This document shows, piece by piece, positions 1-64,000 of a stretch of 64,000 bases of DNA. Positions within the stretch are counted from its first letter, which is position 1, and each line of letters opens with the position of its first letter. The notes below the pieces were generated by a model. That model had not been told where the DNA came from and made no database searches. It saw nothing but the letters and a program-made list of their open reading frames with translations. Position numbers and translations under genes: made by a program. Origin of the DNA: a virus; IMG/VR virus record IMGVR_UViG_3300032315_000633, positions 3,677 through 67,676 of that record; one strand, 5' to 3'.

Positions 1-2
1 CC

Positions 3-83
3 ACTGGTCTAAACTACGGCGGAAACGGTTTGCGTGGAAGTTTGGCAACCTATGTCACAACTCACGTCCAAGGACTTATATAA
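3..83 (+). CDS. 3' end of a tail protein (partial), probably the continuation of the gene starting at 63027
   Basis: Open frame ending ...THVQGLI-TAA, which overlaps the next ATG (TAATG at 81-85). Confidence 0.4.
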   Translation, partial: TGLNYGGNGLRGSLATYVTTHVQGLI

Positions 84-541
84 TGCCTCTTATACCAGGA
101 ACCCTTCCCCCAGATGCTTGCTACGGAACCCCCCAGGCATTGCTGGAGCTTTTTGCCCAGTATTTAGATGCTGTTCCTTCGGCCACAAATACGGCTGTAC
201 AGGCTGTAGCCTGGGCCGAGTTTGATGTGACATCCGGAGCCACCAACCCCAGAACCATCGCCAATGGTGGGATCAAACGGCAATACAATGTCTCCAGCGT
301 CAATCGCACCGGGACTGGCGTCTATGCCGTTACTTTTACCAACTCTCTTTCTTCCGCAAACTACACGATCAATACGACCGTTGGTGTCTCCACTGGTTCT
401 CCGTCTGGCACGACCCAGCCTATCGCCTCCTACCACGCCAAGACATCTTCCGGCTTTTCCGTTACGCTTGTCACCAGTGGTTCTGGAACCGCCGCAGACC
501 TAACCAACGGACTTCTTTCGTTTGCCGTGTTCGGGGAGTAA
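83..541 (+). CDS. virion structural protein (tail-fibre-like C-terminal domain)
   Basis: AWAEFD...YNVSSVNRTGTGVYAVTF...NY motif typical of phage fibre domains; lies in the tail module. Confidence 0.6.
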   Translation: MPLIPGTLPPDACYGTPQALLELFAQYLDAVPSATNTAVQAVAWAEFDVTSGATNPRTIANGGIKRQYNVSSVNRTGTGVYAVTFTNSLSSANYTINTTVGVSTGSPSGTTQPIASYHAKTSSGFSVTLVTSGSGTAADLTNGLLSFAVFGE

Positions 542-544
542 GCA

Positions 545-1840
545 ATGGCCGTAACCCTTTCAGAGGCCAAAGCTTTTCTGGCTCCCTATGTCGATAACGG
601 CATTTACCCCGGTGACGATCGGGTAATCGCCAGAATCAACGAAGCCCAACGCCGTCTTCACAGCTATAGTGCTTGGCTCGGCGTAATGGCCAAGTATGCG
701 GTCAATGTGACGGGAAGTCAGTTCACGCTACCCGACTACACTGGAAATCTCACAACCTTTGCCGGCTTTGGCTTAGAGTCAGCCACTAGGATTGCCGAAA
801 CTTCCGCCAATGTTGGTTTTATGACCAACAGCGTGCAAGCTTTTGTGGCCGATAGCACCTCACTTGTCCAGCTTCAGTTTGCCCCCACATCCTCGGATCT
901 TCGTACCTTCCAGCTGATCGGGGATAGCATCAATGTTCCTCGTGTTGAGATCACGGGTAAACTCAATTACCAGCCAGCCGTTAACGACAACGATCTTCTT
1001 ATTATTCAGGATCTGGACGCCCTCAAGCTTATGGTTCTCGCCCTTTGGCGCGAGCAAGGCGGTCAGCTTGACGTGGCCAAAGCCTTCCTCGACCAAGCCA
1101 TTGAACGCCTAACGATCAAGACGGATCGTGCGGTTGAGGCCGCCAGAAGGGTCAACTTCCAGACCCAGGTGTATTCCAGCATACCTTACTCCCTCGGTGA
1201 GTTTCGGGCTAGGATGGCTCTGGATCTTACCGATGGTGTCAAAATCTCCGACGCAGAGATGGTCAACCTCATCAACGACTCTGAGGAGTCTCTCTTCGCC
1301 CTTGGGAAATGGTACGGGACAGTCGAGCGGTATCGCTTCAATGTTACCCAGACCAACGAAATCCTCATCCCAAGCGACATCGGCACAATTCTCTTTGCTT
1401 CGATGGACACCAACCCAGTCAACATTTTTGACAGGAACTTCGACTTTCACGAGAATGGCCCTGGCTACAACACCCGTGATTCCGACGGGTGGAATGTGCT
1501 GATTGATCGTGGTGAGGTTTACGCCAACAACGCTTGGCACCGAAAGTATTTCATCCGTGACGCCACCGCTCCAGAGTGTATCGAGGTTTTGGCCAAGAAA
1601 CGCTGGAAGTCCAAAAACCAGGACTCCGACTTGATGGACATCCGCAATTACCAAGCCATCAAGGAGATGGCCTTCTCCCTCCAAGCCGCCAAAGACAAGC
1701 CGGAGGTTGCCGCCTACCACGAACAGAAGGCGATCAACATCCTCAAGAAGGAGCTTTCCGAAATGCGTGGCGGGGCTAGGGCAACCGTTCGGGTGCAGGC
1801 CGAGGGGTTTGCCGCGGGGGAAATTACTGCTTTAATCTAA
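545..1840 (+). CDS. tail tubular / head-tail adaptor protein with an internally duplicated domain
   Basis: Two similar halves (INEAQRRL..W.G..KY vs INDSEESL..WYGTVERY); position in a podovirus-like tail module. Confidence 0.55.
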   Translation: MAVTLSEAKAFLAPYVDNGIYPGDDRVIARINEAQRRLHSYSAWLGVMAKYAVNVTGSQFTLPDYTGNLTTFAGFGLESATRIAETSANVGFMTNSVQAFVADSTSLVQLQFAPTSSDLRTFQLIGDSINVPRVEITGKLNYQPAVNDNDLLIIQDLDALKLMVLALWREQGGQLDVAKAFLDQAIERLTIKTDRAVEAARRVNFQTQVYSSIPYSLGEFRARMALDLTDGVKISDAEMVNLINDSEESLFALGKWYGTVERYRFNVTQTNEILIPSDIGTILFASMDTNPVNIFDRNFDFHENGPGYNTRDSDGWNVLIDRGEVYANNAWHRKYFIRDATAPECIEVLAKKRWKSKNQDSDLMDIRNYQAIKEMAFSLQAAKDKPEVAAYHEQKAINILKKELSEMRGGARATVRVQAEGFAAGEITALI

Positions 1841-1843
1841 CCT

Positions 1844-1993
1844 ATGCCAGCTTCCGTTACAACCACCTGCGATGCCGAATCATCCCAGGTCTTCGCTTCG
1901 GCCTGCCAGTCGGGTGTGTACTACTGGCAGGACTACGACCTAGTCGGGGAAGAGTGGAATAATTACGCACAACTTTGGGAGAGTTTAGCATGA
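1844..1993 (+). CDS. small hypothetical protein (49 aa, not in the ORF track)
   Basis: MPASVTTTCDAE...QLWESLA fills the gap and has an ATGA overlap with the fibre gene. Confidence 0.6.
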   Translation: MPASVTTTCDAESSQVFASACQSGVYYWQDYDLVGEEWNNYAQLWESLA

Positions 1994-3675
1994 GTTCATT
2001 AACAGGACGGACAATTGCGGATTCGTATAAGGAGCTGTTAAAAACATCTTCGACAACTGGGCTGTCCTCGTCGCCAGTAACGATTGAAGACGGAGACGCA
2101 ACAGTTTCAGCTCTTTCACTTTCTACTACTGGGGTTTATTCCTCCGGGGCTCTTCAAGTTTCTGGTCTTTCTTCTCTAAACAGCTTAAGTGTCTCAAGCA
2201 CGTCAGTCTTTTCGGGTTTAGCTACCTTTACGCAAGCTTCTATAGCTTCGGGGAGTATCGCAAATTCGGTCGTCATCAGCAAATCTCCAGTTATCACATT
2301 AGCGGGTGATTTGTCTGGGAGCGTTACACTGACTGACTTAGGCAGTGGGACTTTGACGGCAACCATATCTTCAAATTCTACTACTTTAGGAACAGATACT
2401 ACTGGGAACTACGTTGCCACTATTGCTGGCACCGCAAACGAAATCTCGGTTGCCGGGTCTGGATCAGAAACAGCAAACGTAACACTGTCGTTGCCAGCCA
2501 CGCTTTCTTTTGCCAGTAAGACCATTACGGACTTGGGTTCGGTAACTACCGCCCAGATTAATGGCGGAACGATTAACGGAACATCAATTGGTGCCACCAC
2601 TCCCTCTACCGCAATTTTCTCTACAGCGACTTTATCCGATCAAGGCCAATTAAGACTTCGTGAACTTACAGCTAACGGGTCTGATTACGTTGCTTTGCAA
2701 AGCCCAGCTTCCCTAGCTTCGAGCTATACTATTACGCTCCCTTCCGCAAACGGCGCAGCTGGTTATGCTTTAATCACGGACGGAGCTGGAAACCTCTCTT
2801 GGCAGAACCCATATGGTGGTGGAGCCACGAACACGATTGGTGCTGGGGATTCTTCTCTCTCAGTCGCCGACCCAGGCACTGGAACAATCACAGGCTCTAT
2901 CGATGGGGTCAATCGAATTGTAGTTAACTCTACTGGTGTTGCCATAACTGGCACACTATCGGTTAGCGGAGCAATCAGCGGAACGGCTTCCAGCGCAAAT
3001 ACGCTTTCGACGGGCAGAAACTTCTCGATCACTGGGGACGTCACTGCCTCAGCCGTTTCTTTCAACGGATCCGGAAATGTCGCCCTTGCTTCAACTTTAG
3101 CTAGCGGAGTCGTAAACGACGCAAACGTTGGAGCTTCCGCCGCAATCGCCTTTTCAAAACTTGCTAGTTTGACATCTGGGAATGTCTTGGTTGGAAATGC
3201 TTCAAATGTTCCAACTTCAGTTGCGATGTCTGGTGATGCCACCATATCCAATACTGGTGCCGTAACGATTGCAAACAACGCAATCACGAACGTAAAGGTT
3301 TCGTCATCCGCCGCAATTGGTTTCTCCAAGCTTGAAGCTCTCACTACTGGACAAATTGTGGCTGGTAATGCTGGGGTTGCGACTGCCACGACTCTTGGTG
3401 GTGATGCGACGATCGGTGCGACCGGGACTTTGACGATCGCCAACAACGCAATCACTACGTCAAAGATACTTGATGGTGCTGTTACTTACGCAAAAATTGA
3501 TCCAGCCGCGATCTCTTTGTTTAACCAGTTCTACGGATTTCGTTTGAGCGGTACCCATCTGATTATGGATTACGGATCTGGAACCTGGGTTAAGTCAGAC
3601 TATATTGACAGCATGTTTGCACCTTTTACAAACGTGTCGGTTAACGCTTTGGGCCATCTGGTCGGCACGTTTTAA
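1990..3675 (+). CDS. tail fibre protein
   Basis: Ser/Thr/Gly-rich; SYTITLPSANG..GYALITDGAGNLSW fibre motif; two ~55-aa SAAI.FSKL...TIANNAIT repeats. Confidence 0.8.
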   Translation: MSSLTGRTIADSYKELLKTSSTTGLSSSPVTIEDGDATVSALSLSTTGVYSSGALQVSGLSSLNSLSVSSTSVFSGLATFTQASIASGSIANSVVISKSPVITLAGDLSGSVTLTDLGSGTLTATISSNSTTLGTDTTGNYVATIAGTANEISVAGSGSETANVTLSLPATLSFASKTITDLGSVTTAQINGGTINGTSIGATTPSTAIFSTATLSDQGQLRLRELTANGSDYVALQSPASLASSYTITLPSANGAAGYALITDGAGNLSWQNPYGGGATNTIGAGDSSLSVADPGTGTITGSIDGVNRIVVNSTGVAITGTLSVSGAISGTASSANTLSTGRNFSITGDVTASAVSFNGSGNVALASTLASGVVNDANVGASAAIAFSKLASLTSGNVLVGNASNVPTSVAMSGDATISNTGAVTIANNAITNVKVSSSAAIGFSKLEALTTGQIVAGNAGVATATTLGGDATIGATGTLTIANNAITTSKILDGAVTYAKIDPAAISLFNQFYGFRLSGTHLIMDYGSGTWVKSDYIDSMFAPFTNVSVNALGHLVGTF

Positions 3676-3721
3676 GGACTTGACAACAATCTCATAAACA
3701 TTAACATTCGAGGAATCAAAT

Positions 3722-5872
3722 ATGGCAACTTTAGATCTCGGTAAAATCAAATTTGTTTGGCGGGGAGCTTATAGCGGTGCGACCGCTTATGAAACTGATG
3801 ACGTTGTGTCTTATCAAGGCTCTTCGTATATCTGTATCCTAAACTCTACTGGTAATCTACCAACTAATACGACCTACTGGAATCTTCTGGCTCAAGGCAG
3901 TGATCTTACAATCCTAAACACCCAAGGTCAAATTTTGTATCGCGGAGCTTCTGGGCTAGAAGTTCTTCCGCCAACCACTTCTGGCTTCATTCTCAGAACC
4001 AATGGAAGCGGAGCCAACCCTTCTTGGGCATCCGCTAGTTCAATTGTTGATCCTGCTTCCAGAATTGCCAAACTTAGGTATCCATCTTGCGGCTTCGGAG
4101 CTGGTGGCACAAACGGAACTCACGTCGTTTCACAAGACGGACGAGTGTACTATAGTGGAGCTGCGGTAAATTTAGCTGGTGTTGGATCAACTAGCGCAAC
4201 TACAACTGGTGACGTAAACGCAACATTTAACTCGGTTCCCGCAAGACAAGCTACGTTACCACGCGGTGCTAAAGCAGTATCGGTTTACGACTTTTTCGAT
4301 TCCTCTTTTGTTGTGGATGATAACGGTAGGCTTTATGCGGCTGGAGATAACACCACTGGTAAGTTAGGTCTCGGAATGGTGGCTAACGGAGCTACTAGTA
4401 CGTCGACTGCTGACGTAACGGCTCGTTCGAAATACTGCGAAGTAGTTTTCCCAACGCATAACTACCCTGCTTCTGGCTCGACAAATCGTCCAAAGATCGT
4501 GCAAGTATTCAGCTCATGCCAAGACAACACTGTGGCGAGTGGGGCTTGTTTTGCGATCGACTCTTTAGGTTTCCTTTGGGCTTGGGGTGCAAATACAGCT
4601 AACAGCGTTCTTGGAATTGGCACTGGTTTTGGGGCGTCGATTCACAATCCTGTTCGTATCCCAACGTTTATGGCTACTGGTTCAGTTGCCCTTAACTCTG
4701 GTATCAACCAGCCAGCTTCTTCTGGAACTCGTCGTAGGATTAAGAAAGTAACTGCGATTGGGCCTACTGCTGAATTCTTTGCCCTTGTGGAAGAGGCAGA
4801 TGTTAGCGTTGGTTCTGATTCTGGTGTTTGGTATTGGGGAACCAACTCTGGAGCTATGGCTCTTGGTAACAACACTACTTCTTATGTTTCAACTCCTACT
4901 CAGTTTTCTAGGGGTGCTCTTGGGCTTAATGCTGGCGAATACGTTGTAGACATAATCGCAAACGATTCTGGCTCAACTGGTGCCGCAGGAACCTTGACTG
5001 TTCTTACAAGCACTGGAAGAATGTTGACTGGTGGGACAAATAGTTCCGGTGTTCTCGGGCAAGGTGGCACCACTAACGTCTTCGGAAACTTTGTAGTCAT
5101 CCCCACAACGAATTTCGGAGCCAGCCTTACCTGGGCTATCCCAGCGACTTGGACAGTTCCAGCTGGAATGACGATCGCCGACTTCAATACGGAATGGACT
5201 CCGGCAACTTACCAAGCACAGTTCGATGCTGTTTTTGACAAAACCTGGGCTTTCCACGGAGCTATGCGGTATGGCAAAGTTTCTAACGGAACTTGGGGTT
5301 TCTGGGGCACGCAAATGACCACTGGTGTTGGCGCGGCTGGTGTTGGGGATTTAGTTGCGGCAAAGTATTCTCCAGTTGCTCTTTCATTTAGAGATTCCCA
5401 ACACGAAGACACCGCAGATTATAGGACAGCTTCAGACGCTTTCTCGTCATTCACTCTTACAACTGGTAACGTCACCCCTGGGTTTACTATCAAGCAGATC
5501 GAGGTTGGGGCATCTTCGGACGGCGTAAAATCAGCAACTATTGTTATTATGTCAAACGATCGTGTTTATGTTGCTGGGGATAACGCCGGTGGAACTGGTG
5601 GAGCTGGAGACTATTTTGTAAATACTGGATTCTTTAGGCGAGTCCGAATTGATTCCGCAATCTTGCAAGGAGGCCAGAAGACAATCGATGACGCTAGATA
5701 CATTGGTGGTCAAGGACTTCTCGCCGCTCGTTTACCAAGTTTTCAGATTCTTCTTAGCAGCGGTGAAGTCTACGCATGGGGTCAGTCTACTGTTGGAAGT
5801 AGCGGTCTCTCTGCTACCACACCCACCCCAGCCCGTGTCGCCTATGGGGCAGAAACGAGGAACGCAGCATGA
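3722..5872 (+). CDS. tail fibre / receptor-binding protein with RCC1-like repeats
   Basis: N-terminal DLGKIKFVWRGAY...YETDDVVSY.GSSYIC domain; repeated G.(V/L)(Y/W)AWG.N..G.LG blades. Confidence 0.8.
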   Translation: MATLDLGKIKFVWRGAYSGATAYETDDVVSYQGSSYICILNSTGNLPTNTTYWNLLAQGSDLTILNTQGQILYRGASGLEVLPPTTSGFILRTNGSGANPSWASASSIVDPASRIAKLRYPSCGFGAGGTNGTHVVSQDGRVYYSGAAVNLAGVGSTSATTTGDVNATFNSVPARQATLPRGAKAVSVYDFFDSSFVVDDNGRLYAAGDNTTGKLGLGMVANGATSTSTADVTARSKYCEVVFPTHNYPASGSTNRPKIVQVFSSCQDNTVASGACFAIDSLGFLWAWGANTANSVLGIGTGFGASIHNPVRIPTFMATGSVALNSGINQPASSGTRRRIKKVTAIGPTAEFFALVEEADVSVGSDSGVWYWGTNSGAMALGNNTTSYVSTPTQFSRGALGLNAGEYVVDIIANDSGSTGAAGTLTVLTSTGRMLTGGTNSSGVLGQGGTTNVFGNFVVIPTTNFGASLTWAIPATWTVPAGMTIADFNTEWTPATYQAQFDAVFDKTWAFHGAMRYGKVSNGTWGFWGTQMTTGVGAAGVGDLVAAKYSPVALSFRDSQHEDTADYRTASDAFSSFTLTTGNVTPGFTIKQIEVGASSDGVKSATIVIMSNDRVYVAGDNAGGTGGAGDYFVNTGFFRRVRIDSAILQGGQKTIDDARYIGGQGLLAARLPSFQILLSSGEVYAWGQSTVGSSGLSATTPTPARVAYGAETRNAA

Positions 5873-6219
5873 TCATTGTATCCAGAACAATCCTAAGCCA
5901 GCCAGAAAACGCAACGCTTGTACACCTTGGGGAAAACGGCCAAGGCTATGTTTACAGGACTAACGATTTAGAATCTGTTACTGCGTCAAACTCCTTAGCC
6001 CCTATTTCCGTAATTCCCCAGAGCGAATACAAGGAACTTCGCAAAGTTCTGTCGTCTTGCATTCAGATTGACCGAAATACCCAATCCAAAATTCGAGCAA
6101 AATATTCTATTGAAGCCGAGTTAGCGGCTCTTCGTACAAACGACGAGGAATACATAGACTTCGTTAACGAAGTGATTTCAGAACACAATACCGCTAAAGA
6201 CGAATTGTTTTTCGGTTAG
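5869..6219 (+). CDS. putative tail fibre assembly chaperone
   Basis: Coupled to the fibre gene; IRAKYSIEAE-type helical C-terminus. Confidence 0.5.
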   Translation: MIIVSRTILSQPENATLVHLGENGQGYVYRTNDLESVTASNSLAPISVIPQSEYKELRKVLSSCIQIDRNTQSKIRAKYSIEAELAALRTNDEEYIDFVNEVISEHNTAKDELFFG

Positions 6220-6291
6220 TTTGTGCGCCCGTGAATTGGGCAATTCCAAAAACTTTGTGGCTTAACCGCAGAGCTACAACAACTTGACAAA

Positions 6292-6636
6292 TTGATGAAC
6301 CGAAACAACATAGGTGATCTCATGTTATCGGCCATCTCAAAGTATTTGTCGGAAAAGATCCCGCTGTACCGAGAAGTGGACCCGAAGCCCCTTGTCATTG
6401 AGGCTCTTATGAACAACGGACTATTCACCAACGAGAACGGGGTGCTCGGCCTTTCCAAGCTTTCGGAAGGCTATTGGGAGGTTCTTTTCTTTGCGGCTGA
6501 CGATCGTGAGGCTAGAAAAAATCTTATTCAGATGGCGGCCAAGGCACTCGGGGATATCTCGATCACTTTCAATAGGCCGAAAAACAACGATACCGAAAAG
6601 ACTTTTGGCCCTGCGTTTTGGCGGAGGCTCGCATAA
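6292..6636 (+). CDS. hypothetical protein preceding the internal virion proteins
   Basis: Clean ORF; synteny only. Confidence 0.5.
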   Translation: MMNRNNIGDLMLSAISKYLSEKIPLYREVDPKPLVIEALMNNGLFTNENGVLGLSKLSEGYWEVLFFAADDREARKNLIQMAAKALGDISITFNRPKNNDTEKTFGPAFWRRLA

Positions 6637-6639
6637 GTT

Positions 6640-7488
6640 ATGGCAAGCAAACCCAAAAAACCAGAGCTTCAGCAGTACACTCCTCCGACTATTGAGTCGT
6701 CGGTAGACAAGTTTATTGCCCAAGGTGGCAAGTTTCCAGGTATACAGGAAACGATCACCAAGTCGGCTAGTGAGGCACTTAAGGCTAGGGAAGAGCTTTT
6801 CCCAGGTTACGCCGGGACTCTAGGGCAGGCTTGGCAAATTGCCCAAGAACGTGGTGCTGGGTTGGTTAGCCCGGAGATTTCAAAACGGGTTTCGCAGTTG
6901 GCGGCTCAAGGCGGATTTTCAACGGGAACCCTCCCTGGTTCCGAACAAAGCCTACTCCAAGCCGCACAAAGCTACGGCCTAACGGCGCAACAGCTTCAAG
7001 ACTCTGGCGTGCAACTTGGCCAAGCCTTGCGTGGAGAGGCTAATGCTATGATGCCACTCCAAGCCTTAAACCTTGCATTTACCCCGCAAGGCATCCGAGC
7101 CGAGGATATCAGCGTTGGGCAGTACAACACCCAAGTTGCAAATCAGCAACAGATGATCAACTCCCAATACGACCAGCAATACGGCGGCAGCCCGTTTGCC
7201 GGGATTATGGGTGGGGTTCTTGGGGCTGGTGCGGGTGCTGGGCTTGGTTACGCTATGAGTGGGGGTAGTCCTATGGGTGCTCTAATGGGTGGAGGTATGG
7301 GTGCACAATTAGGTGGAGGTGTTGGTGGAGCCTTTGGTGGAGCACAGTCTCAGCAATTTGGCGGTATTTTCAGCGGACTCGGGGGATCTATGGCTGGGCT
7401 TGGGGCATTGGGTAAGATGGGGTGGTTCTCGCCAGCCACAACCCCTAGCAGTTCTGGAAGACTTACCTTAAGGCAATCCGTACAATGA
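6640..7488 (+). CDS. internal virion / DNA ejection protein
   Basis: Gln-rich helical body with a Gly-rich hydrophobic C-terminus; synteny. Confidence 0.6.
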   Translation: MASKPKKPELQQYTPPTIESSVDKFIAQGGKFPGIQETITKSASEALKAREELFPGYAGTLGQAWQIAQERGAGLVSPEISKRVSQLAAQGGFSTGTLPGSEQSLLQAAQSYGLTAQQLQDSGVQLGQALRGEANAMMPLQALNLAFTPQGIRAEDISVGQYNTQVANQQQMINSQYDQQYGGSPFAGIMGGVLGAGAGAGLGYAMSGGSPMGALMGGGMGAQLGGGVGGAFGGAQSQQFGGIFSGLGGSMAGLGALGKMGWFSPATTPSSSGRLTLRQSVQ

Positions 7489-8564
7489 CGCCGGCAGAGT
7501 ATGGCTTTGCAGTTGGTGCTGGGTTACAGCAGGGCTTCAGCAACATTATGGCGGCTCGGCAACAGAGCATTCGTGAGAAGGCGTTCCAAGCCGAACTCGA
7601 ACAGAACGAGAGGCTCTTTCCGCTGAAGGTTGCCCAGATCGAGAACCAAACGCAAGCCGTCAAGTTGCAGTCCGAGATGCAACAATACAACCTCAACCTG
7701 CAGAGGGCTCAGATGGGGATGATGTCGGCAATGGCTCCGATCGACACTGAGATGGCTTTCTTGGCCGAGGCTAACCCGAATGCCTTGTCGTCCTACCAGA
7801 TCCCCGACATCAAGGTCGACCACCCAGATCCTACTTTCGCCAAGTACGCCAGCGACCTCGCCAGACAAAAGCTTCTTGAGAAAAAGACTTCGTTGCTTGA
7901 GGCGACCGAGGATTTCCAGGATCGCAAGACCACCGCCGATACGCTTCGGCAGGCTTCGAGGATCCCTGGGATTGAGACACCCATCAAGGCGCAACTCAAG
8001 GCCGCGGCAACTAAATTGCGTACTGGCGGATACGAAGCTCTTTCCGAGTTTGAGATTCAGAAACTGATCCCGCTTGCCGAGCGTGAAGTGTACGCAAGGA
8101 GCAAGGACTACCGAGAGATGTTGAAGGGCGAGCGTGAATACGGAATTAAGGTGTCCGAAGCTCAGTCGAAGAGGATCGGTGCCTTGGCCAAGGTTTCGGA
8201 AGGTTTGTTTACCACGGAAGAAGCTAGGAAAGCCGCTGAACGCGGGATCTCCGAGCTTGTCGGAGGGGGTCCGTCCAAACTAGAGCCGTCCCAAACTGTT
8301 GAAAGGGTGGCCGCACAGGAAGTCGACCTAGAGCCGGTAAAACTCAAGTTCAAGCAGGGAGCCGAAGCCGTTCGTCGCGGAGCCGACGCAACGGAAGTAA
8401 TTGATAGGTTGGCCACAGAAATTTTGAAAGTCAGCGGAAAAGCGGACAACCCTAAAAACAGAATGGCGGCTCGAAGCCTAGCCGCGCAGAAGCTTCAGCT
8501 TGGTGGCCTCAATGTTCCTTCGTTCGCTCCGCAAGATTTTGGGGATAGCCAAGAAGAAGAATGA
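7485..8564 (+). CDS. internal virion / DNA ejection protein
   Basis: Coiled-coil Q/E/K-rich; lies between an ejection gene and the giant protein. Confidence 0.55.
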   Translation: MTPAEYGFAVGAGLQQGFSNIMAARQQSIREKAFQAELEQNERLFPLKVAQIENQTQAVKLQSEMQQYNLNLQRAQMGMMSAMAPIDTEMAFLAEANPNALSSYQIPDIKVDHPDPTFAKYASDLARQKLLEKKTSLLEATEDFQDRKTTADTLRQASRIPGIETPIKAQLKAAATKLRTGGYEALSEFEIQKLIPLAEREVYARSKDYREMLKGEREYGIKVSEAQSKRIGALAKVSEGLFTTEEARKAAERGISELVGGGPSKLEPSQTVERVAAQEVDLEPVKLKFKQGAEAVRRGADATEVIDRLATEILKVSGKADNPKNRMAARSLAAQKLQLGGLNVPSFAPQDFGDSQEEE

Positions 8565-8582
8565 TGTTACACTAGGCGTTTT

Positions 8583-11500
8583 ATGGCTCAGACGATCTTC
8601 ACGCCTGGGGGCGACGCCTTACAAGTTTCACAGCCATCCCCCCAAACCGACAATCCGTTTGAGGATTTGATCCCGGCTGGGGCTCCTTTAGCCGATGATA
8701 TTGGTCTCGGGGAGATTTCCCTTGAGATGACCGATAAGGAAAAAGCCATCACCAATCCGTTCCTAGACATCCCAAAAGCCAATTTAAAAAACCCTCTCGA
8801 AACAGCCCAGGAAGCTTACCGAATTGGGCAAGAATCCGTTGGTATCGATTTCGACGCCTATTCCCTCCAGCGCAGAAACCTCCTAACTGGTCAAGCACCG
8901 ACCCAAGCCGAACTGGATGCGCTCGATGAAAAGGAGCGTCGTCTTAGCGTGGAATCTTACCGAAACCAGGGAGACAACATTGCCACAGGCACGGCTTACA
9001 AAGCAATTGAAATGCTACCACCTATGGTTTCTGGTACGGAAGAGGGTCTCCGAACTGGCGTCCAGTACGGAACCACGATGGCTTTGGCGGCGGGTACGGC
9101 AACATTGCCACTTGGCCCAGAAGTTGCGGCTCCTGCCGCGGCGGCCTTCGGGAAGGTTGGGTTAGCCGCCGGCAGTCTCAAGGGGAGCTACGATTATTGG
9201 AACAAGCAGGGAACTGGTGCGTCTTATCGGGAACTACTTAGGAACAATGTAGACCCTAATTTTGCGGCTCAGGTTTCTCAGGTTGTTGGTCCGGCCTATG
9301 CGGCCATTGAGTACGCACAGGTTAATAAGATCCTTAGTGTTGCCGGTGGACGGCAAGTCAAATCCGCTTTACTCCGTGGGGCTATGAAGGGGATTGCAAA
9401 ATTTATGCCCCAAGTCGCCAAGAGAGGTGTTGCGGCGACGGGCAAGGCCGTAACCGCTTTTGGCAAAACAGCCACAGGAAAGGCCACCGAGTTTGTTTTG
9501 GCTGAGAGTGCGGAGGAAGGTCTTCAGGAAGCCATTACCGCAACTGGAACTGTTATCGGTAAAGCCGAAGCAGAAGCCTTAAAAGAGGGCGCAACCGCAG
9601 AGGCTTTGGATGTCATCGGCCAGCTTGACCTTGGTGACGCTGGTGAGGTGCTTGGTCGTGGTCTAACCGCTTTCCGAGAAAGCATAGGGCCTCTCGCAGT
9701 TCTTGGCGGTTCCGCAAAGTTAACTGGAGCAGCGGCTCGCAAAACGGGCAAGGTGATCGAAAACATTGCTTCGGGTGAACTTGGCGAGCTTTCCGATATG
9801 CGCGCAAAGGTTGCGGCAGCCGGTGCCCCCAAGACCGCTGATGCCCTTGCTGGCATCGACCTAACGGCTCCTACGCTGAAGGCCGAAGACACTGTCGGGC
9901 TGGAGGAAGATCTCGAAGCCGCCGGGGTTCCGATAACCACCGTCGCACCAGCACCGACACCGGTTGCGGAAACCCCGAAACCTTTTGCCGGTCTTCCAGG
10001 CGACGAACTTGGGGCAAAGATTTTCTCGAGCATTCGTGCTCGCAAGCCAATTGCAAAAGCCGACATCGACAAAGTTGGCGGGTTTATGCTATCCTCAAGC
10101 TGGAAGCTCAACGAGGAGACTGGCAACTACGAATATCAAGGACCAACCGATGAAACAAAAGAAACTCCGCAAATTCCAATCGCAGAAGCAGAAGCCACCG
10201 CAGCCAAAAAGCCAGAAGCAAAAGCCGCAGAAGCAGAAGCCGTCGCTCCTGTCGAAGCCGTTAAGCCAAAGCCTGCTGAAAAAGGTGTTGCGCCAGTCGT
10301 ACCTCCACTAGAACAACCCGAAACCAGACCCAACATTCTGGCTCGGAACTGGCTTGCCGAGGTTGACCGAGCCAAGAACAAGCGGGAACAGCAGGATCTG
10401 ATCTCCATCTTCCGTGGGAAGATCGATTCGCTTTCGGAGGATGAACGGCAGGCCTCCAAGATTTTTGACTCCGAATTGATCAAGCGTGCGGAAGCCCCGA
10501 AGGTTGAGGCAACTCAGCCAGCAGCACCAGTTGCACCAGAACGAAAAATTGAATCTTCCGAAACAACTCCAGATGTTCAGTATGTTCGTAATCCAAATGC
10601 TACTAGACATAGGACTGATCCACTTAACAAGAATCAACCGGTTATGGTAAGGGTGCTAGGACTTCAAGAAAAAAGAGCTTTAGCCGCCTACGAAAAGTAC
10701 CTTAACAAACAACCATTAAGCGGTGTAGATGTACAAGCCTTAGTTTCGTGGGCAGAAAAAGAGGGAATACAAATTCCGTTTACCCAAGACCCAAGCACGG
10801 CAGATCAAACCTCCTCAGATCCGTCGTGGATTTTAGATCCAGAAACAGATACTTGGAGTAATAAAACTGAAAAACAAACCAATAAAAAACTAATAATTTA
10901 CACACCAGATTTTTCAAAACCTGGAGATAAAACGGCAGATACTGGCGCACGAAGATACGATCTGTTGCCAGAAAATGCACAGGCGCCGCAAGAAGGAGAT
11001 ACGACTTTTGGTAAACTTGGGTTGCAGGCAGAGGCACCAAAAGCCGAGGCCGCGCCACCCCTCCCCAAATGGGAAGACATCCTCAAGAACCAGAACCAAA
11101 TCAAATTCTTGAAGAAAGTCTTCAAAGACGCAAACGCAAGGCTACCGAAAGAGCAACAGCTTGTCCCGAAGAATGGCTGGAAGAAACAAGACTTTTTCAA
11201 GGCTCTCGAAACCATTTACGGACAGCTTACCCAACTTGAATTTGCCAAGCCCGAACTAAAGGCTCCCGCACCTGGAACGATTGCGCCTCAAGCTGTCGAC
11301 AAGACTGCTCAACAAAGGCAACGTCGGTTGGCAAGCTTGATGAAGGTTTTCTCCAACCCAAAACTAAACGGGGATCAAACTTACTTTCGTGACACGGCTC
11401 TTGAGATGGCTCGCAGAATCTCAAAGCAAGTTGCTGGTAGCTTCCCCAACCTCGCTTCCGCCGACACGGAAATCTACACAAGGTTAGTCGAGCGTATTGC

Positions 11501-14500
11501 TGGTCGTTTACTCTCGTCGGTCAATCTTGGCAGACCCATCTTGTTCAACGAGAAAGGCCAGCCTACCGATCTTACGGAAGAAGCCATTTCAAAGTTCCTA
11601 ACCTTCTCGGCTAGGAGGGCTGGGCAAGACGCAATCAATGTGCAAGCGGCCAGACGAGAGGTTGCCGCCCAGTTTGGTACGGCACCAGCCGAGGGAACGG
11701 TTACACAACCAGAGGCCGCCAGAGAAGAAGCCAAGCCAGCCGGGATGCAGATCGCCGAAGCTCCGGCCGCACCCGTGGTGGAGTCCAAAGCGGTTACGGC
11801 TCTCCGTGAGGCCGCCAAGCTGATCCGTGACCAGAGTGGTCCGGAGGTCAAACTGGTCATCGATTGGATCGTGGACACGATGATCGGTGCCGACACCGAA
11901 CTTGGCAGACTCACGACCTACAAGGATTTGGCCGACTATCTGTCCAAGGTTGCAAACCGCAAAGTCAGCGACAAGCGTGTCGGGGAATTCGTCAACAAGG
12001 TGGTCGAACAGATCGCCCAAAACCTCCGTGATGAAAACATCCAGGTCGATGTGCAGGCACTGGAGATGTTGCTCACTCCCGAGGGTCGTGCCGCCCGTGA
12101 GCGCAAGGCAACCGAGGAGGCGCAACGCCGCCAGGATCGTGAAGTTCGCCAAGCCATTGCAAATCTTGCCGATCGTGCCCGAAACCTAAAGGTTGGTTAC
12201 GGCGCACGGCAGGCTTTGGTCGACGCCATCGGCGTGGCCAACACATTAACAAGGGCAAGGATCACGTCCGAGATCATCGTTCCTCTGGAGGAAGGCTTGA
12301 TCGGAGAGAACGAGGTTGCCCAGAGACTCGACAACATTCAGAAAGGAATTGAAAATGCAAAGCCCAGAGTTAGACAAGCTGTTCCCCGGCGTGGCCGTGG
12401 AGCCGCTCAACAAGTTGAAGAAGGTCCGGTTCGTGGCCGAACTGGAGAAGGCGTCGAAGGAGAACGGAGGGGTGCCCGTGCTGGCGGAGTTGTTGAAGGA
12501 CAACCCGAGCCTACCGATGGAGGAATTGCTCCAGTCGGTGCACGAACTGGCGAAGCTGGACGAGAAGTGGGCGAAAAGCAGCCAGAAGCTCCGAGCCCTG
12601 TTTCCGTTGACCCCGGCTTAAGATCGAAGAATGCCCCGAGTGCCGTAAAGACATTGGTCAACACGGCAACTTCGTCGGGATTCCCGGCCAGCTATATCAT
12701 AGACCTAAACACCAGAAGCGCAGTTTCGGTCTCGATCGAGGATGCCGACAGTGATGCGGAAAATCCGGTCATCCGTGTCAATCCAAGGTTGCTCCAACAA
12801 ATCGAAAGAACCCTTGGTAAAAAAGCCTATTCCCAATATGCCTTCCTAGCCATTGCGGAGGAGATCGCACATTTCAAATATCTGAAGATGCTCAAAAGGG
12901 AGGCCAACGAATTGGGGATCAACTACCGCCAGCATCTGAAGAACGAGACAAAGCGTGTCGCCAAGATCATCAAAGGCCGCCGTGGTCTGAAGCAAAAGCT
13001 CGAAAAGTTGTACAACGACGGCAAGCCTTTCACTGGCAAAGATGGTGAAACCAAAATGGTCTTGGAGTTTATGCGGATGCTCACCCAGGAGAAGATGACG
13101 GGTGCCATCACAGAATCCACCTACCTTGATGTTGCGTCCATCCTTCGTTCGATGGAGCCCCAGGATAGGAGATTTGTATTCCGCTTCCTAGACGCCATCC
13201 GCCAGTTCCTTTACGGCTTGAGCGGGAGGACGGCGGCCGAGACTAAGTTCCTCCGAACCACCGCAGACTCGATCGCCCAAATGGCTCAGAGGGCTACCAG
13301 AGATCTGGCAAAGCCAAACGAGACTCTCCCAGTCTCTATGAACTATTTCCCAACGAAGACTGATTCCCTTACTGAAACGCAACCGGTAAAGGGTGAATTG
13401 CAGAAAGCTCGTGAAGAGCTTCGCAAGGACACTGGGCTTAACCGAGCCAACCTAAAGTTTCTCCAGGATTACGCCAAAGAACTTGGGATTAAAGTCCCGA
13501 CCACCAAGCGAAAGGTTGTCGTATTCAACGAGAAAACCCGTAAACACGAGGAGAAAGAGTTTAAGGTTCCGTTTTGGAAGAAAGCCGATTATGTGCAGGC
13601 CATCAAGGCCAAGCTGGAATCCCTCAAGAAAGAGCCGAAAAGGCCAAGCGACGAGGATCTTATAGGTGCGGCAGTGCCCACGGACAGGCCTTACTGGATG
13701 ACCAAGGAAGGTAAAGTGATCGATGTCGAGGAAACCGCCCTCGTCGATCTTATGTCTATCGGAAGCCACGCCGAGGCAGCCGTCGAATGGTTGCGGGAGA
13801 ACGAGCCGAAAGCCACCTTCTTGACCGAGTGGAGCCTGCTTGATCCTCTGGATCGCAAGGAACGCCAGCAGATGCCCGTGATGGAAATGTTCAAGCGTGG
13901 ATGGCTCCGAGTTGTCGGTGACGGGTTCAACCTTTATTTCGAGGGTAGCCCCAACCAGACACAGCTGGACAAGCTGTTCGAGTCGGCCATCAATGACGAG
14001 GTCAAGCTCATCCAGGATCTGAGCAGCCTGTCTGGCCGTGCCCGTTCCAAGACGCTTTATGAGCCCCCGCTTGAAGACGAAATTGGTGCGGCTATGCCGA
14101 GGCACGGGTTCTCCACGACCGAGCCGAAAGTCAGTCTGGATTGGGTCAGCCTTCCCGACAGCCTCGAAGGTCTGGAACAAATCGATGTTCTGCCTGGGAC
14201 TTTCGATGTCCGCGTGTATATGGACGAAACTGGCCTCAAGTATGTCGTAAAGCGTGGCCAGACCCAGGAGCAGTTCGAGAACGAGATTGCGGCGGAGAAT
14301 GTTTACCGAATCCTCAACTACCCCGTTCCGAAATCCAAGCTGATCACCCTCCCGAACGGAGAGACTGCCAAACTTTCGGAGTTCATCTATGGTCCGACCT
14401 TGGCCGAGTTTGTCCGCCAGCAAAGTGGAACCAACCCCGAGGTTGTGCAAAAGCTTTACGAGGAGATCGGTGACGGTCTGTTGATCGACGCATTCCTGTT

Positions 14501-17500
14501 CAACTACGATGTCCTCGGCGAAGGCCTCGACAACATCATAGTCGGGCACGACGAGCTTTTCGACCAGGATGTGTTCATCTCTGGTTCACCTTCCGTGGTC
14601 AAGTATACGGCGTATCGGATCGACAACGGGGGCACTCTCGACACCCGAGCCACCGGGCTTCGTCGGGAAGAGCCCTTCTTCTACGACTCTTTCACGAAGT
14701 TGCAGGAGAAGTACCCGATGTTCAACCTCAAGGCCTCGGATGTTCTGGCTCAGATCTCCGACCTTGTGCTCAACAGCGACCAGATCCTAAACTCCATTCC
14801 CGAAAGGTTGCGACCGATGATGGCTCAAAGGTTGCAGTGGATGGCCGACCAGTTGAGCGCAACCGACACGATGCCTCCGTCCATCGGGTACACGGACGAG
14901 GAGATCGTCAACCACTTCACCAAGCTTTCCCAGGAAATGGCGGCGGTCGAGGTCACCCGAAACGCCGAAGGCCAGCTGATCAACAAAAGGACAGGCCTTC
15001 CGTCCACGATCCAACTCCTCAACCAGCGTGGCGAGGTCATTCGAACTGAACCCAAGTCGGAGTTCAGATACCGCCTCGAGCGGACTCCTTCCTTCAAGAT
15101 GTGGTTCGGGGATTGGGAAAACTTCCCCGAAGGCAAGGGGACGAGCAAGATTCTGGATGCTTCGGGCGAGCCTCTCGTTATGTACCACGGAACCTCTTGG
15201 GACAAACGCCAGCTTTCCTACACATTTGTGCAAGACAGGCTTCGGGAGGACATCAACAATCGTTTCTACCCGATGCGGTCTTTCTCCACGGGCAACGCTT
15301 TCCGTGGTTTGTGGGTCGCCTCGAGCCGTCAGTTTGCCGAAGACTGGGCGAACGAATCGACCTTCGAGGAATACAACGAGCAGGTTGTCGTCCCGCTTTA
15401 CATCAAGGCGACCAATCCGTTTGACCCGAGGAACCCCGAGCATATCGCCAAGCTTATCGGATACGCCCGTGAGAAGAAGGGCGAGTTCACGCTAAATCCG
15501 TATCGCCAGCTTGCTTTGGAAAGCGGGTTCTTTGACTGGACGGTGTTCGAGGGAGTACCGGCTGGGAGCGCAACTCCCGCAACTGGTGCGGAATTTGACG
15601 GGCTTTCCGAGACAGAACGGAAGAGAAGGTTCTACTCGCTGTTCCCCTACACCACTCTGGAAGCCATCATCAACCTCGGGTTTGACGGGGTCTGGGTCAA
15701 GGAAAAGGAGCTAGGCTCCTCGGGGATGCTCGAAAGAAGGCCGAAGGATCGGATCGAGTCGATCATCGCCGCAAGGCAACTCAATGATGCCGCGGCGGAG
15801 CAACTGGAAACCGAGCGTCTCAAGCAGGATCTGGACGAATACGATAAAGGCTCGTCCTGGAACCTCCTTCTGTGGAGACCCGATGGTGCAAAGTCTGCGG
15901 TCAATAGTGGAAGGTTTAAGACGCAACAGCAGATCAACAATTTCAAGCCGACCAGCAACGCCGCGGCTAGGGCTGGTATGGTCAAGCGTAACGGCAAGAC
16001 GCTCTGGAACGAATATGTAAAAGACGGCGTGACCTATGTCAGCTACGAAGATCCCGAGAAGCTGGTCTCGTATGCCCATATGACCACCAACGAGCTTTCC
16101 AAGAAGAACATCGCCAAGGATGTCGTTTCCGATGGGGTTGTCTATGTAGGTGAAAGAATCGTTCCTGGGCCGAAGAGCTACAGCCGTCGTGAACCCGCCG
16201 ACCTTCTCGGAGCCGCAATGCCTCGCAGATTCGGGGTTCGTCTGAAGGACAAGGTCAGTGAAGAGGCCTACGCCAAGCTCAAGAACCTCAACTACGAGCC
16301 GATCCCAGACGCTATGACTGAGGCCGAGGCCGACAACTATTTGGCCAAGAACGGACTCCGTGGCTCGATGGATGCCGCCCTTTCCGACGCCAGCCCTCTC
16401 CAGCACGGTTCTCGTGAGCTTCTGGCTCAGAAGATCATCCTCGGGATGAACGAGCTCTATGCCAAGGACAAAGACCCAAGAATCCTCGACGACCTTCTGA
16501 TGTTTATCGACCGCTTCCTGGAGCAATCCTCGGGCATTGGCCGTGCGCTCCGAGCCCTCTCCTTCTGGAGCAATCTTACGCCAGAAGGTATGCTGATGCT
16601 CTACAAGAAGAAGTCAGACGAAACGAATCGTGAAGTCCGTGACAAGTTCAATGTCTTCTTCAACAAGGTCAAGAGCGAGCTTTCGGTTCTGCCCGAAGGC
16701 ACGATCGACGAAGTCTTGAAGAAGATGTCTGGTGTTCTGGCGAAGGCCGAAACCGCCGCCGAGGAATCCAGAAAGCGTATTGCCGAGAGCAATGCGATGG
16801 GGTTCTGGGAAGCCTTCTCCAACCAGATGGGCGAGAGCATTGCCGACAAGGCTTCCCAACAGCTGACCGAAGCCGAGGCGGAAGCCGCCCAAGCCGCCGG
16901 GGTTCCGTTGGAAGAGATGACTGCGGAACAACGCAAGGCCGTCAAGAAACTGGAGAACGCCAAAAGCATCAACCAAGCCGCCCAGGAAATGAGCCGTGAG
17001 ATCAAGCGGATGTTTATGGCTCTGGCCGAGGAGCAGGGTCGTCGCATCCGTGACCCACGAATCAACACGAACGAAGAGTTCGCCAATATGACAGTCGACG
17101 AGCAGGAGAAACTGCTCAAGGAAGAACGGGAGGCCAAACAGCGCAAGAACTTCACGGCGATGCTTTCCCGCTGGCCGAAGGCTTTGCAGGCTTGGGAAAA
17201 GGCGAGCGATGCCATCCGTGCCCGTACCGCAACCAACCCGGAGCTAGCCGAAATGTTCAATGGGTTCCTAGGGCTGGTTCTCGAGTCCCCCTTCACAATG
17301 CCCCAACTCAAAAGGTTTATCTCGCTCCGTGGCGTAAAGCTCGAGGACTTGATCCGTCAGCACTACGAGGAAGGCAAGCTGGCCAACAACGCCTACTCCC
17401 TTGCCAGAGAGATCGTGCAGGAAGCTGGTCTCGGGGCTTGGGAGGAAGAGACTGGGGCAGATGTGGCGGACGAACTTGGCCTTGCAAAGTACAAGCGTGA

Positions 17501-19877
17501 AGAGGGTATGGCCAAGGAAGAACCTTCCGCCCGTGAAAAGATACCTTCGCTTTCCGAAAGGCTGACCAACGCCATTGCCCTCCAGATCCAGGAGATCGTG
17601 GCCAAGGAGAGCGAGAAGAAACTCAATCGTCTTATCCAGTCCTACGCCGACAAAAAGCTTGAGCCTTCGTTGCGTAGGTTTGCGAACCGAATTGTCCAGT
17701 ACCAAGCCCTTGGCCTTTTCAACAATGCCTACGCCTGGAACGAGTTCCAGAAACAAGAAGGGTTGGACAAGCTAAAGCCAGAGGTTGTCGAGAAGATTGC
17801 CAACATTATGGGCGAAGCCCAGAACCTCGTGGGTTACCGCAAGGACGAAAAGATTGGCGATGCCCTTTCGCTGATTGCCTTTGAAACCCAGATCGACGCC
17901 TACAACTTTGCGAAATCCTGGTGGTACTTTTCAATCCTTTCGGGTATCGGAACCCAGTTTGCAAACTTCTTGGGCAACGCCACCAACACGGCACTCTTGG
18001 CCATCCCGACGATTTCGAAGCACCTCATCAAGGGTTACGCCACGGATCGCACAAGAAGCAAGGCCATCGTTGGATCTATGCTTCGGGCACTTTCACTTTC
18101 CTTTATGGACGCTGGCAATGTCCTAATGACTGGCCGTGTCGGAACTAGGAAAACCGAGCCTAAGTTCTTTGGCAAGGCGGCAACGGATTTCTTCGAAGTA
18201 GTGGCAAGAAACGCAACACAGGACAATGTGAAGCAAAAGGTTGGGAAGATATCTGCCACAGTTGCCTCCCTTCTGCGGAGGACAATGACCGCAGTCGATA
18301 TGGTTTTCTACAACTTTAACAAGGAAGTCTATTTGTTCGAGGCGGCCTACCAGAAGGCGGAGCAAGCTGGCCTCAAGGGAGAGGCGGCCACAGCCAAAGC
18401 CTTGGAGTACACTTTCAGAAATTCCGAACACTTGGTTGCGGCTCAGTCCCAAGCCGAGGCGCAAGGGTATGTTGTCGACTCTGACAACTCGGCCACAAGA
18501 TTCCTCCAACAAGCCGAGCAGGCCATCCGTGTGCAGGAGATCATCGACGAAAAGGCACAAGCGGAAAACCCGGAGGTTGCCGCCACCGGGCAGATTTACG
18601 GAACCGAGCTCACCTACAACGAGGAACCTCGTGGAGTTCTCGGAGCCTTCCATCGGATGATCGGGTCGTTTGCCAAGGAGCATCCCCTCAAATCGGCCAT
18701 CTTTGTGCCGTTCACCAGGATCGTTGCCAATGTCTGGAACCAGAGCATCGACTTCACGGGTTGGGGAGTGATGCGTGCCCGTGGTCTCCCGAAGGTTCTT
18801 GGGAAGAACTTGGCCGGGAAGTTTGCAATGGAGTACCAGGGAACTGCGGAAGAGCAGAAGATCCAGAGGGATCTGGCGTATGTCCGAGGAATCACGGGTC
18901 TGAGCACGGTGTTTATGCTCGGCTTGCTCGACCAGATCCTTTGCGGGAACTACGAAAAGTACGGGATTGAGCTTTGTGTCAACGGGCAGGGTCCGAAAGA
19001 AGCCGCCCAGAAAGAGCTGCTCAAGAATCGTTTGGGTTGGAAACCCAACTCAATCTATCTCCGTATGGCTCATGTGCCGGTATTGAAGGACGGGGTTTAC
19101 GCCAGCTATATGTTTTCGCCTCTGGCTATGGGCTTGTCGGCTGTCGGATTGTTCAACGACAACGAGACTTACGACTACTTCAATGAAAAGGAACCTGCGG
19201 ATGTGGCCTTGGCAATGGCTCACCGAGTTGCCACGATTATGTTTGATATGAACTTCCTCTCTGGGGCCAGCGACTTGTTTGAGATGTTGAACCCCAGCGA
19301 ACCAGAACGGGCTTTATCCAAAGCCAAGTCATTCCTATCGAGACTTGGGTCGGCGATGGTTGTGCCAAACTTTGTTCGGGATCTCGATCAGCTTCTGATT
19401 TCCCCGACGCTGGGCTATGGCCGTACTGCCAGGGAAGGTCCGATCCAAGGTGCTTTTGTTGCCAACACTCCGATTGTTAGGCAGATCTACGGCCAGACGG
19501 AATTGGATATGCTTGGACAGCCAGTGCAGATGCAGTTTCGACCCATCAGTTTCGCAAAGAAGGACGCCTTGCTTCAGGTTCTAGTCCAGAAGAACGCATT
19601 ACCAACGGCTCCCAAGAAGGATCGTTTGTTAGGGGTGGTCAAGATGACCGACGAACAATACGCCGACTTCCGCAAAGCTAGGGCGGAACAACTGGGTGAA
19701 GACCTAGGACGTGAGGGAACTATCGAGAGGCTTGAAGTTATGACCCCAGAGATGGCTCAACTTTATGTTGGCAAGCTTGCCCAGAAAGCGAATGCCATCG
19801 GGAAGGCCAAGATCATCCGAGACAACCAGGAACTATTGCAAGAGGTTAGGCAAGAGAAGACCAAAGGTCTCCGATAA
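8583..19877 (+). CDS. giant polyvalent internal virion protein (3764 aa) with sigma-like, peptidase-like, kinase-like and ART-like modules
   Basis: EEGLQE N-terminal motif; EEIAH; VVK...E...D..DN...IDNGG kinase motifs; FKMWFGDW...EPLVMYHGT...YIKATNPFD...GFDGV ART motifs; helical ejection-type C-terminus. Confidence 0.8.
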   Translation: MAQTIFTPGGDALQVSQPSPQTDNPFEDLIPAGAPLADDIGLGEISLEMTDKEKAITNPFLDIPKANLKNPLETAQEAYRIGQESVGIDFDAYSLQRRNLLTGQAPTQAELDALDEKERRLSVESYRNQGDNIATGTAYKAIEMLPPMVSGTEEGLRTGVQYGTTMALAAGTATLPLGPEVAAPAAAAFGKVGLAAGSLKGSYDYWNKQGTGASYRELLRNNVDPNFAAQVSQVVGPAYAAIEYAQVNKILSVAGGRQVKSALLRGAMKGIAKFMPQVAKRGVAATGKAVTAFGKTATGKATEFVLAESAEEGLQEAITATGTVIGKAEAEALKEGATAEALDVIGQLDLGDAGEVLGRGLTAFRESIGPLAVLGGSAKLTGAAARKTGKVIENIASGELGELSDMRAKVAAAGAPKTADALAGIDLTAPTLKAEDTVGLEEDLEAAGVPITTVAPAPTPVAETPKPFAGLPGDELGAKIFSSIRARKPIAKADIDKVGGFMLSSSWKLNEETGNYEYQGPTDETKETPQIPIAEAEATAAKKPEAKAAEAEAVAPVEAVKPKPAEKGVAPVVPPLEQPETRPNILARNWLAEVDRAKNKREQQDLISIFRGKIDSLSEDERQASKIFDSELIKRAEAPKVEATQPAAPVAPERKIESSETTPDVQYVRNPNATRHRTDPLNKNQPVMVRVLGLQEKRALAAYEKYLNKQPLSGVDVQALVSWAEKEGIQIPFTQDPSTADQTSSDPSWILDPETDTWSNKTEKQTNKKLIIYTPDFSKPGDKTADTGARRYDLLPENAQAPQEGDTTFGKLGLQAEAPKAEAAPPLPKWEDILKNQNQIKFLKKVFKDANARLPKEQQLVPKNGWKKQDFFKALETIYGQLTQLEFAKPELKAPAPGTIAPQAVDKTAQQRQRRLASLMKVFSNPKLNGDQTYFRDTALEMARRISKQVAGSFPNLASADTEIYTRLVERIAGRLLSSVNLGRPILFNEKGQPTDLTEEAISKFLTFSARRAGQDAINVQAARREVAAQFGTAPAEGTVTQPEAAREEAKPAGMQIAEAPAAPVVESKAVTALREAAKLIRDQSGPEVKLVIDWIVDTMIGADTELGRLTTYKDLADYLSKVANRKVSDKRVGEFVNKVVEQIAQNLRDENIQVDVQALEMLLTPEGRAARERKATEEAQRRQDREVRQAIANLADRARNLKVGYGARQALVDAIGVANTLTRARITSEIIVPLEEGLIGENEVAQRLDNIQKGIENAKPRVRQAVPRRGRGAAQQVEEGPVRGRTGEGVEGERRGARAGGVVEGQPEPTDGGIAPVGARTGEAGREVGEKQPEAPSPVSVDPGLRSKNAPSAVKTLVNTATSSGFPASYIIDLNTRSAVSVSIEDADSDAENPVIRVNPRLLQQIERTLGKKAYSQYAFLAIAEEIAHFKYLKMLKREANELGINYRQHLKNETKRVAKIIKGRRGLKQKLEKLYNDGKPFTGKDGETKMVLEFMRMLTQEKMTGAITESTYLDVASILRSMEPQDRRFVFRFLDAIRQFLYGLSGRTAAETKFLRTTADSIAQMAQRATRDLAKPNETLPVSMNYFPTKTDSLTETQPVKGELQKAREELRKDTGLNRANLKFLQDYAKELGIKVPTTKRKVVVFNEKTRKHEEKEFKVPFWKKADYVQAIKAKLESLKKEPKRPSDEDLIGAAVPTDRPYWMTKEGKVIDVEETALVDLMSIGSHAEAAVEWLRENEPKATFLTEWSLLDPLDRKERQQMPVMEMFKRGWLRVVGDGFNLYFEGSPNQTQLDKLFESAINDEVKLIQDLSSLSGRARSKTLYEPPLEDEIGAAMPRHGFSTTEPKVSLDWVSLPDSLEGLEQIDVLPGTFDVRVYMDETGLKYVVKRGQTQEQFENEIAAENVYRILNYPVPKSKLITLPNGETAKLSEFIYGPTLAEFVRQQSGTNPEVVQKLYEEIGDGLLIDAFLFNYDVLGEGLDNIIVGHDELFDQDVFISGSPSVVKYTAYRIDNGGTLDTRATGLRREEPFFYDSFTKLQEKYPMFNLKASDVLAQISDLVLNSDQILNSIPERLRPMMAQRLQWMADQLSATDTMPPSIGYTDEEIVNHFTKLSQEMAAVEVTRNAEGQLINKRTGLPSTIQLLNQRGEVIRTEPKSEFRYRLERTPSFKMWFGDWENFPEGKGTSKILDASGEPLVMYHGTSWDKRQLSYTFVQDRLREDINNRFYPMRSFSTGNAFRGLWVASSRQFAEDWANESTFEEYNEQVVVPLYIKATNPFDPRNPEHIAKLIGYAREKKGEFTLNPYRQLALESGFFDWTVFEGVPAGSATPATGAEFDGLSETERKRRFYSLFPYTTLEAIINLGFDGVWVKEKELGSSGMLERRPKDRIESIIAARQLNDAAAEQLETERLKQDLDEYDKGSSWNLLLWRPDGAKSAVNSGRFKTQQQINNFKPTSNAAARAGMVKRNGKTLWNEYVKDGVTYVSYEDPEKLVSYAHMTTNELSKKNIAKDVVSDGVVYVGERIVPGPKSYSRREPADLLGAAMPRRFGVRLKDKVSEEAYAKLKNLNYEPIPDAMTEAEADNYLAKNGLRGSMDAALSDASPLQHGSRELLAQKIILGMNELYAKDKDPRILDDLLMFIDRFLEQSSGIGRALRALSFWSNLTPEGMLMLYKKKSDETNREVRDKFNVFFNKVKSELSVLPEGTIDEVLKKMSGVLAKAETAAEESRKRIAESNAMGFWEAFSNQMGESIADKASQQLTEAEAEAAQAAGVPLEEMTAEQRKAVKKLENAKSINQAAQEMSREIKRMFMALAEEQGRRIRDPRINTNEEFANMTVDEQEKLLKEEREAKQRKNFTAMLSRWPKALQAWEKASDAIRARTATNPELAEMFNGFLGLVLESPFTMPQLKRFISLRGVKLEDLIRQHYEEGKLANNAYSLAREIVQEAGLGAWEEETGADVADELGLAKYKREEGMAKEEPSAREKIPSLSERLTNAIALQIQEIVAKESEKKLNRLIQSYADKKLEPSLRRFANRIVQYQALGLFNNAYAWNEFQKQEGLDKLKPEVVEKIANIMGEAQNLVGYRKDEKIGDALSLIAFETQIDAYNFAKSWWYFSILSGIGTQFANFLGNATNTALLAIPTISKHLIKGYATDRTRSKAIVGSMLRALSLSFMDAGNVLMTGRVGTRKTEPKFFGKAATDFFEVVARNATQDNVKQKVGKISATVASLLRRTMTAVDMVFYNFNKEVYLFEAAYQKAEQAGLKGEAATAKALEYTFRNSEHLVAAQSQAEAQGYVVDSDNSATRFLQQAEQAIRVQEIIDEKAQAENPEVAATGQIYGTELTYNEEPRGVLGAFHRMIGSFAKEHPLKSAIFVPFTRIVANVWNQSIDFTGWGVMRARGLPKVLGKNLAGKFAMEYQGTAEEQKIQRDLAYVRGITGLSTVFMLGLLDQILCGNYEKYGIELCVNGQGPKEAAQKELLKNRLGWKPNSIYLRMAHVPVLKDGVYASYMFSPLAMGLSAVGLFNDNETYDYFNEKEPADVALAMAHRVATIMFDMNFLSGASDLFEMLNPSEPERALSKAKSFLSRLGSAMVVPNFVRDLDQLLISPTLGYGRTAREGPIQGAFVANTPIVRQIYGQTELDMLGQPVQMQFRPISFAKKDALLQVLVQKNALPTAPKKDRLLGVVKMTDEQYADFRKARAEQLGEDLGREGTIERLEVMTPEMAQLYVGKLAQKANAIGKAKIIRDNQELLQEVRQEKTKGLR

Positions 19878-20033
19878 CCATCGGAAGGCTCCGATCATCC
19901 AAGCCATCAAAGTTGTGAGGATCACGCAGAATCCGAGAAAGAGAAAAGGTGTGAGAAGCAAATACACAAACTCGCCTTTCTTTTCCCATATCGGGGTCAT
20001 ATCTATCTTGGGTTGCACTTCATTCTTTTTCAC
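19833..20033 (-). CDS. small membrane protein
   Basis: Single hydrophobic segment; AGGAGG upstream of the start. Confidence 0.45.
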   Translation of the reverse strand: MKKNEVQPKIDMTPIWEKKGEFVYLLLTPFLFLGFCVILTTLMAWMIGAFRWLSETFGLLLPNLLQ

Positions 20034-20050
20034 TTAACCTCCTTATAAGT

Positions 20051-20353
20051 ATGCCACTCAGCCGAGTCAACAAAGACAAGATGCCTTGCAACTCACCACG
20101 CCGAAGCACTCGCCCCGGCAAAAAGATGATGGTCAAGGCTTGCGAGAATGGCAAAGAAAAAATCGTTCATTTCGGAGCCAAGGGTTACGGACATAACTAC
20201 TCGGCCGCCGCCAGAAAATCATTCAAGGCTCGCCACAACTGCTCCAATCCTGGGAGCAAGCTGGGAGCCAGATACTGGGCTTGCAAGAAGCTTTGGGCTG
20301 GGCCGGGTGGCTCAACTCTCTCAAGCCCCAAGAGCCGAAAGGGTAAATACTAA
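20051..20353 (+). CDS. small basic phage protein (ARHNC...ARYWAC family)
   Basis: K/R-rich; VHFG..GY...ARKSFKARHNC...ARYWACKKLW motif. Confidence 0.7.
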   Translation: MPLSRVNKDKMPCNSPRRSTRPGKKMMVKACENGKEKIVHFGAKGYGHNYSAAARKSFKARHNCSNPGSKLGARYWACKKLWAGPGGSTLSSPKSRKGKY

Positions 20354-20823
20354 TGGGCTTGGGCTCCGAAAATCCCGGACTCTCCAAGTTGGAGAGTCTC
20401 TTTAGCCGTGGAGCCTTGAAGGGCAAGACGGGAATGGTTGTGGAGAAAGCCATCGACAATGGCATTGATCCCAAGCTTTTTGCGGCGATCATTGCCCACG
20501 AGACTGGCTCTGGGACGAGCAACGCTATCATCAATTACAATAACCCGGCTGGGATTATGGATCCCAAAACCAAGTGGACAAAGCTCAAGCGGTTCGGGTC
20601 ATTGTCCGAAGGTCTGGATTACTCCGCCAAGAATCTGAAGCGCAGGCTTGACCAGACTGGTGGGGATATCGGGAAGCTCGCCTCAATCTATGCACCCATT
20701 GGGGCAGAGAACGATCCAAGAAATCTCAACGCCAACTGGCAATCAGGGGTCAACAAATTTTACAATTTGCTTGCAGCCAACGAAATTTCTGAGGGTGACG
20801 CTGGGCTAGCCAGTAATAAATAA
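20353..20823 (+). CDS. glucosaminidase / lysozyme-like peptidoglycan hydrolase
   Basis: GIDP.LFAAIIAHETGSG...NNPAGIM...YAP...W motifs. Confidence 0.75.
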   Translation: MGLGSENPGLSKLESLFSRGALKGKTGMVVEKAIDNGIDPKLFAAIIAHETGSGTSNAIINYNNPAGIMDPKTKWTKLKRFGSLSEGLDYSAKNLKRRLDQTGGDIGKLASIYAPIGAENDPRNLNANWQSGVNKFYNLLAANEISEGDAGLASNK

Positions 20824-20883
20824 TCAAGACTGTCAGCCGAAAAATAATCCACGGCGACAACAGCAACAACTTAAAAGCCAGCT

Positions 20884-21108
20884 TTAATCTGTCCATTCCA
20901 AGGATAGATCCATCCCGTGGTCTTCCCCTGGCGTGGCTATGATCTGGAATCCCTTGTGCTTCATACACCCATCGGACAATTCAGCCAAGGCTTTACGGGA
21001 GACTGGGAGTAAACCATCGTTGTCGATGACGGCAGCCGCAAGAAAGATCCGCAAAAGTTTTTGCGAAGTCGAACTATTGCCGTCTATCCAGTAGCTGTCC
21101 TCGGGCAT
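20884..21108 (-). CDS. hypothetical protein
   Basis: ORF fills the intergenic gap. Confidence 0.4.
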   Translation of the reverse strand: MPEDSYWIDGNSSTSQKLLRIFLAAAVIDNDGLLPVSRKALAELSDGCMKHKGFQIIATPGEDHGMDLSLEWTD

Positions 21109-21151
21109 AACCCCAGCTTGAAAGGTTGGAGGGTTGTGTCAAGATAGGTGT

Positions 21152-21490
21152 ATGCGACTCAAAGACACATCGGTTGTTCCCCCTATTGGCTTCACCTACC
21201 AAGACCACGACACCAAGGCGGTCATTACGGGAGGTGACTTTACAGACTTACTCCGTAACGTGACGCGTCATAGGGCGGCCAACAACCTGGCAATTAACGA
21301 GAACCAGGAGCAGATGATCCACGACCAGATGTGCGACAAGCTTGGGCCAGATCATTGTGCTGGATATGGACTGGGCGATGCGGTTCACACTCTCGCCCAG
21401 CCCATCGCCAGAGCCATTGATCTGGTAGCTGGAACCAATATCAGAGGATGCGGGTCATGCGCGAAAAGAAGGGCAATGCTGAATTCCTAA
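21152..21490 (+). CDS. hypothetical Cys-containing phage protein
   Basis: GLGDAVH...GCGSCAKRRAMLN C-terminal motif. Confidence 0.6.
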   Translation: MRLKDTSVVPPIGFTYQDHDTKAVITGGDFTDLLRNVTRHRAANNLAINENQEQMIHDQMCDKLGPDHCAGYGLGDAVHTLAQPIARAIDLVAGTNIRGCGSCAKRRAMLNS

Positions 21491-21600
21491 TCCCGCCAGA
21501 CAGTCCCTTGTGGGACGGCTTGTCGGATCATTCAGATTTGCGTCGGCTTCCCGATATGATCTGCGATATCTTACTATTGGCTCGTGCCGCCACGATGGAC

Positions 21601-21906
21601 TTAATAAGTCTCAAGGATCTCGAGCGACATCTCGACAGGTTCGAAGACTGGCTCGACAAAGCTCAACCCTAGTCCCACCCCCATCGGGTTGTTGACCCCG
21701 ATCATATTGACGGTCGACCCATAGGGTCCCAACTCGTTGGATATTGAGTTGACCCATAGGGGATTGGCCGTCAGCTGTGGGGCTCCATAGCCTCTGGGAA
21801 TCCAAGCTTCATAACCACGTGGGATCCACAAGGATCTGGTCATCATAAGCTGGGCTTGTCCAAGGGTTGTGGTCAGCATCAACAAGATCGCAACTATAAG
21901 TCCCAT
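21601..21906 (-). CDS. putative secreted small protein
   Basis: Signal-peptide-like MGLIVAILLMLTTTLGQA; WIPRGY duplicated; GGAGG upstream. Confidence 0.5.
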   Translation of the reverse strand: MGLIVAILLMLTTTLGQAQLMMTRSLWIPRGYEAWIPRGYGAPQLTANPLWVNSISNELGPYGSTVNMIGVNNPMGVGLGLSFVEPVFEPVEMSLEILETY

Positions 21907-22121
21907 AAGTCCTCCATATTGAGAGGCGGGTAGCACTCCTTGACTGGGTAGTCCTTGTCCACCTCGTTGCCTAGCCATTCCATACAGACGCCATCCTTCT
22001 CCACGGCACACTCCTCGTGGTTGTGTTCACAAGTATGGGTGGCTGGCTCATCGGCCGCCCAACTCCAATAGCCATAGCGAAGGAGTTTGCTGGATAGATC
22101 AGGCTTCTGAAGGTTGCTCAT
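21894..22121 (-). CDS. hypothetical protein
   Basis: Coupled ORF in the early operon. Confidence 0.5.
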   Translation of the reverse strand: MSNLQKPDLSSKLLRYGYWSWAADEPATHTCEHNHEECAVEKDGVCMEWLGNEVDKDYPVKECYPPLNMEDLWDL

Positions 22122-22491
22122 CGAATAATCCTTTGTGGGTTAATAGGAACAGCTTTAACCAAAGGTTGGCATAGGCTGGGGCTTTGTCTTGCTGGTGAGG
22201 TATCTCTGCAATTTCATCCTTGAAATTTGGATAGGTGACTTTCTCTGCAAGCGTTGCAAGCGTTGCCGCAAGATCTTCCTTGGTCTCAAGGTAGATGCGG
22301 AACTGATAGTCCGACTTCTCATATTCATGTATGACGATTTCCTTGTTGAGTTTGTTTTTGATTTCCTTGGCTAGTCTGTCGATGTCGCCTCGGGTTCTGG
22401 CACGGATCACGAACAGCTTCTGGCCTTCGGGATCATCGTGGTGTTCCTTCTGAACAATCGAATAGAATCCAATCGTGGTTGCAATCCACAT
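22099..22491 (-). CDS. conserved hypothetical phage protein
   Basis: MWI.T..GFYSIVQK...IRAR...DYQFRI...YPNFKD; AGGAGG RBS. Confidence 0.65.
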   Translation of the reverse strand: MWIATTIGFYSIVQKEHHDDPEGQKLFVIRARTRGDIDRLAKEIKNKLNKEIVIHEYEKSDYQFRIYLETKEDLAATLATLAEKVTYPNFKDEIAEIPHQQDKAPAYANLWLKLFLLTHKGLFDEQPSEA

Positions 22492-22492
22492 A

Positions 22493-23965
22493 TCAAACCT
22501 CCTTCTTTGTATAGTTATGTATCCGAGTTCCGATCCACCGCATACACGGCACGGCCATTGAATTGCCAAGTGCCTTGTAGCGTGGACCATCGGGACACTC
22601 GCTTGCTGGCTTCCCCCTCCAGGGGATCAGCGTGTGGTCATCGGGAAAGCCCTGGAGTCTTTCACATTCCATAGGCAATAACCGACGAACCGCCGAACGA
22701 ACTCTCGAATCGAGCACACCTCCAGTGTGGTTGATGTCTGAAGCCGCCGAAGATATGGCTTGGCCAATATCGCTAGTGGCCTGGTTGTAGGCATCAAAGG
22801 CTAGGACTTCACCACCCTCCTGCACCAGTGGGACATTCCCACCGCCAGTCCCATAGCGGGACACGCAACTTGGAGCCACATCCAACGGGCCAGTCACTCG
22901 GCTGTCATTGGGATGGTTCTCATAAAGGACGGCGTGCTTGTCGCCCTTTGTAAGTGTAGGACAAGGATCTCCTTCCTTGCCAACCCCAAGCCCGTTGCCC
23001 TTGCCGTCTTGCCGATCCCCACGCTTACCAGCGTGGCGGGTGGCTTGGTCGTGAATGGGTATTGCAACTGATATACATTTACCCTCATTAACATACTGGT
23101 TACCCACTCCTTTGAAGTCCCTTGCGCATAGAGCTCCGACAACAGAAGAGGCAACCAGATCGGTTGCATCTTTGTAATCTCTAGCCTTTATTGTGGATGC
23201 AGTATTGTCGTTTGAATATTCCCCAAACGCTTGCATCCTGAAAGCTTCGGCGGTTACTAGGTGTTCTCCTCGGCTTGAGGGGACTCCGCCTTCACCACCG
23301 CTTCTAAGGCATCCCGCAACATCGGCGGAAGTGTCTTGCCCCGAACCTCGGCTCGGCGCAAGATCCCTGCGCAGGCCTTCGAACTCAAGTAGAATCTCTG
23401 TGGGATCTCCTTGGTCTCGAGGACATGCGACAACGAACACACGCTTGCGTCGTTGGGCCAAGCCGAAATATTGGGCATCGAGGCACCGCCAAGCGATTGT
23501 CCTTTTGGAGCCATACACACAACCAGCGTCTGTCCACTTGTCCCCTGTCGGTTTGAGTTCACAGCCTTCTCCCGACAACGCTCCCAGAAAGCAACCGAAG
23601 GCGTTGTCTTTGGAACTGAGGACGCCTGGGACATTCTCCCAGACGATCCACTTGGGGTTGAAGTGGTCGCACATTCTGACGAAGGTGAGGGTGAGTCCGC
23701 CTCTTGGGTCGTCGAGTCCCTTTCGGACACCTGCCACGCTGAAGGCTTGGCACGGTGTTCCTCCGCAAATAAGGTCAATTGTGTCGCTGAGTTTCCAGCT
23801 TTCATACTTGGTCATATCTCCTAGGTTGGGAACCATCGGCCACCGATGTTTCAGCACCGAGGCTGGGAATGGTTCGATTTCTGAAAAGGCGATCGGCGTC
23901 CAACCCAGTGACCCCCACGCCACTGAGGCGGCTTCGATGCCAGAGCAAACGGATAGATACTTCAT
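22493..23965 (-). CDS. DNA (cytosine-5) methyltransferase
   Basis: Motifs I (SVCSGIEA), IV (GGTPCQ), VI (ENVPG), VIII (QRRKRVF), IX (ECERLQGFP) and X (YKALGNS). Confidence 0.95.
   Translation of the reverse strand: MKYLSVCSGIEAASVAWGSLGWTPIAFSEIEPFPASVLKHRWPMVPNLGDMTKYESWKLSDTIDLICGGTPCQAFSVAGVRKGLDDPRGGLTLTFVRMCDHFNPKWIVWENVPGVLSSKDNAFGCFLGALSGEGCELKPTGDKWTDAGCVYGSKRTIAWRCLDAQYFGLAQRRKRVFVVACPRDQGDPTEILLEFEGLRRDLAPSRGSGQDTSADVAGCLRSGGEGGVPSSRGEHLVTAEAFRMQAFGEYSNDNTASTIKARDYKDATDLVASSVVGALCARDFKGVGNQYVNEGKCISVAIPIHDQATRHAGKRGDRQDGKGNGLGVGKEGDPCPTLTKGDKHAVLYENHPNDSRVTGPLDVAPSCVSRYGTGGGNVPLVQEGGEVLAFDAYNQATSDIGQAISSAASDINHTGGVLDSRVRSAVRRLLPMECERLQGFPDDHTLIPWRGKPASECPDGPRYKALGNSMAVPCMRWIGTRIHNYTKKEV
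23257..23805 (-). CDS. alternative-frame ORF nested in the MTase gene, M.EcoHK31I beta-subunit-like
   Basis: CSLSHVLE...FYLSSKACAGILRRAEVRGKTLP..L..AL motif on the same strand in a shifted frame. Confidence 0.65.
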   Translation of the reverse strand: MKAGNSATQLTLFAEEHRAKPSAWQVSERDSTTQEADSPSPSSECATTSTPSGSSGRMSQASSVPKTTPSVAFWERCREKAVNSNRQGTSGQTLVVCMAPKGQSLGGASMPNISAWPNDASVCSLSHVLETKEIPQRFYLSSKACAGILRRAEVRGKTLPPMLRDALEAVVKAESPQAEENT

Positions 23966-24687
23966 ACACTAACTTTCGCTTTCTTTGAGTAGCCCGTCCA
24001 GCCTTTCTTCTTCAAGGCTTGCAAGGCTTTCGAAGCCTCACTCCCAGCTGGCTGGGTTCCATGAATCAGCAAGGCAAAGGACTTGTCGGACTGATAAGCG
24101 TGCGTGTCATCGTGATCTATAGGAAGACCCTTGGTATCTGCATCTTCCTCAGAGAAAACAACTTCCGCAGACTTAAGTCCATAGGTGTCGATCATCCAGT
24201 CGTGAATACCGCCACGGCTGGCGTTGAGTTTAAGGTTGCTTGGGATCTCATCTTTACGCCCGACCCACATAAATAAACTCTTGGTGTAGGTATAGAAGAT
24301 GATGTTCTGGTTTTTCTTGGCAACCTCCAACCAAGCGTCGAAGTATCTTTGGCTAAAGAAATCTCCAGACACATGGATGCGTATGATCTTGGCCTTTTTG
24401 GGCAGACTTGCTTGGATCAACTCCACCATTTGCGAGGTGGATTTGTGCTTCAGCAAGTCAAAGTTGTGCCAGCGTTGAGCCCGAACATTCGGGAGTCTTG
24501 CCTCGTCCGATGCGGAGAAACAACGGAACTTGGTTTCAAGCCCGTCTTGAATTGTTCCGCTGGCTCGGCCAGCACGGGACAAACATTCCCTAGCTCCAGG
24601 GCAGGAGTAGCCAGCTGGCAAATTGAATGTGTAGATCCCGTTGCCCAGCTTGGCATTGCCTCGGTTGAGCTTGAGGAGTTCCGTCAT
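23962..24687 (-). CDS. gene product 88-like (radical SAM-related) protein
   Basis: GNAKL...FNLPAG.SCPGA..C...CF...RIHVSGDFF...YTYTK motifs. Confidence 0.75.
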   Translation of the reverse strand: MTELLKLNRGNAKLGNGIYTFNLPAGYSCPGARECLSRAGRASGTIQDGLETKFRCFSASDEARLPNVRAQRWHNFDLLKHKSTSQMVELIQASLPKKAKIIRIHVSGDFFSQRYFDAWLEVAKKNQNIIFYTYTKSLFMWVGRKDEIPSNLKLNASRGGIHDWMIDTYGLKSAEVVFSEEDADTKGLPIDHDDTHAYQSDKSFALLIHGTQPAGSEASKALQALKKKGWTGYSKKAKVSV

Positions 24688-24860
24688 TTGATGGTCTTGC
24701 CTTTGCTCGGAAGCTGGTTGATGTAGTTCATCATCCATCCGACCAAGGCGTGCTCGGCAAGGCTGACAAACTCCTTGCCAACTCTCGTGAACTTGTGATG
24801 CCGTTTGCTGGCGATGTCCAGTGCGGCTCTCTTGAATCTGGCTTTGTTGAGTATGCTCAT
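24684..24860 (-). CDS. histone-fold-like small DNA-binding protein (58 aa)
   Basis: helix - RV loop - long helix - GKTI pattern; GGAGG RBS. Confidence 0.5.
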   Translation of the reverse strand: MSILNKARFKRAALDIASKRHHKFTRVGKEFVSLAEHALVGWMMNYINQLPSKGKTIK

Positions 24861-25270
24861 TTTTTCCTCCGTTGGTTTTTGATTAGTGCTGGTTTGAAGT
24901 TCTGCTTTCTTGCGTATTGAACGGAGCGTCTGTCGACACCCCATTGTCGTGCGACAACCGCCGTCGGTGTGCCTTCCTCAAGGAGTTTCTTCCACTCCCC
25001 CCACCGACCAGCGACGCTGATCGGATCTCTGAAGTAAGCTTGCTTGCCACGTTCATTGACATAGGAAGTCCGATGCGTTCGGATCTTAAGGGCTTGGTTA
25101 AGTTCCTCGGTCAATGCCGTGGTAGCCTTGGCATAACCTTGGAGATCACGCTCCATCTTAAAGACAGTCTGCTCAAGATGGCGGAGTGAATCTCGTAAGG
25201 TTTCGATTTGACTGGAGATCAACGGCACAGCCGATTGCTCGACGAGCCGTTTAGTTTCTGGTGACATCAT
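24857..25270 (-). CDS. coiled-coil + HTH protein
   Basis: C-terminal TAVVARQWGVDRRSVQY helix-turn-helix. Confidence 0.6.
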   Translation of the reverse strand: MMSPETKRLVEQSAVPLISSQIETLRDSLRHLEQTVFKMERDLQGYAKATTALTEELNQALKIRTHRTSYVNERGKQAYFRDPISVAGRWGEWKKLLEEGTPTAVVARQWGVDRRSVQYARKQNFKPALIKNQRRKK

Positions 25271-26621
25271 AGTAGTTTCCCTTCTGCGGCTACTTGTTCC
25301 GCATATTCATAGGTTGCACCAAAGAGGGCAAGCTCGGCGGCTTCCGTCAGTTCGGCTGACGGCTCAAGCACTGGATGTTCCGACCCCTTCTCAAAGACCT
25401 GCAGGTTGTGGAATTCTGCATCCACATACTCGCTGATCTCGACAAGTTGTTTGTCAGTTTCCGTGTGTCCCCAGTATTCGTAGCTCCCGATACCGACATC
25501 TTCGGTATGGGTCTCGTGGGTCACTGACCCAGTGACCTCGTAGTTCTTGCCCTCGTGTTCGAAGCTGGCTTCGTAACTATCTAGTTCGATTGTCATTTGC
25601 TCATCCTATAATGATTGACTTGGCGAAGAAGTTGGTCAGCCCACAACTTAAGGTCGTTGCGGGTGGTATCGTCAAGTTCCAGATTTGGCTTGGCAACAAG
25701 GTTCCTTGTTGCTTTGACAAAGCTGGCCATATCGTAGACCAAGACCGACTCTTCGCTGAGTCTGGGTTCAGTTTTCATAAAGCTTGATGGGTGTTAAACC
25801 TGGAGGAATTCCAGTTCGGAACCATCTTCCGACTCTATGCCCCATCAATCACTTGGCGTCTAGGTCGACATCGATGATGTTGAGGAACCCCGCACCATTG
25901 CCCTCTTCGTCTCGGTAGACCCAAGCCACCGACGGCTTGCGATCCTTGATCCCAGACTTAAAGACTAGGCCGTAGAGTGGTTCTCCATCAACGCCTTCGG
26001 TGTCGCAGACAACATCGACGCATACTTTACCGACGAGCTTTTTATACTCGGCGATATACGGATCTTTCTTGGTTTCCATATTTAGGTGTTTCCTTTCAAT
26101 AGAAGTCGAAGTCAGATCGTGTGGTTATTGGAACCACCCGAAATCCTCCCCCGAGTTTTTCATTCAACTCCGAACATTCCTCATCGGCAAGTTCTTTCGT
26201 TTCGTAGTGGCAGTCCTCGTACTTGCCGAGGCCGTCCACGCTCTGGCGGATGTCGCCCCATCCGAAGGTTGATTCGCTTTGGATTTTGTATCTCATAACG
26301 GGCTCACTTTCTGGCCTCGGAAATCTAGGTTGATGACATTCAACTCGTGCCGTTTGCACCAGACTTGGAGCCCCTTAATTGTCCAGCCAACCTCAAGGCT
26401 GGCGTAGGATCGTGGGCTTTCCCCGTCGGGTAATTCCTCAAGGCACTCTCGACAATGAAAGAAACTTTGGATATCCGATTCTTGTTTGATGTCTTGGATC
26501 ATACTTGATCCTCCATAACGAGTCGTATCTTCTCGACTTCTTTGGCTAGGTTTTCCAGGCCTTCACGGATTGTCTCCGTTAGGATGGTGAATTGTCTTTC
26601 GTCCATTCGTTGGATCTCCAT
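25267..26621 (-). CDS. run of small hypothetical early genes (25267-25596, 25593-25778, 25849-26079, 26096-26296, 26293-26502, 26499-26621)
   Basis: Mostly ATGA-coupled ORFs with RBS motifs. Confidence 0.55.
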
Positions 26622-26638
26622 TGGTTTCTCCTTGTTGG

Positions 26639-27028
26639 TTAAAGTGGGAAGACCTTGATCTGAAGGAGATCGTCCATCTCCTTTTCAGTCGGGGGCTTCA
26701 CCCACTCGATCTGCTTCTCCAGTTCCTCGATGGTGGACTTGCACGAGGTTGTCTCGCCTTCGTCATCGGTTCCCACGATCAAGGTCTTGCCAACCAGATG
26801 GGTTTGGCCAGCCCACTTGAGCCGATAGCAACCGACATTCCCAAGGTGTTCCTCACCCTTCAGCAATCCCTCGTCGTCGATAAAGGCGACATCGTAGTTT
26901 GGAAGGTTGAAGGTTGAGACGCACCGACATCCCGTCAGTTCGTAGATTTCCTCAAGGCCAAAGCGTCCATCCGATTTGACCTCGGTGAACGACTTGGCTT
27001 TGGGATCAATTAAAATTCCAGTAATCAT
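26639..27028 (-). CDS. DUF3846-like hypothetical protein
   Basis: ILIDP...LEEIYELTGC...FIDDEGLLK...G..LIVG.D.EGET. Confidence 0.6.
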   Translation of the reverse strand: MITGILIDPKAKSFTEVKSDGRFGLEEIYELTGCRCVSTFNLPNYDVAFIDDEGLLKGEEHLGNVGCYRLKWAGQTHLVGKTLIVGTDDEGETTSCKSTIEELEKQIEWVKPPTEKEMDDLLQIKVFPL

Positions 27029-27432
27029 ACGCAAACCTCCTTTATTTCTTGGTTGACCGACATACATTGGTTGACCGTCTCGATCCAATCAGACTTCTCC
27101 GCTTCCAACTTCTGCGTCCGACCCATCCAAGGTTTCGGACTGATGCACGAGAACCAGTCTTGGATGCTTGGGATTCTGCCCAAGTCCTCCTTGACATGTT
27201 GCTCGGCGACCCACCTCGTCGGGACTTTGCGTCCGTCGCTGTTGGTGATCGTATGCCCGAAGATCCGCTCCGCCATATAGCACCCCTCGGCGTGATGCCG
27301 CAACGCTCGATGGCGGAAGTCGGCAAACATCATCTTGCTCTCGTCAAACCAATCGTGGATGGCTTGGTAATCCTCGGGTTTGCCACCCCATTTCTTGGCC
27401 GAACTTACGGCGTGATGGTATGGGTTAGCCAT
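27025..27432 (-). CDS. DUF6915-like protein
   Basis: MANPYHHAVSSAKKWGG...IHDWFDESK...RHRALRHH...EQHVKED. Confidence 0.75.
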   Translation of the reverse strand: MANPYHHAVSSAKKWGGKPEDYQAIHDWFDESKMMFADFRHRALRHHAEGCYMAERIFGHTITNSDGRKVPTRWVAEQHVKEDLGRIPSIQDWFSCISPKPWMGRTQKLEAEKSDWIETVNQCMSVNQEIKEVCV

Positions 27433-27568
27433 TGGGAACCTCCCGTATTTCGTAGCGTTCGGAGTGTGGGAGTTGTGACACCACCCACTTCTTCACATCA
27501 GCGATGTCGTCTGATTCAACGAACCATTGAACACCGCTGTCTGGATCACGAACCTCGAAGGTTTTAAT
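27425..27568 (-). CDS. 47-aa hypothetical protein with an apparent ATT start
   Basis: GAGGAGG, 6 nt, then ATT AAA ACC TTC; fills the gap exactly. Confidence 0.45.
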   Translation of the reverse strand: MKTFEVRDPDSGVQWFVESDDIADVKKWVVSQLPHSERYEIREVPNG

Positions 27569-28031
27569 AGGTTTCCTCCTCGGTCTCGATGCTCTCGACC
27601 CGCTGGTTGTAGGTCAGTTCGATCGTGTTGTCCTTGACGATTAGGTGGAACTCGCCGAATGACCCCTCGTTGATCTCCCACCCTCCGTGGTTGGCTTCGA
27701 GTAGGTCGTAACAAAGTTGCTCGATCAGATCCCGTAAGGTAGCTGGCTTCATCACCTCGACCCATTTATCCTTGTCCTTGTCCCACTTTGTTGAGTGGAC
27801 GACTTCGGCACCTTCAATGTCCAGATTATCCAAGGTGTCGTCGGAGACTCCCTCTTTCTTGCCAACGCCTTTCTTGTATAGGACATCGTTGATCTGGCCA
27901 GAGTCACCAGCCCCGTCAAAGTCAACGATGACTTCACGGACTTGGGATTGTTTGAGGGCATCGAACACCAACTCCTTGGTGCTCTTGGCTCGGGTCTCGT
28001 GCTTCTTTCTGTGCTTTTCCATTATGTCCAT
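27564..28031 (-). CDS. DUF6878-like protein
   Basis: FDGAGDSGQI...GWEINEGSFGEF motif; adjacent to the DUF6915-like gene. Confidence 0.75.
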   Translation of the reverse strand: MDIMEKHRKKHETRAKSTKELVFDALKQSQVREVIVDFDGAGDSGQINDVLYKKGVGKKEGVSDDTLDNLDIEGAEVVHSTKWDKDKDKWVEVMKPATLRDLIEQLCYDLLEANHGGWEINEGSFGEFHLIVKDNTIELTYNQRVESIETEEETY

Positions 28032-28049
28032 TGTCTTGCTCTCCTTTGG

Positions 28050-29417
28050 TTAGTAGCTTCTGCGTAGCTCGCCGACATAGGTCGGGCCTGTCGGGGACAC
28101 CTGTCCGTTGGCCAACTTCTTAAGGAAGTTGACCGCATCTTCCATACATTTCTGCATCACAACTCTGCCAGCCGTGACCAATGCCTTGGCCTCGGCCGCC
28201 AGATGGGTATGGAAGCAGTCATTGGCTCCATCGGTGACGGCTCCGTCGCAAACCCAAAGCACCATCTCGTTCTGGAATCGTCTGGCCTTCAACGCCCAGC
28301 GTAAGGCTGGTCCGTCAACGCCGTTGCCACAGCCGTGCTTGGTTGGCAACTTGCTGACCATCTTGCCGTCCTTGGCCAGCACCCAGAAGTTGGGAACGCC
28401 TTGGCTTCCATCCTTGTGGGCGTAAGCCGCAATCGTGGCTCCTGGAGCGTGCTGAAGTATCGTCAAGATATCCTTGGGTTCAAGACTCATCGAGCCAGAC
28501 CAATCAATCAAGACGACACCGCCCGACTTGCGTTTGACACGATCGAACACCCGACGATACGGGTCGGTAAGCAACCGACCGATACGGCGTGGAGCCCGAC
28601 CGACATCCGAGGCGATGCGAACTTTGCCAAGGTTGCCGTTGTGCATCCGATTGAGGGATGCCTTGCCGTCAACCAAGTCACCGAACTTGGCCGTGCATTC
28701 GGCATCGGAATCCTGCACCTTTCTGGATGGTCGGAGTTGCGGGATGCGTTTGGTCATCTCGGCAATCTCCATATACTTATCCAGAACGGTGGCGATTTTC
28801 TCGGTCACAAGGAAGCCACGGGTAAGTGGCACCTTGGTCTTGCGACCAATCGGTTTGTCGCTCGTCAGATTATACTTATAATTGTCGAGCAACTCGGCGA
28901 TTGTATTGGACAAATCCGTAGCCCCTTGGATGGTTTCCAACTCTCCGTTCTCAAGACCAGCCTTCTCGATCTGCTTAAGCACCGCCTCCTGCGTCTTGGT
29001 TCCGTGGGTTGCCGCCACCACACGGATGACACCAGCCAAGTCCTTGGCCTTGGCATAGCGGTAAGCATTGATCTCGTCAGTCTCGTCGTAGAGATGTTCA
29101 CTCGGATTGAAGCCTTCATTCTGAAGCACCCGATTGATCCGACATTCCTCGGCCAGCATTAAGGCTTGCTCGGTGGCAACGCCACGCTTGAGCCAAGGCC
29201 GTAGGTCTGGCGGACTCAATCGAATGTGCATCATCTCGTGGGCTCGGATGACTTCGGCTCGTGCCTCCTCGTTGAAGGGAACCATCAGCCGTCGTGCTTC
29301 AATGCAAGTCTTGGGACTGCCACGATCCATCGAGGATCGGATGATGTCCCAAGCCTCATTGACACCACGGCGATTGCCAGCTTGTCGTATGAACTCTGGT
29401 AGTATTGCGGTCTGCAT
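28050..29417 (-). CDS. HExxH metallopeptidase-like + VWA (CobT-like) protein
   Basis: RAHEMMH; MIDAS motif IDWSGSM and CDG. Confidence 0.75.
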   Translation of the reverse strand: MQTAILPEFIRQAGNRRGVNEAWDIIRSSMDRGSPKTCIEARRLMVPFNEEARAEVIRAHEMMHIRLSPPDLRPWLKRGVATEQALMLAEECRINRVLQNEGFNPSEHLYDETDEINAYRYAKAKDLAGVIRVVAATHGTKTQEAVLKQIEKAGLENGELETIQGATDLSNTIAELLDNYKYNLTSDKPIGRKTKVPLTRGFLVTEKIATVLDKYMEIAEMTKRIPQLRPSRKVQDSDAECTAKFGDLVDGKASLNRMHNGNLGKVRIASDVGRAPRRIGRLLTDPYRRVFDRVKRKSGGVVLIDWSGSMSLEPKDILTILQHAPGATIAAYAHKDGSQGVPNFWVLAKDGKMVSKLPTKHGCGNGVDGPALRWALKARRFQNEMVLWVCDGAVTDGANDCFHTHLAAEAKALVTAGRVVMQKCMEDAVNFLKKLANGQVSPTGPTYVGELRRSY

Positions 29418-29563
29418 CACTTGCCTCCTTCCTTTAGTTGACCCACCGCTTGGCGAAGTTTCTCCATCGCCCAAGCGGGGGGTTGTTTCGGTTTGGCGTC
29501 TGCGTATTTAACCTCCGCCAATGCAACGGCCAACCTCTCTTCCAATTCGGTTGGACGATCCAT
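29417..29563 (-). CDS. 48-aa hypothetical protein between the AAA and VWA genes
   Basis: MDRPTELEERL...KEGGK with a TGATG overlap. Confidence 0.5.
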   Translation of the reverse strand: MDRPTELEERLAVALAEVKYADAKPKQPPAWAMEKLRQAVGQLKEGGK

Positions 29564-29580
29564 AGTTGTAGGGTGGAGGG

Positions 29581-30336
29581 TTATTCGGACTTCTCGGCGA
29601 GCTTGGCTCCGTTGATCTGATCGATCTTGATGGCGGTCAAGAAGTCCTTGGCCTTGTCGTCAAAGATCAAGTGAGCCGCACGCTCCTCACCGACAGACTT
29701 GCGTAGGCTGTCGTAGGCGAAGAAGGTTCGCAGATCGATACGCCGTTCACCCAAGTCAGCGGAACGCTCGGCGTAGTCCCGAAGATCGGGGGACAAGCGT
29801 TCGAGTGCCGTGTGGTGGGGCTTGTTGATGCGGATACGGATCGGGAAGCGGGAACGGATGGCCTCGGGCAGATCCTCAAGGTTCTCCAGATTGGTGGTCA
29901 TCACCACGCTGAAGCCCTCTTGTGGAGTCTCGACCTTGCCAGTCTGCGGGTTCTCCCACTTGCAAGACTCGGGGCTGTCGGTCATCGCCAGCAAGGTAGC
30001 GAACACATCGCCCCCCGCCTTGTCGATCTCGTCAACGATGAGACGACCGCCAGTCCGCCAAGCCTTGACCGCTTGACCCTCGTGCCAAGAGAAGGTTCCC
30101 TTCTCGTTCGGCATCCAAGCCCCCGTGACATCGGCGTTGGTCATATCGGGGGTGCAGATCAGACGGAAGGTCGGACGATCCTTGGTCGCCATCGTCAGAC
30201 CAGCGTAAGTCTTGCCAGTTCCAGGAGGCCCGTAAAGAACCAGTCGGTTAACGCCAGCTTCGAGCGTCTGCTCGACATCTTGCCAGCAATCGGTTTTCTT
30301 CTGCTTCGTTGTTTTGGTGGTGGTTGTGGTAGCCAT
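29581..30336 (-). CDS. MoxR/CobS-like AAA+ ATPase
   Basis: GPPGTGKT, IVDEID, TTN sensor, AIRSRF arginine finger. Confidence 0.9.
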   Translation of the reverse strand: MATTTTTKTTKQKKTDCWQDVEQTLEAGVNRLVLYGPPGTGKTYAGLTMATKDRPTFRLICTPDMTNADVTGAWMPNEKGTFSWHEGQAVKAWRTGGRLIVDEIDKAGGDVFATLLAMTDSPESCKWENPQTGKVETPQEGFSVVMTTNLENLEDLPEAIRSRFPIRIRINKPHHTALERLSPDLRDYAERSADLGERRIDLRTFFAYDSLRKSVGEERAAHLIFDDKAKDFLTAIKIDQINGAKLAEKSE

Positions 30337-30367
30337 TGTGTCGTATCTCCTTTCGGTTATGGGTTGG

Positions 30368-30769
30368 TTAGTCTTGCTTATCCAAGTTGGATTCGGCCTC
30401 CTCTTTGGCGGCCTCCAACATTCCGTCTTTCAATTTCTCCCGCATTTCAACAAAGCCCTCGGGGGCATCAGCCAGATTCATTTCCCCGTCGGGCATACAA
30501 GCCGAAGCGTGGAGGCCGATGAAGGCAACCAGCCTCTCGTAATTCTTCGGGCTGCTCTTGAGGACAATCCCCAAGGAAGCCAAGGCGACCTTGATCGACT
30601 CGGCCTCGTCCTTCTGGTTGGGTTGGCTCGGGCTGATCTTCTCAAGGATCTTGGCGAGCAAGGCGATGTAGGGCAACGGCCCATTGCCACGCTCCAGACC
30701 GATGGCGATGCCTTGAGGTTGTTCGTTGTCGCTGTCGTCGGATGATTTCTGAAACACATTTCTGCTCAT
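30368..30769 (-). CDS. hypothetical protein
   Basis: AAAGGAG RBS before ATG 30769. Confidence 0.55.
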   Translation of the reverse strand: MSRNVFQKSSDDSDNEQPQGIAIGLERGNGPLPYIALLAKILEKISPSQPNQKDEAESIKVALASLGIVLKSSPKNYERLVAFIGLHASACMPDGEMNLADAPEGFVEMREKLKDGMLEAAKEEAESNLDKQD

Positions 30770-30788
30770 AGTAAGTATCTCCTTTCGG

Positions 30789-31046
30789 TTAAACGCTTCT
30801 GCCAGATGCGTAGAGGACATTGCGAAGGGTGGAACGCTGTCCAACCCTCCGTGAATAACGCCTCAATTCGCTGTAAGTTTCGGGAGCCATCAACTGGATG
30901 GATCCGCCAGTCTTGTGTGCGTAGACCATCGCCCCTTTGTAGCGGGGCGTAGGGGTTGAGGTTGCACAAGCCAAGCAGTAAACCAGATCGAGGTCTCGTC
31001 TGGCTTTCTCGACTGGCTCGTGACACCTTGGACAAGGATCAATCAC
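30789..31046 (-). CDS. TraR/DksA-type C4 zinc-finger protein
   Basis: CPRCHEPVEKARR....YCLAC; GGAGG RBS before GTG. Confidence 0.55.
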   Translation of the reverse strand: MIDPCPRCHEPVEKARRDLDLVYCLACATSTPTPRYKGAMVYAHKTGGSIQLMAPETYSELRRYSRRVGQRSTLRNVLYASGRSV

Positions 31047-31560
31047 GGCAACCTCCGAACGATTGCCTCGTCGTCCCATTCCCAACCGCTACGGATGAGG
31101 TAGCGGAAGGCAAGGTTCCTCGTCTTGAACTCCTGGATGACTCTGCCTTTGTAGATTACTGCGAACATAGAACCTCCACGATTGAGTAGAGTGCCATACC
31201 AACCAGCACTCCAGAGATGAAGTAGAAGTAGTTTCGGATGAAGTCGTGCATCGAAGGTTCCTCCTTTGGTTAGATGTTGTATGCGGGGTGGGGGATGCTG
31301 AAGTTGACGGGAACATAAGTCCCGTCAGCCGCCATCAATCCCAGCTTGCTTCCATCGGGGAAGGTTGAGACAATCCTAGCCCAATGGAGAAACTCCTGCC
31401 GACAATCACCGATGGTGTAATGTCGAAGGTTCGACACTGGTCGTCCGTTTCGGAGGATGATCCAATGGTGTTTCGTTGCAACCTTGTTCAGCGTAGAACG
31501 AAGGTTAGGGTTGTCTCTCCATTGACCGAGTTGGTTGTATCCTTTGGTTGGCGTAGGCAT
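31043..31560 (-). CDS. three small early ORFs (31043-31168, 31156-31251 membrane peptide, 31270-31560)
   Basis: Each has an RBS and the ORFs are tightly packed. Confidence 0.5.
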
Positions 31561-31599
31561 TTTATTGACTCCTTATGTCCTTCTGCTATCAAGTCAGTT

Positions 31600-32136
31600 A
31601 TGCCGAAGGACTTGGGCATAGACTGGAAACTCGTAGAGGCCGAATATATGCGGGGCACTCGGCCTACCGATATCTGTAAAACCTATGGTTTGAATACCAG
31701 AACTTTGAAGACTCGTATCTTCAGAGAGGGATGGGCTTCCAAAAGGTTGGCAATACTTGAGGGACTGGAAGCCAAAAAGCTGTCTCGTAGTATCCAAACG
31801 CTGGACAACAAGGCCACCTCGTATCTTCAAAGGGTAGTAAAGGAAGTTGATCGTGGATTGGATGTCCTCGAAGCCCAGCAACCCGCAACCACTCGGGAAG
31901 TTAACGAACACTTTGATGCACTTGGCAAAATCGACAAGGTTGCGAGACCAGCACTTGGCCTTACGGATCAGTCGTCGGGTGGAAAAGGAAATATTGTGAA
32001 TATCGCTGTGCTTCAACAAGTTCCAGCTGAAAATACGGATGTCGTTGAAGTTCAAGGAGTTGCTTCCGAGTTGAATACAATGCCTATTGTGCGACAAATC
32101 AGCAAAGAGATTCATTCCAGTCCCCCTTCCGAGTAG
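31600..32136 (+). CDS. terminase small subunit-like protein
   Basis: N-terminal DW..VEAEY..G.....IC..YGLN..TLKTRI.REGW HTH, central helices and a GNIVNIAVL beta tail. Confidence 0.6.
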   Translation: MPKDLGIDWKLVEAEYMRGTRPTDICKTYGLNTRTLKTRIFREGWASKRLAILEGLEAKKLSRSIQTLDNKATSYLQRVVKEVDRGLDVLEAQQPATTREVNEHFDALGKIDKVARPALGLTDQSSGGKGNIVNIAVLQQVPAENTDVVEVQGVASELNTMPIVRQISKEIHSSPPSE

Positions 32137-32452
32137 TTTCCTTGGGTTGCCGAGGGCTACGAGAACCCTTGGAGAGGTCACGATCAGCCTTTCTGATGGC
32201 CTGAAATCGCTCCTCAAAGGCCATAGCAGCGAGGATCTTGGCTTTGGATACTCGGATATAGGGACGAGCGTAATCCCTAGCTTTAATAGCTTTCTTCTTC
32301 AACCCCCAGATAGTCTTGCGATCGGCGTAGAGTTCGGTTTGGTAGCAAGCCGACAGAGTAGGCGAAGGTTTGCAACCAGCCACCAGCGAGTTGTTGATGG
32401 TTCGGTCAGCAAACCCAGCATCAATCAGTTGTAGTCGTAGGGTGTTATTCAT
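32099..32452 (-). CDS. basic hypothetical early protein
   Basis: GGAGG RBS. Confidence 0.5.
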   Translation of the reverse strand: MNNTLRLQLIDAGFADRTINNSLVAGCKPSPTLSACYQTELYADRKTIWGLKKKAIKARDYARPYIRVSKAKILAAMAFEERFQAIRKADRDLSKGSRSPRQPKETTRKGDWNESLC

Positions 32453-32474
32453 ATACCTCCAGGAGTTAAAGGTT

Positions 32475-32513
32475 AAAAAAAAGAAACACCGAGGGGGATT
32501 GAACCCCTCGGTG
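32475..32513 (-). terminator. intrinsic terminator
   Basis: 10-bp stem CACCGAGGGG/CCCCTCGGTG, loop TTCAATC, followed by a U-tract. Confidence 0.8.
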
Positions 32514-32531
32514 CTTCAGTGATGGAATCCT

Positions 32532-32831
32532 TTAGACCAAGGATTCGGTGAAGGTTCCGACCTTCTGCGGTTTGGAAGGAGCTTGGCTCTTCGGAGGGAT
32601 CGAGATACCGATCCTCACAAAGAACTTACGATCTCCAGCAGTGACCATCTGTCCAGCTTTGGAGAGGCTGAACGGAGTGAGGTTTGTCCAACCAGTGTCA
32701 CCAGTTGAACTATTACCCCGAAGGTAATCACCACTGAAGACAAAGGCCACATAGTCTTTGTCACCATCCTTAAAGGCGATGGTTCCCCAGTTTCCAGTCA
32801 GTGATTTGATTAGGTTAGTTAGTGCTTTCAT
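32532..32831 (-). CDS. first gene of the leftward early block, hypothetical
   Basis: GGAGG RBS; followed by a terminator. Confidence 0.55.
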   Translation of the reverse strand: MKALTNLIKSLTGNWGTIAFKDGDKDYVAFVFSGDYLRGNSSTGDTGWTNLTPFSLSKAGQMVTAGDRKFFVRIGISIPPKSQAPSKPQKVGTFTESLV

Positions 32832-32934
32832 ATTCAATACCTCCAAGTTAAGGTTATCGGTACAGAGAAACTATCGTTCCGCTGTCCAAAAACCCAACGC
32901 CGACCGACCGAAAAAACCCGACCGACCCCCACCG

Positions 32935-32957
32935 CAAAAAAGCCGAAGGCTTTTTTG
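32935..32957. terminator. palindromic hairpin, possibly a bidirectional terminator
   Basis: CAAAAAAGCC-GAA-GGCTTTTTTG. Confidence 0.55.
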
Positions 32958-33079
32958 AACCCTGGATTAAAGATAAGATATAGATTTACCCACCACCCCT
33001 CCCCAGTATATACCCCCTTTATAATTACTAAGTATTGCGTGAGGCGACATTAAAAATTTTTTTTATTTTTTACACCCGC

Positions 33080-33113
33080 TGGACAAACGCCCCGTTCGGT
33101 TACAATCCTGTCT
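33080..33113 (+). promoter_or_regulatory. sigma70-type promoter giving a leaderless transcript
   Basis: TGGACA-N15-TACAAT-N7-ATG. Confidence 0.5.
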
Positions 33114-33359
33114 ATGCCTCTTGGACGTGACTACGCTATGGAGTACCGCCGGTACCACAGTTCTTCGCAAGCGAAGAAAGACAGAGCGGCTAGAAACACG
33201 GCAAGGCGCAGAGCCATGCGGATGGGTCGGGTTCGCAAGGGTGACGGGAAAGACATCGACCACAAAGACGGCAATCCACGAAACAACTCAAATGGAAATT
33301 TGAGGGTTATGGAGCGGAGTAGGAATCGTGGCCGTGACAACAACTCCTGGAGATACTGA
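33114..33359 (+). CDS. small HNH endonuclease
   Basis: GDGKDIDHKDGNPRNNSNGNLRV...NRGR. Confidence 0.8.
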   Translation: MPLGRDYAMEYRRYHSSSQAKKDRAARNTARRRAMRMGRVRKGDGKDIDHKDGNPRNNSNGNLRVMERSRNRGRDNNSWRY

Positions 33360-33508
33360 TGCCCCTAGGAAGACAAAAGAAAACCAAGCCGAAGGACGCT
33401 TGCTACAACAAGGTCAAATCCCGCTACAAGGTTTGGCCTTCGGCCTATGCGTCCGGCGCATTGGTCAAGTGCCGCAAGGTCGGCGCAAAAAATTGGGGTA
33501 ACAAATAA
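33359..33508 (+). CDS. small basic protein (49 aa)
   Basis: MPLGRQKK..DACYNKVKSRYKVWPSAYASGALVKCRK; TGATG and TAATG coupling. Confidence 0.75.
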   Translation: MPLGRQKKTKPKDACYNKVKSRYKVWPSAYASGALVKCRKVGAKNWGNK

Positions 33509-33741
33509 TGGCTTTCGAATTGGAAAAGAAATACGGGCTTCACGGATGGTTCAAGCGCAACAAGGGCAAGGGCTGGATCAATTGCAAGACGGGTGGCCCG
33601 TGTGGTCGCAAGGACGCAAGCAAAGGAAGCTATCCCGCTTGCCGTCCGACCAAGGCAATGTGCAACTCGGCTGCCAGGAAAAAGAAGGGTCCCGCTCGCG
33701 TAAGCTGGCAGGGTCGTCGTGGGCTGGGTGGACGGGCTTGA
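33508..33741 (+). CDS. small basic Cys-containing protein
   Basis: GLHGWFK...W....G.PCGR....YPACRP. Confidence 0.7.
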   Translation: MAFELEKKYGLHGWFKRNKGKGWINCKTGGPCGRKDASKGSYPACRPTKAMCNSAARKKKGPARVSWQGRRGLGGRA

Positions 33742-33771
33742 CGGAAGGTTAGGTCGGAATAGGATCCACAT

Positions 33772-33927
33772 ATGCCTCTTGGTAGAAATGTAAGCGCAAA
33801 TATCCGCGAGCTTATGGCGGATAACAAAAAGAAGGGCAAGGCCCGTGGTGCTGGCGGAAAGCCGCGCTCGAAGAAGCAGATTGTCGCAATCGCCCTGTCT
33901 GCGGCTGGTAAATCGAATAAAATGTGA
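33772..33927 (+). CDS. small basic protein (51 aa, DUF6496-like)
   Basis: MPLGRNVSANIRELM...KQIVAIALSAAGKS; own promoter TTGACG-N16-TAGGAT. Confidence 0.7.
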   Translation: MPLGRNVSANIRELMADNKKKGKARGAGGKPRSKKQIVAIALSAAGKSNKM

Positions 33928-34073
33928 TGAAGATGGGTTTTGAAAAGCTGACCCGAAGCCTAGCGGCAAAGGGAGCCGAGAACCCGAAAGCACTGGCCGC
34001 CTGGATTGGCCGCAAGAAGTACGGCAAAAAGAAGTTTCAGGCGATGTCGAAGCGTGGTCTTGGCGGTCGCTGA
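33927..34073 (+). CDS. small basic protein (48 aa)
   Basis: MGFEKL...NPKALAAWIGRKKYGKKKFQAM. Confidence 0.7.
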   Translation: MKMGFEKLTRSLAAKGAENPKALAAWIGRKKYGKKKFQAMSKRGLGGR

Positions 34074-34128
34074 GTAAAGCAAGAATGGGCTGGGGTAGGC
34101 TAGCCATCAAAGACTTCAGAACCATTTT

Positions 34129-34899
34129 GTGAAAATACTATTTCACTCCAACTGCCATGGAGAGGGGATTAGTCACTTTATGGCAATGTCCCCAAACCAA
34201 GCAAAACTGGATACACGGGTTATTCGCACTTACATGTTGGATTTGGGGCTTACCTCAAGGGAAGAAGAACTGGAGTGCTTGAGTTGGGCGGATATTGTGT
34301 TTTACCACGAGCATATGGGAAAAAAGCCGGGTGACGAAGACAAGCCGGTAAAACCGGGAACAGTCCTAGTCCCTATGTCGGTTATGTACAATTCCGGCTA
34401 CTACCTCAGTTTGGCAACGGAGGAAGACTGGAATTCAGTCTACGAATTTGCGGAAAAGAATGGGGTAGACCAGGCGGTTGACTACGCAGTGTACGGATGT
34501 GACGTTGGGCACACAAGAAGGTGGGCACACAATTTTGAGAAAATGAAACGGAAGGAAATTAAGGAGAATGTCCCTAAGCATATGAGATTGTCACAGGTGA
34601 TCGAGCCACTCTGGAAAAGGGAACAGCAAACAATAACAATGAACCACCCGACAAGCACGGTTTTTTACGACTGGGCTAATCTTCTGCTTGGGCACCTCGG
34701 ACTAAAAAAGCTAAAACCAGCATTGCGGGAAAGGTGCGAAAGGGAGCTCAACATCGCCAATCTACCATGCGTTGACTGGATATGCTCGGGGGTAAAGGAA
34801 ACTTTCGGCCTTGCTTACGGAGGTGGCCAGGAAGACAACTTCCAATGTGCCGGTATAGCCAGAAAAAAGTTAAGCGAGTGGAAGGTTAAAACGAAATAA
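34129..34899 (+). CDS. WcbI-like polysaccharide biosynthesis protein
   Basis: N-terminal SNCH (GNCQ-like) and TMNHPT motifs. Confidence 0.55.
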   Translation: MKILFHSNCHGEGISHFMAMSPNQAKLDTRVIRTYMLDLGLTSREEELECLSWADIVFYHEHMGKKPGDEDKPVKPGTVLVPMSVMYNSGYYLSLATEEDWNSVYEFAEKNGVDQAVDYAVYGCDVGHTRRWAHNFEKMKRKEIKENVPKHMRLSQVIEPLWKREQQTITMNHPTSTVFYDWANLLLGHLGLKKLKPALRERCERELNIANLPCVDWICSGVKETFGLAYGGGQEDNFQCAGIARKKLSEWKVKTK

Positions 34900-35249
34900 A
34901 ACAACTCCGAGGGATTGACACTCCTCAACCCATCCCAGACTTGGGGGATGGACGAACACACAAAAAAGATACAAGAACAGCTTGCCGTAGAGGGTTTCCT
35001 AGACGCGCATATCGTAATCTCTAGGGATCCTCTGGACTTCCAAGACAAGGACGGGGACAGGGTAGACGACAGGGCTGAGTGATATGGAGAGCCTAGCCAA
35101 TCAGCTGTCGGCCATACTAGGCCTCTGTATAGCCGTGTTTCTTGCAAATCTGATAATCCCTATCGGAATTGTAGGATTTAATTCTGCCCAGAAATGGGTA
35201 CATTTGCTGGCGGAAAAGGTCAAAAGTTTACGCAAGTAATTGCCATTGC

Positions 35250-35525
35250 AACAACAAGTGGGGTCAAACGGCTTTGGACGATCCCCACTTGCCTAATCCA
35301 CTACACCAAAACCCTTATAACCATATATACTTATATTAAATAAGTGGATTAAGTGTATTATATATAAGTCGGAGCGTCTGGAAAAAATAATTTACGCCGT
35401 AAAAAAATATTTTATATAGATAATGGGTTTGAAATGGGGTCCCCAACTCCCCTTGGCCACTTTTTTTGATCTAAACCCCTAACAACAAGGGTTTTAGCTT
35501 ATAGTGGGGTACTTTTGCCTAGTGG
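35250..35525. other. candidate replication origin
   Basis: AT-rich non-coding tract with AGTGG-core inverted repeats, next to the primase-helicase gene. Confidence 0.45.
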
Positions 35526-37669
35526 GATGCGCCGCCAGAAGGCAGGTCTATTTGCCATTGGGTGATGCCATCCAATAGGAGCATACGCTTCACCCCAGAT
35601 CCCTTTAGGACGGACAGGCTTGCCAGCATCCTACCCAAGGCTTGGGAGTTGGGTATGAACATCTTCATACTGGACGATAGCTTGGCGTCGTTCTGGAAGG
35701 CCAGCAGGAGCTTTATGGCCGACCCTTTCCAGACAGACTCCTCCATATGGTCTTGCTTGTATTGGGACAGAAACTCACACAGAAACTCTTGGAAGCTGTG
35801 CACCCTTGAGGATGCCTTAGATTCGGCAAGAAGGAGGGGATGGTGGTAGGATTTGACACCGTACCTTTCATCACCGACCACATGTTCAGGCACAACCCAA
35901 TCCCGAAGCCAAGCGGCGAAGTGAGGCAGTTCCCTTGCCAGCATTGCGGGAATCTCGTCCCGATCAATCTTGCGGAACATCTCGTGGCTCTTGAACTTGA
36001 ACAGGCTGATCTTGTCCAGAATACTGCCGTCGGTATGGGGAACGGCCTGCACGGATTCGGGGTCGTCGTTGAGCGTCTGGATGATGCGGCCACGCCAATC
36101 AAGGGTCACCTGGTCGAGGAACTTCCTGTGGTAAGCGTGGCGGGTGTTGGCCACGCCCTGCTTGATCATTCGACTGTAGTGGCGATGGGCTTCAGCGGAG
36201 TCAGCCGAGCTTGCGTCATCGACATTCCAGACCGCCACCTCGAATAGCTCGGCGTTGAACTGAGACCCGTGGACGAGGTAGTCGGAGGCGTTGGCTCCTC
36301 CGCCCATCAGCTTGGCCACAATCTCCGTTCCAAAGAAGGTCTTGCCCAACCCCACATTGCCGGCGATGAAGACGGCTTGCCCTGGACGAAGCACACCCTT
36401 CAAAGCCGAGCAGTAGAAGTGCTTGAGCCAGCCAAGTAGGAACGGCAAAGATTCGTGCGGATCGACGGCGGTGTCAAAGAACTTGGCAAGCCAAGGAAAA
36501 TCCTGTCCCCACTCGTGCTTGCCCTCGGCTGGCTGGATGATCTTGGTGCGGGAGATGTTGAGCATCCGCTTTCCGTCCTGGACCGTGATGTCACGGGGAT
36601 CGAACAACGCTGGCATTGCTCCCTGGATAACCCGAGACTCACGGATACGGCGCATCGCCTCGTCGGCTTCTGACAAAGATCCACGAGCATCGGGTGCGCT
36701 GGATAACCCGAATGTCCCGACGATGTCGTGGCGTGTGTCGTCTTTCCCAGAGTTACGCCAGTATCCCTCAAGATCCTTCTTCCAATAAAACTTGCCGTCG
36801 AACCAAAATGTACCCATCGGTCCGCCGTAACGATCTTCCTGGTACTCCTTGACCCAAGCGGCACCGAACAGATCCGCCCACGACATAAAGCCTTTCGGGC
36901 TTCGTGTCGAATATGAGATCATACCCGTCTTGGTGACTTGTGCTCCCGTCCGATCCACCCCGTCGTCGACCCAGAAAAGCGGTCCACGCATCCCCTCCTC
37001 AAACGGTCCGACCCAGCGACCGGGGAAAGTCTCCTGCAACTTCTGGAACACCCGATCCAGCGGGATCTCCACGGCACCCTCGCCGTTGTACCGCTTGGCC
37101 TTCTGCACAGCCTCGGAAAGGATGGAGTGGACGGCCTCGGTGCGGATTGGTTGGTCTGCAAATTTGACTGCTCCTGGGAACCAAGCGTAGTACTGGTCTG
37201 GCTTGCTGACGACTTCGTCCAACCCTGGGAAGATCTGCTTGGCCTTGGTCTCCTTGACCAGCAGGCCGATAAATTCCTTGAGCACACCCGGCAAAACATA
37301 AATCGGTTCCTCGAACATCCAGATTACCCGAGCACCAGAACTGAAAGTCTTGTGGGCAAACATCGGCTTGAAACCAGGCTTCGACCCACGAGCCAGACCT
37401 TCCAACAGTTGTTCGTCCGATATGGATGTGTCGTAATCCGCAATCAGCCCGTGCATCCGATACGGATCGTTGGACTTGCTGACACGGACATGCGGATTGA
37501 TCCCCTCAAACGCCGAGACGAACACCCCGTCCGTCGTGTCGGCTTCGCACCAACGGCGAAACTCTTCCTTCGCCCCGAAGCTCGGGACGACGACAGAAGT
37601 CTCCCACGGCTTGACGGGCTCCGCATTTCTTGATTTTAGATTTGGTATTTTGAATAGATTTGTTTTCAC
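35519..37669 (-). CDS. primase(-polymerase) / SF3-type helicase fusion
   Basis: N-terminal GLIADYD...TFSSG.R; Walker A GNVGLGKT; FNAELF...VDD. Confidence 0.8.
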   Translation of the reverse strand: MKTNLFKIPNLKSRNAEPVKPWETSVVVPSFGAKEEFRRWCEADTTDGVFVSAFEGINPHVRVSKSNDPYRMHGLIADYDTSISDEQLLEGLARGSKPGFKPMFAHKTFSSGARVIWMFEEPIYVLPGVLKEFIGLLVKETKAKQIFPGLDEVVSKPDQYYAWFPGAVKFADQPIRTEAVHSILSEAVQKAKRYNGEGAVEIPLDRVFQKLQETFPGRWVGPFEEGMRGPLFWVDDGVDRTGAQVTKTGMISYSTRSPKGFMSWADLFGAAWVKEYQEDRYGGPMGTFWFDGKFYWKKDLEGYWRNSGKDDTRHDIVGTFGLSSAPDARGSLSEADEAMRRIRESRVIQGAMPALFDPRDITVQDGKRMLNISRTKIIQPAEGKHEWGQDFPWLAKFFDTAVDPHESLPFLLGWLKHFYCSALKGVLRPGQAVFIAGNVGLGKTFFGTEIVAKLMGGGANASDYLVHGSQFNAELFEVAVWNVDDASSADSAEAHRHYSRMIKQGVANTRHAYHRKFLDQVTLDWRGRIIQTLNDDPESVQAVPHTDGSILDKISLFKFKSHEMFRKIDRDEIPAMLARELPHFAAWLRDWVVPEHVVGDERYGVKSYHHPLLLAESKASSRVHSFQEFLCEFLSQYKQDHMEESVWKGSAIKLLLAFQNDAKLSSSMKMFIPNSQALGRMLASLSVLKGSGVKRMLLLDGITQWQIDLPSGGASH

Positions 37670-38259
37670 GCCGACTCCTCCGTTGTTATATGGTCGAATC
37701 CGGGCTCTTCAGCGTGCCAAGTCTCGGTTTGTACCCTCAACCAGTCAGGCTTCCCGTCCGGCTTCGTAAAACTGCTCTCGCGCCAGATCACATTGTTACC
37801 CGGCACGCAGGTGATTCTTCCGTTGCATAGTGCGATGAAATGGTGGCTTTTGGTCTGGGACGGCTCAAGCGAATACGAATCCTCGTAAGGCTCCGCTGTG
37901 AACAAGTAATGCCCACGCATCCAGTGGCCACGCTTGGCCAGCCAGACATCGCAATCCAGTTCCCGAAGATAGGCGTAACGGATCGGCTGGAAATCATACC
38001 CGAAACAATCCCACCTCTGGGCATCCCCGATTGTCCAGTTTTGCTCCTTGCCCACCTCGTCCAAGGCAAGAGCGGACAACGGAGTTCCACGATAGATCGC
38101 ACCACATTTGAGCATCAGCGTGCAACCCCAAGCCCGATGTGGGACTGACGTGAGCCCAAACCACACCGCCTCCTCCCAGCCCGTGACTTCGCCACGGCTC
38201 AAGACGGACTTGTCCACCCAGAGATACTGGTGGTTTGGGATGTCGGCGGCGTGTCTCAT
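37666..38259 (-). CDS. conserved hypothetical phage protein
   Basis: GHYLFT...KSHHFIAL.NG...PGNN..W. Confidence 0.6.
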   Translation of the reverse strand: MRHAADIPNHQYLWVDKSVLSRGEVTGWEEAVWFGLTSVPHRAWGCTLMLKCGAIYRGTPLSALALDEVGKEQNWTIGDAQRWDCFGYDFQPIRYAYLRELDCDVWLAKRGHWMRGHYLFTAEPYEDSYSLEPSQTKSHHFIALCNGRITCVPGNNVIWRESSFTKPDGKPDWLRVQTETWHAEEPGFDHITTEESA

Positions 38260-38457
38260 TTACTTTTTCTTTTGGCCCTTAGCTTTTTTACCTTTGTTGG
38301 CTTTGCATCGCAGGCCGAGCAGAGCAGAGACTCTTCGGTGAAACGCTTTCCACATTTCAGACACTTTCTCCATTTTGGTTCTTTCATTGGGGTTCCTTCC
38401 GTAAGGTGCGGTTTTCCATCTTCCAAAAGTCGGGTTGAAGTGAGGCTTGGTTTTCAT
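38260..38457 (-). CDS. small basic hypothetical protein
   Basis: ATGA-coupled to the polymerase gene. Confidence 0.5.
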   Translation of the reverse strand: MKTKPHFNPTFGRWKTAPYGRNPNERTKMEKVSEMWKAFHRRVSALLGLRCKANKGKKAKGQKKK

Positions 38458-40211
38458 TTCTTGTAACACTCCGCATCCTGGCTTTCGGCCTCAATCGGAC
38501 ATCCTTCAAGCCATTCTGGGGTGACCGCCATAAGCCTATTAACATCGTCGCAAGTGACGTCTTTGTCCACCTCTAAAATTACTTCGTCGTGGACATGGGC
38601 GAGGATGTCAAGCCCCGCATCTTCCAGACGGAGCAAACACTCGCCGAACACATCCCGAGCCGTCGCCTGCACCAAGTTCTCGCAGAGCTTCCCACCCCAG
38701 AACGGAAACTTGGGTCCACCCATGTTTACCCCAGCCCTCCAGTCTGGTTTCCCGTGGAGACCCATCTGGCTTGTGATGCCGAAGTATTTCTGAGCCCTTC
38801 CAGACGGAAGCTCGATGTGGCAGTCTTCGCCTTGGGACTCCTTGAATGTCCTCTCAAGCTTGTTCCACAAAGCCACGACCTTGTGGTTCTTGCGGCGGTA
38901 GCCCTCCACGATTGTCTTGGATTTCTCCTCGTCTAGTTCGAGCCCAGCCATCATCTTTGCGACCAGCACGAATTTCTTGTATCCGCATCCGTAGCCAAGC
39001 CCCAACACCTGCGCTTTGGCCAGAGCATACTTGGCTGGATCGCCCTTCTTGAGCGTACCCTTCTTGCCCTTCCATAACCCGGCGGCAACAGCGAATGCCT
39101 CGTAGATTCCGTAACCGCTTCGTATGGCCGACAACAAATCCTCGTCTCCACAGAGCCAAGCTAGAACCCTTGGCTCAATCTGTGCCAAATCGGAGATGAT
39201 AAATTTCTTCCCCGCCCTGGGTACAATGCAGGCCCTGAGATCGACTCCGTGCACATCTCCCTTGGGTAAGTTCTGGAAATTGAATCTCGATTCCCCAGAC
39301 CAACGACCTGTCTGGGCACCGAAGTACTTTAGCCCGTAAGGCACAGTTCCGTCTGGACGACGACGCTTCCAGAGAAGCTCAAGCTTGGTAAAAAGCATAT
39401 TGGACTTTCGCCAATCCCGCATCGCTCCCACCCAAGGATACTTGTCCCCGAATTCATCTTCCCATCGAATGCACGCCGGATCGTCTTCGGATGTCGATGG
39501 AGGAACAGGAATTCCGGCCTCACGGCAAGCTTTCGCCAGTTCGGTCACTTTAAGCACATCGCCCGTGTGATCGTCGTCCGCCCACGGCAGCTTCTGGTTG
39601 GCTTGGATGCGGATCCAATCAAGCTTGTTGAGCCCCTTGTCGACTAGCTCCTTGTCCACATTGAAGCCACGCCACCCCATCTTGATCGTCTGTCTGGACA
39701 GCCTTTGTTCCGTCTCTGGCATCCGCCCTAGGAATGTCTTCGCCAGATCAAGGCAGTGTTTCGAGTCGTTGAGCGCATACTGCTCAATCTCGGAAGCCTT
39801 GCCCAAAGCCACGACCTCATCCCAGGTCTTGCCCTTCATAAAGGCTCTCGGGTCTTTGTCCACGGAAACGCCCAGCAGTTCCTTTGACGCTCCACCCAAG
39901 TTTCTCGGTGCTCCCATAAACACAGACAAGTTTGCCGTGCAGGTGAATTTGGAAGGCTTGGCTTGGGTGATCCCCTTCTCACGGAGAACATCCATCACTG
40001 CTCCGTCGAAGGAGTAGTTGTGCGCCACCCAATGCTTCCCGTCGATCTTGTCCCAGGGAGCCTTTTCTGGTCTCCCCACATATTCCATATCTGGTCCAAC
40101 AATGGACACCAGATACGGGTCAGTCGTCGGATGCCGAAGGTAATGCCATTGCCCCAACTTGTCGATGTTTACATCGGACGAGTAGGTCGTCTCGAAATCA
40201 ATGGCGTACAT
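38454..40211 (-). CDS. polA: family A DNA polymerase with 3'-5' exonuclease
   Basis: IDFET, HNYSFD, YALND, TGRWSG, SDLAQIEPR, AKAQVLGLGYG, ENLVQATARD, HVHDE. Confidence 0.95.
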   Translation of the reverse strand: MYAIDFETTYSSDVNIDKLGQWHYLRHPTTDPYLVSIVGPDMEYVGRPEKAPWDKIDGKHWVAHNYSFDGAVMDVLREKGITQAKPSKFTCTANLSVFMGAPRNLGGASKELLGVSVDKDPRAFMKGKTWDEVVALGKASEIEQYALNDSKHCLDLAKTFLGRMPETEQRLSRQTIKMGWRGFNVDKELVDKGLNKLDWIRIQANQKLPWADDDHTGDVLKVTELAKACREAGIPVPPSTSEDDPACIRWEDEFGDKYPWVGAMRDWRKSNMLFTKLELLWKRRRPDGTVPYGLKYFGAQTGRWSGESRFNFQNLPKGDVHGVDLRACIVPRAGKKFIISDLAQIEPRVLAWLCGDEDLLSAIRSGYGIYEAFAVAAGLWKGKKGTLKKGDPAKYALAKAQVLGLGYGCGYKKFVLVAKMMAGLELDEEKSKTIVEGYRRKNHKVVALWNKLERTFKESQGEDCHIELPSGRAQKYFGITSQMGLHGKPDWRAGVNMGGPKFPFWGGKLCENLVQATARDVFGECLLRLEDAGLDILAHVHDEVILEVDKDVTCDDVNRLMAVTPEWLEGCPIEAESQDAECYKK

Positions 40212-41610
40212 TACGGGACGATAATTCGGGAAGGCTCCTCGTCTGTTTTGGTCTCCACCTCCTGGACCAGACCCTCCACAAGGATCTCGGCCTTTCGGTA
40301 AAGCTTCTCGGCCACGGCAAGTTCTAGCTCCGTGGCTCCAAAACGATCGACATGCACCTCCAGTTTTAATTTCTTGTTTTCCGTGTCCTCGGAGGCACGG
40401 ATTCTCACATCAACGCTCATATTTTGTTCTCCTCTAGATTTCCGCTTGTTTGCCACGATCCGATAACTTCCACAGGCTCAGAGATTGATCTCGGGAAGTA
40501 CGAACCCCTCTCCATTTTGTCCAGACGAGCCTCCAGTTCGGAAACCCGCATAGCCAACTGGTCAATGGTCTGCTCAAGATGCCTCATCGCTCTTTCCTCC
40601 GCCTATCGAAGAACCAAGCTCCGAAGCAGCACACGAAGACGATCCCAGTTAGGGTGGACACGACCAAGACAGCCGTGAACAAAAATTTAATCGCCTCGAT
40701 CATTTCTTCCTCCGTTTCTTCCCGACGAAGACATCCTCCGCCTTTCTAAACGGCCAGACATTGACGTTCTTTAAGTTGAGCTTCGGCATTGCGTAACTCA
40801 CATAATGCGTCTTGCCCGTATTGGTTGTGTAGCTGGTGGTCGTATAGGTGACCCGATGCTTCCACCAGATCCACAGGTGATGTAGGCAGATGCCCACAAT
40901 GACACCAAGAATGAACTCCCGCATTTTAGTTTCCTCCTTTTTGTTCCATGTATGTTTTTAGGTTTCTGTTTTCTTGTCGAAGTTTTGCGTTTTCATACTC
41001 TAGGTCTGAAAGCATCGTAAGGTGTTCTTGGCACAATCCGACAAGTCCTTCAATTACCCCGTTGGTCTCCACCATTCTTTTTTGGCACACCTCAAGCGTG
41101 TCGGTCAGTCCGTTGTAAAACGAACGAAGTCTTTCAAGTTCTCGGTTGATCACAGGATGTTCTCCTTTTGCATATACTCAAAAATCTTTCCGACGGTTCC
41201 TTCCCTCGACGAAAAGATCATGGTCTGCACACGATCCGTTTTCGGACAAGAGGTGAAGGCAACGTCACCGAACCAGAGACTGGCAAGTTTGATGAAACAC
41301 CACAAGAAAATTCCGTCTGCGATTTCCTTCATTTGCGACCCAGCCTTTCGTTTTCCTTGACAATGTCCTCGATTGCCTTCCTAACGGCATATCCGAACAA
41401 GGCTTCCGTGTCCTCCTTGATCAGCTTCCGACCGATGTCGGCCACAAGCTTTGCCGTTTTGTCATCCGTTTCCATCACCATCTCGCACATATCCACATCC
41501 CGTATCTCTTTTAGGACAATCTGCCCAAGATCCTTCGGGAGCTTGCGGAACTCCTCCGCATCCTTCTTGGGCACGCAGGCGGATACCGATTTCTTGTTGG
41601 TTTTCTTCAT
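40211..41610 (-). CDS. run of small hypothetical genes (40211-40420, 40417-40587, 40584-40703, 40700-40924, 40926-41153, 41150-41332, 41329-41610)
   Basis: Overlapping start/stop codons throughout; two are membrane peptides. Confidence 0.55.
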
Positions 41611-41978
41611 TGAGTTTTCCCCTTAATTGTTTTGTAAAGGAGGAAGACCGACCGAACCAAAGCCCTCTCCAAGTGGTCGATCGGCTCCTCGTTGTTTGCG
41701 TCTGGAGTCTTGCGGTTGCCGTCAATCTGCATCATAGCTTGGCAAATGTGGTTGATGGCTCGGTCGGCGTTGTACCTTCTGGAATCGGTGTGATACCACT
41801 GGCCAAACACGCTTTTGTCCGAGCCCTTGCCCATAATTCTGGACACCACTTGCCACGCCAGATCCGCAACTTCTTTGACGGATGGGCAGAAAAGTTCCTC
41901 GCTTGTTTCTATGGCCTGGAGGCTTTCGTTTGGGGCCGTCGCAGGATCTCCCTGCGCACCATGAGCGGGAACTTCCAT
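41607..41978 (-). CDS. divergent DUF5664-like (dATP/dGTP diphosphohydrolase-like) protein
   Basis: IMGKGSDK...W......Y..DRAINH.........D.....DHLERA..R..FL pattern. Confidence 0.4.
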   Translation of the reverse strand: MEVPAHGAQGDPATAPNESLQAIETSEELFCPSVKEVADLAWQVVSRIMGKGSDKSVFGQWYHTDSRRYNADRAINHICQAMMQIDGNRKTPDANNEEPIDHLERALVRSVFLLYKTIKGKTQ

Positions 41979-41985
41979 TGTCGTC

Positions 41986-42762
41986 TTAGCTGGTGATGCT
42001 ACGGACGAACTCGACGAACTTCTCGTCGTGTTTCGCACCGAGCTTGACCACCGGAACATACCAGGAACCCTGGCTGTTCGTGCGGATGCTGGACGTCAAT
42101 TCGTAGCTGGCCGTGTCGACCCCGGCTCGCAGAGCCAGCTGGGAATCGGTGAACAGCTTGCGACCAGTCTGCTTGTAGGCGGACTTGGTCAGCAACCACT
42201 GAGCCAACGCGTAGAACTCCCCGTTGTACTCAAAGGGGAACAAGGCGTGGTTCTTTTCGGGGGACTTGACCAGAACGATGCAGGTCATCGCCTCGGAGTA
42301 GCGATCCACGCCCTCCTCGGCTTCCGGGTCGTTGGCCAGAGCCCCGCCAGCCGCGCGGACATCACGCAGCGTGGAGAAGTTCTTCGGCATCTCGCCCGAT
42401 CCGTAGGGCAGATCCTGCAGGTAGAACTTCGCCATGCGGGTGATCGTGATCTGGCACGGCTTCTTGCCGTCGCCAATCACAACCTCACGATTGTAGAGGA
42501 AGCTTCCTGCGGGGAACGTGTTGGACAGTTCGCCAGTCTTGTTGACCAGATTCAGTTTCGGGATGGTCAGATCACGGCGGGAGAACTCCCCCTGGATCTG
42601 TCCGTCCATACCCTGGATCGGCATAGCCACCTCCGAGCTCTCACGGACGGCAAGCGTCGATTCGGATGTCTCCTCGACGGCTTCCTCTTGCGGAGCCGGT
42701 TTGGCGGTGGCCACGGGTTTCGTTGCGGGTTTGCTCGCCGGTTTGGCGAATGAGGTTTTCAT
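41986..42762 (-). CDS. putative ssDNA-binding / recombination protein
   Basis: DLTIPKLNLV...G.F...GSWYVP; lies between the nuclease and polymerase genes. Confidence 0.5.
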   Translation of the reverse strand: MKTSFAKPASKPATKPVATAKPAPQEEAVEETSESTLAVRESSEVAMPIQGMDGQIQGEFSRRDLTIPKLNLVNKTGELSNTFPAGSFLYNREVVIGDGKKPCQITITRMAKFYLQDLPYGSGEMPKNFSTLRDVRAAGGALANDPEAEEGVDRYSEAMTCIVLVKSPEKNHALFPFEYNGEFYALAQWLLTKSAYKQTGRKLFTDSQLALRAGVDTASYELTSSIRTNSQGSWYVPVVKLGAKHDEKFVEFVRSITS

Positions 42763-42768
42763 ATTTTA

Positions 42769-43635
42769 TTATTTTTCCTTTATTCTTTGTAAATATCGAA
42801 TCTCATCCCCACCCTGCAGAACACCTGCCTCGGTGAGTTTGTCTTCGATCTCCTGTTTGAGCTTCTCCTTGGAACCTCTCGGTGCCTTTGAGGAGTACGC
42901 CTTCAGAAGTTGTGCCACGGATATTTCGGTCACGGCGGCAAACTCCTCTGGAGTCATCCGATCCTTGACCAGTTCCCAAGTCAGTTGCGAATCGGACACC
43001 GTCCGTCGACCCGACCTGGATTTGACCTCGAAGCCGGGGATATCCTCCCCTTCCTCGACGGCATACCGTAAATTTTCCTTGCGAACCTTTTCACACCACG
43101 GCTCGAGCACTCTCCGTAGAATCTCCGCCTTCCCACGCAGTTCTGGAGTCGCCAGTTGTGACGGGTTGTAGAGATCGATAAGCTCACCATCCTCCGCCAG
43201 AGGGGCAAACTTGCTCGAGATGATGAGGGCTTTTTTGTGCAAGGCCGTACAGGTTGCCTTGGCTCCGCAATAGAGACAAGAGAATTCGCTGGGTCGCAAA
43301 TCTTCTGGCTTGTGATCCTTGGCTCTTGCGATCACGGCCATCACCCGAAGCTTCATCTTTTCCAGATCAGCGTTGCGGAAGAACCTCGCCTTGCTGACCA
43401 TATCGAGTCTTGGCTGGGCAAAGACGACATCGACCATCATCACCTTTGGAAACTTCTCCATCACACCGATGGCATACGCCCATCCCTGCAGATTCTTCTC
43501 GGCGTCCTCGACGGGATTCCACCCAAACTTGGCGTCACCAATGATGGCACGATCCCCCTTGACCATCACCATATCGGCTGTCCCAAAGGTCAGCCCGTTC
43601 ATTATGTTGAGCTTAAGCTCCCGTAGAATCGTCAT
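42769..43635 (-). CDS. Cas4-like / DUF2800 PD-(D/E)xK exonuclease, C-terminal part
   Basis: E...FGTAD...DAKFG...NLQGWAYA...CLYC.....C. Confidence 0.8.
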   Translation of the reverse strand: MTILRELKLNIMNGLTFGTADMVMVKGDRAIIGDAKFGWNPVEDAEKNLQGWAYAIGVMEKFPKVMMVDVVFAQPRLDMVSKARFFRNADLEKMKLRVMAVIARAKDHKPEDLRPSEFSCLYCGAKATCTALHKKALIISSKFAPLAEDGELIDLYNPSQLATPELRGKAEILRRVLEPWCEKVRKENLRYAVEEGEDIPGFEVKSRSGRRTVSDSQLTWELVKDRMTPEEFAAVTEISVAQLLKAYSSKAPRGSKEKLKQEIEDKLTEAGVLQGGDEIRYLQRIKEK

Positions 43636-43855
43636 TGGCGAGTTCCTCCTCCAGCTCCTTGAATAGGTTGGACACCATCTCGACGCATCGCACCTGCTCT
43701 TCCGTCAGCCCAGAGCAGTCTCCCGTTTCCAGAGCGTGATGCATCAAAGTCCCCTCGGCCGCCGCCACGGATTGCGGTCCGTTGTCCGGCTTCCAGCCAG
43801 GACAGGCTTCCCGATACATCAACTGCGACGGGGAGTATTCGTGATGTGCGCTCAT
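43613..43855 (-). CDS. Cas4-like / DUF2800 exonuclease, N-terminal part
   Basis: H..YSPSQL....CPG........AAEGTLMH.ALE. Confidence 0.75.
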   Translation of the reverse strand: MSAHHEYSPSQLMYREACPGWKPDNGPQSVAAAEGTLMHHALETGDCSGLTEEQVRCVEMVSNLFKELEEELANDDSTGA

Positions 43856-44028
43856 TGCGTGAACTTTTCCCTAAGATCCTCGTACATGTCAATGCCTAAT
43901 TGCAGTTGCTTTTCCCACTGCGGGATTTCCTTGCCGCGGATATCCCCGAAATACTGCTGTGCCAGCAAATAGAAATGTCCGGCAATCTGCGACATTTTTT
44001 GATTTAGCCCTTCATTGTTTTTCTTCAT
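43852..44028 (-). CDS. hypothetical protein (58 aa)
   Basis: ATGA-coupled on both sides. Confidence 0.55.
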   Translation of the reverse strand: MKKNNEGLNQKMSQIAGHFYLLAQQYFGDIRGKEIPQWEKQLQLGIDMYEDLREKFTQ

Positions 44029-45296
44029 ATGGTCTCCATATCCCCGTCATTGAGTGTTTCTATGTTTTTCAGCTTTGCTTTGACTCTTCGCATGACGGTT
44101 TCTTCGATAGAGTCAGCCGCAAAAATGATTCGTTGTACAGCTTTACTTTTTGCCCCAGCCCGATGAATCCGACCCAAGGCCTGCTTTAGGTCAATAGCCG
44201 AATAGGTCGGGCAGATCAAGGAACTTCTCGGTCTTTTTCCGTGGGTATCGTGCAACGAAACCCCCACGCCACCGCTTTGGATTTGGCACAACATTATGTG
44301 GTGGGAGTCGTCCTGGAAATCCGCCAGCATCTGCTCCCGCTCCTCGTCCGACTGGTCTCCCCAGATAACGCAAGCGTTTTTGAGTTTTGCCTTGAGGGCT
44401 TCGATTGTCCCTCGGAAATTGCAGAAGATCACCACGCTTCGCCCCTCGTCCAACAAGGCTTCCGCCATATCGATGAGGACTGGAACCCGCACAAGCTCCG
44501 ACTCCTGCCTTGCCCTCAAGATTTCGGTCATAGGGTGAGGTCTGTCCTTTGCCTTGCTGGCGGCAATCTCGGCAAGTTTCTTCTCAAGCTCGTCGTACAA
44601 TCCCTGCACATCCCCGCAGTCATAAGCTTCGGCAAAGACCTCGTTGTCGGGAAACTTATCCCCCAGATCCTCAATCTTGATTCGGCTGGCTCTATCCCCC
44701 ATTGCCTTGTGGATTTCAGCCAGCTTTCGCTTACCCCCGAAGTAGGCCAACGCACCCCACGGAGCTTTCTTGACCCCATTGCGGATCGCCCAAGAAAAGA
44801 AGTTGCCGTACTCGTGCAAGCCCAGCACATAACCCGTCGAACGCATATCCAACGGGTTTGACGCAAAAGTGGCCGAGAGCATAAGCGTGTTGAATGTCTT
44901 GCTCTGGATGAGCATCTTCCCGTTAAGGCTGTTTGCCCCCTTGCACTTGTGGACTTCGTCCCAGATTAAAAGAGTGTCCTTCGGCAACTTGTCCGACCAC
45001 ACCCACATTCCGTTTTTAAAAGCCCCAAATCCAGTCTTCCCCGTCCGCAACTTTTCGTAGTTGTGGATGAAGAGTGGCTTTACTTTTGCGGTCTTCAGCC
45101 AGTTCTTCCAGGCTGGTATGACAGCTTTCGGGCAGATTACCCCGACGGGTTGGCCTAGCTGTTTCGCAATCCATACCGCCTTTGCCGTCTTGCCAGTCCC
45201 CGTGTCGCTCCAGTCTGCGGCCACACGATGCTGGTTCAGACTTTCCAGCAAGGTCTCGGCAGACGGCTTCTGCCATTCGTATAACTCAACGCTCAT
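44025..45296 (-). CDS. SF2 (SNF2-like) helicase
   Basis: DTGTGKT, DEVH, LSAT, GGVGVSL, QALGRIHRAG. Confidence 0.9.
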   Translation of the reverse strand: MSVELYEWQKPSAETLLESLNQHRVAADWSDTGTGKTAKAVWIAKQLGQPVGVICPKAVIPAWKNWLKTAKVKPLFIHNYEKLRTGKTGFGAFKNGMWVWSDKLPKDTLLIWDEVHKCKGANSLNGKMLIQSKTFNTLMLSATFASNPLDMRSTGYVLGLHEYGNFFSWAIRNGVKKAPWGALAYFGGKRKLAEIHKAMGDRASRIKIEDLGDKFPDNEVFAEAYDCGDVQGLYDELEKKLAEIAASKAKDRPHPMTEILRARQESELVRVPVLIDMAEALLDEGRSVVIFCNFRGTIEALKAKLKNACVIWGDQSDEEREQMLADFQDDSHHIMLCQIQSGGVGVSLHDTHGKRPRSSLICPTYSAIDLKQALGRIHRAGAKSKAVQRIIFAADSIEETVMRRVKAKLKNIETLNDGDMETI

Positions 45297-45751
45297 TCAG
45301 TCTTGTTTCCGTACTCCAGCAAAAGCAAAGCGTCTGCCGTGGCCAGAGTCACATCCAATGACGGGAACAGACTTTGCGCCCTTTGTTTAAGTTTGTTTTT
45401 CCACTTGGTCTTGTCGCCCTCGCTTTTGCCAAGGCTCAAATATCCCTGCCATTTTTGTGGCCTTACCAAAACGACCCTTGCGCCGATTGTGGTCAGAACA
45501 CCCAAGATGAATCCGAAATTTCGTCCAAAAGTGAACATGGCCGATCCCGGCTGTGGTCTTCCGATGTATCCACCCACCTCCTCCACGATCACTGTCGGGT
45601 GATCCAGATGATAATAAACCTCTTTTAATTTGTTGGCTATGTCCGTCTCGGTCTGTGGCATTGGTATAGCTCTCGCACCATACGCCATTTTCCAAGCTAT
45701 TCCCCCCGATTTGCCGGGATCTATCGCCATTAATTCTTTTGTTATCGTCAC
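45293..45751 (-). CDS. RuvC-like Holliday junction resolvase
   Basis: AIDPGKSGGIA...VEEV...SAMFTFG..FG...PQKWQ...ADALLL. Confidence 0.85.
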   Translation of the reverse strand: MTITKELMAIDPGKSGGIAWKMAYGARAIPMPQTETDIANKLKEVYYHLDHPTVIVEEVGGYIGRPQPGSAMFTFGRNFGFILGVLTTIGARVVLVRPQKWQGYLSLGKSEGDKTKWKNKLKQRAQSLFPSLDVTLATADALLLLEYGNKTE

Positions 45752-45878
45752 TAGATGTTTCTCCTTTTGTTTGGGTTGACCCCCACATGTTGCGTTTGGA
45801 TGTACATACTGGATTAATCTAGGCAAGACAATTCTTCGGTTATGGTTGACTTGTCCCGAATGGCCTTAAGGTTGTCCT

Positions 45879-47183
45879 ATGCCTGTTTATTACCCAGAAA
45901 ACAACTATCCCTTGCCAGGTGACGAAGAATCAAGATCCTTACATAAGATAAATAGCCTACTCTATAATGGGATTAGTCTTTCGGCCACTAATAGCGGAAT
46001 CCCAACCGACGCTTTTGGGAGGCTTCGGGCTGGACTTCCGTTTACCCTTTTCGAATCAAGCCACCGCTACCAAGACAATGCGTTGTGGAATACCTCTACC
46101 GCTACGGGTGGTTCGACGAGCTTCAACGCAAACCAAGGCTTAGTCGACCTCGCCGTTTCGTCATCCTCCGGATCAAAAGTCCTTCGTGAAACAACCAAAG
46201 TCTTCTCCTACCAACCTGGGAAATCCCTTTTAGTTCTCAACACTTTTGTCCTTGCCCCAGCAAAAACCAATTTGCGACAACGTGTAGGTTACTTTGGCAC
46301 AGACAACGGAATCTTTTTGGAACTAAATGGGACAACCTTAAGTTTTGTCGAACGTAGTTTGGCCACAGGCACGACAACCACCGTCAACAAATCCGACTGG
46401 AATGGCGACAAACTCGACGGTCTTGGTGCTTCTGGTTTCACCCTCGACATCACAAAAGCCCAGATTATGTGGATGGATATCGAATGGCTTGGACTCGGGA
46501 CCGTAAGGGTTGGGTTTGTAATCAATGGTCAGTTTATTACTTGTCATTCTTTTCACCACGCCAATCTAATTACTTCTACTTACATCACTACAGCTAGTCT
46601 TCCTCTTCGCCTTGAGATTGAGAATACAGGGGCTACCTCAGGTTCAAGTACTATGAAACAGGTTTGCTCGACTGTTATCTCAGAGGGTGGATATCAACTA
46701 TACGGGGCTCAAAAGGCTGCAGGTACCGTTATTACAGTTCCATATAACATGTCCGTCGCTGGGACATATTACCCTATTGTGTCTATTCGCTTAAAATCTA
46801 CTCGGTTAGACGCCATCGTCATTCTTACTGCTCTTTCTGTTTTACCCGCTTCTACTGGGAACTATAATTGGAGAGTATTGGCTGGCACTACAACTGCTGG
46901 TGGTTCTTGGACAGACCCAGGATCTGACAGTGCTGTGGAATATAAAATAAACGGAACAGGTGTGTCTGGCGGGCGTATTCTCGCTAGCGGATTCATCAGC
47001 CAATCTAACCAGTCTAACCCGGCTCTCGATATCTTAAAGGAAGCCCTTTTCCGTTTCCAATTAGAGCGAGATACCTTTACTTCTACAGCCTATGAGATAA
47101 CTATCGCGGTTGCGGCTCAAACCATTGGCGGGGGTGGCTCAAACATATTTGGGTCGATGGATTGGGAAGAAATCAGCCGCTAA
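45879..47183 (+). CDS. virion structural protein (beta-sandwich, possible head decoration)
   Basis: DAFGRLR...PFTLF...YQPGKS...DIEWLG.G.VR.GF...DWEE family motifs. Confidence 0.6.
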   Translation: MPVYYPENNYPLPGDEESRSLHKINSLLYNGISLSATNSGIPTDAFGRLRAGLPFTLFESSHRYQDNALWNTSTATGGSTSFNANQGLVDLAVSSSSGSKVLRETTKVFSYQPGKSLLVLNTFVLAPAKTNLRQRVGYFGTDNGIFLELNGTTLSFVERSLATGTTTTVNKSDWNGDKLDGLGASGFTLDITKAQIMWMDIEWLGLGTVRVGFVINGQFITCHSFHHANLITSTYITTASLPLRLEIENTGATSGSSTMKQVCSTVISEGGYQLYGAQKAAGTVITVPYNMSVAGTYYPIVSIRLKSTRLDAIVILTALSVLPASTGNYNWRVLAGTTTAGGSWTDPGSDSAVEYKINGTGVSGGRILASGFISQSNQSNPALDILKEALFRFQLERDTFTSTAYEITIAVAAQTIGGGGSNIFGSMDWEEISR

Positions 47184-47231
47184 CTAAATCTTGCCCCAAG
47201 CTAATCGTTTTGTTACAGTCTTTGCTCCATC

Positions 47232-48950
47232 GTGAGCCAAGGATTTGAGAGATATGGCCGAGTATGGCCAGCCGGGACAACCGATGTCACAATTGAACTT
47301 GTGGCCTTTCGTGACAACTATGGCCCAGAGCGTGGTGGCTTTGGCAAGTACGGCCATTTTAGGAGGGTGATCGAATTGCTTTGGCCATACGACAAGAAGA
47401 ACAAGAACGGATTCCAATGGAATCCTTGGGCAGAGAAGATTTTTGAGGAAGCCTGCAAGTGGAATTACCTAGGCATTTCTGGCCCAAAGTCCTCCAGCAA
47501 GACCCACTGCATCGGGTTATGGGGATTGGTGAATTGGTTGTGCGATCCGTTTAACACTCTTGTGCTGGTCACCACGACATCCGTTCGTGAAGCCAGAAAA
47601 CGTATGTGGGGAGTCATCCGTGAGCGTCATTTACAGATTCCGGGACTCCCAGGTCGCATCGTCGACTCGATGGGGAAACTGATTTTGGACGAGGCTGGCA
47701 GTGATCGCTCGTCCATCACCCTTATCCCGTCCGCCAAGGACAAGGAGAAGGAAGCCACTGAAAAGCTGATCGGGCTCAAGAACAAGCGGGTGTTTCTTTT
47801 GGTCGACGAGGCTACGGACGTTTCCCCCGCAATCTTTGAGGCGATCCACAACCTGGACTCCAACCCATTCTTTCAGTGCATCGCCCTTGGGAACTTTGCT
47901 TCGTCCTACGATCCGTTCGGCCAGTTCATCACGCCCAAGAACACCTGGAACAGCGTCAATGCCGAGTTGGACGGGTGGGAAACTTCCCGTGGATATTGCA
48001 TCCATCTCGACGGAGAGAAGACACCCAATCTGGACGCCGACGACCAATGGCCGTTCCTTTTGACATCCCGCCAGCTTCGTGAGGCCAAGGAGTATCAGGG
48101 AGAAAATTCGCTCTCTTACTGGCGATTTATCCGATCTTTTCCCGCTCCCGTTGGTGCCGAACAAAACATCTACTCGGAAGCCGATATCCGAAAGTTCGAT
48201 GGAGAAGCCCTACCTCTTTGGCAAACCCAACCGATCAAGGTGGCCGGATTTGATCCTGCCTTCACCAACGGAGGAGACCGCTCCGTCCTCTATGTCGGGG
48301 CATTTGGTAGGAGCAGTCTTGATCTCCCGACTGTCTCCTTCAACAAGGCTTATGTGATCCGTGAGGATGCCACCAAAGCCAACGAGCCTCGGAACTTCCA
48401 AATTGCCAGACAGGTTCGGGAGATCTGCGAGAAGGAGGGAGTCCGTCCAGAACATCTGGCAGTTGACGCCACGGGTGCAGGCGATCCGTTCTGCGACATC
48501 TTGAGCGAGACCTGGAGTTCTAAAGTGCTTCGGGTCAAGTTTGGAGAAAAGCCAACCGAACTCCCCATCAGCGTGATGTCACCCGTCAAAGCCAACGAGA
48601 AGTTTGCCAATAGGGTCACGGAGCTTTGGTATGTCGGGGTGGAATATCTGCGTGGAAACCAGATCCGTGGCATTACCCCAGAACTGGCTCGTGAGTTGTG
48701 CGCTAGGAAGTACAGCACCCTTTCTGGAGGTCGTCTGGTGGTGGAGCCCAAGCGGGATATGAAGTCCAGAATGGGCAAATCGCCCGACTTGGCAGATGCC
48801 GCCCTCCTATTGCTTGATCTCTGCCGTCAGAGGCTGGGAGCCGTGGCTGGCGGAAGAAGGGCTGGCGAGCGTGGCAAGGATTGGCTCAAGATGGCGAGGA
48901 AGCTGGATGTCAGTTCCTTGGACGACCGACAAGTCCTAGGTGTCTCTTGA
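47232..48950 (+). CDS. terL: terminase large subunit
   Basis: Walker A variant GPKSSSKT, LVDEA, GN coupling motif, GFDPA, VDATG, SPDLADA nuclease motifs. Confidence 0.9.
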   Translation: MSQGFERYGRVWPAGTTDVTIELVAFRDNYGPERGGFGKYGHFRRVIELLWPYDKKNKNGFQWNPWAEKIFEEACKWNYLGISGPKSSSKTHCIGLWGLVNWLCDPFNTLVLVTTTSVREARKRMWGVIRERHLQIPGLPGRIVDSMGKLILDEAGSDRSSITLIPSAKDKEKEATEKLIGLKNKRVFLLVDEATDVSPAIFEAIHNLDSNPFFQCIALGNFASSYDPFGQFITPKNTWNSVNAELDGWETSRGYCIHLDGEKTPNLDADDQWPFLLTSRQLREAKEYQGENSLSYWRFIRSFPAPVGAEQNIYSEADIRKFDGEALPLWQTQPIKVAGFDPAFTNGGDRSVLYVGAFGRSSLDLPTVSFNKAYVIREDATKANEPRNFQIARQVREICEKEGVRPEHLAVDATGAGDPFCDILSETWSSKVLRVKFGEKPTELPISVMSPVKANEKFANRVTELWYVGVEYLRGNQIRGITPELARELCARKYSTLSGGRLVVEPKRDMKSRMGKSPDLADAALLLLDLCRQRLGAVAGGRRAGERGKDWLKMARKLDVSSLDDRQVLGVS

Positions 48951-48982
48951 CTAACAATATTCGGTGTTAGAGTAAGGGACAC

Positions 48983-51175
48983 GTGTCAATCGAACTCGAA
49001 TCACTTTCAGAGTCCGGCAAACCGCCACGGACAAGGATCAAAGATGTAAAGTCGGCTCACGCCATTTACATGGCAATGCGTCAATCTGACGACGCTTCCT
49101 CCATTGACCGCCAGAAAGTCCAGTCAATGCTCGATGGCGAGCCACCCTACTCCTCACAGCAACTCAAAGCCCTCGGTCAAGGATATCGGGCTAACCTTAA
49201 CTTCGGAGAGGCGGCCGCAGCTCTCGAGACCTCGCTTTCCGCCTACTCCGATCTGGTCAATTCCGTTGACAAACTAGCCACAGTCAAAACCTCCTTTGGC
49301 GATGCCTCGCAAAGGGTGGAGTGGGAAAATATCATTGCCGAGGAGTTTCACCGCACGATCACTGATTGGGACGAGTTCTTCTACAAACAGCAGATGCTTG
49401 CCCACCAGTTTGTGGCCTACGGCGTGGGCTTGTCCTTCTTTGAGGATAACCGCAACTGGCAGTGGAATGTATGCGGTATGCGGGATTTTAAAGTTCCCCG
49501 TGGCACACCCGCTTCCGACACGAAGTTTGAAGTGATGACAATTGAGCGGAATTTCCTGGTAGGCGAGCTTTTCAAGTACATCGAGAACCCCAAGATCGCC
49601 GCCGAGCTTGGCTGGAATGTGGAGGTCACCCGCAAGGCCATTATGCTTTCCACCGAGATCGCCCGAGCCACCGATCGGGATTGGGAGCGTCTGCAGGAAG
49701 AGTTAAAGAACAACGACCTTATTTACTCCCACGCCCGTAGCAAAGTCGTTCGTTGCGTTCACTACTTTGTCCAGGAGTTTGACGGCTCCATCTCCCATTA
49801 CATCGGGACTCGTGCTGGTGACGAGACAGACTTCCTATTTAAAAAGCCCAGCCGCTTCAAACACGCCAACGAGGCCTTCACCTTGTTCAGCTATGGGATC
49901 GGAACCAACGGCACACTCCACTCCATTCGTGGTCTTGGTTACAAACTCTTTCCGTTTATCCAGCTTTCCAACCGCCTCCGTAACGCCGTTGTCGACGGGG
50001 CGATGCTTTCCTCCGCCTTGATGATCCAGCCAGGAACTGGAGAGGATGTCAGCAATCTGACCTTGATGTACAACGGTCCGCTTTCCATTCTGCCTCCTGG
50101 CATCAATGTGGTTGATCGTGCCGTACCCAATCTTGCTGGCAATGTTCTCCCGATTGTCCGTGACTTGGAGATGGTTCGCCAGAACAACACCGGCACTTAT
50201 AACCAGCGTCAGTTGATGCCCGAAGGTGACGCCAGAACCGCCACCGAAGTCCAAGCCCAACTTGCCCAGCAGTCCATCCTCGGGACGCAGGCGATGAATC
50301 TTTACTATACTCCTTGGCAGAAACTATTGGCCGAGCAGTTTCGCCGTTTGGCTAACGTCAACTACCGAGCCGACGAACCTGGTGGCAAAGCCGCCGTCGA
50401 TTTCAAGAAGCGTGTGATGGCTCGTGGCGTTCCGTGGGACGCCGTCCAGAAAGTGTATCGGGTCAACGCAGTTCGAGCCATTGGTGCTGGAAGTGCCGGT
50501 GCCCGAATGCTCGCCTTCAACGAATTTCTCCAGATTCTCCCCCGCTTCGACGAAGTCGGACAGCGTAATCTTATCCGTGATCGTGTGGCCGCTCGTGTCG
50601 GTTACGACCAGGTCGACCGCTACCTCCCGAAGGCCGAGATTGAGCGTGTTCCAGTCGACGCCAAGATCGCCGAGCTCGAGAACAATGCGATGCAAAGTGG
50701 CCGTGGAGTTAGCGTCAATCCCGGCGAGAACCATGCTGTTCACGCTCGCATCCACCTCGAAGACGCTGGTCGGTTCCTGCAGGCTCTGCAACAGAACCAA
50801 GTCGAGCCTCGGGTTGCCCTCGCCTACCTCCAGTTGCAGTACCCCCATTCGATGGCGCATGTCGAAGCCCTTGCTTCCGACCCGACTCGGAAACAGGAAG
50901 TGGCCGCCGCTATGCAAGTTCTCAATCTTGTGCGGGAAGCCGTGGAGAATATTGGAAAACAGATGGCCGCCGAAGCCCAGCGCAACCCCCAGACCGCAGG
51001 TATGGATCTCGACCCTAAGACCGCCTCCAAATTGCGGGAAGCCCAAGTCAATTCCCAGATCAGACTCCAGCAAGCTCAACTCGACCAACAGCTTCGAGCC
51101 GCCGAAGCCGAGCAAAAGATGGCTATTCGGGACGCCGAAGCCGCCCAAAAAATAACGCAAAAAAGACTTGCTTAG
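48983..51175 (+). CDS. portal protein
   Basis: 730 aa directly after TerL; RTATEV motif; Gln-rich barrel-like C-terminus. Confidence 0.8.
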   Translation: MSIELESLSESGKPPRTRIKDVKSAHAIYMAMRQSDDASSIDRQKVQSMLDGEPPYSSQQLKALGQGYRANLNFGEAAAALETSLSAYSDLVNSVDKLATVKTSFGDASQRVEWENIIAEEFHRTITDWDEFFYKQQMLAHQFVAYGVGLSFFEDNRNWQWNVCGMRDFKVPRGTPASDTKFEVMTIERNFLVGELFKYIENPKIAAELGWNVEVTRKAIMLSTEIARATDRDWERLQEELKNNDLIYSHARSKVVRCVHYFVQEFDGSISHYIGTRAGDETDFLFKKPSRFKHANEAFTLFSYGIGTNGTLHSIRGLGYKLFPFIQLSNRLRNAVVDGAMLSSALMIQPGTGEDVSNLTLMYNGPLSILPPGINVVDRAVPNLAGNVLPIVRDLEMVRQNNTGTYNQRQLMPEGDARTATEVQAQLAQQSILGTQAMNLYYTPWQKLLAEQFRRLANVNYRADEPGGKAAVDFKKRVMARGVPWDAVQKVYRVNAVRAIGAGSAGARMLAFNEFLQILPRFDEVGQRNLIRDRVAARVGYDQVDRYLPKAEIERVPVDAKIAELENNAMQSGRGVSVNPGENHAVHARIHLEDAGRFLQALQQNQVEPRVALAYLQLQYPHSMAHVEALASDPTRKQEVAAAMQVLNLVREAVENIGKQMAAEAQRNPQTAGMDLDPKTASKLREAQVNSQIRLQQAQLDQQLRAAEAEQKMAIRDAEAAQKITQKRLA

Positions 51176-51206
51176 TTGACGCTGACTCAATAAAGTCTGC
51201 GGTCAT

Positions 51207-51494
51207 ATGAAAATAACTGATTGGGCAAGGCGGGAAGATCTTCAACTAGAATGGAAACAACTTTGGGAAACCAACCAAGCTTTAAAAGCCGGGTTTGCCG
51301 TGTTGCGCGACATTGCGTGGCCGACTCAAATGCAAGTCCCGACTGGCACAGATGCCGTGCAGTTTAACGCCTTGATGAACGCACGTCGTGAAGGGTACTT
51401 TGACGCTCTGCGAAACATTGAGGCTCTAAAGGAAATCAAACGTCAAAATCAACCGCTTCCCGAACCTTGGTCGGACGCAAAGAAAGAGGACTAA
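51207..51494 (+). CDS. small conserved protein between portal and scaffold
   Basis: Synteny; REGY..AL helix. Confidence 0.55.
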   Translation: MKITDWARREDLQLEWKQLWETNQALKAGFAVLRDIAWPTQMQVPTGTDAVQFNALMNARREGYFDALRNIEALKEIKRQNQPLPEPWSDAKKED

Positions 51495-51497
51495 TTT

Positions 51498-52760
51498 ATG
51501 TCAACAGCAACAACCGAGACGACCACAACCCCCGCAACGAAACCCTCCGCTGGCGTCAGCCTTTCTGAGGCTCTTGATGCCGCACTCGGCACATCGGCTC
51601 CCGTCGATGTTGCTCCGCCGAAAACCGCACCGCAGGAGGTTGCCACTCCGAAAGCACCAGAGCCTACGTCCACGACACCCAAAGCTACAGAAGCTCCCGC
51701 CAAAGAGACGACCGCAACTCCTTCTTTTATTCTTAACGAGCTCGGTAAAATCGGTGTAGATGACAAGGCTTTTTCGGAAAAGCCTGCCGAAGCCAAAACG
51801 GAAGAGCCTATTGAGGCTCTCCCAGAAGGCACAGCACCCGCCGCTCAGACCGCCTTTGCCAAGCTCACCAAGGAGTTGCGTGACGCCAAAGCCAAACTGA
51901 AAGAGTTTGAGACTAAGGTCGCTACCCGAACCGAGGCTGTTTCGGAAAAAGGTGGCGATGTACAGACCGACGCCCAACTCAAGGAACTCCAGACCAAGCT
52001 CGAGCAGTTCCAGAAAGAGCGGGAAGAACTGGAAGGCGAACTTCGCGTTGGCCGCATTGAAGCCACCAGCGAATACAAGGTCAATATTGCCGAGCCTACC
52101 AAGGCCGCAGTCCAGACCATCTCCGACATCGCCAAGGTCTACGATGTCCGCCCGTCCACGATTCTGGAAGCAGTCAACGAGACAGACGGAGCCAAACGCC
52201 GAGTTCTCCTCAAGGAGTTGACTGGTGAAATGGACGCCGCCGATGCTTTGGCTGTTCGGATGAAGGTCGACGAGTTGATTCAGATCAACTCCAAGCGAGA
52301 CGAAATGGTCAAGGAAAGCAAGGCGACCCTCGAAGCCTTGACCAAGGCCGAAGAGGAAGAAGAGCGTGTGGAACGAGCCAAATACGATGCCGATGCCAAG
52401 AAGGCTTTCGGCGAAGTCTGGGAAAGTTTCCAATCCGAACTTCCGTTGCTCAAGAAGATTGATGGCAACGATCAGTGGAACCAGACTATCGATCAGCTTC
52501 GCTCGCAGGCTGAGAGACTTGATGCCGAGCCGCTCGACCATCGTCAGCGTGCGGCTTTGACTTACCAAGCCGTCACCCTCCCCTTGGTTGTCCAAGTATT
52601 CAAGGACTATGTCTCCAAGACGAACCAAGAGATGGTTAGCCTAAAGAGTAGCTTGGCCGAATACCGCAAGGCAACCCCTGGAACTGGTGCTGGTCAAGTT
52701 GTGGACAAGAACGACGCCGACCCTGGCTTAAGCTTCTTGGACGCAATCTCCAGAGTCTGA
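51498..52760 (+). CDS. capsid scaffolding protein
   Basis: Disordered P/T/E N-terminus, AFAKL..EL coiled coil, acidic; synteny. Confidence 0.7.
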   Translation: MSTATTETTTTPATKPSAGVSLSEALDAALGTSAPVDVAPPKTAPQEVATPKAPEPTSTTPKATEAPAKETTATPSFILNELGKIGVDDKAFSEKPAEAKTEEPIEALPEGTAPAAQTAFAKLTKELRDAKAKLKEFETKVATRTEAVSEKGGDVQTDAQLKELQTKLEQFQKEREELEGELRVGRIEATSEYKVNIAEPTKAAVQTISDIAKVYDVRPSTILEAVNETDGAKRRVLLKELTGEMDAADALAVRMKVDELIQINSKRDEMVKESKATLEALTKAEEEEERVERAKYDADAKKAFGEVWESFQSELPLLKKIDGNDQWNQTIDQLRSQAERLDAEPLDHRQRAALTYQAVTLPLVVQVFKDYVSKTNQEMVSLKSSLAEYRKATPGTGAGQVVDKNDADPGLSFLDAISRV

Positions 52761-52769
52761 TAGGAAAAG

Positions 52770-53132
52770 ATGCCATCCTTCTTCCCAGAAGGTGACGCAC
52801 CTCTCCCTCAAGACAGGGAGCCGAGGTCTTTACAGAAGATTAATAGTCTTCTGCAATCCATCGATGCAAAGACTGGTGGCTCCTCTGGTGGTGGTTTGAC
52901 GGATGCGGAGCTTCGAGCGACGCCAGTCCCAGCCAGCGTGTCTGGCTCGGTTAGCGTCGGAAACATTGCTGGTTGGAACATCCCCACCCACGACTACCGA
53001 GCCCTTGGTTACACCAGTGGGAATCTGACGTCCGTGACCTACAAGACTGGAGGGGCAGGTGGAACCACGGTCGCCACGCTGACGCTCGGGTACGACGGAA
53101 GCGGAAACCTCACCAGCCTGACGAAGACCTGA
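52770..53132 (+). CDS. small structural / head-fibre adaptor protein
   Basis: N-terminus shared with the ORF at 45879; HDY..LGY..GNLT.VTYK domain. Confidence 0.55.
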
Positions 53133-53133
53133 T

Positions 53134-54465
53134 ATGGCGAACATCCTTGCCGCGGCTAACGGCAATTGGAGCAGCACAGCCACTTGGATTGGCGGTGTTG
53201 TCCCCACGGCGGTAGACAATGCCTACGCAAACAATAGGACTGTTACTATTGATGTGAACGCAACCGTCACCAAACTCAGCACGCAGGCTGAAAACGGAGC
53301 GACGGCCGGCGGAAGTTTTACTTTTGCCTGCGCTTTGACCCCCATTACGGTAACGGCTACGACAATCGCAGCAGGAACAACGAGCTGCTTAACGATAACA
53401 AGTAGCGGGTTATCCGGAAGATCTGCAATTGTTTACGCCACTGATGTATACGCTTCCAGTGCCAACGTTTCAGTATACGGAATACAGGCGGGTCCGTCGG
53501 TAGGTGAAACCTTTTATTTTTATGGTGGTAATTTAAGAGGTCTTACAGGTTTTAATTCATCGGGTCTTCAAGTAAACGGAAACGGAACATTTATAATAAA
53601 CGCAAACTGTTACGCTTCTGCAACAACTCAGTCTCATGGACTTACTTTAACGAATAATACTTCTCCAATAGTACAAGTAACTGGAAATATTTACGGTGGG
53701 ACTACATCTTCAGGAGGTATTGTATTAAACAGTATCACAACCCCAACGTTTACCATAACTGGTGATGTATATGGAGGGAATAATCAAAACGGAGCAGGTC
53801 TTGCTCTTACGAACAACAATTCAGTTACCTTGATCGGTAACGCTTATGGTGGAACTACTGGGAGTTTGGCTTATGGTATTACCCACTCTGGAACTGGCGT
53901 TTTGACAATTGTTGGCACATGTGAAGCAGGAACATCAACAGGTGCAGCTGGTTTGTTTATGAGTGGAGGCGGTACAGCAAACGTAAAACGAGCCAAAGGT
54001 AACGGGTATGGTGTTGGGTCTACTGGGATTGCGGCCGCCAACGGGATTTTAGTTGGGAATCAGGCCGCTATTGTCAATGTTGAAGAGCTTGAATTTGGGT
54101 CTAGGGGGATGTCCCCCGTTAGCGGTAACATTCGGCTTACACCACTTTCCACAAATGTCTGCGTTGTGGCCTTAACGTCAAGCTCTACCAAGACACTTGT
54201 CGATGCATCTTCTTCGCTTGGCTTCCCGGCTACCTCAAACGTTCGTTCTGGCATTTCGTACAATGCTGGAAGTTTTGTCGGCACTTGCGCTGTCCCGACC
54301 CCTTCTTCCGTTGTTAGCGGAGTGGCTGTAGATGCTACCGTAGGCACGGCAAGTTTATCTCCAGCTAGCGTGTGGGGTTACCCAATAGGTTCTGTTTCAA
54401 GTGGCTCGGTTGGGGAAAAACTTAAGAAAACCGCAATTCCCGCTGATATCATTGCCCTAGGATAA
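53134..54465 (+). CDS. beta-helix fibre/spike protein 1
   Basis: G/N/T-rich (V/I)xGxxxGG repeats; paralogue of the next gene. Confidence 0.7.
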
Positions 54466-54468
54466 TTT

Positions 54469-56352
54469 ATGGCCACACGATATGCAGTAGCCACTGGAAA
54501 CTGGTCGAACACCGCCACCTGGGATGGCGGGACACTTCCGACTACCGCCGATGATGTTCACGCCAATAATAGAACAGTCACGATTGACCAGAATGTTACG
54601 GTTTTGAGTCTTAGGACAACTGCTGGAGGCGCAGCTGTTGCGGGAGGTGGATTTTCAATTCCTAATGGTAGTTCTTATAATGTGACCGCAACAAACGGCT
54701 TTATCGCTGGAAGTAATTCTGTATTAACTATTACTGGTACAGGAACTAGAGTAATTACTGGGAATGCAACTGGTAGCGCAACAACTGCAACTGTTAACAC
54801 CATTTATGTTACGCATTCTTCCGGGAATATTCCGAATGTCACTATAAATGGTAATTTACTTGGTGGGGGTCAAAGCAATTCTGTTGCGCTCTATATTTGG
54901 GGGGGTTATGTAACTGTAAACGGAAGCGTAACTGGTGGGGCAGCAAGCACAAATACTCACGGTATTAATATTTTTAATGGTGACAACCAACCAACTCAAC
55001 TAACAGTAAATACTGGTCCAATTACAGGAGGATCTTCAAGTTCTGGTTCTTGCACTGGTATCAATGTTGGGTATTCCCCTACCGGATCTGCCTTAACCAA
55101 TTCTTTTATAAATATTAATTGCAATATTGTAGGTGGAACCGTAGGTAATAATAATCACGCCTATAACTCAAGTTCTACAATTCCGCTAACTGTGGTAGGA
55201 AATATTACAAGTGGCACTACCTCAAGTGGTATTAACTCCACGACAGTAAATGTTGCGGGTTCGTCTGTAAGTATTACGGGTACTTGTACAGCTGGGTTAG
55301 TTACAGCGGTTCAAGTTTCCGCATTTTCGGTAACCATACTTGGAGATATGGTAGGTGGGGCGGGAACAAATACGGGCGGATTACTCTATGGTGGAATTGG
55401 GACATGCACAGTCACTGGAACAATTTATGGAAGCACATCAAACATAAATGGTCGAGGAATCTACGCTGGCTTCAATACTCCAGGACATCTTATAGTTAAC
55501 GGAGATGTCTACGCAAGAAATGGCGTAGGGATTTCAAATACCGGAAATGGTCAAATCACTGTTAATGGTAATATATATGGCGGTACAGCTACAAACGCAA
55601 ATGGGATGAACCCTAGCGCAACCAATCTTATAACTGTCAATGGGAACGTACTTGGCGGAAGTGGGAGTGGTGCATGCGGTATATTTACTTCATCTACTCC
55701 AACTATTATCGTAAACGGAAATGTTACCGGCGGGACAAATATTAATGCTATAGGGGTTAGACAAGCTTCTAGTGGTATTGTAACAATAAATGGCACTGTT
55801 ACCGCAGGAACAGGCTCGAACGCTCAGGGAGCCGCGAATATAGGTACAGGTACAATTACCGCCAAAAGGGCAAAGGGAAATGACTACGGAGCCGGATCTG
55901 TTGGGATACAGCAAGCTTATGCTTTAACTTCAGAGGCTCAAGGCTCTGTGACCTATGTAGAAGAAATAGAAATGGGTTCTCGTGGAGCATTTCCACTTTT
56001 TAACCATGTGTTATTCACCAATGTAAACACAAATTCTGCGTCTTTTTACACCACCGGTTTGGCTTCAGTAAAAACCCTAGTTGATCCAAATGCCACTGGC
56101 TTGATGCCTTCAGCCTCAAATGTTCGACTCGGAACTACCTACGCCTCGGGTAACTTTACAGGCACAATGGCCGTCCCAGCCGCAAGCTCCGTGGCCGCAG
56201 GCGTGGCGGTCGACAACACCGTCGGTACCGCCGTCCTGACCCAGGCCAACGTCTGGAATTACGCCCTTTCCTCGGCTTCCAGCACTCCAGGTTCAGTTGG
56301 CGAGAAACTCAAAAAAACCGCTATACCAGCCGACATTATTGCCCTAGGGTAG
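54469..56352 (+). CDS. beta-helix fibre/spike protein 2
   Basis: Same architecture; last 20 aa identical to the previous gene. Confidence 0.7.
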   Translation: MATRYAVATGNWSNTATWDGGTLPTTADDVHANNRTVTIDQNVTVLSLRTTAGGAAVAGGGFSIPNGSSYNVTATNGFIAGSNSVLTITGTGTRVITGNATGSATTATVNTIYVTHSSGNIPNVTINGNLLGGGQSNSVALYIWGGYVTVNGSVTGGAASTNTHGINIFNGDNQPTQLTVNTGPITGGSSSSGSCTGINVGYSPTGSALTNSFININCNIVGGTVGNNNHAYNSSSTIPLTVVGNITSGTTSSGINSTTVNVAGSSVSITGTCTAGLVTAVQVSAFSVTILGDMVGGAGTNTGGLLYGGIGTCTVTGTIYGSTSNINGRGIYAGFNTPGHLIVNGDVYARNGVGISNTGNGQITVNGNIYGGTATNANGMNPSATNLITVNGNVLGGSGSGACGIFTSSTPTIIVNGNVTGGTNINAIGVRQASSGIVTINGTVTAGTGSNAQGAANIGTGTITAKRAKGNDYGAGSVGIQQAYALTSEAQGSVTYVEEIEMGSRGAFPLFNHVLFTNVNTNSASFYTTGLASVKTLVDPNATGLMPSASNVRLGTTYASGNFTGTMAVPAASSVAAGVAVDNTVGTAVLTQANVWNYALSSASSTPGSVGEKLKKTAIPADIIALG

Positions 56353-56356
56353 TCCG

Positions 56357-57025
56357 ATGCTTTTGGTCTTACCCACCAGCCATCTGGACGCACCAGCCGC
56401 GCAACGCTTGCTGGACTGGATCGAGGAGATCAAGACACCCACGGAGAAACATGAGCTTATCATTGCCGCATCCAAAAGGGTCGACACATCGGCCTTCAAA
56501 AGCCCGTTCACAAAAACAAGTTTCTTTGTCCCCCACGACGAGGATGAACGTGGCTGGCCTCAGAGCCCGAACCACCTTTTTAAAAGACTTTGCCAGCATA
56601 TTACTTGGGACATCAAACGCCCATTCCTCTGGTTTGAGGCAGATTGTGTCCCTATCGTCCCCTCCTGGATCGATCAGATTGAGGCTGAGTACAATTCGTG
56701 TGGTAAGCCCTTTATGGGCGCAAGAGTAGTAGCCGATAATGTTCCACTTCATATGAGTGGAAATGCAGTTTACCCAGCCGATGTTCTCCACCAAGCCCAA
56801 TATGTTTGCAAGTTGGATCGCATCGCTTGGGACGTTGCTTGCGCTGACGATATCGTCAACAACGCACACTGGACTGAACTCATCCAGCATATCTGGAGCC
56901 AAAAGCGTGATTTCGACTTCCCCGACAAAAAAAGCTTAACCGATATCCTCAAGCCTAAAACTGTTTTGTTCCATCAATGTAAAAATAGCTCATTTATTGA
57001 TCGATTGAGGGAACTTAAGGTGTGA
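56357..57025 (+). CDS. glycosyltransferase-like protein
   Basis: GT-A-like LWFEADCVP and HMSGNAVY; cluster context. Confidence 0.5.
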   Translation: MLLVLPTSHLDAPAAQRLLDWIEEIKTPTEKHELIIAASKRVDTSAFKSPFTKTSFFVPHDEDERGWPQSPNHLFKRLCQHITWDIKRPFLWFEADCVPIVPSWIDQIEAEYNSCGKPFMGARVVADNVPLHMSGNAVYPADVLHQAQYVCKLDRIAWDVACADDIVNNAHWTELIQHIWSQKRDFDFPDKKSLTDILKPKTVLFHQCKNSSFIDRLRELKV

Positions 57026-57684
57026 AAGTCTTTTCGTTTTTCTCCCAATCCCACAAACCAATATTCCTAGAGTTTTTCAAGCCTTCTTTTTTCAAAGCAG
57101 ACCCAAAGAATTTATTGTCATTAAATTTTGCCGAGTTGCCTCAAAGGACAGAAGCTGGCGAATATTTTTCTGAAGGGTGGTCTTACGCTATGCTCGATAA
57201 AGTTAGGCTGATCCTAAAAATCATAAGAAGTAATTTTGGTAGTTTTGTGGTTCTTTCTGACGCCGATGTCCAGTTTTTTGAAGGTTTTGCAGAGGACATT
57301 TTGAGCCATAGGCGAGATGGAGTTGATATTTTGTTCCAGGACGATGCCCCAAAACCAGAACATAAAAACCGCATGTGCACAGGATTTGTCTTGGTTAAGT
57401 GCAATTCGACATCGGAAGGCTTTTACGAAAAAATTCTGGATCTTCTACCGAAGTACCAGGATGAACAACTTGCGGCAAACACCATAGCCGATACGATTTC
57501 CTTCGATTTCCTCCCAAACGAAAAGTATTATACAATTTCGTCAGCGACCAACAACCAAATCTGGGAAGGGCAAGAGGATCTTGAAATACCTAAAAGCATA
57601 CTTATGCATCACGCCAATTGGGTTAAAGGTATCGGGAATAAAGTTAAACTTTTAAATTTTGTCAAAAAGAAGATGTTGGCCTAA
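57022..57684 (+). CDS. nucleotide-diphospho-sugar transferase
   Basis: SDADV DxD, FQDD, CTGF, DEQ and HHANW motifs. Confidence 0.8.
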   Translation: MKVFSFFSQSHKPIFLEFFKPSFFKADPKNLLSLNFAELPQRTEAGEYFSEGWSYAMLDKVRLILKIIRSNFGSFVVLSDADVQFFEGFAEDILSHRRDGVDILFQDDAPKPEHKNRMCTGFVLVKCNSTSEGFYEKILDLLPKYQDEQLAANTIADTISFDFLPNEKYYTISSATNNQIWEGQEDLEIPKSILMHHANWVKGIGNKVKLLNFVKKKMLA

Positions 57685-57712
57685 ACAAACCTATCGACTA
57701 CACTCGCAACTT

Positions 57713-58366
57713 GTGAAACTTCTCCCAAATAACCTTGCGGTGATTGAAGGTGACACCCACATATCAAAGTGGGTGGAGGAGTCTGGCAAGCTAGCACACG
57801 ACGAGTATTCGTTGGGGATTATATTACCCAACATTAACGAAGGTGATTTTGTTGTCGACGCCGGTGCTTTTATTGGCGATCACACAATCGCCTATCTCGA
57901 GAAAGTCGGAGTATCTGGAGCCGTATACGCTTTTGAGCCAAACCCGAAAGCTTTTGAATGTCTCGCTCACAATTGCCCAAGAGCCGTAAATATGCCGTAT
58001 GGGTTAAGCGATAAGCGTGGCGAATACTATTACGCTAAATCTGAAAACGCCGGTGCTGGGCATTTTAGCGGGATTGGCACAGAAAAAGTCATAGTTATTG
58101 ACCTTGATTCCCTAGCATTGAAAAAACTTAACTTTTTTAAACTGGATGTCGAAGGTCACGAAATTTCTGCTTTGCGCGGAGCCAGACAAACAATTGAGGC
58201 TTATCGGCCTATGCTTTGGGTTGAGTGCAACAGCAACGCCCTTTACCGCCAGGGTGAAAGCCTAGAAGGCCTTTTGGAGTATATATCTGACGAGTTAAAA
58301 TATGATATGGAGCCACACCCAGAACCAAATCGGTTCCAGTACGATATCTTATGTCGGCCTCGGTAG
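57713..58366 (+). CDS. FkbM-family methyltransferase
   Basis: VDAGAFIG, AFEP, KLDVEGHE...L.GA. Confidence 0.9.
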   Translation: MKLLPNNLAVIEGDTHISKWVEESGKLAHDEYSLGIILPNINEGDFVVDAGAFIGDHTIAYLEKVGVSGAVYAFEPNPKAFECLAHNCPRAVNMPYGLSDKRGEYYYAKSENAGAGHFSGIGTEKVIVIDLDSLALKKLNFFKLDVEGHEISALRGARQTIEAYRPMLWVECNSNALYRQGESLEGLLEYISDELKYDMEPHPEPNRFQYDILCRPR

Positions 58367-59055
58367 ACCTTTTCATTAGAAGCTATCGTGGGGATTTTGA
58401 GTGGCTGGCTCACTGCCTAAAGTCATGCGAACTGTTTGCCCGAGGTTTTAGAGATATCCACATTGTTGTCCCAGAAGGTGATGGACATCTCCTTAAACAC
58501 CTAACCAAGGAAAAGGTGCACGAATGCCCCAAATACCCCGACGATTACCTTGGACAACAGGTCACAAAACTTTTGGCCGACACCTACACAGACTCCGACT
58601 ATGTCTGTCATTTTGATTCCGATACAATTTGGACAAAACCGATCTCCCCAGAGCTCTTAATTACAGAAGGAAGACCCATAGCTTTTTATGAACCATATTC
58701 AAAACTCGAAGGTTGCCATTGGCAACCTATTGTTGCAGAAACACTTGGATGGATTCCCCAGTTTGAGTTTATGCGTAGGCACCCTTTTGTGTACCCTAGG
58801 TGGATATACAACGAGCTTAGAGCCTATCTTGAAGCTAGGCATAGAACGCCTCTAGCCAATTATGTAACCTCCCGTCCGCACAAAAGCTTTTCGGAGTTTA
58901 ATGTTTTGGGTGCTTTTGCCTGGGAAAAGTTTAGGTCTAAGTTTGAGTGGAAAGACCCGCACCAAGAAGAGGTCTATGTTCGGCAATTTTGGTCGTGGGG
59001 AGGAATTCACGAATGCTTACCAGAAATCGAAAAAATATTAAACACACCCACTTGA
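58351..59055 (+). CDS. DUF6492-like glycosyltransferase
   Basis: Y.GQQVTKL.AD...HFDSD...FSEFN. Confidence 0.7.
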   Translation: MSASVDLFIRSYRGDFEWLAHCLKSCELFARGFRDIHIVVPEGDGHLLKHLTKEKVHECPKYPDDYLGQQVTKLLADTYTDSDYVCHFDSDTIWTKPISPELLITEGRPIAFYEPYSKLEGCHWQPIVAETLGWIPQFEFMRRHPFVYPRWIYNELRAYLEARHRTPLANYVTSRPHKSFSEFNVLGAFAWEKFRSKFEWKDPHQEEVYVRQFWSWGGIHECLPEIEKILNTPT

Positions 59056-59078
59056 CAGATTCTATAGGGTGTTATTTT
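59052..59078 (+). promoter_or_regulatory. promoter upstream of the capsid gene
   Basis: TTGACA-N15-TATTTT with TGn extension. Confidence 0.45.
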
Positions 59079-59261
59079 TAGAGTTGCTAGGTTGAATAAG
59101 CACGGGCGTAAGTGCAGGCCGCCGCTGCATAGCTGAAAACAACTGATGCGTCGGGCAACAAAAACTCTCGGGATGCCGCCGGGGAAAACTGATGGGATGC
59201 CAACAACATAGTGTTGCTGGGTTTACATTCCATTAACCCTTAGTGAAAGGTAACTACTACA

Positions 59262-60476
59262 ATGGCTACTACGTATGACGTCGAGCAGCTGTTGATCAAA
59301 GAGAGCGGTCGTATTGGTCCCGACATCTATCGTCGGACTGTCGACACCTCTCCTTGGCTCAAGCTCGTAAAACAAGATGCGTGGCCGGATGAGATGGGTG
59401 ATTCCGTTTCCGTCCTGGTCTACGAACGTTCGCTCCCCTATAAGAGCGACGGAACCCCCAAGGTCTCTTGGGCTAACCTATCCTCGAATCCTGCCTACCC
59501 CACGGGTAGCGTCGGTGGCGGCTCTTGCGCCCCTTCCGCCGAAACGATCGAGTTCGGTCAGACCCTTCGGACCTATAACCTCCAGCAAACCGCGCTCAAT
59601 AGCCCGGACATCTGCTTGAACGATCTGCGCTTCCCGCTGAAACGGAAAGAGCAGCTCGCCAACATCATGGCGATCCTCACCGACGCCACGAGCGAAGTCT
59701 GGAAAGAGCGTTATCGTGATGAGTACGTCCGCCTGTCGGATCACAAGGTCATCGCCCGTCCCAACCTCGAAGAGGTCAGCACGGGTGCGTTCCTTGGCAC
59801 CGGTGCGGCTGGCAACTCCCCCACCAGCAAGCTGACCCAGGGCATCCTGGATCGTATCTACATGAAGTTGATCCGCGACGGCGCAGGCAACAACGTGTAC
59901 GATCGTTCCAACGGGGCTCCGGTGTTCCTTGCGATCATGTCTTCGGAAGCTTCCGACGACTTGATCCGTTCCAATGCGGATATCCGTCAGGACTTCCGCT
60001 GGAGCGATCGGGTTAACGAATTGCTCGCCCCTCTGGGCGTCAATCGGACCTATCGTGGGTTCCACCACCTCGTCGACCCCTATGCCCCTCGCTGGGACAA
60101 GGTTGCTGGCTCCTATGTGCGCCGGTATCCGTTCATCCGCAGTGCGGCTGGCACGCAGGGATACAAATATGACATCAACCCCGCCTACGAAACGGCTGAG
60201 TTCGAGGACACGATCATCTTCCATCAGGATGTGTTCACCTCCTTGATCCCGAAGCCGATCAGTGGCACGGGTGCGATGAACTTTGACCCTCACAGTTTCC
60301 GTGGGGACTTCACTTGGCGCAATATTCCGGATCGTGATAACAATCCGGACGGTGCCATTGGGTTCTTCCGCGCTAACTTTGGCAGCGGTTCCAAGCCGGT
60401 GTTCCCGCAGTACGGATATGTGATCCGTCACTCGCGTTGCAACAACGACTTGAACCTTGTCGGTTGCTACTCGTAA
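59262..60476 (+). CDS. major capsid protein
   Basis: 404 aa with strongly biased codons, AAAGG RBS and a downstream hairpin; the only plausible MCP in the head module. Confidence 0.75.
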   Translation: MATTYDVEQLLIKESGRIGPDIYRRTVDTSPWLKLVKQDAWPDEMGDSVSVLVYERSLPYKSDGTPKVSWANLSSNPAYPTGSVGGGSCAPSAETIEFGQTLRTYNLQQTALNSPDICLNDLRFPLKRKEQLANIMAILTDATSEVWKERYRDEYVRLSDHKVIARPNLEEVSTGAFLGTGAAGNSPTSKLTQGILDRIYMKLIRDGAGNNVYDRSNGAPVFLAIMSSEASDDLIRSNADIRQDFRWSDRVNELLAPLGVNRTYRGFHHLVDPYAPRWDKVAGSYVRRYPFIRSAAGTQGYKYDINPAYETAEFEDTIIFHQDVFTSLIPKPISGTGAMNFDPHSFRGDFTWRNIPDRDNNPDGAIGFFRANFGSGSKPVFPQYGYVIRHSRCNNDLNLVGCYS

Positions 60477-60491
60477 TTGATTGAGTAAGTC

Positions 60492-60526
60492 GTGCCTCCC
60501 AGGGGTTCTATCCCCCTGGGAGGTGC
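60492..60526 (+). terminator. strong hairpin after the MCP gene (terminator or mRNA stabiliser)
   Basis: CCTCCCAGGGG-TTCTATC-CCCCTGGGAGG; weak U-tract. Confidence 0.6.
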
Positions 60527-60539
60527 TTCCATTCAAACA

Positions 60540-60887
60540 ATGAACACACCAGAAGCTGTATTAATTGCGATGCGGGAACCTCCCGCAGTGGCAAAGACGG
60601 ACAAAGTCGCCCAGATTGAGCCGGAGACTGCTCCGACCCAAGACGGCGAAGTTGTGTTTCCGATCCCCGCAGGCTTTGTTCCTCCCGCCGATGTCCAACC
60701 CAACGAACCCTTCGAGGCCGTTGCGAAATTCCGCTACGCCAAGGGTAAGATGGTGCTGGAGTCAATCGAAGGGACGGAAGTCCGAGCCAAGGTATCCCCC
60801 AAGACAGAAGAGATGGAGGAGGAAGAAGACGAAGAGACATCCTTTGTTGAAGCTGTCGAAGAGGGGGCTGATGAGGGGATGGCTTGA
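60540..60887 (+). CDS. acidic hypothetical protein
   Basis: E/D-rich C-terminus; follows the MCP gene. Confidence 0.55.
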   Translation: MNTPEAVLIAMREPPAVAKTDKVAQIEPETAPTQDGEVVFPIPAGFVPPADVQPNEPFEAVAKFRYAKGKMVLESIEGTEVRAKVSPKTEEMEEEEDEETSFVEAVEEGADEGMA

Positions 60888-61167
60888 TCTGACCGCAGCA
60901 ATCGTCGAACAGGCGGTTGCCGATCTAGATCTAGCCATCTCTCCTTGTCGGGCCAAACGCAAGCCCGATTGGGCTTTTACTCCCGAGCATTTTCGGGAGT
61001 TTTTCGATACAGCCGAAGACCTGTTTAGGGTCTGTGGTTTCCGTTTGAATCCAGAAGCCGTGCGCGATAGACTTAATCGTAAGCTTAAACAACTGGACGA
61101 ATTGTATGCCAAGGAAGGAAGTATCAGAGATAGTGGCAAGGCTAGCGGGTCTGGACGCAAAGCTTGA
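60871..61167 (+). CDS. conserved hypothetical phage protein
   Basis: L.AAIVEQAVAD...F..C...NPEAVR pattern. Confidence 0.55.
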   Translation: MRGWLDLTAAIVEQAVADLDLAISPCRAKRKPDWAFTPEHFREFFDTAEDLFRVCGFRLNPEAVRDRLNRKLKQLDELYAKEGSIRDSGKASGSGRKA

Positions 61168-61336
61168 TGCTTTGACGGATCTGCTGAAACGCCACGACGG
61201 ACATCTTGTCGGTCACGACGAGAGGCTTCGTCATCTCGAAAAACAAATGAATGTTGCCTTCGGCTGGGCCGGGGCAGTAGGCTTTGTTGTCTCTGTGGCT
61301 TGGAGTTGGATTTGGGGTAAACTTCACGGGAATTAG
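61106..61336 (+). CDS. holin-like / XhlA-like membrane protein
   Basis: Coiled coil RLRHLE followed by a C-terminal TM segment. Confidence 0.55.
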   Translation: MPRKEVSEIVARLAGLDAKLDALTDLLKRHDGHLVGHDERLRHLEKQMNVAFGWAGAVGFVVSVAWSWIWGKLHGN

Positions 61337-61370
61337 CTTGTCTTTTCGAAAATCCGTGAAATCATCTGGC

Positions 61371-61757
61371 ATGGGCATTTTACTATTGCCGCTATGCCTT
61401 TTTCTAGTTTCCTGTTCCACAACCTCTTACAAGGGGTCTCCCGACTTTTCTGTTGCTGAGACAAGGCTCGACCTAGCCAAACAATCCGCAAGCCCAGAGG
61501 TTCGCAAGCACATTGAAGAAGCCCAGAAACAACTTAAGTCTGCAAAAGACCTATGTCTCACTAATTCTCAACAGCTGGAAGAAGCAGTTCGTGAACGCAA
61601 CGAAGCCCTCGCCAAGGCCGAGTACTGGAAAGAAAAGCAACGCAAAGCCTTGAAGGAACTTTGGTTTTGGCGTGGTGCTTTGATTGTGGCGGTGCTTTTT
61701 GCCGCCCGTGGTCCGATTCTTTGGCTGGTGCGTAAGTTTGTGGGGATCCCCTGGTGA
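61371..61757 (+). CDS. lipoprotein with C-terminal TM segment, unimolecular-spanin-like
   Basis: Lipobox LVSC; coiled coil; hydrophobic C-terminus; lies in the lysis cassette. Confidence 0.6.
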   Translation: MGILLLPLCLFLVSCSTTSYKGSPDFSVAETRLDLAKQSASPEVRKHIEEAQKQLKSAKDLCLTNSQQLEEAVRERNEALAKAEYWKEKQRKALKELWFWRGALIVAVLFAARGPILWLVRKFVGIPW

Positions 61758-62095
61758 TCCGCTGGCTTAGATCCAACTTGCAGGGTCTTGCGGCTCTGCT
61801 TGTCGCTATCATCATTTTCTTTCTTCTCGGCCCAATCTTGCAGGGTTTCGACACCACGGCTGGTACGGTTGACCTAGGGAGCCTCCATGTTCTTGCATTT
61901 GGGGCTGTTCGGTTTCTTTTCTGCACATTCCTAGCTTGGAGCGTGCTCCAGTTGGATTGGAAGATTCTTGATCGGTATGTTGACAAGGGCGTTCTCAAGG
62001 ATGACTGGAAGGAAGCTTGCGCTGGAACAAGGCTGAAGATCTTTGTTTTGGTTTTTGGGATCCTCTTGATCTCCGCAATCCTTTCATGCAAATAG
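61754..62095 (+). CDS. holin (3 TM)
   Basis: Three hydrophobic segments; directly upstream of the endolysin. Confidence 0.6.
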   Translation: MIRWLRSNLQGLAALLVAIIIFFLLGPILQGFDTTAGTVDLGSLHVLAFGAVRFLFCTFLAWSVLQLDWKILDRYVDKGVLKDDWKEACAGTRLKIFVLVFGILLISAILSCK

Positions 62096-62616
62096 TTTAT
62101 GTTGCGCTTTTTCTTGCGTTTCTTTCCGACTGTCTGGCTGGCCCAGGAGTTGAAAAGGAGAGGCTTCTCATCGTCGAACAGGCCCGTAAATCTATCGGGA
62201 TTCGAGAGGCAAGTGGACGCAACGACGGGCCCGTGGTGGACGAGATCCTCGCATCCGTAAACCTTGCTGGAACGAAAGCCCCCTGGTGTGCAGCCTTCAT
62301 TGTCTGGGTCGGTGACAAAGCCTTCGGATCGACCATCTTTAACCCTTACCCGAGATCTGGCTGGTCTCCAGTTTTCCTGGCAAAGCCGACTTGGGATCGC
62401 CAGCGGAGAGGCACACCTCTCAAACCAGCCGATGTTTTTGGGATTTGGTTTAACTCTATGGGTCGTGTTGCTCATGTCGGTTTGGTTGAGAAAAACGAGG
62501 GTGACTGGCTTGTGACCATCGAGGGGAACACCAATGGTGGCGGGAGCCGTGACGGAGATGGCGTTTACCGCCGTCGCCGATTGGCTGTCAATGTTCTCGG
62601 GAAGGACTGGCTGTGA
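62086..62616 (+). CDS. CHAP-domain endolysin with a signal-peptide-like N-terminus
   Basis: PWCAAF...HVGLV...TIEGNT...DGVY. Confidence 0.85.
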   Translation: MQIVYVALFLAFLSDCLAGPGVEKERLLIVEQARKSIGIREASGRNDGPVVDEILASVNLAGTKAPWCAAFIVWVGDKAFGSTIFNPYPRSGWSPVFLAKPTWDRQRRGTPLKPADVFGIWFNSMGRVAHVGLVEKNEGDWLVTIEGNTNGGGSRDGDGVYRRRRLAVNVLGKDWL

Positions 62617-63017
62617 GCCAGCACATCGGAGCAGTTGGTGTCGCCAAGGTTACTTCCATTCTTTTGGAGAATGGGTTTTTGGTTAGCCACCCAATTTACG
62701 ACAACGGCTACGATCTGATCACGGATCATCGTGGGATCTTGAAGCGTGTACAGGTCAAGACAACCAATGGGATTGAGGGGCCACGCAGAACAAAGCTTAA
62801 ATTCTTCGCTCTTCGTGGTACTGGTTTTAACCAGAATAGCCCGAAGAAGCCATACGGAAAAGGCGTTGTCGATGCCTTTGTTTTCTACCACACAAAGCTA
62901 AACGCCGTTTTTGTTGTCCCCGCAGAAAAGCTACCCCGCACTATGTCGGTCTATTTCGCCCCCAACTGCGAGTGGCGGGACAACTGGGATGTCTTGCGTA
63001 CCCAGAAAAAAGGATAA
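62613..63017 (+). CDS. PD-(D/E)xK endonuclease (homing-endonuclease-like)
   Basis: P......YDLI.D....KRVQVKT...Y...VDAF. Confidence 0.7.
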   Translation: MSQHIGAVGVAKVTSILLENGFLVSHPIYDNGYDLITDHRGILKRVQVKTTNGIEGPRRTKLKFFALRGTGFNQNSPKKPYGKGVVDAFVFYHTKLNAVFVVPAEKLPRTMSVYFAPNCEWRDNWDVLRTQKKG

Positions 63018-63026
63018 ACTTAAGCC

Positions 63027-63909
63027 GTGATCAGCGACGCAACATTACTCGTGGACGGCCAAGTTGACTGGTCTGGTGGTATGGACTCCAACTTAAGCCC
63101 ACAGCTTATCGCACCCAATAGCGTTGCCAGAGCCGTCAACGTGACTTTTAGGGGTGGCAAGCCCACCAACCGCCCAGGCTTCTCACAGCTTGCCCTATCT
63201 GACGGTGTTGGCTCTGGTTTGGATCTCTTTTCCAGTGGGTATTACCAAGGTGGTTTTTTCTACTCCGAAACCCGTGGGAACAAGGATTCATCGCTTATCT
63301 GCGTGGTCGACGGCTATGTCGTTAAGATCAACCTTTCCACCTATGTCGTGGATCGTCTTTACCCCAGAACTGCGGCTGGTGCCGATGACACCGCTCATCG
63401 CTTAGATGCAGTTTCTCGTTGCTACTTCGCAAGAGCCGAGCGTTATCTTGTCATCCAAGACGGGGTAAACACGCCACTGATTTGGGACGGAGACTATCTC
63501 TACCAATCTGGTGTTGGCCCTACGCTTTCCACGGGAGCCGTCTCGCAGATCCACAATGTCGGGCCTGGAACGATTATGGCCTACGGCCAAGGTCGCTTGT
63601 TTGTAACCAACGCCTCCCGCACCAAGATTTTTGCTGGAGACCTTGTTTACGGCGGAAGCACAACTCAAATCGAGATTACCAGTGGTGTGGCTTCCGGAGG
63701 AAAATATCGCTTAACGACCACATCAAATCACGGATTTGCCGCCGGCGATGTTATTTCAATTTCTGGCCATAGTAGCGAACATTTTATTAACGGTACTTGG
63801 GAAATTTCAGCGATCCCAGCTTCCACCACTTTTGATATTGATTATTCAGATACAAGTGCAACCGGAACTGGCGGGTATGTTTCCAAGGCCAATGCGGGTC
63901 AAGAGTCAG
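63027..63909 (+). CDS. tail stabilisation / nozzle protein, 5' part (missing from the ORF track because it has no stop)
   Basis: GTG start; W.GGMDS..SP.LI..N..A.AVN.TFRGG..T.RPGF, followed by beta-propeller-like sequence. Confidence 0.7.
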
Positions 63910-64000
63910 CACGTCAGCGACGACGAGGCGTTCGCGCGCGTGCTCACGTTCTCGGCGACGCCGGAGGGCTTTGGAGCGCTCCGCCGCAGCGCTTACGAGC

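Follow-up and report, generated by a model that had tools for sequence, protein, structure and literature searches.

A 3764-residue phage protein with kinase-fold, ADP-ribosyltransferase-like and zincin-like modules and a family-specific motif at module borders

Introduction

What is the role of a single 3764-residue protein encoded by an uncultured phage, and does it leave the particle together with the DNA? The analyzed window, a 64,000-nucleotide stretch of DNA, comes from a 68-kb phage, in which the gene sits in a block of particle-building genes. A preliminary description had proposed a multi-effector payload injected into the host, with ejection-like ends and with sigma-like, peptidase-like, HeH-like, kinase-like, and ADP-ribosyltransferase-like (ART-like) segments between them. 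Our analysis favors, with a probability of roughly 0.6, a polyvalent virion protein in which carrier ends enclose effector cassettes, the whole being packed and leaving with the DNA, and the linkers being processed at a recurrent motif.

Results

The giant gene is part of a conserved gene run

The 3764 codons form a single continuous reading frame that begins with the ATG at position 8583 and contains no internal stop codon (Table 1). Both this frame and the motifs named in the preliminary description were recovered as described. Metagenomes contained at least 15 relatives, complete or partial, of 2665 to 4219 residues (52 to 99% identity). Since the 15 relatives come from independent contigs, an assembly artefact is excluded.

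The order orf114, 282-residue gene, 359-residue gene, giant gene, small ORF, and lysozyme gene is conserved, parts of this run being found again in all seven related viral loci (L001 to L007). A tail-fiber gene precedes the segment extending from orf114 to the giant gene, and the terminase, tail-fiber, and lysozyme genes share the plus-strand block with the latter gene. The packaging or late-gene context used to define polyvalent proteins (Iyer et al., 2017) was thus present, and this neighborhood is found again in the seven loci. The downstream 100-residue ORF partially matched a PHROG annotated as 'minor head protein and DNA pilot'. No PHROG or Pfam family match was obtained for the 282- and 359-residue upstream genes. 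The earlier assignment of these two genes to an ejection-protein block thus draws no support from the searches. From gene context only, we infer that the giant protein may be located in the virion and injected.

Table 1. Features of the giant gene and its surroundings. Positions are those of the window.
Feature	Position	Strand	Basis
ORF of the 3764-aa putative polyvalent protein (P0001)	8583..19877	+	ORF reading; 15 relatives
Upstream genes of 114, 282, and 359 aa, in synteny with the giant gene	6292..8564	+	gene calls, seven-locus synteny
Conserved Ala/Gly-rich N-terminal region, aa 1-470, possible carrier or packaging part	8583..9992	+	family conservation
Variable low-complexity A/P/E/K-rich region, aa 471-825	9993..11057	+	relative alignment, composition
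Helical 'sigma-like' region, aa 826-1262	11058..12368	+	AF2 model
Arg/Gly-rich linker, aa 1263-1335, predicted disordered	12369..12587	+	pLDDT <50, model residues 438-511
Zincin-like, metallopeptidase-like domain, aa 1336-1600	12588..13382	+	motif, AF2 core topology
HeH-like helix-loop-helix and beta hairpin, aa 1600-1690	13380..13652	+	secondary structure of model
Border motif 1, IGAAVP, aa 1694-1699	13662..13679	+	linker pLDDT <50
W..EG..H..GWLRV domain, aa 1700-1832	13680..14078	+	invariant residues
Border motif 2, IGAAMP, aa 1834-1839	14082..14099	+	model-2 residues 1-21, pLDDT <50
Protein-kinase-fold domain, aa 1840-2125	14100..14957	+	AF2 model, Foldseek, conservation
ART-PolyVal-type ADP-ribosyltransferase domain with insertions (at threshold), aa 2126-2445	14958..15917	+	PF18760, homologues
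Small alpha/beta domain, aa 2446-2541, modeled together with kinase and ART	15918..16205	+	AF2 model
Border motif 3, LGAAMP, aa 2542-2547	16206..16223	+	model-2 residues 694-710, pLDDT <50
Conserved C-terminal module, aa 2548-3764	16224..19874	+	family alignment, stand-alone homologues
Downstream 100-aa ORF and 156-aa glucosaminidase/lysozyme	20051..20823	+	profile matches, synteny

The whole giant protein matched no PHROG at E ≤ 0.01, including the internal virion and ejection families (PHROG 6651 and kin), and its profile search against PDB sequences returned no significant match. The same PDB-sequence searches were negative for separate alignments of the kinase, ART, helical, peptidase-plus-HeH, C-terminal, and N-terminal parts. 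The size of the protein suggested an N4-like virion RNA polymerase. This candidate was set aside, as it received no support from PHROG, from Pfam RNA_pol, or from tblastn against phages, which gave no N4-like match; the T7-like RNA polymerase family PF00940 had no match here and none in the control genomes either. Neither a repeated promoter-like motif within the window, nor a tRNA, nor an S78 prohead protease was found.

A kinase-fold domain is joined to an ART-like domain

Residues 1833 to 2542 were modeled by AF2 with a pLDDT of 77.5 and a pTM of 0.74, the kinase domain reaching a pLDDT of about 80 to 93. Comparison of the model with the PDB by Foldseek returned at least 500 matches at E ≤ 1e-3; the 49 matches listed were all protein kinases, with a probability of 1.00, and PknB, YabT, Rio2, and Bud32 are among the kinase-fold matches. 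In an alignment of the family with 13 remote homologues, residues K1890, E1901, D1976, D1983-N1984, and D2014 were conserved in at least 90% of the 35 sequences. The Gly-rich loop is degenerate in the giant protein. The model therefore supports a bilobal protein-kinase fold for residues 1840 to 2125, and the kinase-like segment of the preliminary description is confirmed as to its predicted fold. Kinase-PolyVal (PF18762) and HipA_C (PF07804) gave no match at E ≤ 10, LPD38 also failed on the genome, and the labels HipA_C, HipA_2, and APH were carried only by one remote relative (P0024). Of the fourteen remote homologues of the kinase domain that were scanned, five also contain ADPrib_exo_Tox, three Phage_Mu_F, one InPase, and five no recognized domain.

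The adjacent domain contains the signature WFGDWEN..YHGT (aa 2174-2204). Its score against PF18760 was 29.9 bits for a cut-off of 31.2 bits, and the match covered only the first half of the profile (positions 1-70). Among the relatives, P0018 scored 31.8 bits and P0017 28.8 bits, and the family was precomputed in 13 of the 15. A library-wide search returned 2429 proteins at E ≤ 1e-3. Of the 150 listed, the majority aligned to residues 2159 to 2209; the three that were scanned (P0125, P0165, and P0074) were strong ART-PolyVal proteins. H2202 and D2368 are invariant, and W2244 occupies the position at which ART-PolyVal has Tyr. The H-Y-D set of ART-PolyVal, to which the family name Tox-ART-HYD2 refers, would consist of the His of YHGT, an aromatic residue, and the Asp of xDG. 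By sequence, the segment described earlier as ART-like may be assigned to ART-PolyVal, at threshold. For the ART part, the model is based on family sequences only, because short ART-only homologues were misplaced onto the kinase region and were dropped. The kinase set (K, E, D, D-N, and D) and the H..D pair of the ART domain were invariant down to 36% identity. Pairing of a kinase fold with an ART recurs with two different ART families, which hints at a functional couple and merits a biochemical look.

Zincin-like, HeH-like, and W..EG..H..GWLRV segments

The sequence EEIAH (aa 1426-1430, nucleotides 12858-12872) lies in the zincin-like domain, and E1427 and H1430 are invariant in 14 aligned family members. 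Its counterpart is HETVH in the distant orthologues of L003, L006, and L007, and QExxH in L002, so that the first zinc-binding His is replaced by Glu here and by Gln in L002. In the zincin-like MPTase of polyvalent proteins, a helix and a three-stranded sheet precede the helix with HExxH, and the helix that follows bears a Glu. The AF2 model of the domain comprises a helix, three strands, the motif helix, and then a helix bearing the invariant E1455, which is the topology of the MPTase core of polyvalent proteins (PMC5512222, cited here and below for the available part of its text). MPTase-PolyVal (PF18818) gave no match on the genome at E ≤ 10 or on the protein at E ≤ 1, and no peptidase was present among the matches listed by Foldseek against the PDB for the model containing this domain. 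Topology thus supports a zincin-like domain, as the EExxH peptidase-like claim had it, and the domain may have peptidase activity.

For residues 1600 to 1690, proposed earlier to be HeH-like, helix-loop-helix predictions are compatible with the proposal, which no family match reinforces. The next segment, noted in the preliminary description for its W..EG..H..GWLRV motif, was found as claimed: the key residues (W1705..E1709-G1710..H1729..G1773-W-L-R-V1777) are invariant in the family. This domain is conserved, of low AF2 confidence, and without assigned fold.

A peptide motif marks the module borders

Copies of the motif [LI]GAA[MLV]P mark the borders of the W..EG..H..GWLRV, kinase-ART, and C-terminal modules. 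The motif also flanks an extra module of 276 to 588 residues in five aligned relatives, and likewise in P0018 (L002). In P0005 and P0006, two motifs follow each other in tandem and enclose no module. Three copies were observed in the giant protein for 0.005 expected, none of 20,000 shuffles contained two or more copies, and 143 other proteins with a total of 225,553 residues contained no copy. The synonymous codon positions vary freely, indicating that the motif is conserved as a peptide rather than as DNA. It is often preceded by acidic residues, and a hydrophobic residue and Pro follow. We regard the motif as a probable processing site.

An internal Shine-Dalgarno sequence with a start codon (GGAG..ATG, with M, V, and L as start-codon residues) was also considered, and was rejected because the third positions of the Gly and Ala codons vary freely and CTC, TTA, and ATC also occur as codons of the hydrophobic residue. 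The clade with the canonical HExxH has more degenerate border motifs (IGAAIP, IGAPAMP, and LGAAEVRP), which fits poorly with simple self-cleavage by the zincin-like domain.

The helical region resembles sigma factors below significance

The helical region comprises a HeH-like start, two four-helix blocks (aa 907-1031 and 1069-1150), and further helices up to residue 1255; the second block contains an HTH-like stretch (aa 1113-1150). These helices were modeled with a pLDDT of about 76 to 93. Foldseek against the PDB gave 21 sigma chains among the 49 matches listed, with E values of 0.3 to 1.4. A phage sigma factor in BFVD was matched with a probability of 0.99 and an E value of 0.016, and leads from the language-model Atlas pointed to sigma factors (0.92 to 0.93), below significance. 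The best BFVD matches of residues 826 to 1832 were long helical proteins, tape-measure and minor tail proteins among them.

All sequence tests were negative. The sigma-70 regions PF04542 and PF08281 had no match at E ≤ 10, none of the Pfam matches of six family members at E ≤ 10 was a sigma family, and hhalign comparison with ten ECF sigma factors (E. coli RpoE and nine from phages) gave probabilities of at most 2.3%, the best local piece falling on the sigma-4 HTH. A homologue search with RpoE as the query returned at least 120 matches; those listed were RpoE sequences of 86 to 100% identity, and no depth was gained. Judged by title and abstract, none of the papers listed by literature searches was pertinent to a virion-packaged sigma factor or to this set of domains, and a packaged sigma factor is not mentioned in the available part of PMC7824862.

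The sigma-like claim thus retains its fold and language-model leads, both sub-significant, against uniformly negative sequence tests, and we regard the assignment as weak. The region is probably a DNA- or RNA polymerase-binding cassette. It is decidedly unlikely that residues ~907 to 1255 form a diverged virion-borne sigma factor that, after its release, would direct the core RNA polymerase of the host to phage early promoters, with the kinase-ART unit modifying host proteins and the linkers making the protein a true virion polyprotein, cut into individual effectors in the manner of RNA-virus polyproteins. If this were nevertheless the case, the 'first transcript' problem would be solved by an injected sigma factor rather than by an RNA polymerase as in N4, a new route of host takeover for which the evidence is weak.

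Putative carrier ends and a variable region

No PHROG, Pfam, or PDB match was obtained for the N-terminal region (aa 1-470). In the region that follows (aa 471-825), 12 relatives have deletions of 20 to 243 residues, and a thirteenth, P0015, lacks residues 1 to 877. The C-terminal ~1222 residues are similar to stand-alone phage proteins of about 1000 to 1300 residues and contain one moderately hydrophobic stretch (aa 3431-3454). Residues 3024 to 3704 align to P0175 (E = 4e-22, 22% identity), which itself matches the PHROGs 'internal virion protein' (3e-10) and 'DarB-like antirestriction' (1e-17). Searched separately, the N- and C-terminal parts matched no PHROG at any meaningful E value. The C-terminal module may thus be tied to the internal-virion-protein family, by a sequence path that runs only through one intermediate, P0175. 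Ejection-like termini had been proposed for both ends; the C-terminus accords with this proposal by way of P0175, whereas the N-terminus matches nothing.

Discussion

In the favored reading, conserved N- and C-terminal carrier parts would hold the giant protein in the particle. Between them would lie, as cassettes, the helical region, the zincin-like domain, the domain of ~140 residues without assigned fold, and a compact unit of kinase, ART, and small domain. The protein would probably be packed in the capsid and exit with the DNA, and host proteins might be phosphorylated and ADP-ribosylated before phage gene expression. Disordered linkers bearing [LI]GAA[MLV]P set the later cassettes apart from one another and from the C-terminal part, and proteolysis at this motif, by the zincin-like domain itself or by another protease, would free the modules. 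The effector-type domains, set at 2 to 15 for polyvalent proteins, include zincin-like, kinase, and ART domains, accompanied by at least three further conserved modules.

The giant protein could instead be a structural ejection or internal-core scaffold that forms or lines a DNA conduit, its enzyme-like domains having decayed and being retained for their shape or for binding rather than for catalysis. The replacement of HExxH by EExxH or QExxH, the degenerate Gly-rich loop of the kinase, Trp at the aromatic position of the ART, and the match to half of the Pfam ART profile would all fit decay, just as the long helical BFVD matches of residues 826 to 1832 and the stand-alone relatives of the C-terminal module would fit a scaffold. 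We consider this unlikely, since the invariance of the kinase and ART H..D residues down to 36% identity would be difficult to account for if the domains neither bound a ligand nor performed catalysis; against it also stands the fusion of the same kinase-like domain elsewhere to a bona fide ART or to MuF. Very unlikely, in our view, is a late-expressed polyprotein that is never packaged and acts in the producing cell, for example in anti-defence or host shut-off, with its linkers processed in the cytoplasm. Inference of the virion location from gene order, and the lack of a direct match to any virion-protein family, leave room for it, but the position within a conserved structural block ending in lysozyme, the fusion of remote kinase-domain homologues to the head protein domain MuF, and the homology of the C-terminal module to a protein matching the internal-virion-protein PHROG all argue for the particle.

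The fate of the linkers is more evenly balanced. The motif may be a conserved junction or docking element, for example a short peptide recognized by a packaging partner or a fixed hinge, in a protein that works uncut like the N4 virion RNA polymerase, a reading that is quite possible, with the odds somewhat against it. N4 vRNAP, ArdC, and TraC1 carry an MPTase domain yet travel full-length (PMC5512222), the clade with the best conserved border motif has a non-canonical zincin motif, and no module lies between the tandem motifs of P0005 and P0006. Processing is favored by the location of the motifs, which fall precisely on the module borders within disordered linkers, and by the succession of acidic residues, hydrophobic residue, and Pro, a protease-site-like pattern that is no proof of cleavage. 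Processing of polyvalent proteins has been proposed in PMC5512222, which names no cleavage site in the available part of its text. Packaging together with cutting at [LI]GAA[MLV]P, if both occur, would offer a sequence-defined and directly testable example of multi-enzyme delivery with phage DNA. The family also illustrates that most of such proteins are still beyond current domain libraries.

Several known systems invite comparison. Phage T7 gp14, gp15, and gp16 are encoded by a gene run near the tail genes, the last gene being the largest, and are ejected to form a DNA conduit. Here also the last gene of the block is the largest, but sequence and profile searches gave no match, lysozyme is encoded downstream by a gene of its own, and the sizes differ greatly. 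The virion RNA polymerase gp50 of coliphage N4 has about 3500 residues and is thus also a giant protein, encoded by a phage genome of similar size. It is packaged and, upon injection, initiates early events; it also contains a zincin-like domain (PMC5512222). T4 Alt is an ADP-ribosyltransferase that is carried in the phage head, enters the host along with the DNA, and modifies host RNA polymerase and other proteins (PMC5512222); it is a single-domain effector of a different ART family, whereas the ART studied here is a module joined to a kinase-fold domain. DarB and DdrB of phage P1 are large, head-packaged, multi-domain proteins, and DdrB, which contains an MPTase domain, undergoes proteolytic processing (PMC5512222). 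Links to DarB are provided by P0175, the remote C-terminal relative that matches the DarB-like PHROG, and by a tblastn match of residues 2079 to 2207 to a gene annotated 'DarB-like antirestriction protein'. Unlike in DarB and DdrB, no helicase or methyltransferase domain was detected here, and the similarity is confined to short stretches.

[quoted passage not shown] The preliminary description therefore overstated its case in calling the domain combination undescribed, and the general idea of the giant protein is not new, having been published in that work. The giant protein shares with polyvalent proteins its many effector domains, its location beside packaging and late genes, and the presence of zincin-like, Tox-ART-HYD2-like, and kinase domains. 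It differs in lying mostly outside the polyvalent Pfam set (MPTase-PolyVal, Kinase-PolyVal, and LPD38 do not match), and its kinase gives a full protein-kinase-fold match rather than belonging to the family described in the available part of PMC5512222. Within that part, neither the border motif nor the sigma-like region is mentioned, the word 'sigma' occurring 0 times in the main text. The border motif [LI]GAA[MLV]P is specific to this family and is the new element of the present analysis.

The giant gene and its genomic context

The giant open reading frame was uninterrupted in the window (8583-19877, + strand, 3764 aa), which originates from a single virus record of 67,676 bases (positions 3677-67676) with a completeness rating of 97%. 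Among 5.8 billion proteins searched with a word index, 15 relatives were retrieved, 14 of which (2665-4219 aa) were 52-99% identical to the giant protein, the similarity of the last one (2858 aa) being limited to a short stretch. Scanning viral contigs revealed seven related viral loci, three of them distant (L003, L006, and L007, 36-37% identity only). Megablast of 50,697 phage records gave no match and tblastn against phage records gave short local matches only. The giant gene is thus real and family-defining, the family being known to date from uncultured phages alone. The motifs named in the preliminary description were located at aa 1426-1430 (EEIAH), W1705..EG..H1729, and aa 1773-1777 (GWLRV), and their key residues were invariant in a family alignment of 14 sequences. 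The first 28 bases of the record (1-28) were repeated at 67541-67568, 136 bases before its end, longer prefixes having no such repeat. This repeat may be the remnant of a terminal overlap.

The giant gene is the last of a + strand block containing, upstream, genes for the terminase large subunit and a 'virion structural protein', then a tail-fibre gene. Three small genes (114, 282, and 359 aa) devoid of any family match separate the latter from the giant gene. On the 3' side are a 100-aa ORF with a partial match to the PHROG 'minor head protein and DNA pilot' as well as a lysozyme gene encoding a 156-aa glucosaminidase. The giant gene, together with the 282-aa gene, the lysozyme gene, and the next 118-aa ORF, was present in all loci reaching these genes, and the 114-aa and 359-aa genes were present in some. 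Searches of the genome for a sigma factor and for an S78 prohead protease were negative. T7-type RNAP was not detected either, a weak negative since the control was silent everywhere. Elsewhere, a 490-aa DNA methyltransferase gene (window 22493-23965, - strand; PHROG 116, E 1e-85) opens the leftward replication block. The adjacent + strand ORFs 53134-54465 (no PHROG match) and 54469-56352 share 62 nt at their 3' ends with 79% identity (window 54403-54464 and 56290-56351), and both proteins end with nearly the same peptide.

Features of the giant protein (aa) and of the tail-fibre gene (window positions)
Feature	Position	Basis
Tail-fibre-like protein, 716 aa	window 3722-5872	RCC1 repeats; weak CBM_5_12 carbohydrate-binding match at N-terminus
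HeH-like stretches	aa about 830-885 and 1600-1690	Predicted short helix-loop-helix elements
Sigma-like region	aa about 907-1255	AF2 model, Foldseek, BFVD, Atlas
Peptidase-like domain	aa 1336-1600	Motif EEIAH; AF2 topology
W..EG..GWLRV domain	aa 1700-1832	Strong conservation; low-confidence model
Kinase-like domain	aa 1840-2125	Predicted structure and Foldseek
ART-like domain	aa 2126-2445	Pfam ART-PolyVal match and homologues

A predicted kinase fold paired with an ART-like domain

The kinase-like and ART-like segments proposed in the preliminary description were both supported. AlphaFold2 modelling of aa 1833-2542 (35-row alignment, mean pLDDT 77.5) placed the two domains in one compact unit (pTM 0.74). 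Foldseek comparison of this model with the PDB gave at least 500 matches at E<=1e-3, and all 49 among the matches listed were protein kinases (probability 1.00), including PknB, YabT, Rio2, and Bud32. K1890, E1901, D1976, D1983-N1984, and D2014 were at least 90% conserved in the family and 13 remote homologues; the Gly-rich loop is PGTFDV in the giant protein versus LGGSTGA in the remote homologues. Neither Pfam Kinase-PolyVal nor HipA_C matched the domain, and HipA/APH labels covered homologous stretches in one remote relative, P0024. The latter is another giant protein (3416 aa, metagenomic) harboring two ADPrib_exo_Tox stretches, several HipA/APH-like kinase stretches, and five stretches common with aa 1340-2539 of the giant protein.

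Pfam ART-PolyVal scored 29.9 bits on the giant protein (cut-off 31.2; profile positions 1-70 only) and 31.8 bits on P0018, the giant protein of locus L002, and was the precomputed label of 13 of the 15 relatives. A library-wide phmmer search with aa 1340-2539 retrieved 2429 proteins at E<=1e-3; among the 150 matches listed, most covered aa 2159-2209 (WFGDWEN..YHGT), and three that were scanned (P0125, P0165, and P0074) were strong ART-PolyVal proteins. H2202 and D2368 were invariant, the aromatic position was Trp, and long insertions separated the motifs. By sequence, the domain is a putative ART of the ART-PolyVal type.

Fourteen remote proteins sharing the kinase-like domain were scanned. 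ADPrib_exo_Tox co-occurred in five, so that the pairing of kinase fold and ART recurs with two different ART families. Phage_Mu_F, a head-protein domain and known packaging handle, accompanied the kinase-like domain in three and InPase in one, and nothing was recognised in five.

Peptidase-like, sigma-like, and HeH-like segments

The remaining assignments stood in part. In the peptidase-like domain, the motif was canonical (HETVH) in three distant orthologues and EEIAH, EEVAH, EEVVH, or QEIIH in the clade of the giant protein. In the AF2 model (pLDDT 73-90 over the domain), a helix and three strands precede the motif helix, and the helix after it bears invariant E1455; this is the topology of the zincin MPTase core in Iyer et al. 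2017 (PMC5512222). Pfam MPTase-PolyVal matched neither the giant protein nor the genome, and no peptidase was among the structure matches listed (Foldseek PDB, BFVD). We describe the domain as zincin-like, its activity in the clade of the giant protein being uncertain.

In the model of the sigma-like region, a disordered linker connects two four-helix blocks, and more helices follow. Foldseek comparison with the PDB gave nothing at E<=1e-3; among the matches listed, 21 of 49 (E 0.3-1.4) were sigma factors or chain F of RNAP initiation complexes, which we take by convention to be sigma. The best PDB probabilities were those of SigH from B. subtilis (0.66) and from M. tuberculosis (0.51). BFVD contained a 225-aa phage 'specialized sigma subunit' (probability 0.99, E 0.016) and a second phage sigma (0.87), and the nearest Pfam-bearing Atlas clusters were viral Sigma70_r2 families (0.92-0.93, few features in common). 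In contrast to these sub-significant leads, Sigma70_r2 and r4_2 did not match at E<=10, sigma families were absent from Pfam searches of six family members at the same threshold, and hhalign against ten ECF sigmas gave probabilities of at most 2.3%. The sigma-like call is suggestive but unproven. For the HeH-like stretches, the helix-loop-helix prediction was obtained without a family match. In P0018, aa 740-794 weakly matched an FtsK_gamma-like winged helix (E 0.0011, 19 bits, cut-off 30.6); this region is variable, and low-complexity in the giant protein.

A family-specific motif at module borders

Three copies of the motif [LI]GAA[MLV]P, at aa 1694, 1834, and 2542, mark off the W..EG module from its surroundings, and likewise the kinase-ART-small unit and the C-terminal module; none lies between the kinase and ART domains. 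All three copies are within linkers of pLDDT <50. The motif is expected 0.005 times per protein, two or more copies occurred in 0 of 20,000 shuffles, and GAA[MLVI]P had 0 copies in 143 other proteins (225,553 residues in total). In five aligned relatives, an additional module (276-588 aa) follows aa 1686 and has the motif on either side; the flanking motifs are also present in P0018. This module precedes the W..EG domain in L002 (15506-17194; P0018 aa about 1669-2259, where Pfam detected nothing) and also in P0003, P0008, P0010, P0012, and P0015. Relatives P0005 (aa 1476-1491) and P0006 (aa 1481-1496) harbor two tandem motifs (LGAALPxxLGASMP) with no module between, as if the cassette slot were empty. 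Third codon positions vary freely, indicating selection on the peptide and ruling out internal ribosome-binding sites.

Proposed delivery and comparison with known systems

The C-terminal 1222 aa matched P0175, a remote homologue of 1333 aa, over aa 3024-3704 (E 4e-22) and 2543-2718 (E 3e-7). P0175 itself matched the PHROGs 'internal virion protein' (3e-10) and 'DarB-like antirestriction' (1e-17). In the Atlas, the C-terminal module neighbours viral clusters (997-1133 aa) at 0.97 as well as an LPD38 cluster at 0.95; Pfam LPD38 gave no match, the control being silent too. The N-terminal 470 aa had no matches.

We favor, with a probability of about 0.6, a packaged, DNA-delivered polyvalent protein with a host-modifying kinase-ART unit. 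The giant protein would be built into the particle via its conserved ends and exit together with the DNA, and the kinase-ART unit would modify host proteins in the manner of T4 Alt and T7 kinase (summarised in PMC5512222). The linkers may be cleaved by the zincin-like domain or a different protease, either inside the capsid or once the protein has entered the host. Autoproteolytic release of polyvalent proteins was proposed by Iyer et al. (2017). Border motifs are more degenerate in the clade with canonical HExxH, which counts against simple self-cleavage; we give cleavage at [LI]GAA[MLV]P slightly less than even odds.

Iyer et al. (2017) already described polyvalent proteins that are packaged in the capsid and combine an MPTase with a Tox-ART-HYD2-like ART and kinase domains. 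The central idea of the preliminary description, an injected multi-effector protein, is therefore known. The term 'sigma' appears 0 times in PMC5512222, and the passages of PMC7824862 that were consulted do not mention a packaged sigma. New with respect to these systems are a family mostly beyond current domain models, a sequence-defined border motif, a weak hint of a sigma-like region, and, as modelled, the pairing of a full kinase fold with an ART domain as one unit.

Follow-up and report, generated by a model that had tools for sequence, protein, structure and literature searches.

Why should a single phage protein of 3,764 aa repeat one short peptide, built around a glycine and two small residues and closed by a proline, at the borders between its modules? 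The protein, P0001, is of the polyvalent type and is encoded by a giant open reading frame (8583..19877, + strand) in the window, that is, the whole stretch of 64,000 nucleotides analysed here, taken from the record of an uncultured phage (67,676 bp, or 67.7 kb; 97% complete according to CheckV). This genome encodes a tail fibre, lysozyme, terminase, DNA polymerase and helicase. P0001 is neighboured by tail-fibre genes on one side and a glucosaminidase/lysozyme gene on the other, the neighbours matching phrog_9851 (tail fibre), phrog_1259 (baseplate hub/lysozyme) and PF01832 (Glucosaminidase); to judge by this position among tail and lysis genes, it is presumably carried in the virion. Our essential contention is that the repeated motif marks module borders in a giant polyvalent protein and is a candidate site of proteolytic processing, a reading to which we give a probability of about 45%.

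The P0001 family

A homologue search with P0001 gave 30 matches, namely an identical fragment (P0002) and 29 homologues, most of them on contigs of up to 75 kb; the homologues are ~36-72% identical to P0001 over the full length, and family counts out of 30 refer below to P0001 together with these 29. Beyond the family the protein stands rather alone. The whole of P0001 matched no PHROGs family, and tblastn against 50,697 phage records returned weak partial matches only and no cultured relative. Residues ~3000-3700 are common to other giant phage proteins (L017, L031 and H22 match there and nowhere else, at 24-26% identity), while the 31-32% matches L005-L009, over ~100 residues, were discarded as spurious, their frames being full of stops. 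Against PDB sequences, the best hit of the family profile had an E-value of 0.51, and the single sequence found nothing at E<=1.

Three copies of a motif at module borders

The sequence [IL]GAA[MV]P occurs three times in P0001, all within the giant frame on the + strand, at the positions given by the preliminary description. Site 1, DEDLIGAAVP (13650..13679, +), covers residues 1690-1699, with the core LIGAAVP at 1693-1699, and both G1695 and P1699 are conserved in 30/30 family proteins. Site 2, EDEIGAAMPR (14073..14102, +; residues 1831-1840), has A1837, P1839, R1840 and G1842 in all 30 and an extended, conserved lead-in that includes S1822, Y1826 and P1829. Site 3, PADLLGAAMPR (16194..16226, +; residues 2538-2548), has D2540, L2542, G2543, P2547, R2548, F2550 and G2551 in 30/30. 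The composition of P0001 predicts 0.0018 strict copies (roughly 0.002), and among 20,000 shuffles of the protein 33 contained one copy and none contained two or more. A looser pattern, for which 0.116 matches are expected in P0001, gives a probability of 2.4e-4 for at least three. When the whole 67,676-bp genome was scanned in six frames with this loose pattern there were five matches, three of them sites 1-3 and the other two in antisense stop-to-stop frames of 87 and 68 aa; no other plausible gene carries it.

Each site stands where one module gives way to another, and in this the preliminary description was right. Between sites 1 and 2 lies a small alpha/beta module of ~130 aa (13680..14072, +) with no Pfam match and no detectable family, whose invariant residues include H1729, E1739, W1750, G1773, W1774 and D1780. 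Site 2 is followed by a kinase-like region and then by an ART-PolyVal domain. The kinase-like domain (residues ~1856-2096; 14148..14870, +) has invariant K1890, E1901, D1976, N1984, D2014 and G2016, and its label is supported by weak Atlas leads only, to PI3/PI4-kinase, LepB_N and actin-fragmin kinase (scores 0.91-0.92); its relatives are fused to ADPrib_exo_Tox, Phage_Mu_F and InPase. The ADP-ribosyltransferase-like domain (residues 2192-2286; 15156..15440, +) matches the N-terminal half of the PF18760 profile, its score, for a cut-off of 31.2, being 29.9 bits with whole P0001 and 35.7 bits when the segment is searched by itself; precomputed annotation assigns PF18760 to 26 of the 30 matches listed above (P0002 and the 29 homologues). 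After site 3 come the C-terminal ~1,200 residues (2549-3764; 16227..19874, +), with one strongly hydrophobic segment by hydropathy at 3431-3454. A search for free-standing or split forms of residues 1695-2190 among proteins of 30-271 aa found none.

Across the family the pattern hydrophobic-G/N-small-small-x(0-2)-P is kept at the same three borders in 29/29 homologues, so that homologues do carry the motif at their domain borders, in 20 distinct sequence contexts at site 1, 17 at site 2 and 15 at site 3. The consensus can be written [D/E/N]-hydrophobic-hydrophobic-G-A-A/S-x(0-2)-P; its glycine and proline are invariant, apart from a G-to-N variant (LNAAMP) in five family proteins, and the residues just upstream differ in sequence and in length. 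An acidic lead-in, as originally described, is therefore only part of the picture: P0001 and some relatives have D/E, but YNIL, SGVI or TGVI takes its place in others. The motif is also peculiar to this family. Among 146 further proteins (232,295 residues) in a representative search, the strict form was found only in P0032, a fragment of the P0001 family, which led us to reject it as a general feature of ART-PolyVal or kinase-like proteins; P0035, which is 3,416 aa long and has five kinase-like repeats, lacks it.

Structural prediction places sites 1 and 2 in unstructured linkers. In an AlphaFold2 model of 521 residues the folded units have pLDDT 70-88, and the coil between them, which holds both sites, has pLDDT <50: site 1 at model residues 354-371, and site 2 at 477-521, a segment that is also the end of the model. 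Between them is a folded unit of ~134 aa, the small alpha/beta module proper occupying model residues 375-484 at pLDDT ~70-86.

Possible processing and the search for a protease

The reading that we favour is that P0001 would be cut at these sites, most likely within or beside the G-small-small core, to release an N-terminal part, an optional module described below, the 130-aa module, a block of kinase-like and ART effectors, and a C-terminal part. Cutting might take place in the capsid or in the host after ejection. The candidate protease would be the HExxH-like domain upstream, which is the sole internal candidate, or, equally possibly, a protease of the host. A stricter version, which we regard as possible but hold more tentatively, is that there is a dedicated processing code: a host protease, or an atypical zincin-like domain within the ejected 3,764-aa precursor itself, would cut this precursor at hydrophobic-G-A|A, giving four or five pieces that act separately, and new effector modules could be added or dropped provided that they bring a copy of the code. 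In this family there are three or four invariant candidate sites at exact positions, and these can be mutated and searched for in (meta)proteomic data, so the prediction is testable.

The protease cleavage sites that were initially suggested agree with the anatomy, in which a conserved small-residue motif lies at module borders, in coil with predicted disorder; on the other side stand the lack of a recognised protease gene in the genome and of any significant peptidase fold match. The HExxH-like domain has an alpha/beta and helical fold (residues ~1339-1575; 12597..13307, +), is supported by alignments and is modelled at pLDDT 80-90. P0001 itself has EEIAH at residues 1426-1430 (nt 12858-12872), with the first histidine absent; this position is E or Q in the window's clade, while a distant clade reads HETVH, with NE 25 residues further on, within a domain that is folded with confidence and precedes site 1 by ~230 residues. 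A gluzincin-type metallopeptidase would have HExxH and a downstream Glu ligand on a zincin fold, and thermolysin, with its NExxSD, offers a comparison. E1427, H1430 and E1455 are invariant in the family. Since the first histidine is replaced in the window's clade and the motifs are nonetheless fully conserved, self-cutting by this domain is weakened.

Fold searches gave no match to the domain at E<=0.001, whether both AlphaFold2 models were compared with PDB or the domain model with BFVD. Below that threshold, the best viral matches were to polyvalent LPD/MuF-C proteins, with a probability of at most 0.98 and a TMq of 0.39, and selecase was at rank 9 in the PDB search. MPTase-PolyVal (PF18818), a zincin-like domain that many polyvalent proteins have but that is not required of them, did not match at E<=1. 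Peptidase_S78 (PF04586), S77 (PF03420) and ClpP (PF00574) likewise had no matches in the genome at E<=1, a search that divergent proteases could escape, and no peptidase Pfam family was found on the 18 other ORFs scanned. The 521-residue model, which holds the domain and sites 1 and 2, did not confidently place the motif segments, and prediction of a complex between a 36-residue peptide of site 2 and the domain (A2 residues 5-250) returned no answer and counts neither way. Two other proteases were considered and set aside. An internal papain-like cysteine protease is unlikely because P0001 has only two cysteines, both in the C-terminal region. Host signal peptidase was discounted by inference, A-x-A fitting loosely and no hydrophobic segment preceding the site.

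The same anatomy would be expected if the protein stayed whole and the motif were a linear signal, a hinge or docking peptide at module starts whose reader would be a chaperone, the ejection channel or, during packaging, the portal or the inside of the capsid. Docking accounts equally well for the conservation of the motif, its disorder and its place at the borders; the protease search of the genome found none; and giant ejected proteins of several podoviruses are reported to be unprocessed, among them the N4 vRNAP (as cited in PMC5512222) and the virion proteins of phiRIO-1 (PMC4819975). However, a glycine and two tiny residues, with zero to two insertions before the proline, offer a small binding surface and look more like a pattern of protease subsites. 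We consider an uncleaved signal rather unlikely, although it is the strongest of the alternatives to processing.

An optional module at the first site

In 11 of the 30 family proteins an extra module of 276-600 aa is present exactly at site 1 with a copy of the motif on either side, so that these proteins have a fourth motif-bearing border in addition to the three found in 30/30. In proteins that lack the module, the upstream flank of the first copy is joined to the downstream flank of the second, and two proteins (P0005 and P0006) have two motif copies 8 residues apart. The family alignments show the motif to be the exact joint at which the optional module is present or absent. Such natural variants reveal where a module enters or leaves in frame while the rest of a giant ejected protein is undisturbed, and they help in understanding how such proteins evolve. 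The optional module matches only unnamed viral clusters on ESM Atlas (0.84-0.87), and no free-standing form was found among proteins of 323-1031 aa.

The preliminary description had also proposed that the motifs are insertion joints for effector cassettes. This is borne out for one module, because 11/30 proteins carry it exactly at site 1 and flanked by the motif. It does not extend to different domains between the same linkers in homologues, for the inserted module is always the same homologous one, and sites 2 and 3 are free of indels in 29/29 homologues. The conserved border motif is probably a cutting or joining signal, because it is kept in all relatives and flanks the optional module.

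Might it then be a joint and nothing else, a short repeated adaptor left by or serving recombination that inserts and deletes modules, and without a function once the protein is made? The site-1 indel does have its joint inside the motif, P0005 and P0006 resemble a deletion scar that retains both copies, and the module is so scattered through the family that ~9 changes on the tree are needed to explain its presence, about what shuffled labels give (mean 9.1). Yet at the DNA level the copies share short, imperfect matches and differ at synonymous sites; no motif stands at P0001 residues ~573-820, where the second large hot spot of indels lies; and sites 2 and 3, which have no indels, still keep G/A, P and R without exception. 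With overall identity as low as ~36%, a functionless scar would have been eroded, and we consider this explanation improbable.

Selection on the peptide

The three copies in P0001 are encoded by unlike codons (ATAGGTGCGGCAGTGCCC, ATTGGTGCGGCTATGCCG and CTCGGAGCCGCAATGCCT), and codons differ again across loci, as the preliminary description had remarked of P0001: ATG, GTG, TTG, TTA, CTT, CTC and ATC are all used at the hydrophobic position before the proline. This synonymous variation argues for selection on the peptide, and comparison of the loci shows the motif to be under purifying selection at that level.

The codons also bear on a quite different possibility, that the motif is the footprint of a ribosome-binding site and start codon from which C-terminal parts are made separately. 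All three sites in the window do read as GGTG or GGAG, 5 nt, and GTG or ATG; of 23 glycines in the motifs of seven loci, 20 are encoded by GGT or GGA, compared with a share of 53% in the genes overall, although these are related sites and not independent; and site 2 has ATG in 7/7 loci. But the would-be start is TTA, CTT, CTC, ATC or missing at 9 of 24 sites, failing in 4/7 loci at site 1 and in 4/7 at site 3, and LNAAMP loses the GG altogether. Nor would initiation explain the invariant proline, the changes from A to S, T, V or P, or the conserved hydrophobic residue upstream, and we think it very unlikely. A translational pause, a 'stop-go'-like signal that slows the ribosome at borders for co-translational folding, is suggested by form alone, a short motif with an invariant terminal proline at each border that resembles proline-terminated arrest peptides, but the spacing from G-small-small to P varies, none of the known arrest motifs matches, and we find it barely credible.

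Comparison with known systems

Polyvalent proteins are common in phages and plasmids, and their cutting into effectors has been predicted since 2017, by embedded peptidases that would release separate domains, according to the available text of Iyer et al. (2017, PMC5512222). P0001 resembles them in being of mobile-element (phage) origin and in joining at least two disparate effector-type domains, ART-PolyVal and a kinase-like domain whose assignment is weak, in a gene among virion genes. It departs from the proteins described in that text in that ART-PolyVal is the only such domain recognised by Pfam, without matches to MPTase-PolyVal, MuF or LPD, and in having borders marked by a defined motif; the same text names none, and the word 'linker' does not occur in it. 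We found no defined cleavage or border motif for polyvalent proteins in the literature, where the supplementary architectures of PMC5512222 might list the P0001 family. The P0001 family is a new variety of phage polyvalent protein, with defined, motif-marked borders. A near counterpart is phi24B gp47, a 2,811-aa polyvalent protein that was detected in virions of a podovirus, for which ejection has been proposed, and which has a MuF-C metallopeptidase domain along with LPD1/5/38; no border motif and no processing of gp47 are described in the part of that report available (bioRxiv 10.64898/2026.04.10.717836).

Substrates of prohead proteases are a second point of reference, being packaged and ejected proteins that are cut at a short consensus. 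The consensus is L/I-x-E for T4 gp21 and A/S/G-x-E in phiKZ and SPN3US, unlike the P0001 motif; no prohead protease family was found in this genome, and its capsid, scaffold and portal proteins do not carry even the loose motif, nor does any other plausible ORF.

A likeness in the motif itself comes from the alphavirus non-structural polyprotein, in which nsP2 cuts DIGA|ALVE and RAGA|GVVE at a hydrophobic-G-A|A core (PMC6106088). There the enzyme is a papain-like cysteine protease, whereas neither of the two cysteines of P0001 is in a protease-like context and cutting is only predicted. What the two share, by analogy and without homology, is a short hydrophobic-G-A|A/G core that recurs between functional units. 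If the stricter reading of the motif as a dedicated processing code is true, phage polyvalent proteins would have their first defined cleavage code here, and the P0001 family would be a DNA-phage counterpart of the polyproteins of RNA viruses.

The phage and its giant protein

The virus record is a single contig of 67,676 bp, 97% complete according to CheckV, with genes for phage tail-fibre, lysozyme, terminase, DNA polymerase, helicase and methyltransferase. The tail-fibre protein at 3722-5872 (plus strand) combines RCC1-like beta-propeller repeats with an N-terminus that resembles CBM_5_12. In the late region, three neighbouring genes (57022-59055, plus strand) with Nucleotid_trans glycosyltransferase, FkbM-type methyltransferase and DUF6492 domains may form a predicted cassette for the modification of virion or host-surface glycans. 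A 434-aa protein (45879-47183, plus strand) shares 65-69% identity with a 'virion structural protein' from the T4-like cyanomyophages S-RIM12, S-RIM8 and S-WAM2 (phrog_1645), unlike the remainder of the genome, which has few relatives among isolates; an exchange of genes could account for this, or it may offer a clue to the host.

Flanked by tail-fibre genes and a glucosaminidase/lysozyme gene is an ORF (8583-19877, plus strand) that encodes a protein of 3764 aa, P0001, a new and poorly annotated phage polyvalent protein. It contains, exactly where the preliminary description placed them, the three plus-strand peptides DEDLIGAAVP (site 1, nt 13650-13679), EDEIGAAMPR (site 2, nt 14073-14102) and PADLLGAAMPR (site 3, nt 16194-16226), and their codons do differ, as had been claimed.

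A motif conserved at the peptide level

From the composition of P0001, 0.0018 copies of [IL]GAA[MV]P are expected, against three present; in 20,000 shuffles of the protein a single copy arose 33 times and more than one copy never. Even a deliberately loose pattern has an expectation of 0.116, with P(≥3) = 2.4e-4. Across the whole genome in six frames this loose pattern matches five times, at sites 1-3 and in two short antisense frames opposite real genes, and the motif is therefore private to P0001 within the phage. When residues 1607-2639 were run in an exhaustive phmmer search, 2,527 proteins matched at E≤0.001, most of them by way of ART-PolyVal; in 146 further proteins from the matches listed, 232,295 residues in all, P0032 alone has the strict motif, and it is a fragment from the P0001 family. 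Judged from sequence, the motif is specific to this family among the matches listed.

A word-indexed search gave 30 proteins: an identical fragment of 2,665 aa (P0002), which was left out of the 30-row alignment, and 29 homologues with 41-71% identity over residues 1600-2700 and about 36-72% over the full length. These are mostly 3,480-4,280 aa long, many of them on contigs of 65-75 kb. The downstream anchors of all three sites were found in 30/30 aligned proteins; since many rows are near-copies, the fairer count is that of distinct 20-residue contexts (20 at site 1, 17 at site 2 and 15 at site 3). Variants include LGTSLP, LGASMP, LNAAMP, LGVAMP, IGAPAMP, IGAAAVP, LGAGAVP and LGAAEVRP, among others, and what is constant is a hydrophobic residue, Gly or Asn and two small residues; after a gap of 0-2 residues there is usually another hydrophobic one, and then an invariant Pro. 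Columns identical in 30/30 rows are G1695 and P1699 at site 1, A1837, P1839, R1840 and G1842 at site 2, and D2540, L2542, G2543, P2547, R2548, F2550 and G2551 at site 3. Directly before sites 1 and 3, both the sequence and its length vary; the linker had been called acidic, and an acidic residue is common two to three positions before the Gly, but it is not universal. At the seven loci represented by DNA sequence, codons for Gly, Ala and the hydrophobic residues show synonymous and non-synonymous changes within the allowed residue classes, which indicates that constraint acts on the peptide.

Position relative to folded units

In an AlphaFold2 model of residues 1330-1850, covering sites 1 and 2 (25 alignment rows, mean pLDDT 68.6), the folded units have pLDDT 70-88 and both sites fall in coil that scores below pLDDT 50 (model residues 354-371 and 477-521). 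The model terminates with the site 2 segment, and a terminal position is enough on its own to reduce confidence there. Upstream of site 1 is an alpha/beta and helical domain (residues ~1339-1575); between sites 1 and 2 is an alpha/beta unit of ~130 aa with no detectable family; site 2 is followed by a kinase-like region (residues ~1856-2096, nt 14148-14870) and then ART-PolyVal (PF18760, 35.7 bits on the segment against a cut-off of 31.2); and after site 3 comes a C-terminal region of 1,200 residues with one hydrophobic segment. The last ~700 residues are the only part of P0001 common to other giant phage proteins.

The kinase-like region has invariant K1890, E1901, D1976, N1984 and D2014, weak Atlas leads (0.91-0.92) to PI3/PI4-kinase, LepB_N and actin-fragmin kinase, and relatives in which it is joined to ADPrib_exo_Tox, Phage_Mu_F or InPase. 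This has the look of a polyvalent-protein domain family not yet described. The domain is absent from Pfam and recurs in many phage proteins beside different ART families (ADPrib_exo_Tox), MuF and InPase; one protein of 3,416 aa (P0035) has five in tandem.

An optional module at site 1

Large indels (at least 40 residues in the family alignment) occur in two places only. One, at residues ~573-820 (window 10299-11042), is a hot spot without a flanking motif, where most homologues lack 41-243 residues that the window protein has. The second coincides exactly with site 1; there, 11 of the 29 homologues have an extra 276-600 residues (P0004, P0008, P0009, P0011, P0015 and P0026-P0031; for example, 15008-16774 of locus L011). 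All these inserts are the same homologous module, whose middle varies and whose ends are conserved (PMRFKTEY... and ...AITDxETAAMTEGH...YSLDKVKALG). It begins ...ELGAAMP-MRFKTEY and ends ...IYNILGAA-LPTDRPYW, and so has a copy of the motif on each side. In proteins that lack it, the upstream flank of the first copy is fused to the downstream flank of the second (KAKAARSEVIGAA-IPTDRPYW without the module corresponds to KAKSERTGVIGAS-PMRFKTEY ... NILGAA-VPTDRPSW with it), which places the joint inside the motif. Both copies are present in P0005 and P0006, 8 residues apart (TLGAALPGLLGASMPTDRPYW).

On a quick IQ-TREE phylogeny (LG+G4, 30 rows) of the adjacent columns, residues 1700-2541, module presence requires nine changes, at least eight of these being forced by well-supported branches, while shuffled module labels give a mean of 9.1; the near-identical P0025 and P0030 differ by the entire module. 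This scatter points to repeated gain and loss or to recombination between lineages, either of which fits the tree. Neither Pfam nor the Atlas assigns the module to a recognisable family, and among proteins of the sizes searched none is a free-standing relative. The suggestion that the motif marks insertion joints for effector cassettes is thus supported for one homologous module at site 1, but not for sites 2 and 3, which are without indels.

Possible roles of the motif

These sites are plausible candidates for proteolytic processing. A core of tiny residues after hydrophobic ones would be the anatomy expected of polyprotein processing sites, as would an invariant stretch, predicted to be unstructured, exactly between functional units, with each added unit bringing a second copy. 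A docking or hinge motif that is not cleaved would account for the same data, and we consider this somewhat unlikely. That the motif is purely a recombination scar is improbable, given that sites 2 and 3 are invariant and never accompanied by indels, and that there are no repeats at the DNA level. What speaks for internal translation starts is the SD-like GGTG or GGAG with ATG/GTG at the window sites, the Gly codon GGT/GGA at 20 of 23 motif sites (window and L011-L016, the sites not being independent) against 53% in genes overall, and the ATG at site 2 in 7/7 loci, 5-8 nt downstream; however, they fail at 9/24 sites and leave the Pro and the residue classes unexplained. They are highly unlikely as the explanation of the motif, although site 2 may double as a predicted internal start. 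A translational pause is hardly credible.

If the motif is cleaved, a protease is required, and MPTase-PolyVal, Peptidase_S78, S77 and ClpP have no match in the genome at E≤1, nor does a Pfam scan of the 18 other ORFs contain a peptidase. P0001 has two Cys only, and its sole internal protease candidate is the domain that spans residues 1339-1575. This domain has HETVH in a distant clade and, 25 residues further on, an invariant NE, an arrangement that we take to resemble gluzincins. In the clade of the window, E or Q stands in place of the first His (EEIAH, EEIVH, QEIIH, QELVH), the window having EEIAH at nt 12858-12872 (residues 1426-1430); E1427, H1430 and the Glu 25 residues downstream, E1455, are invariant across both clades. 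Where HExxH is degenerate, the domain could be either a pseudo-peptidase or a metal site of an unusual kind. For the distant-clade domain, modelled confidently (pLDDT 82), there is no fold match at E≤0.001 in PDB or BFVD; below threshold, the minigluzincin selecase is at rank 9 in PDB (probability 0.47), and the best BFVD matches are polyvalent LPD and MuF-C proteins (probability up to 0.98, TMq 0.39). Conservation of the motifs is just as strong in proteins with a degenerate HExxH, which implies another protease, either host or unrecognised, or else is evidence against cleavage.

Neither the literature searched nor the portion of the PMC5512222 main text considered yielded a defined border or cleavage motif for polyvalent proteins. 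That portion does predict the release of such proteins into separate domains, and the anatomy of P0001 fits the prediction. Through the motif sites this long-standing prediction takes a site-specific, testable form. Among known systems, the alphavirus nsP2 sites DIGA|ALVE and RAGA|GVVE (PMC6106088) resemble the core of the P0001 motif, a likeness that is one of analogy and not of homology.
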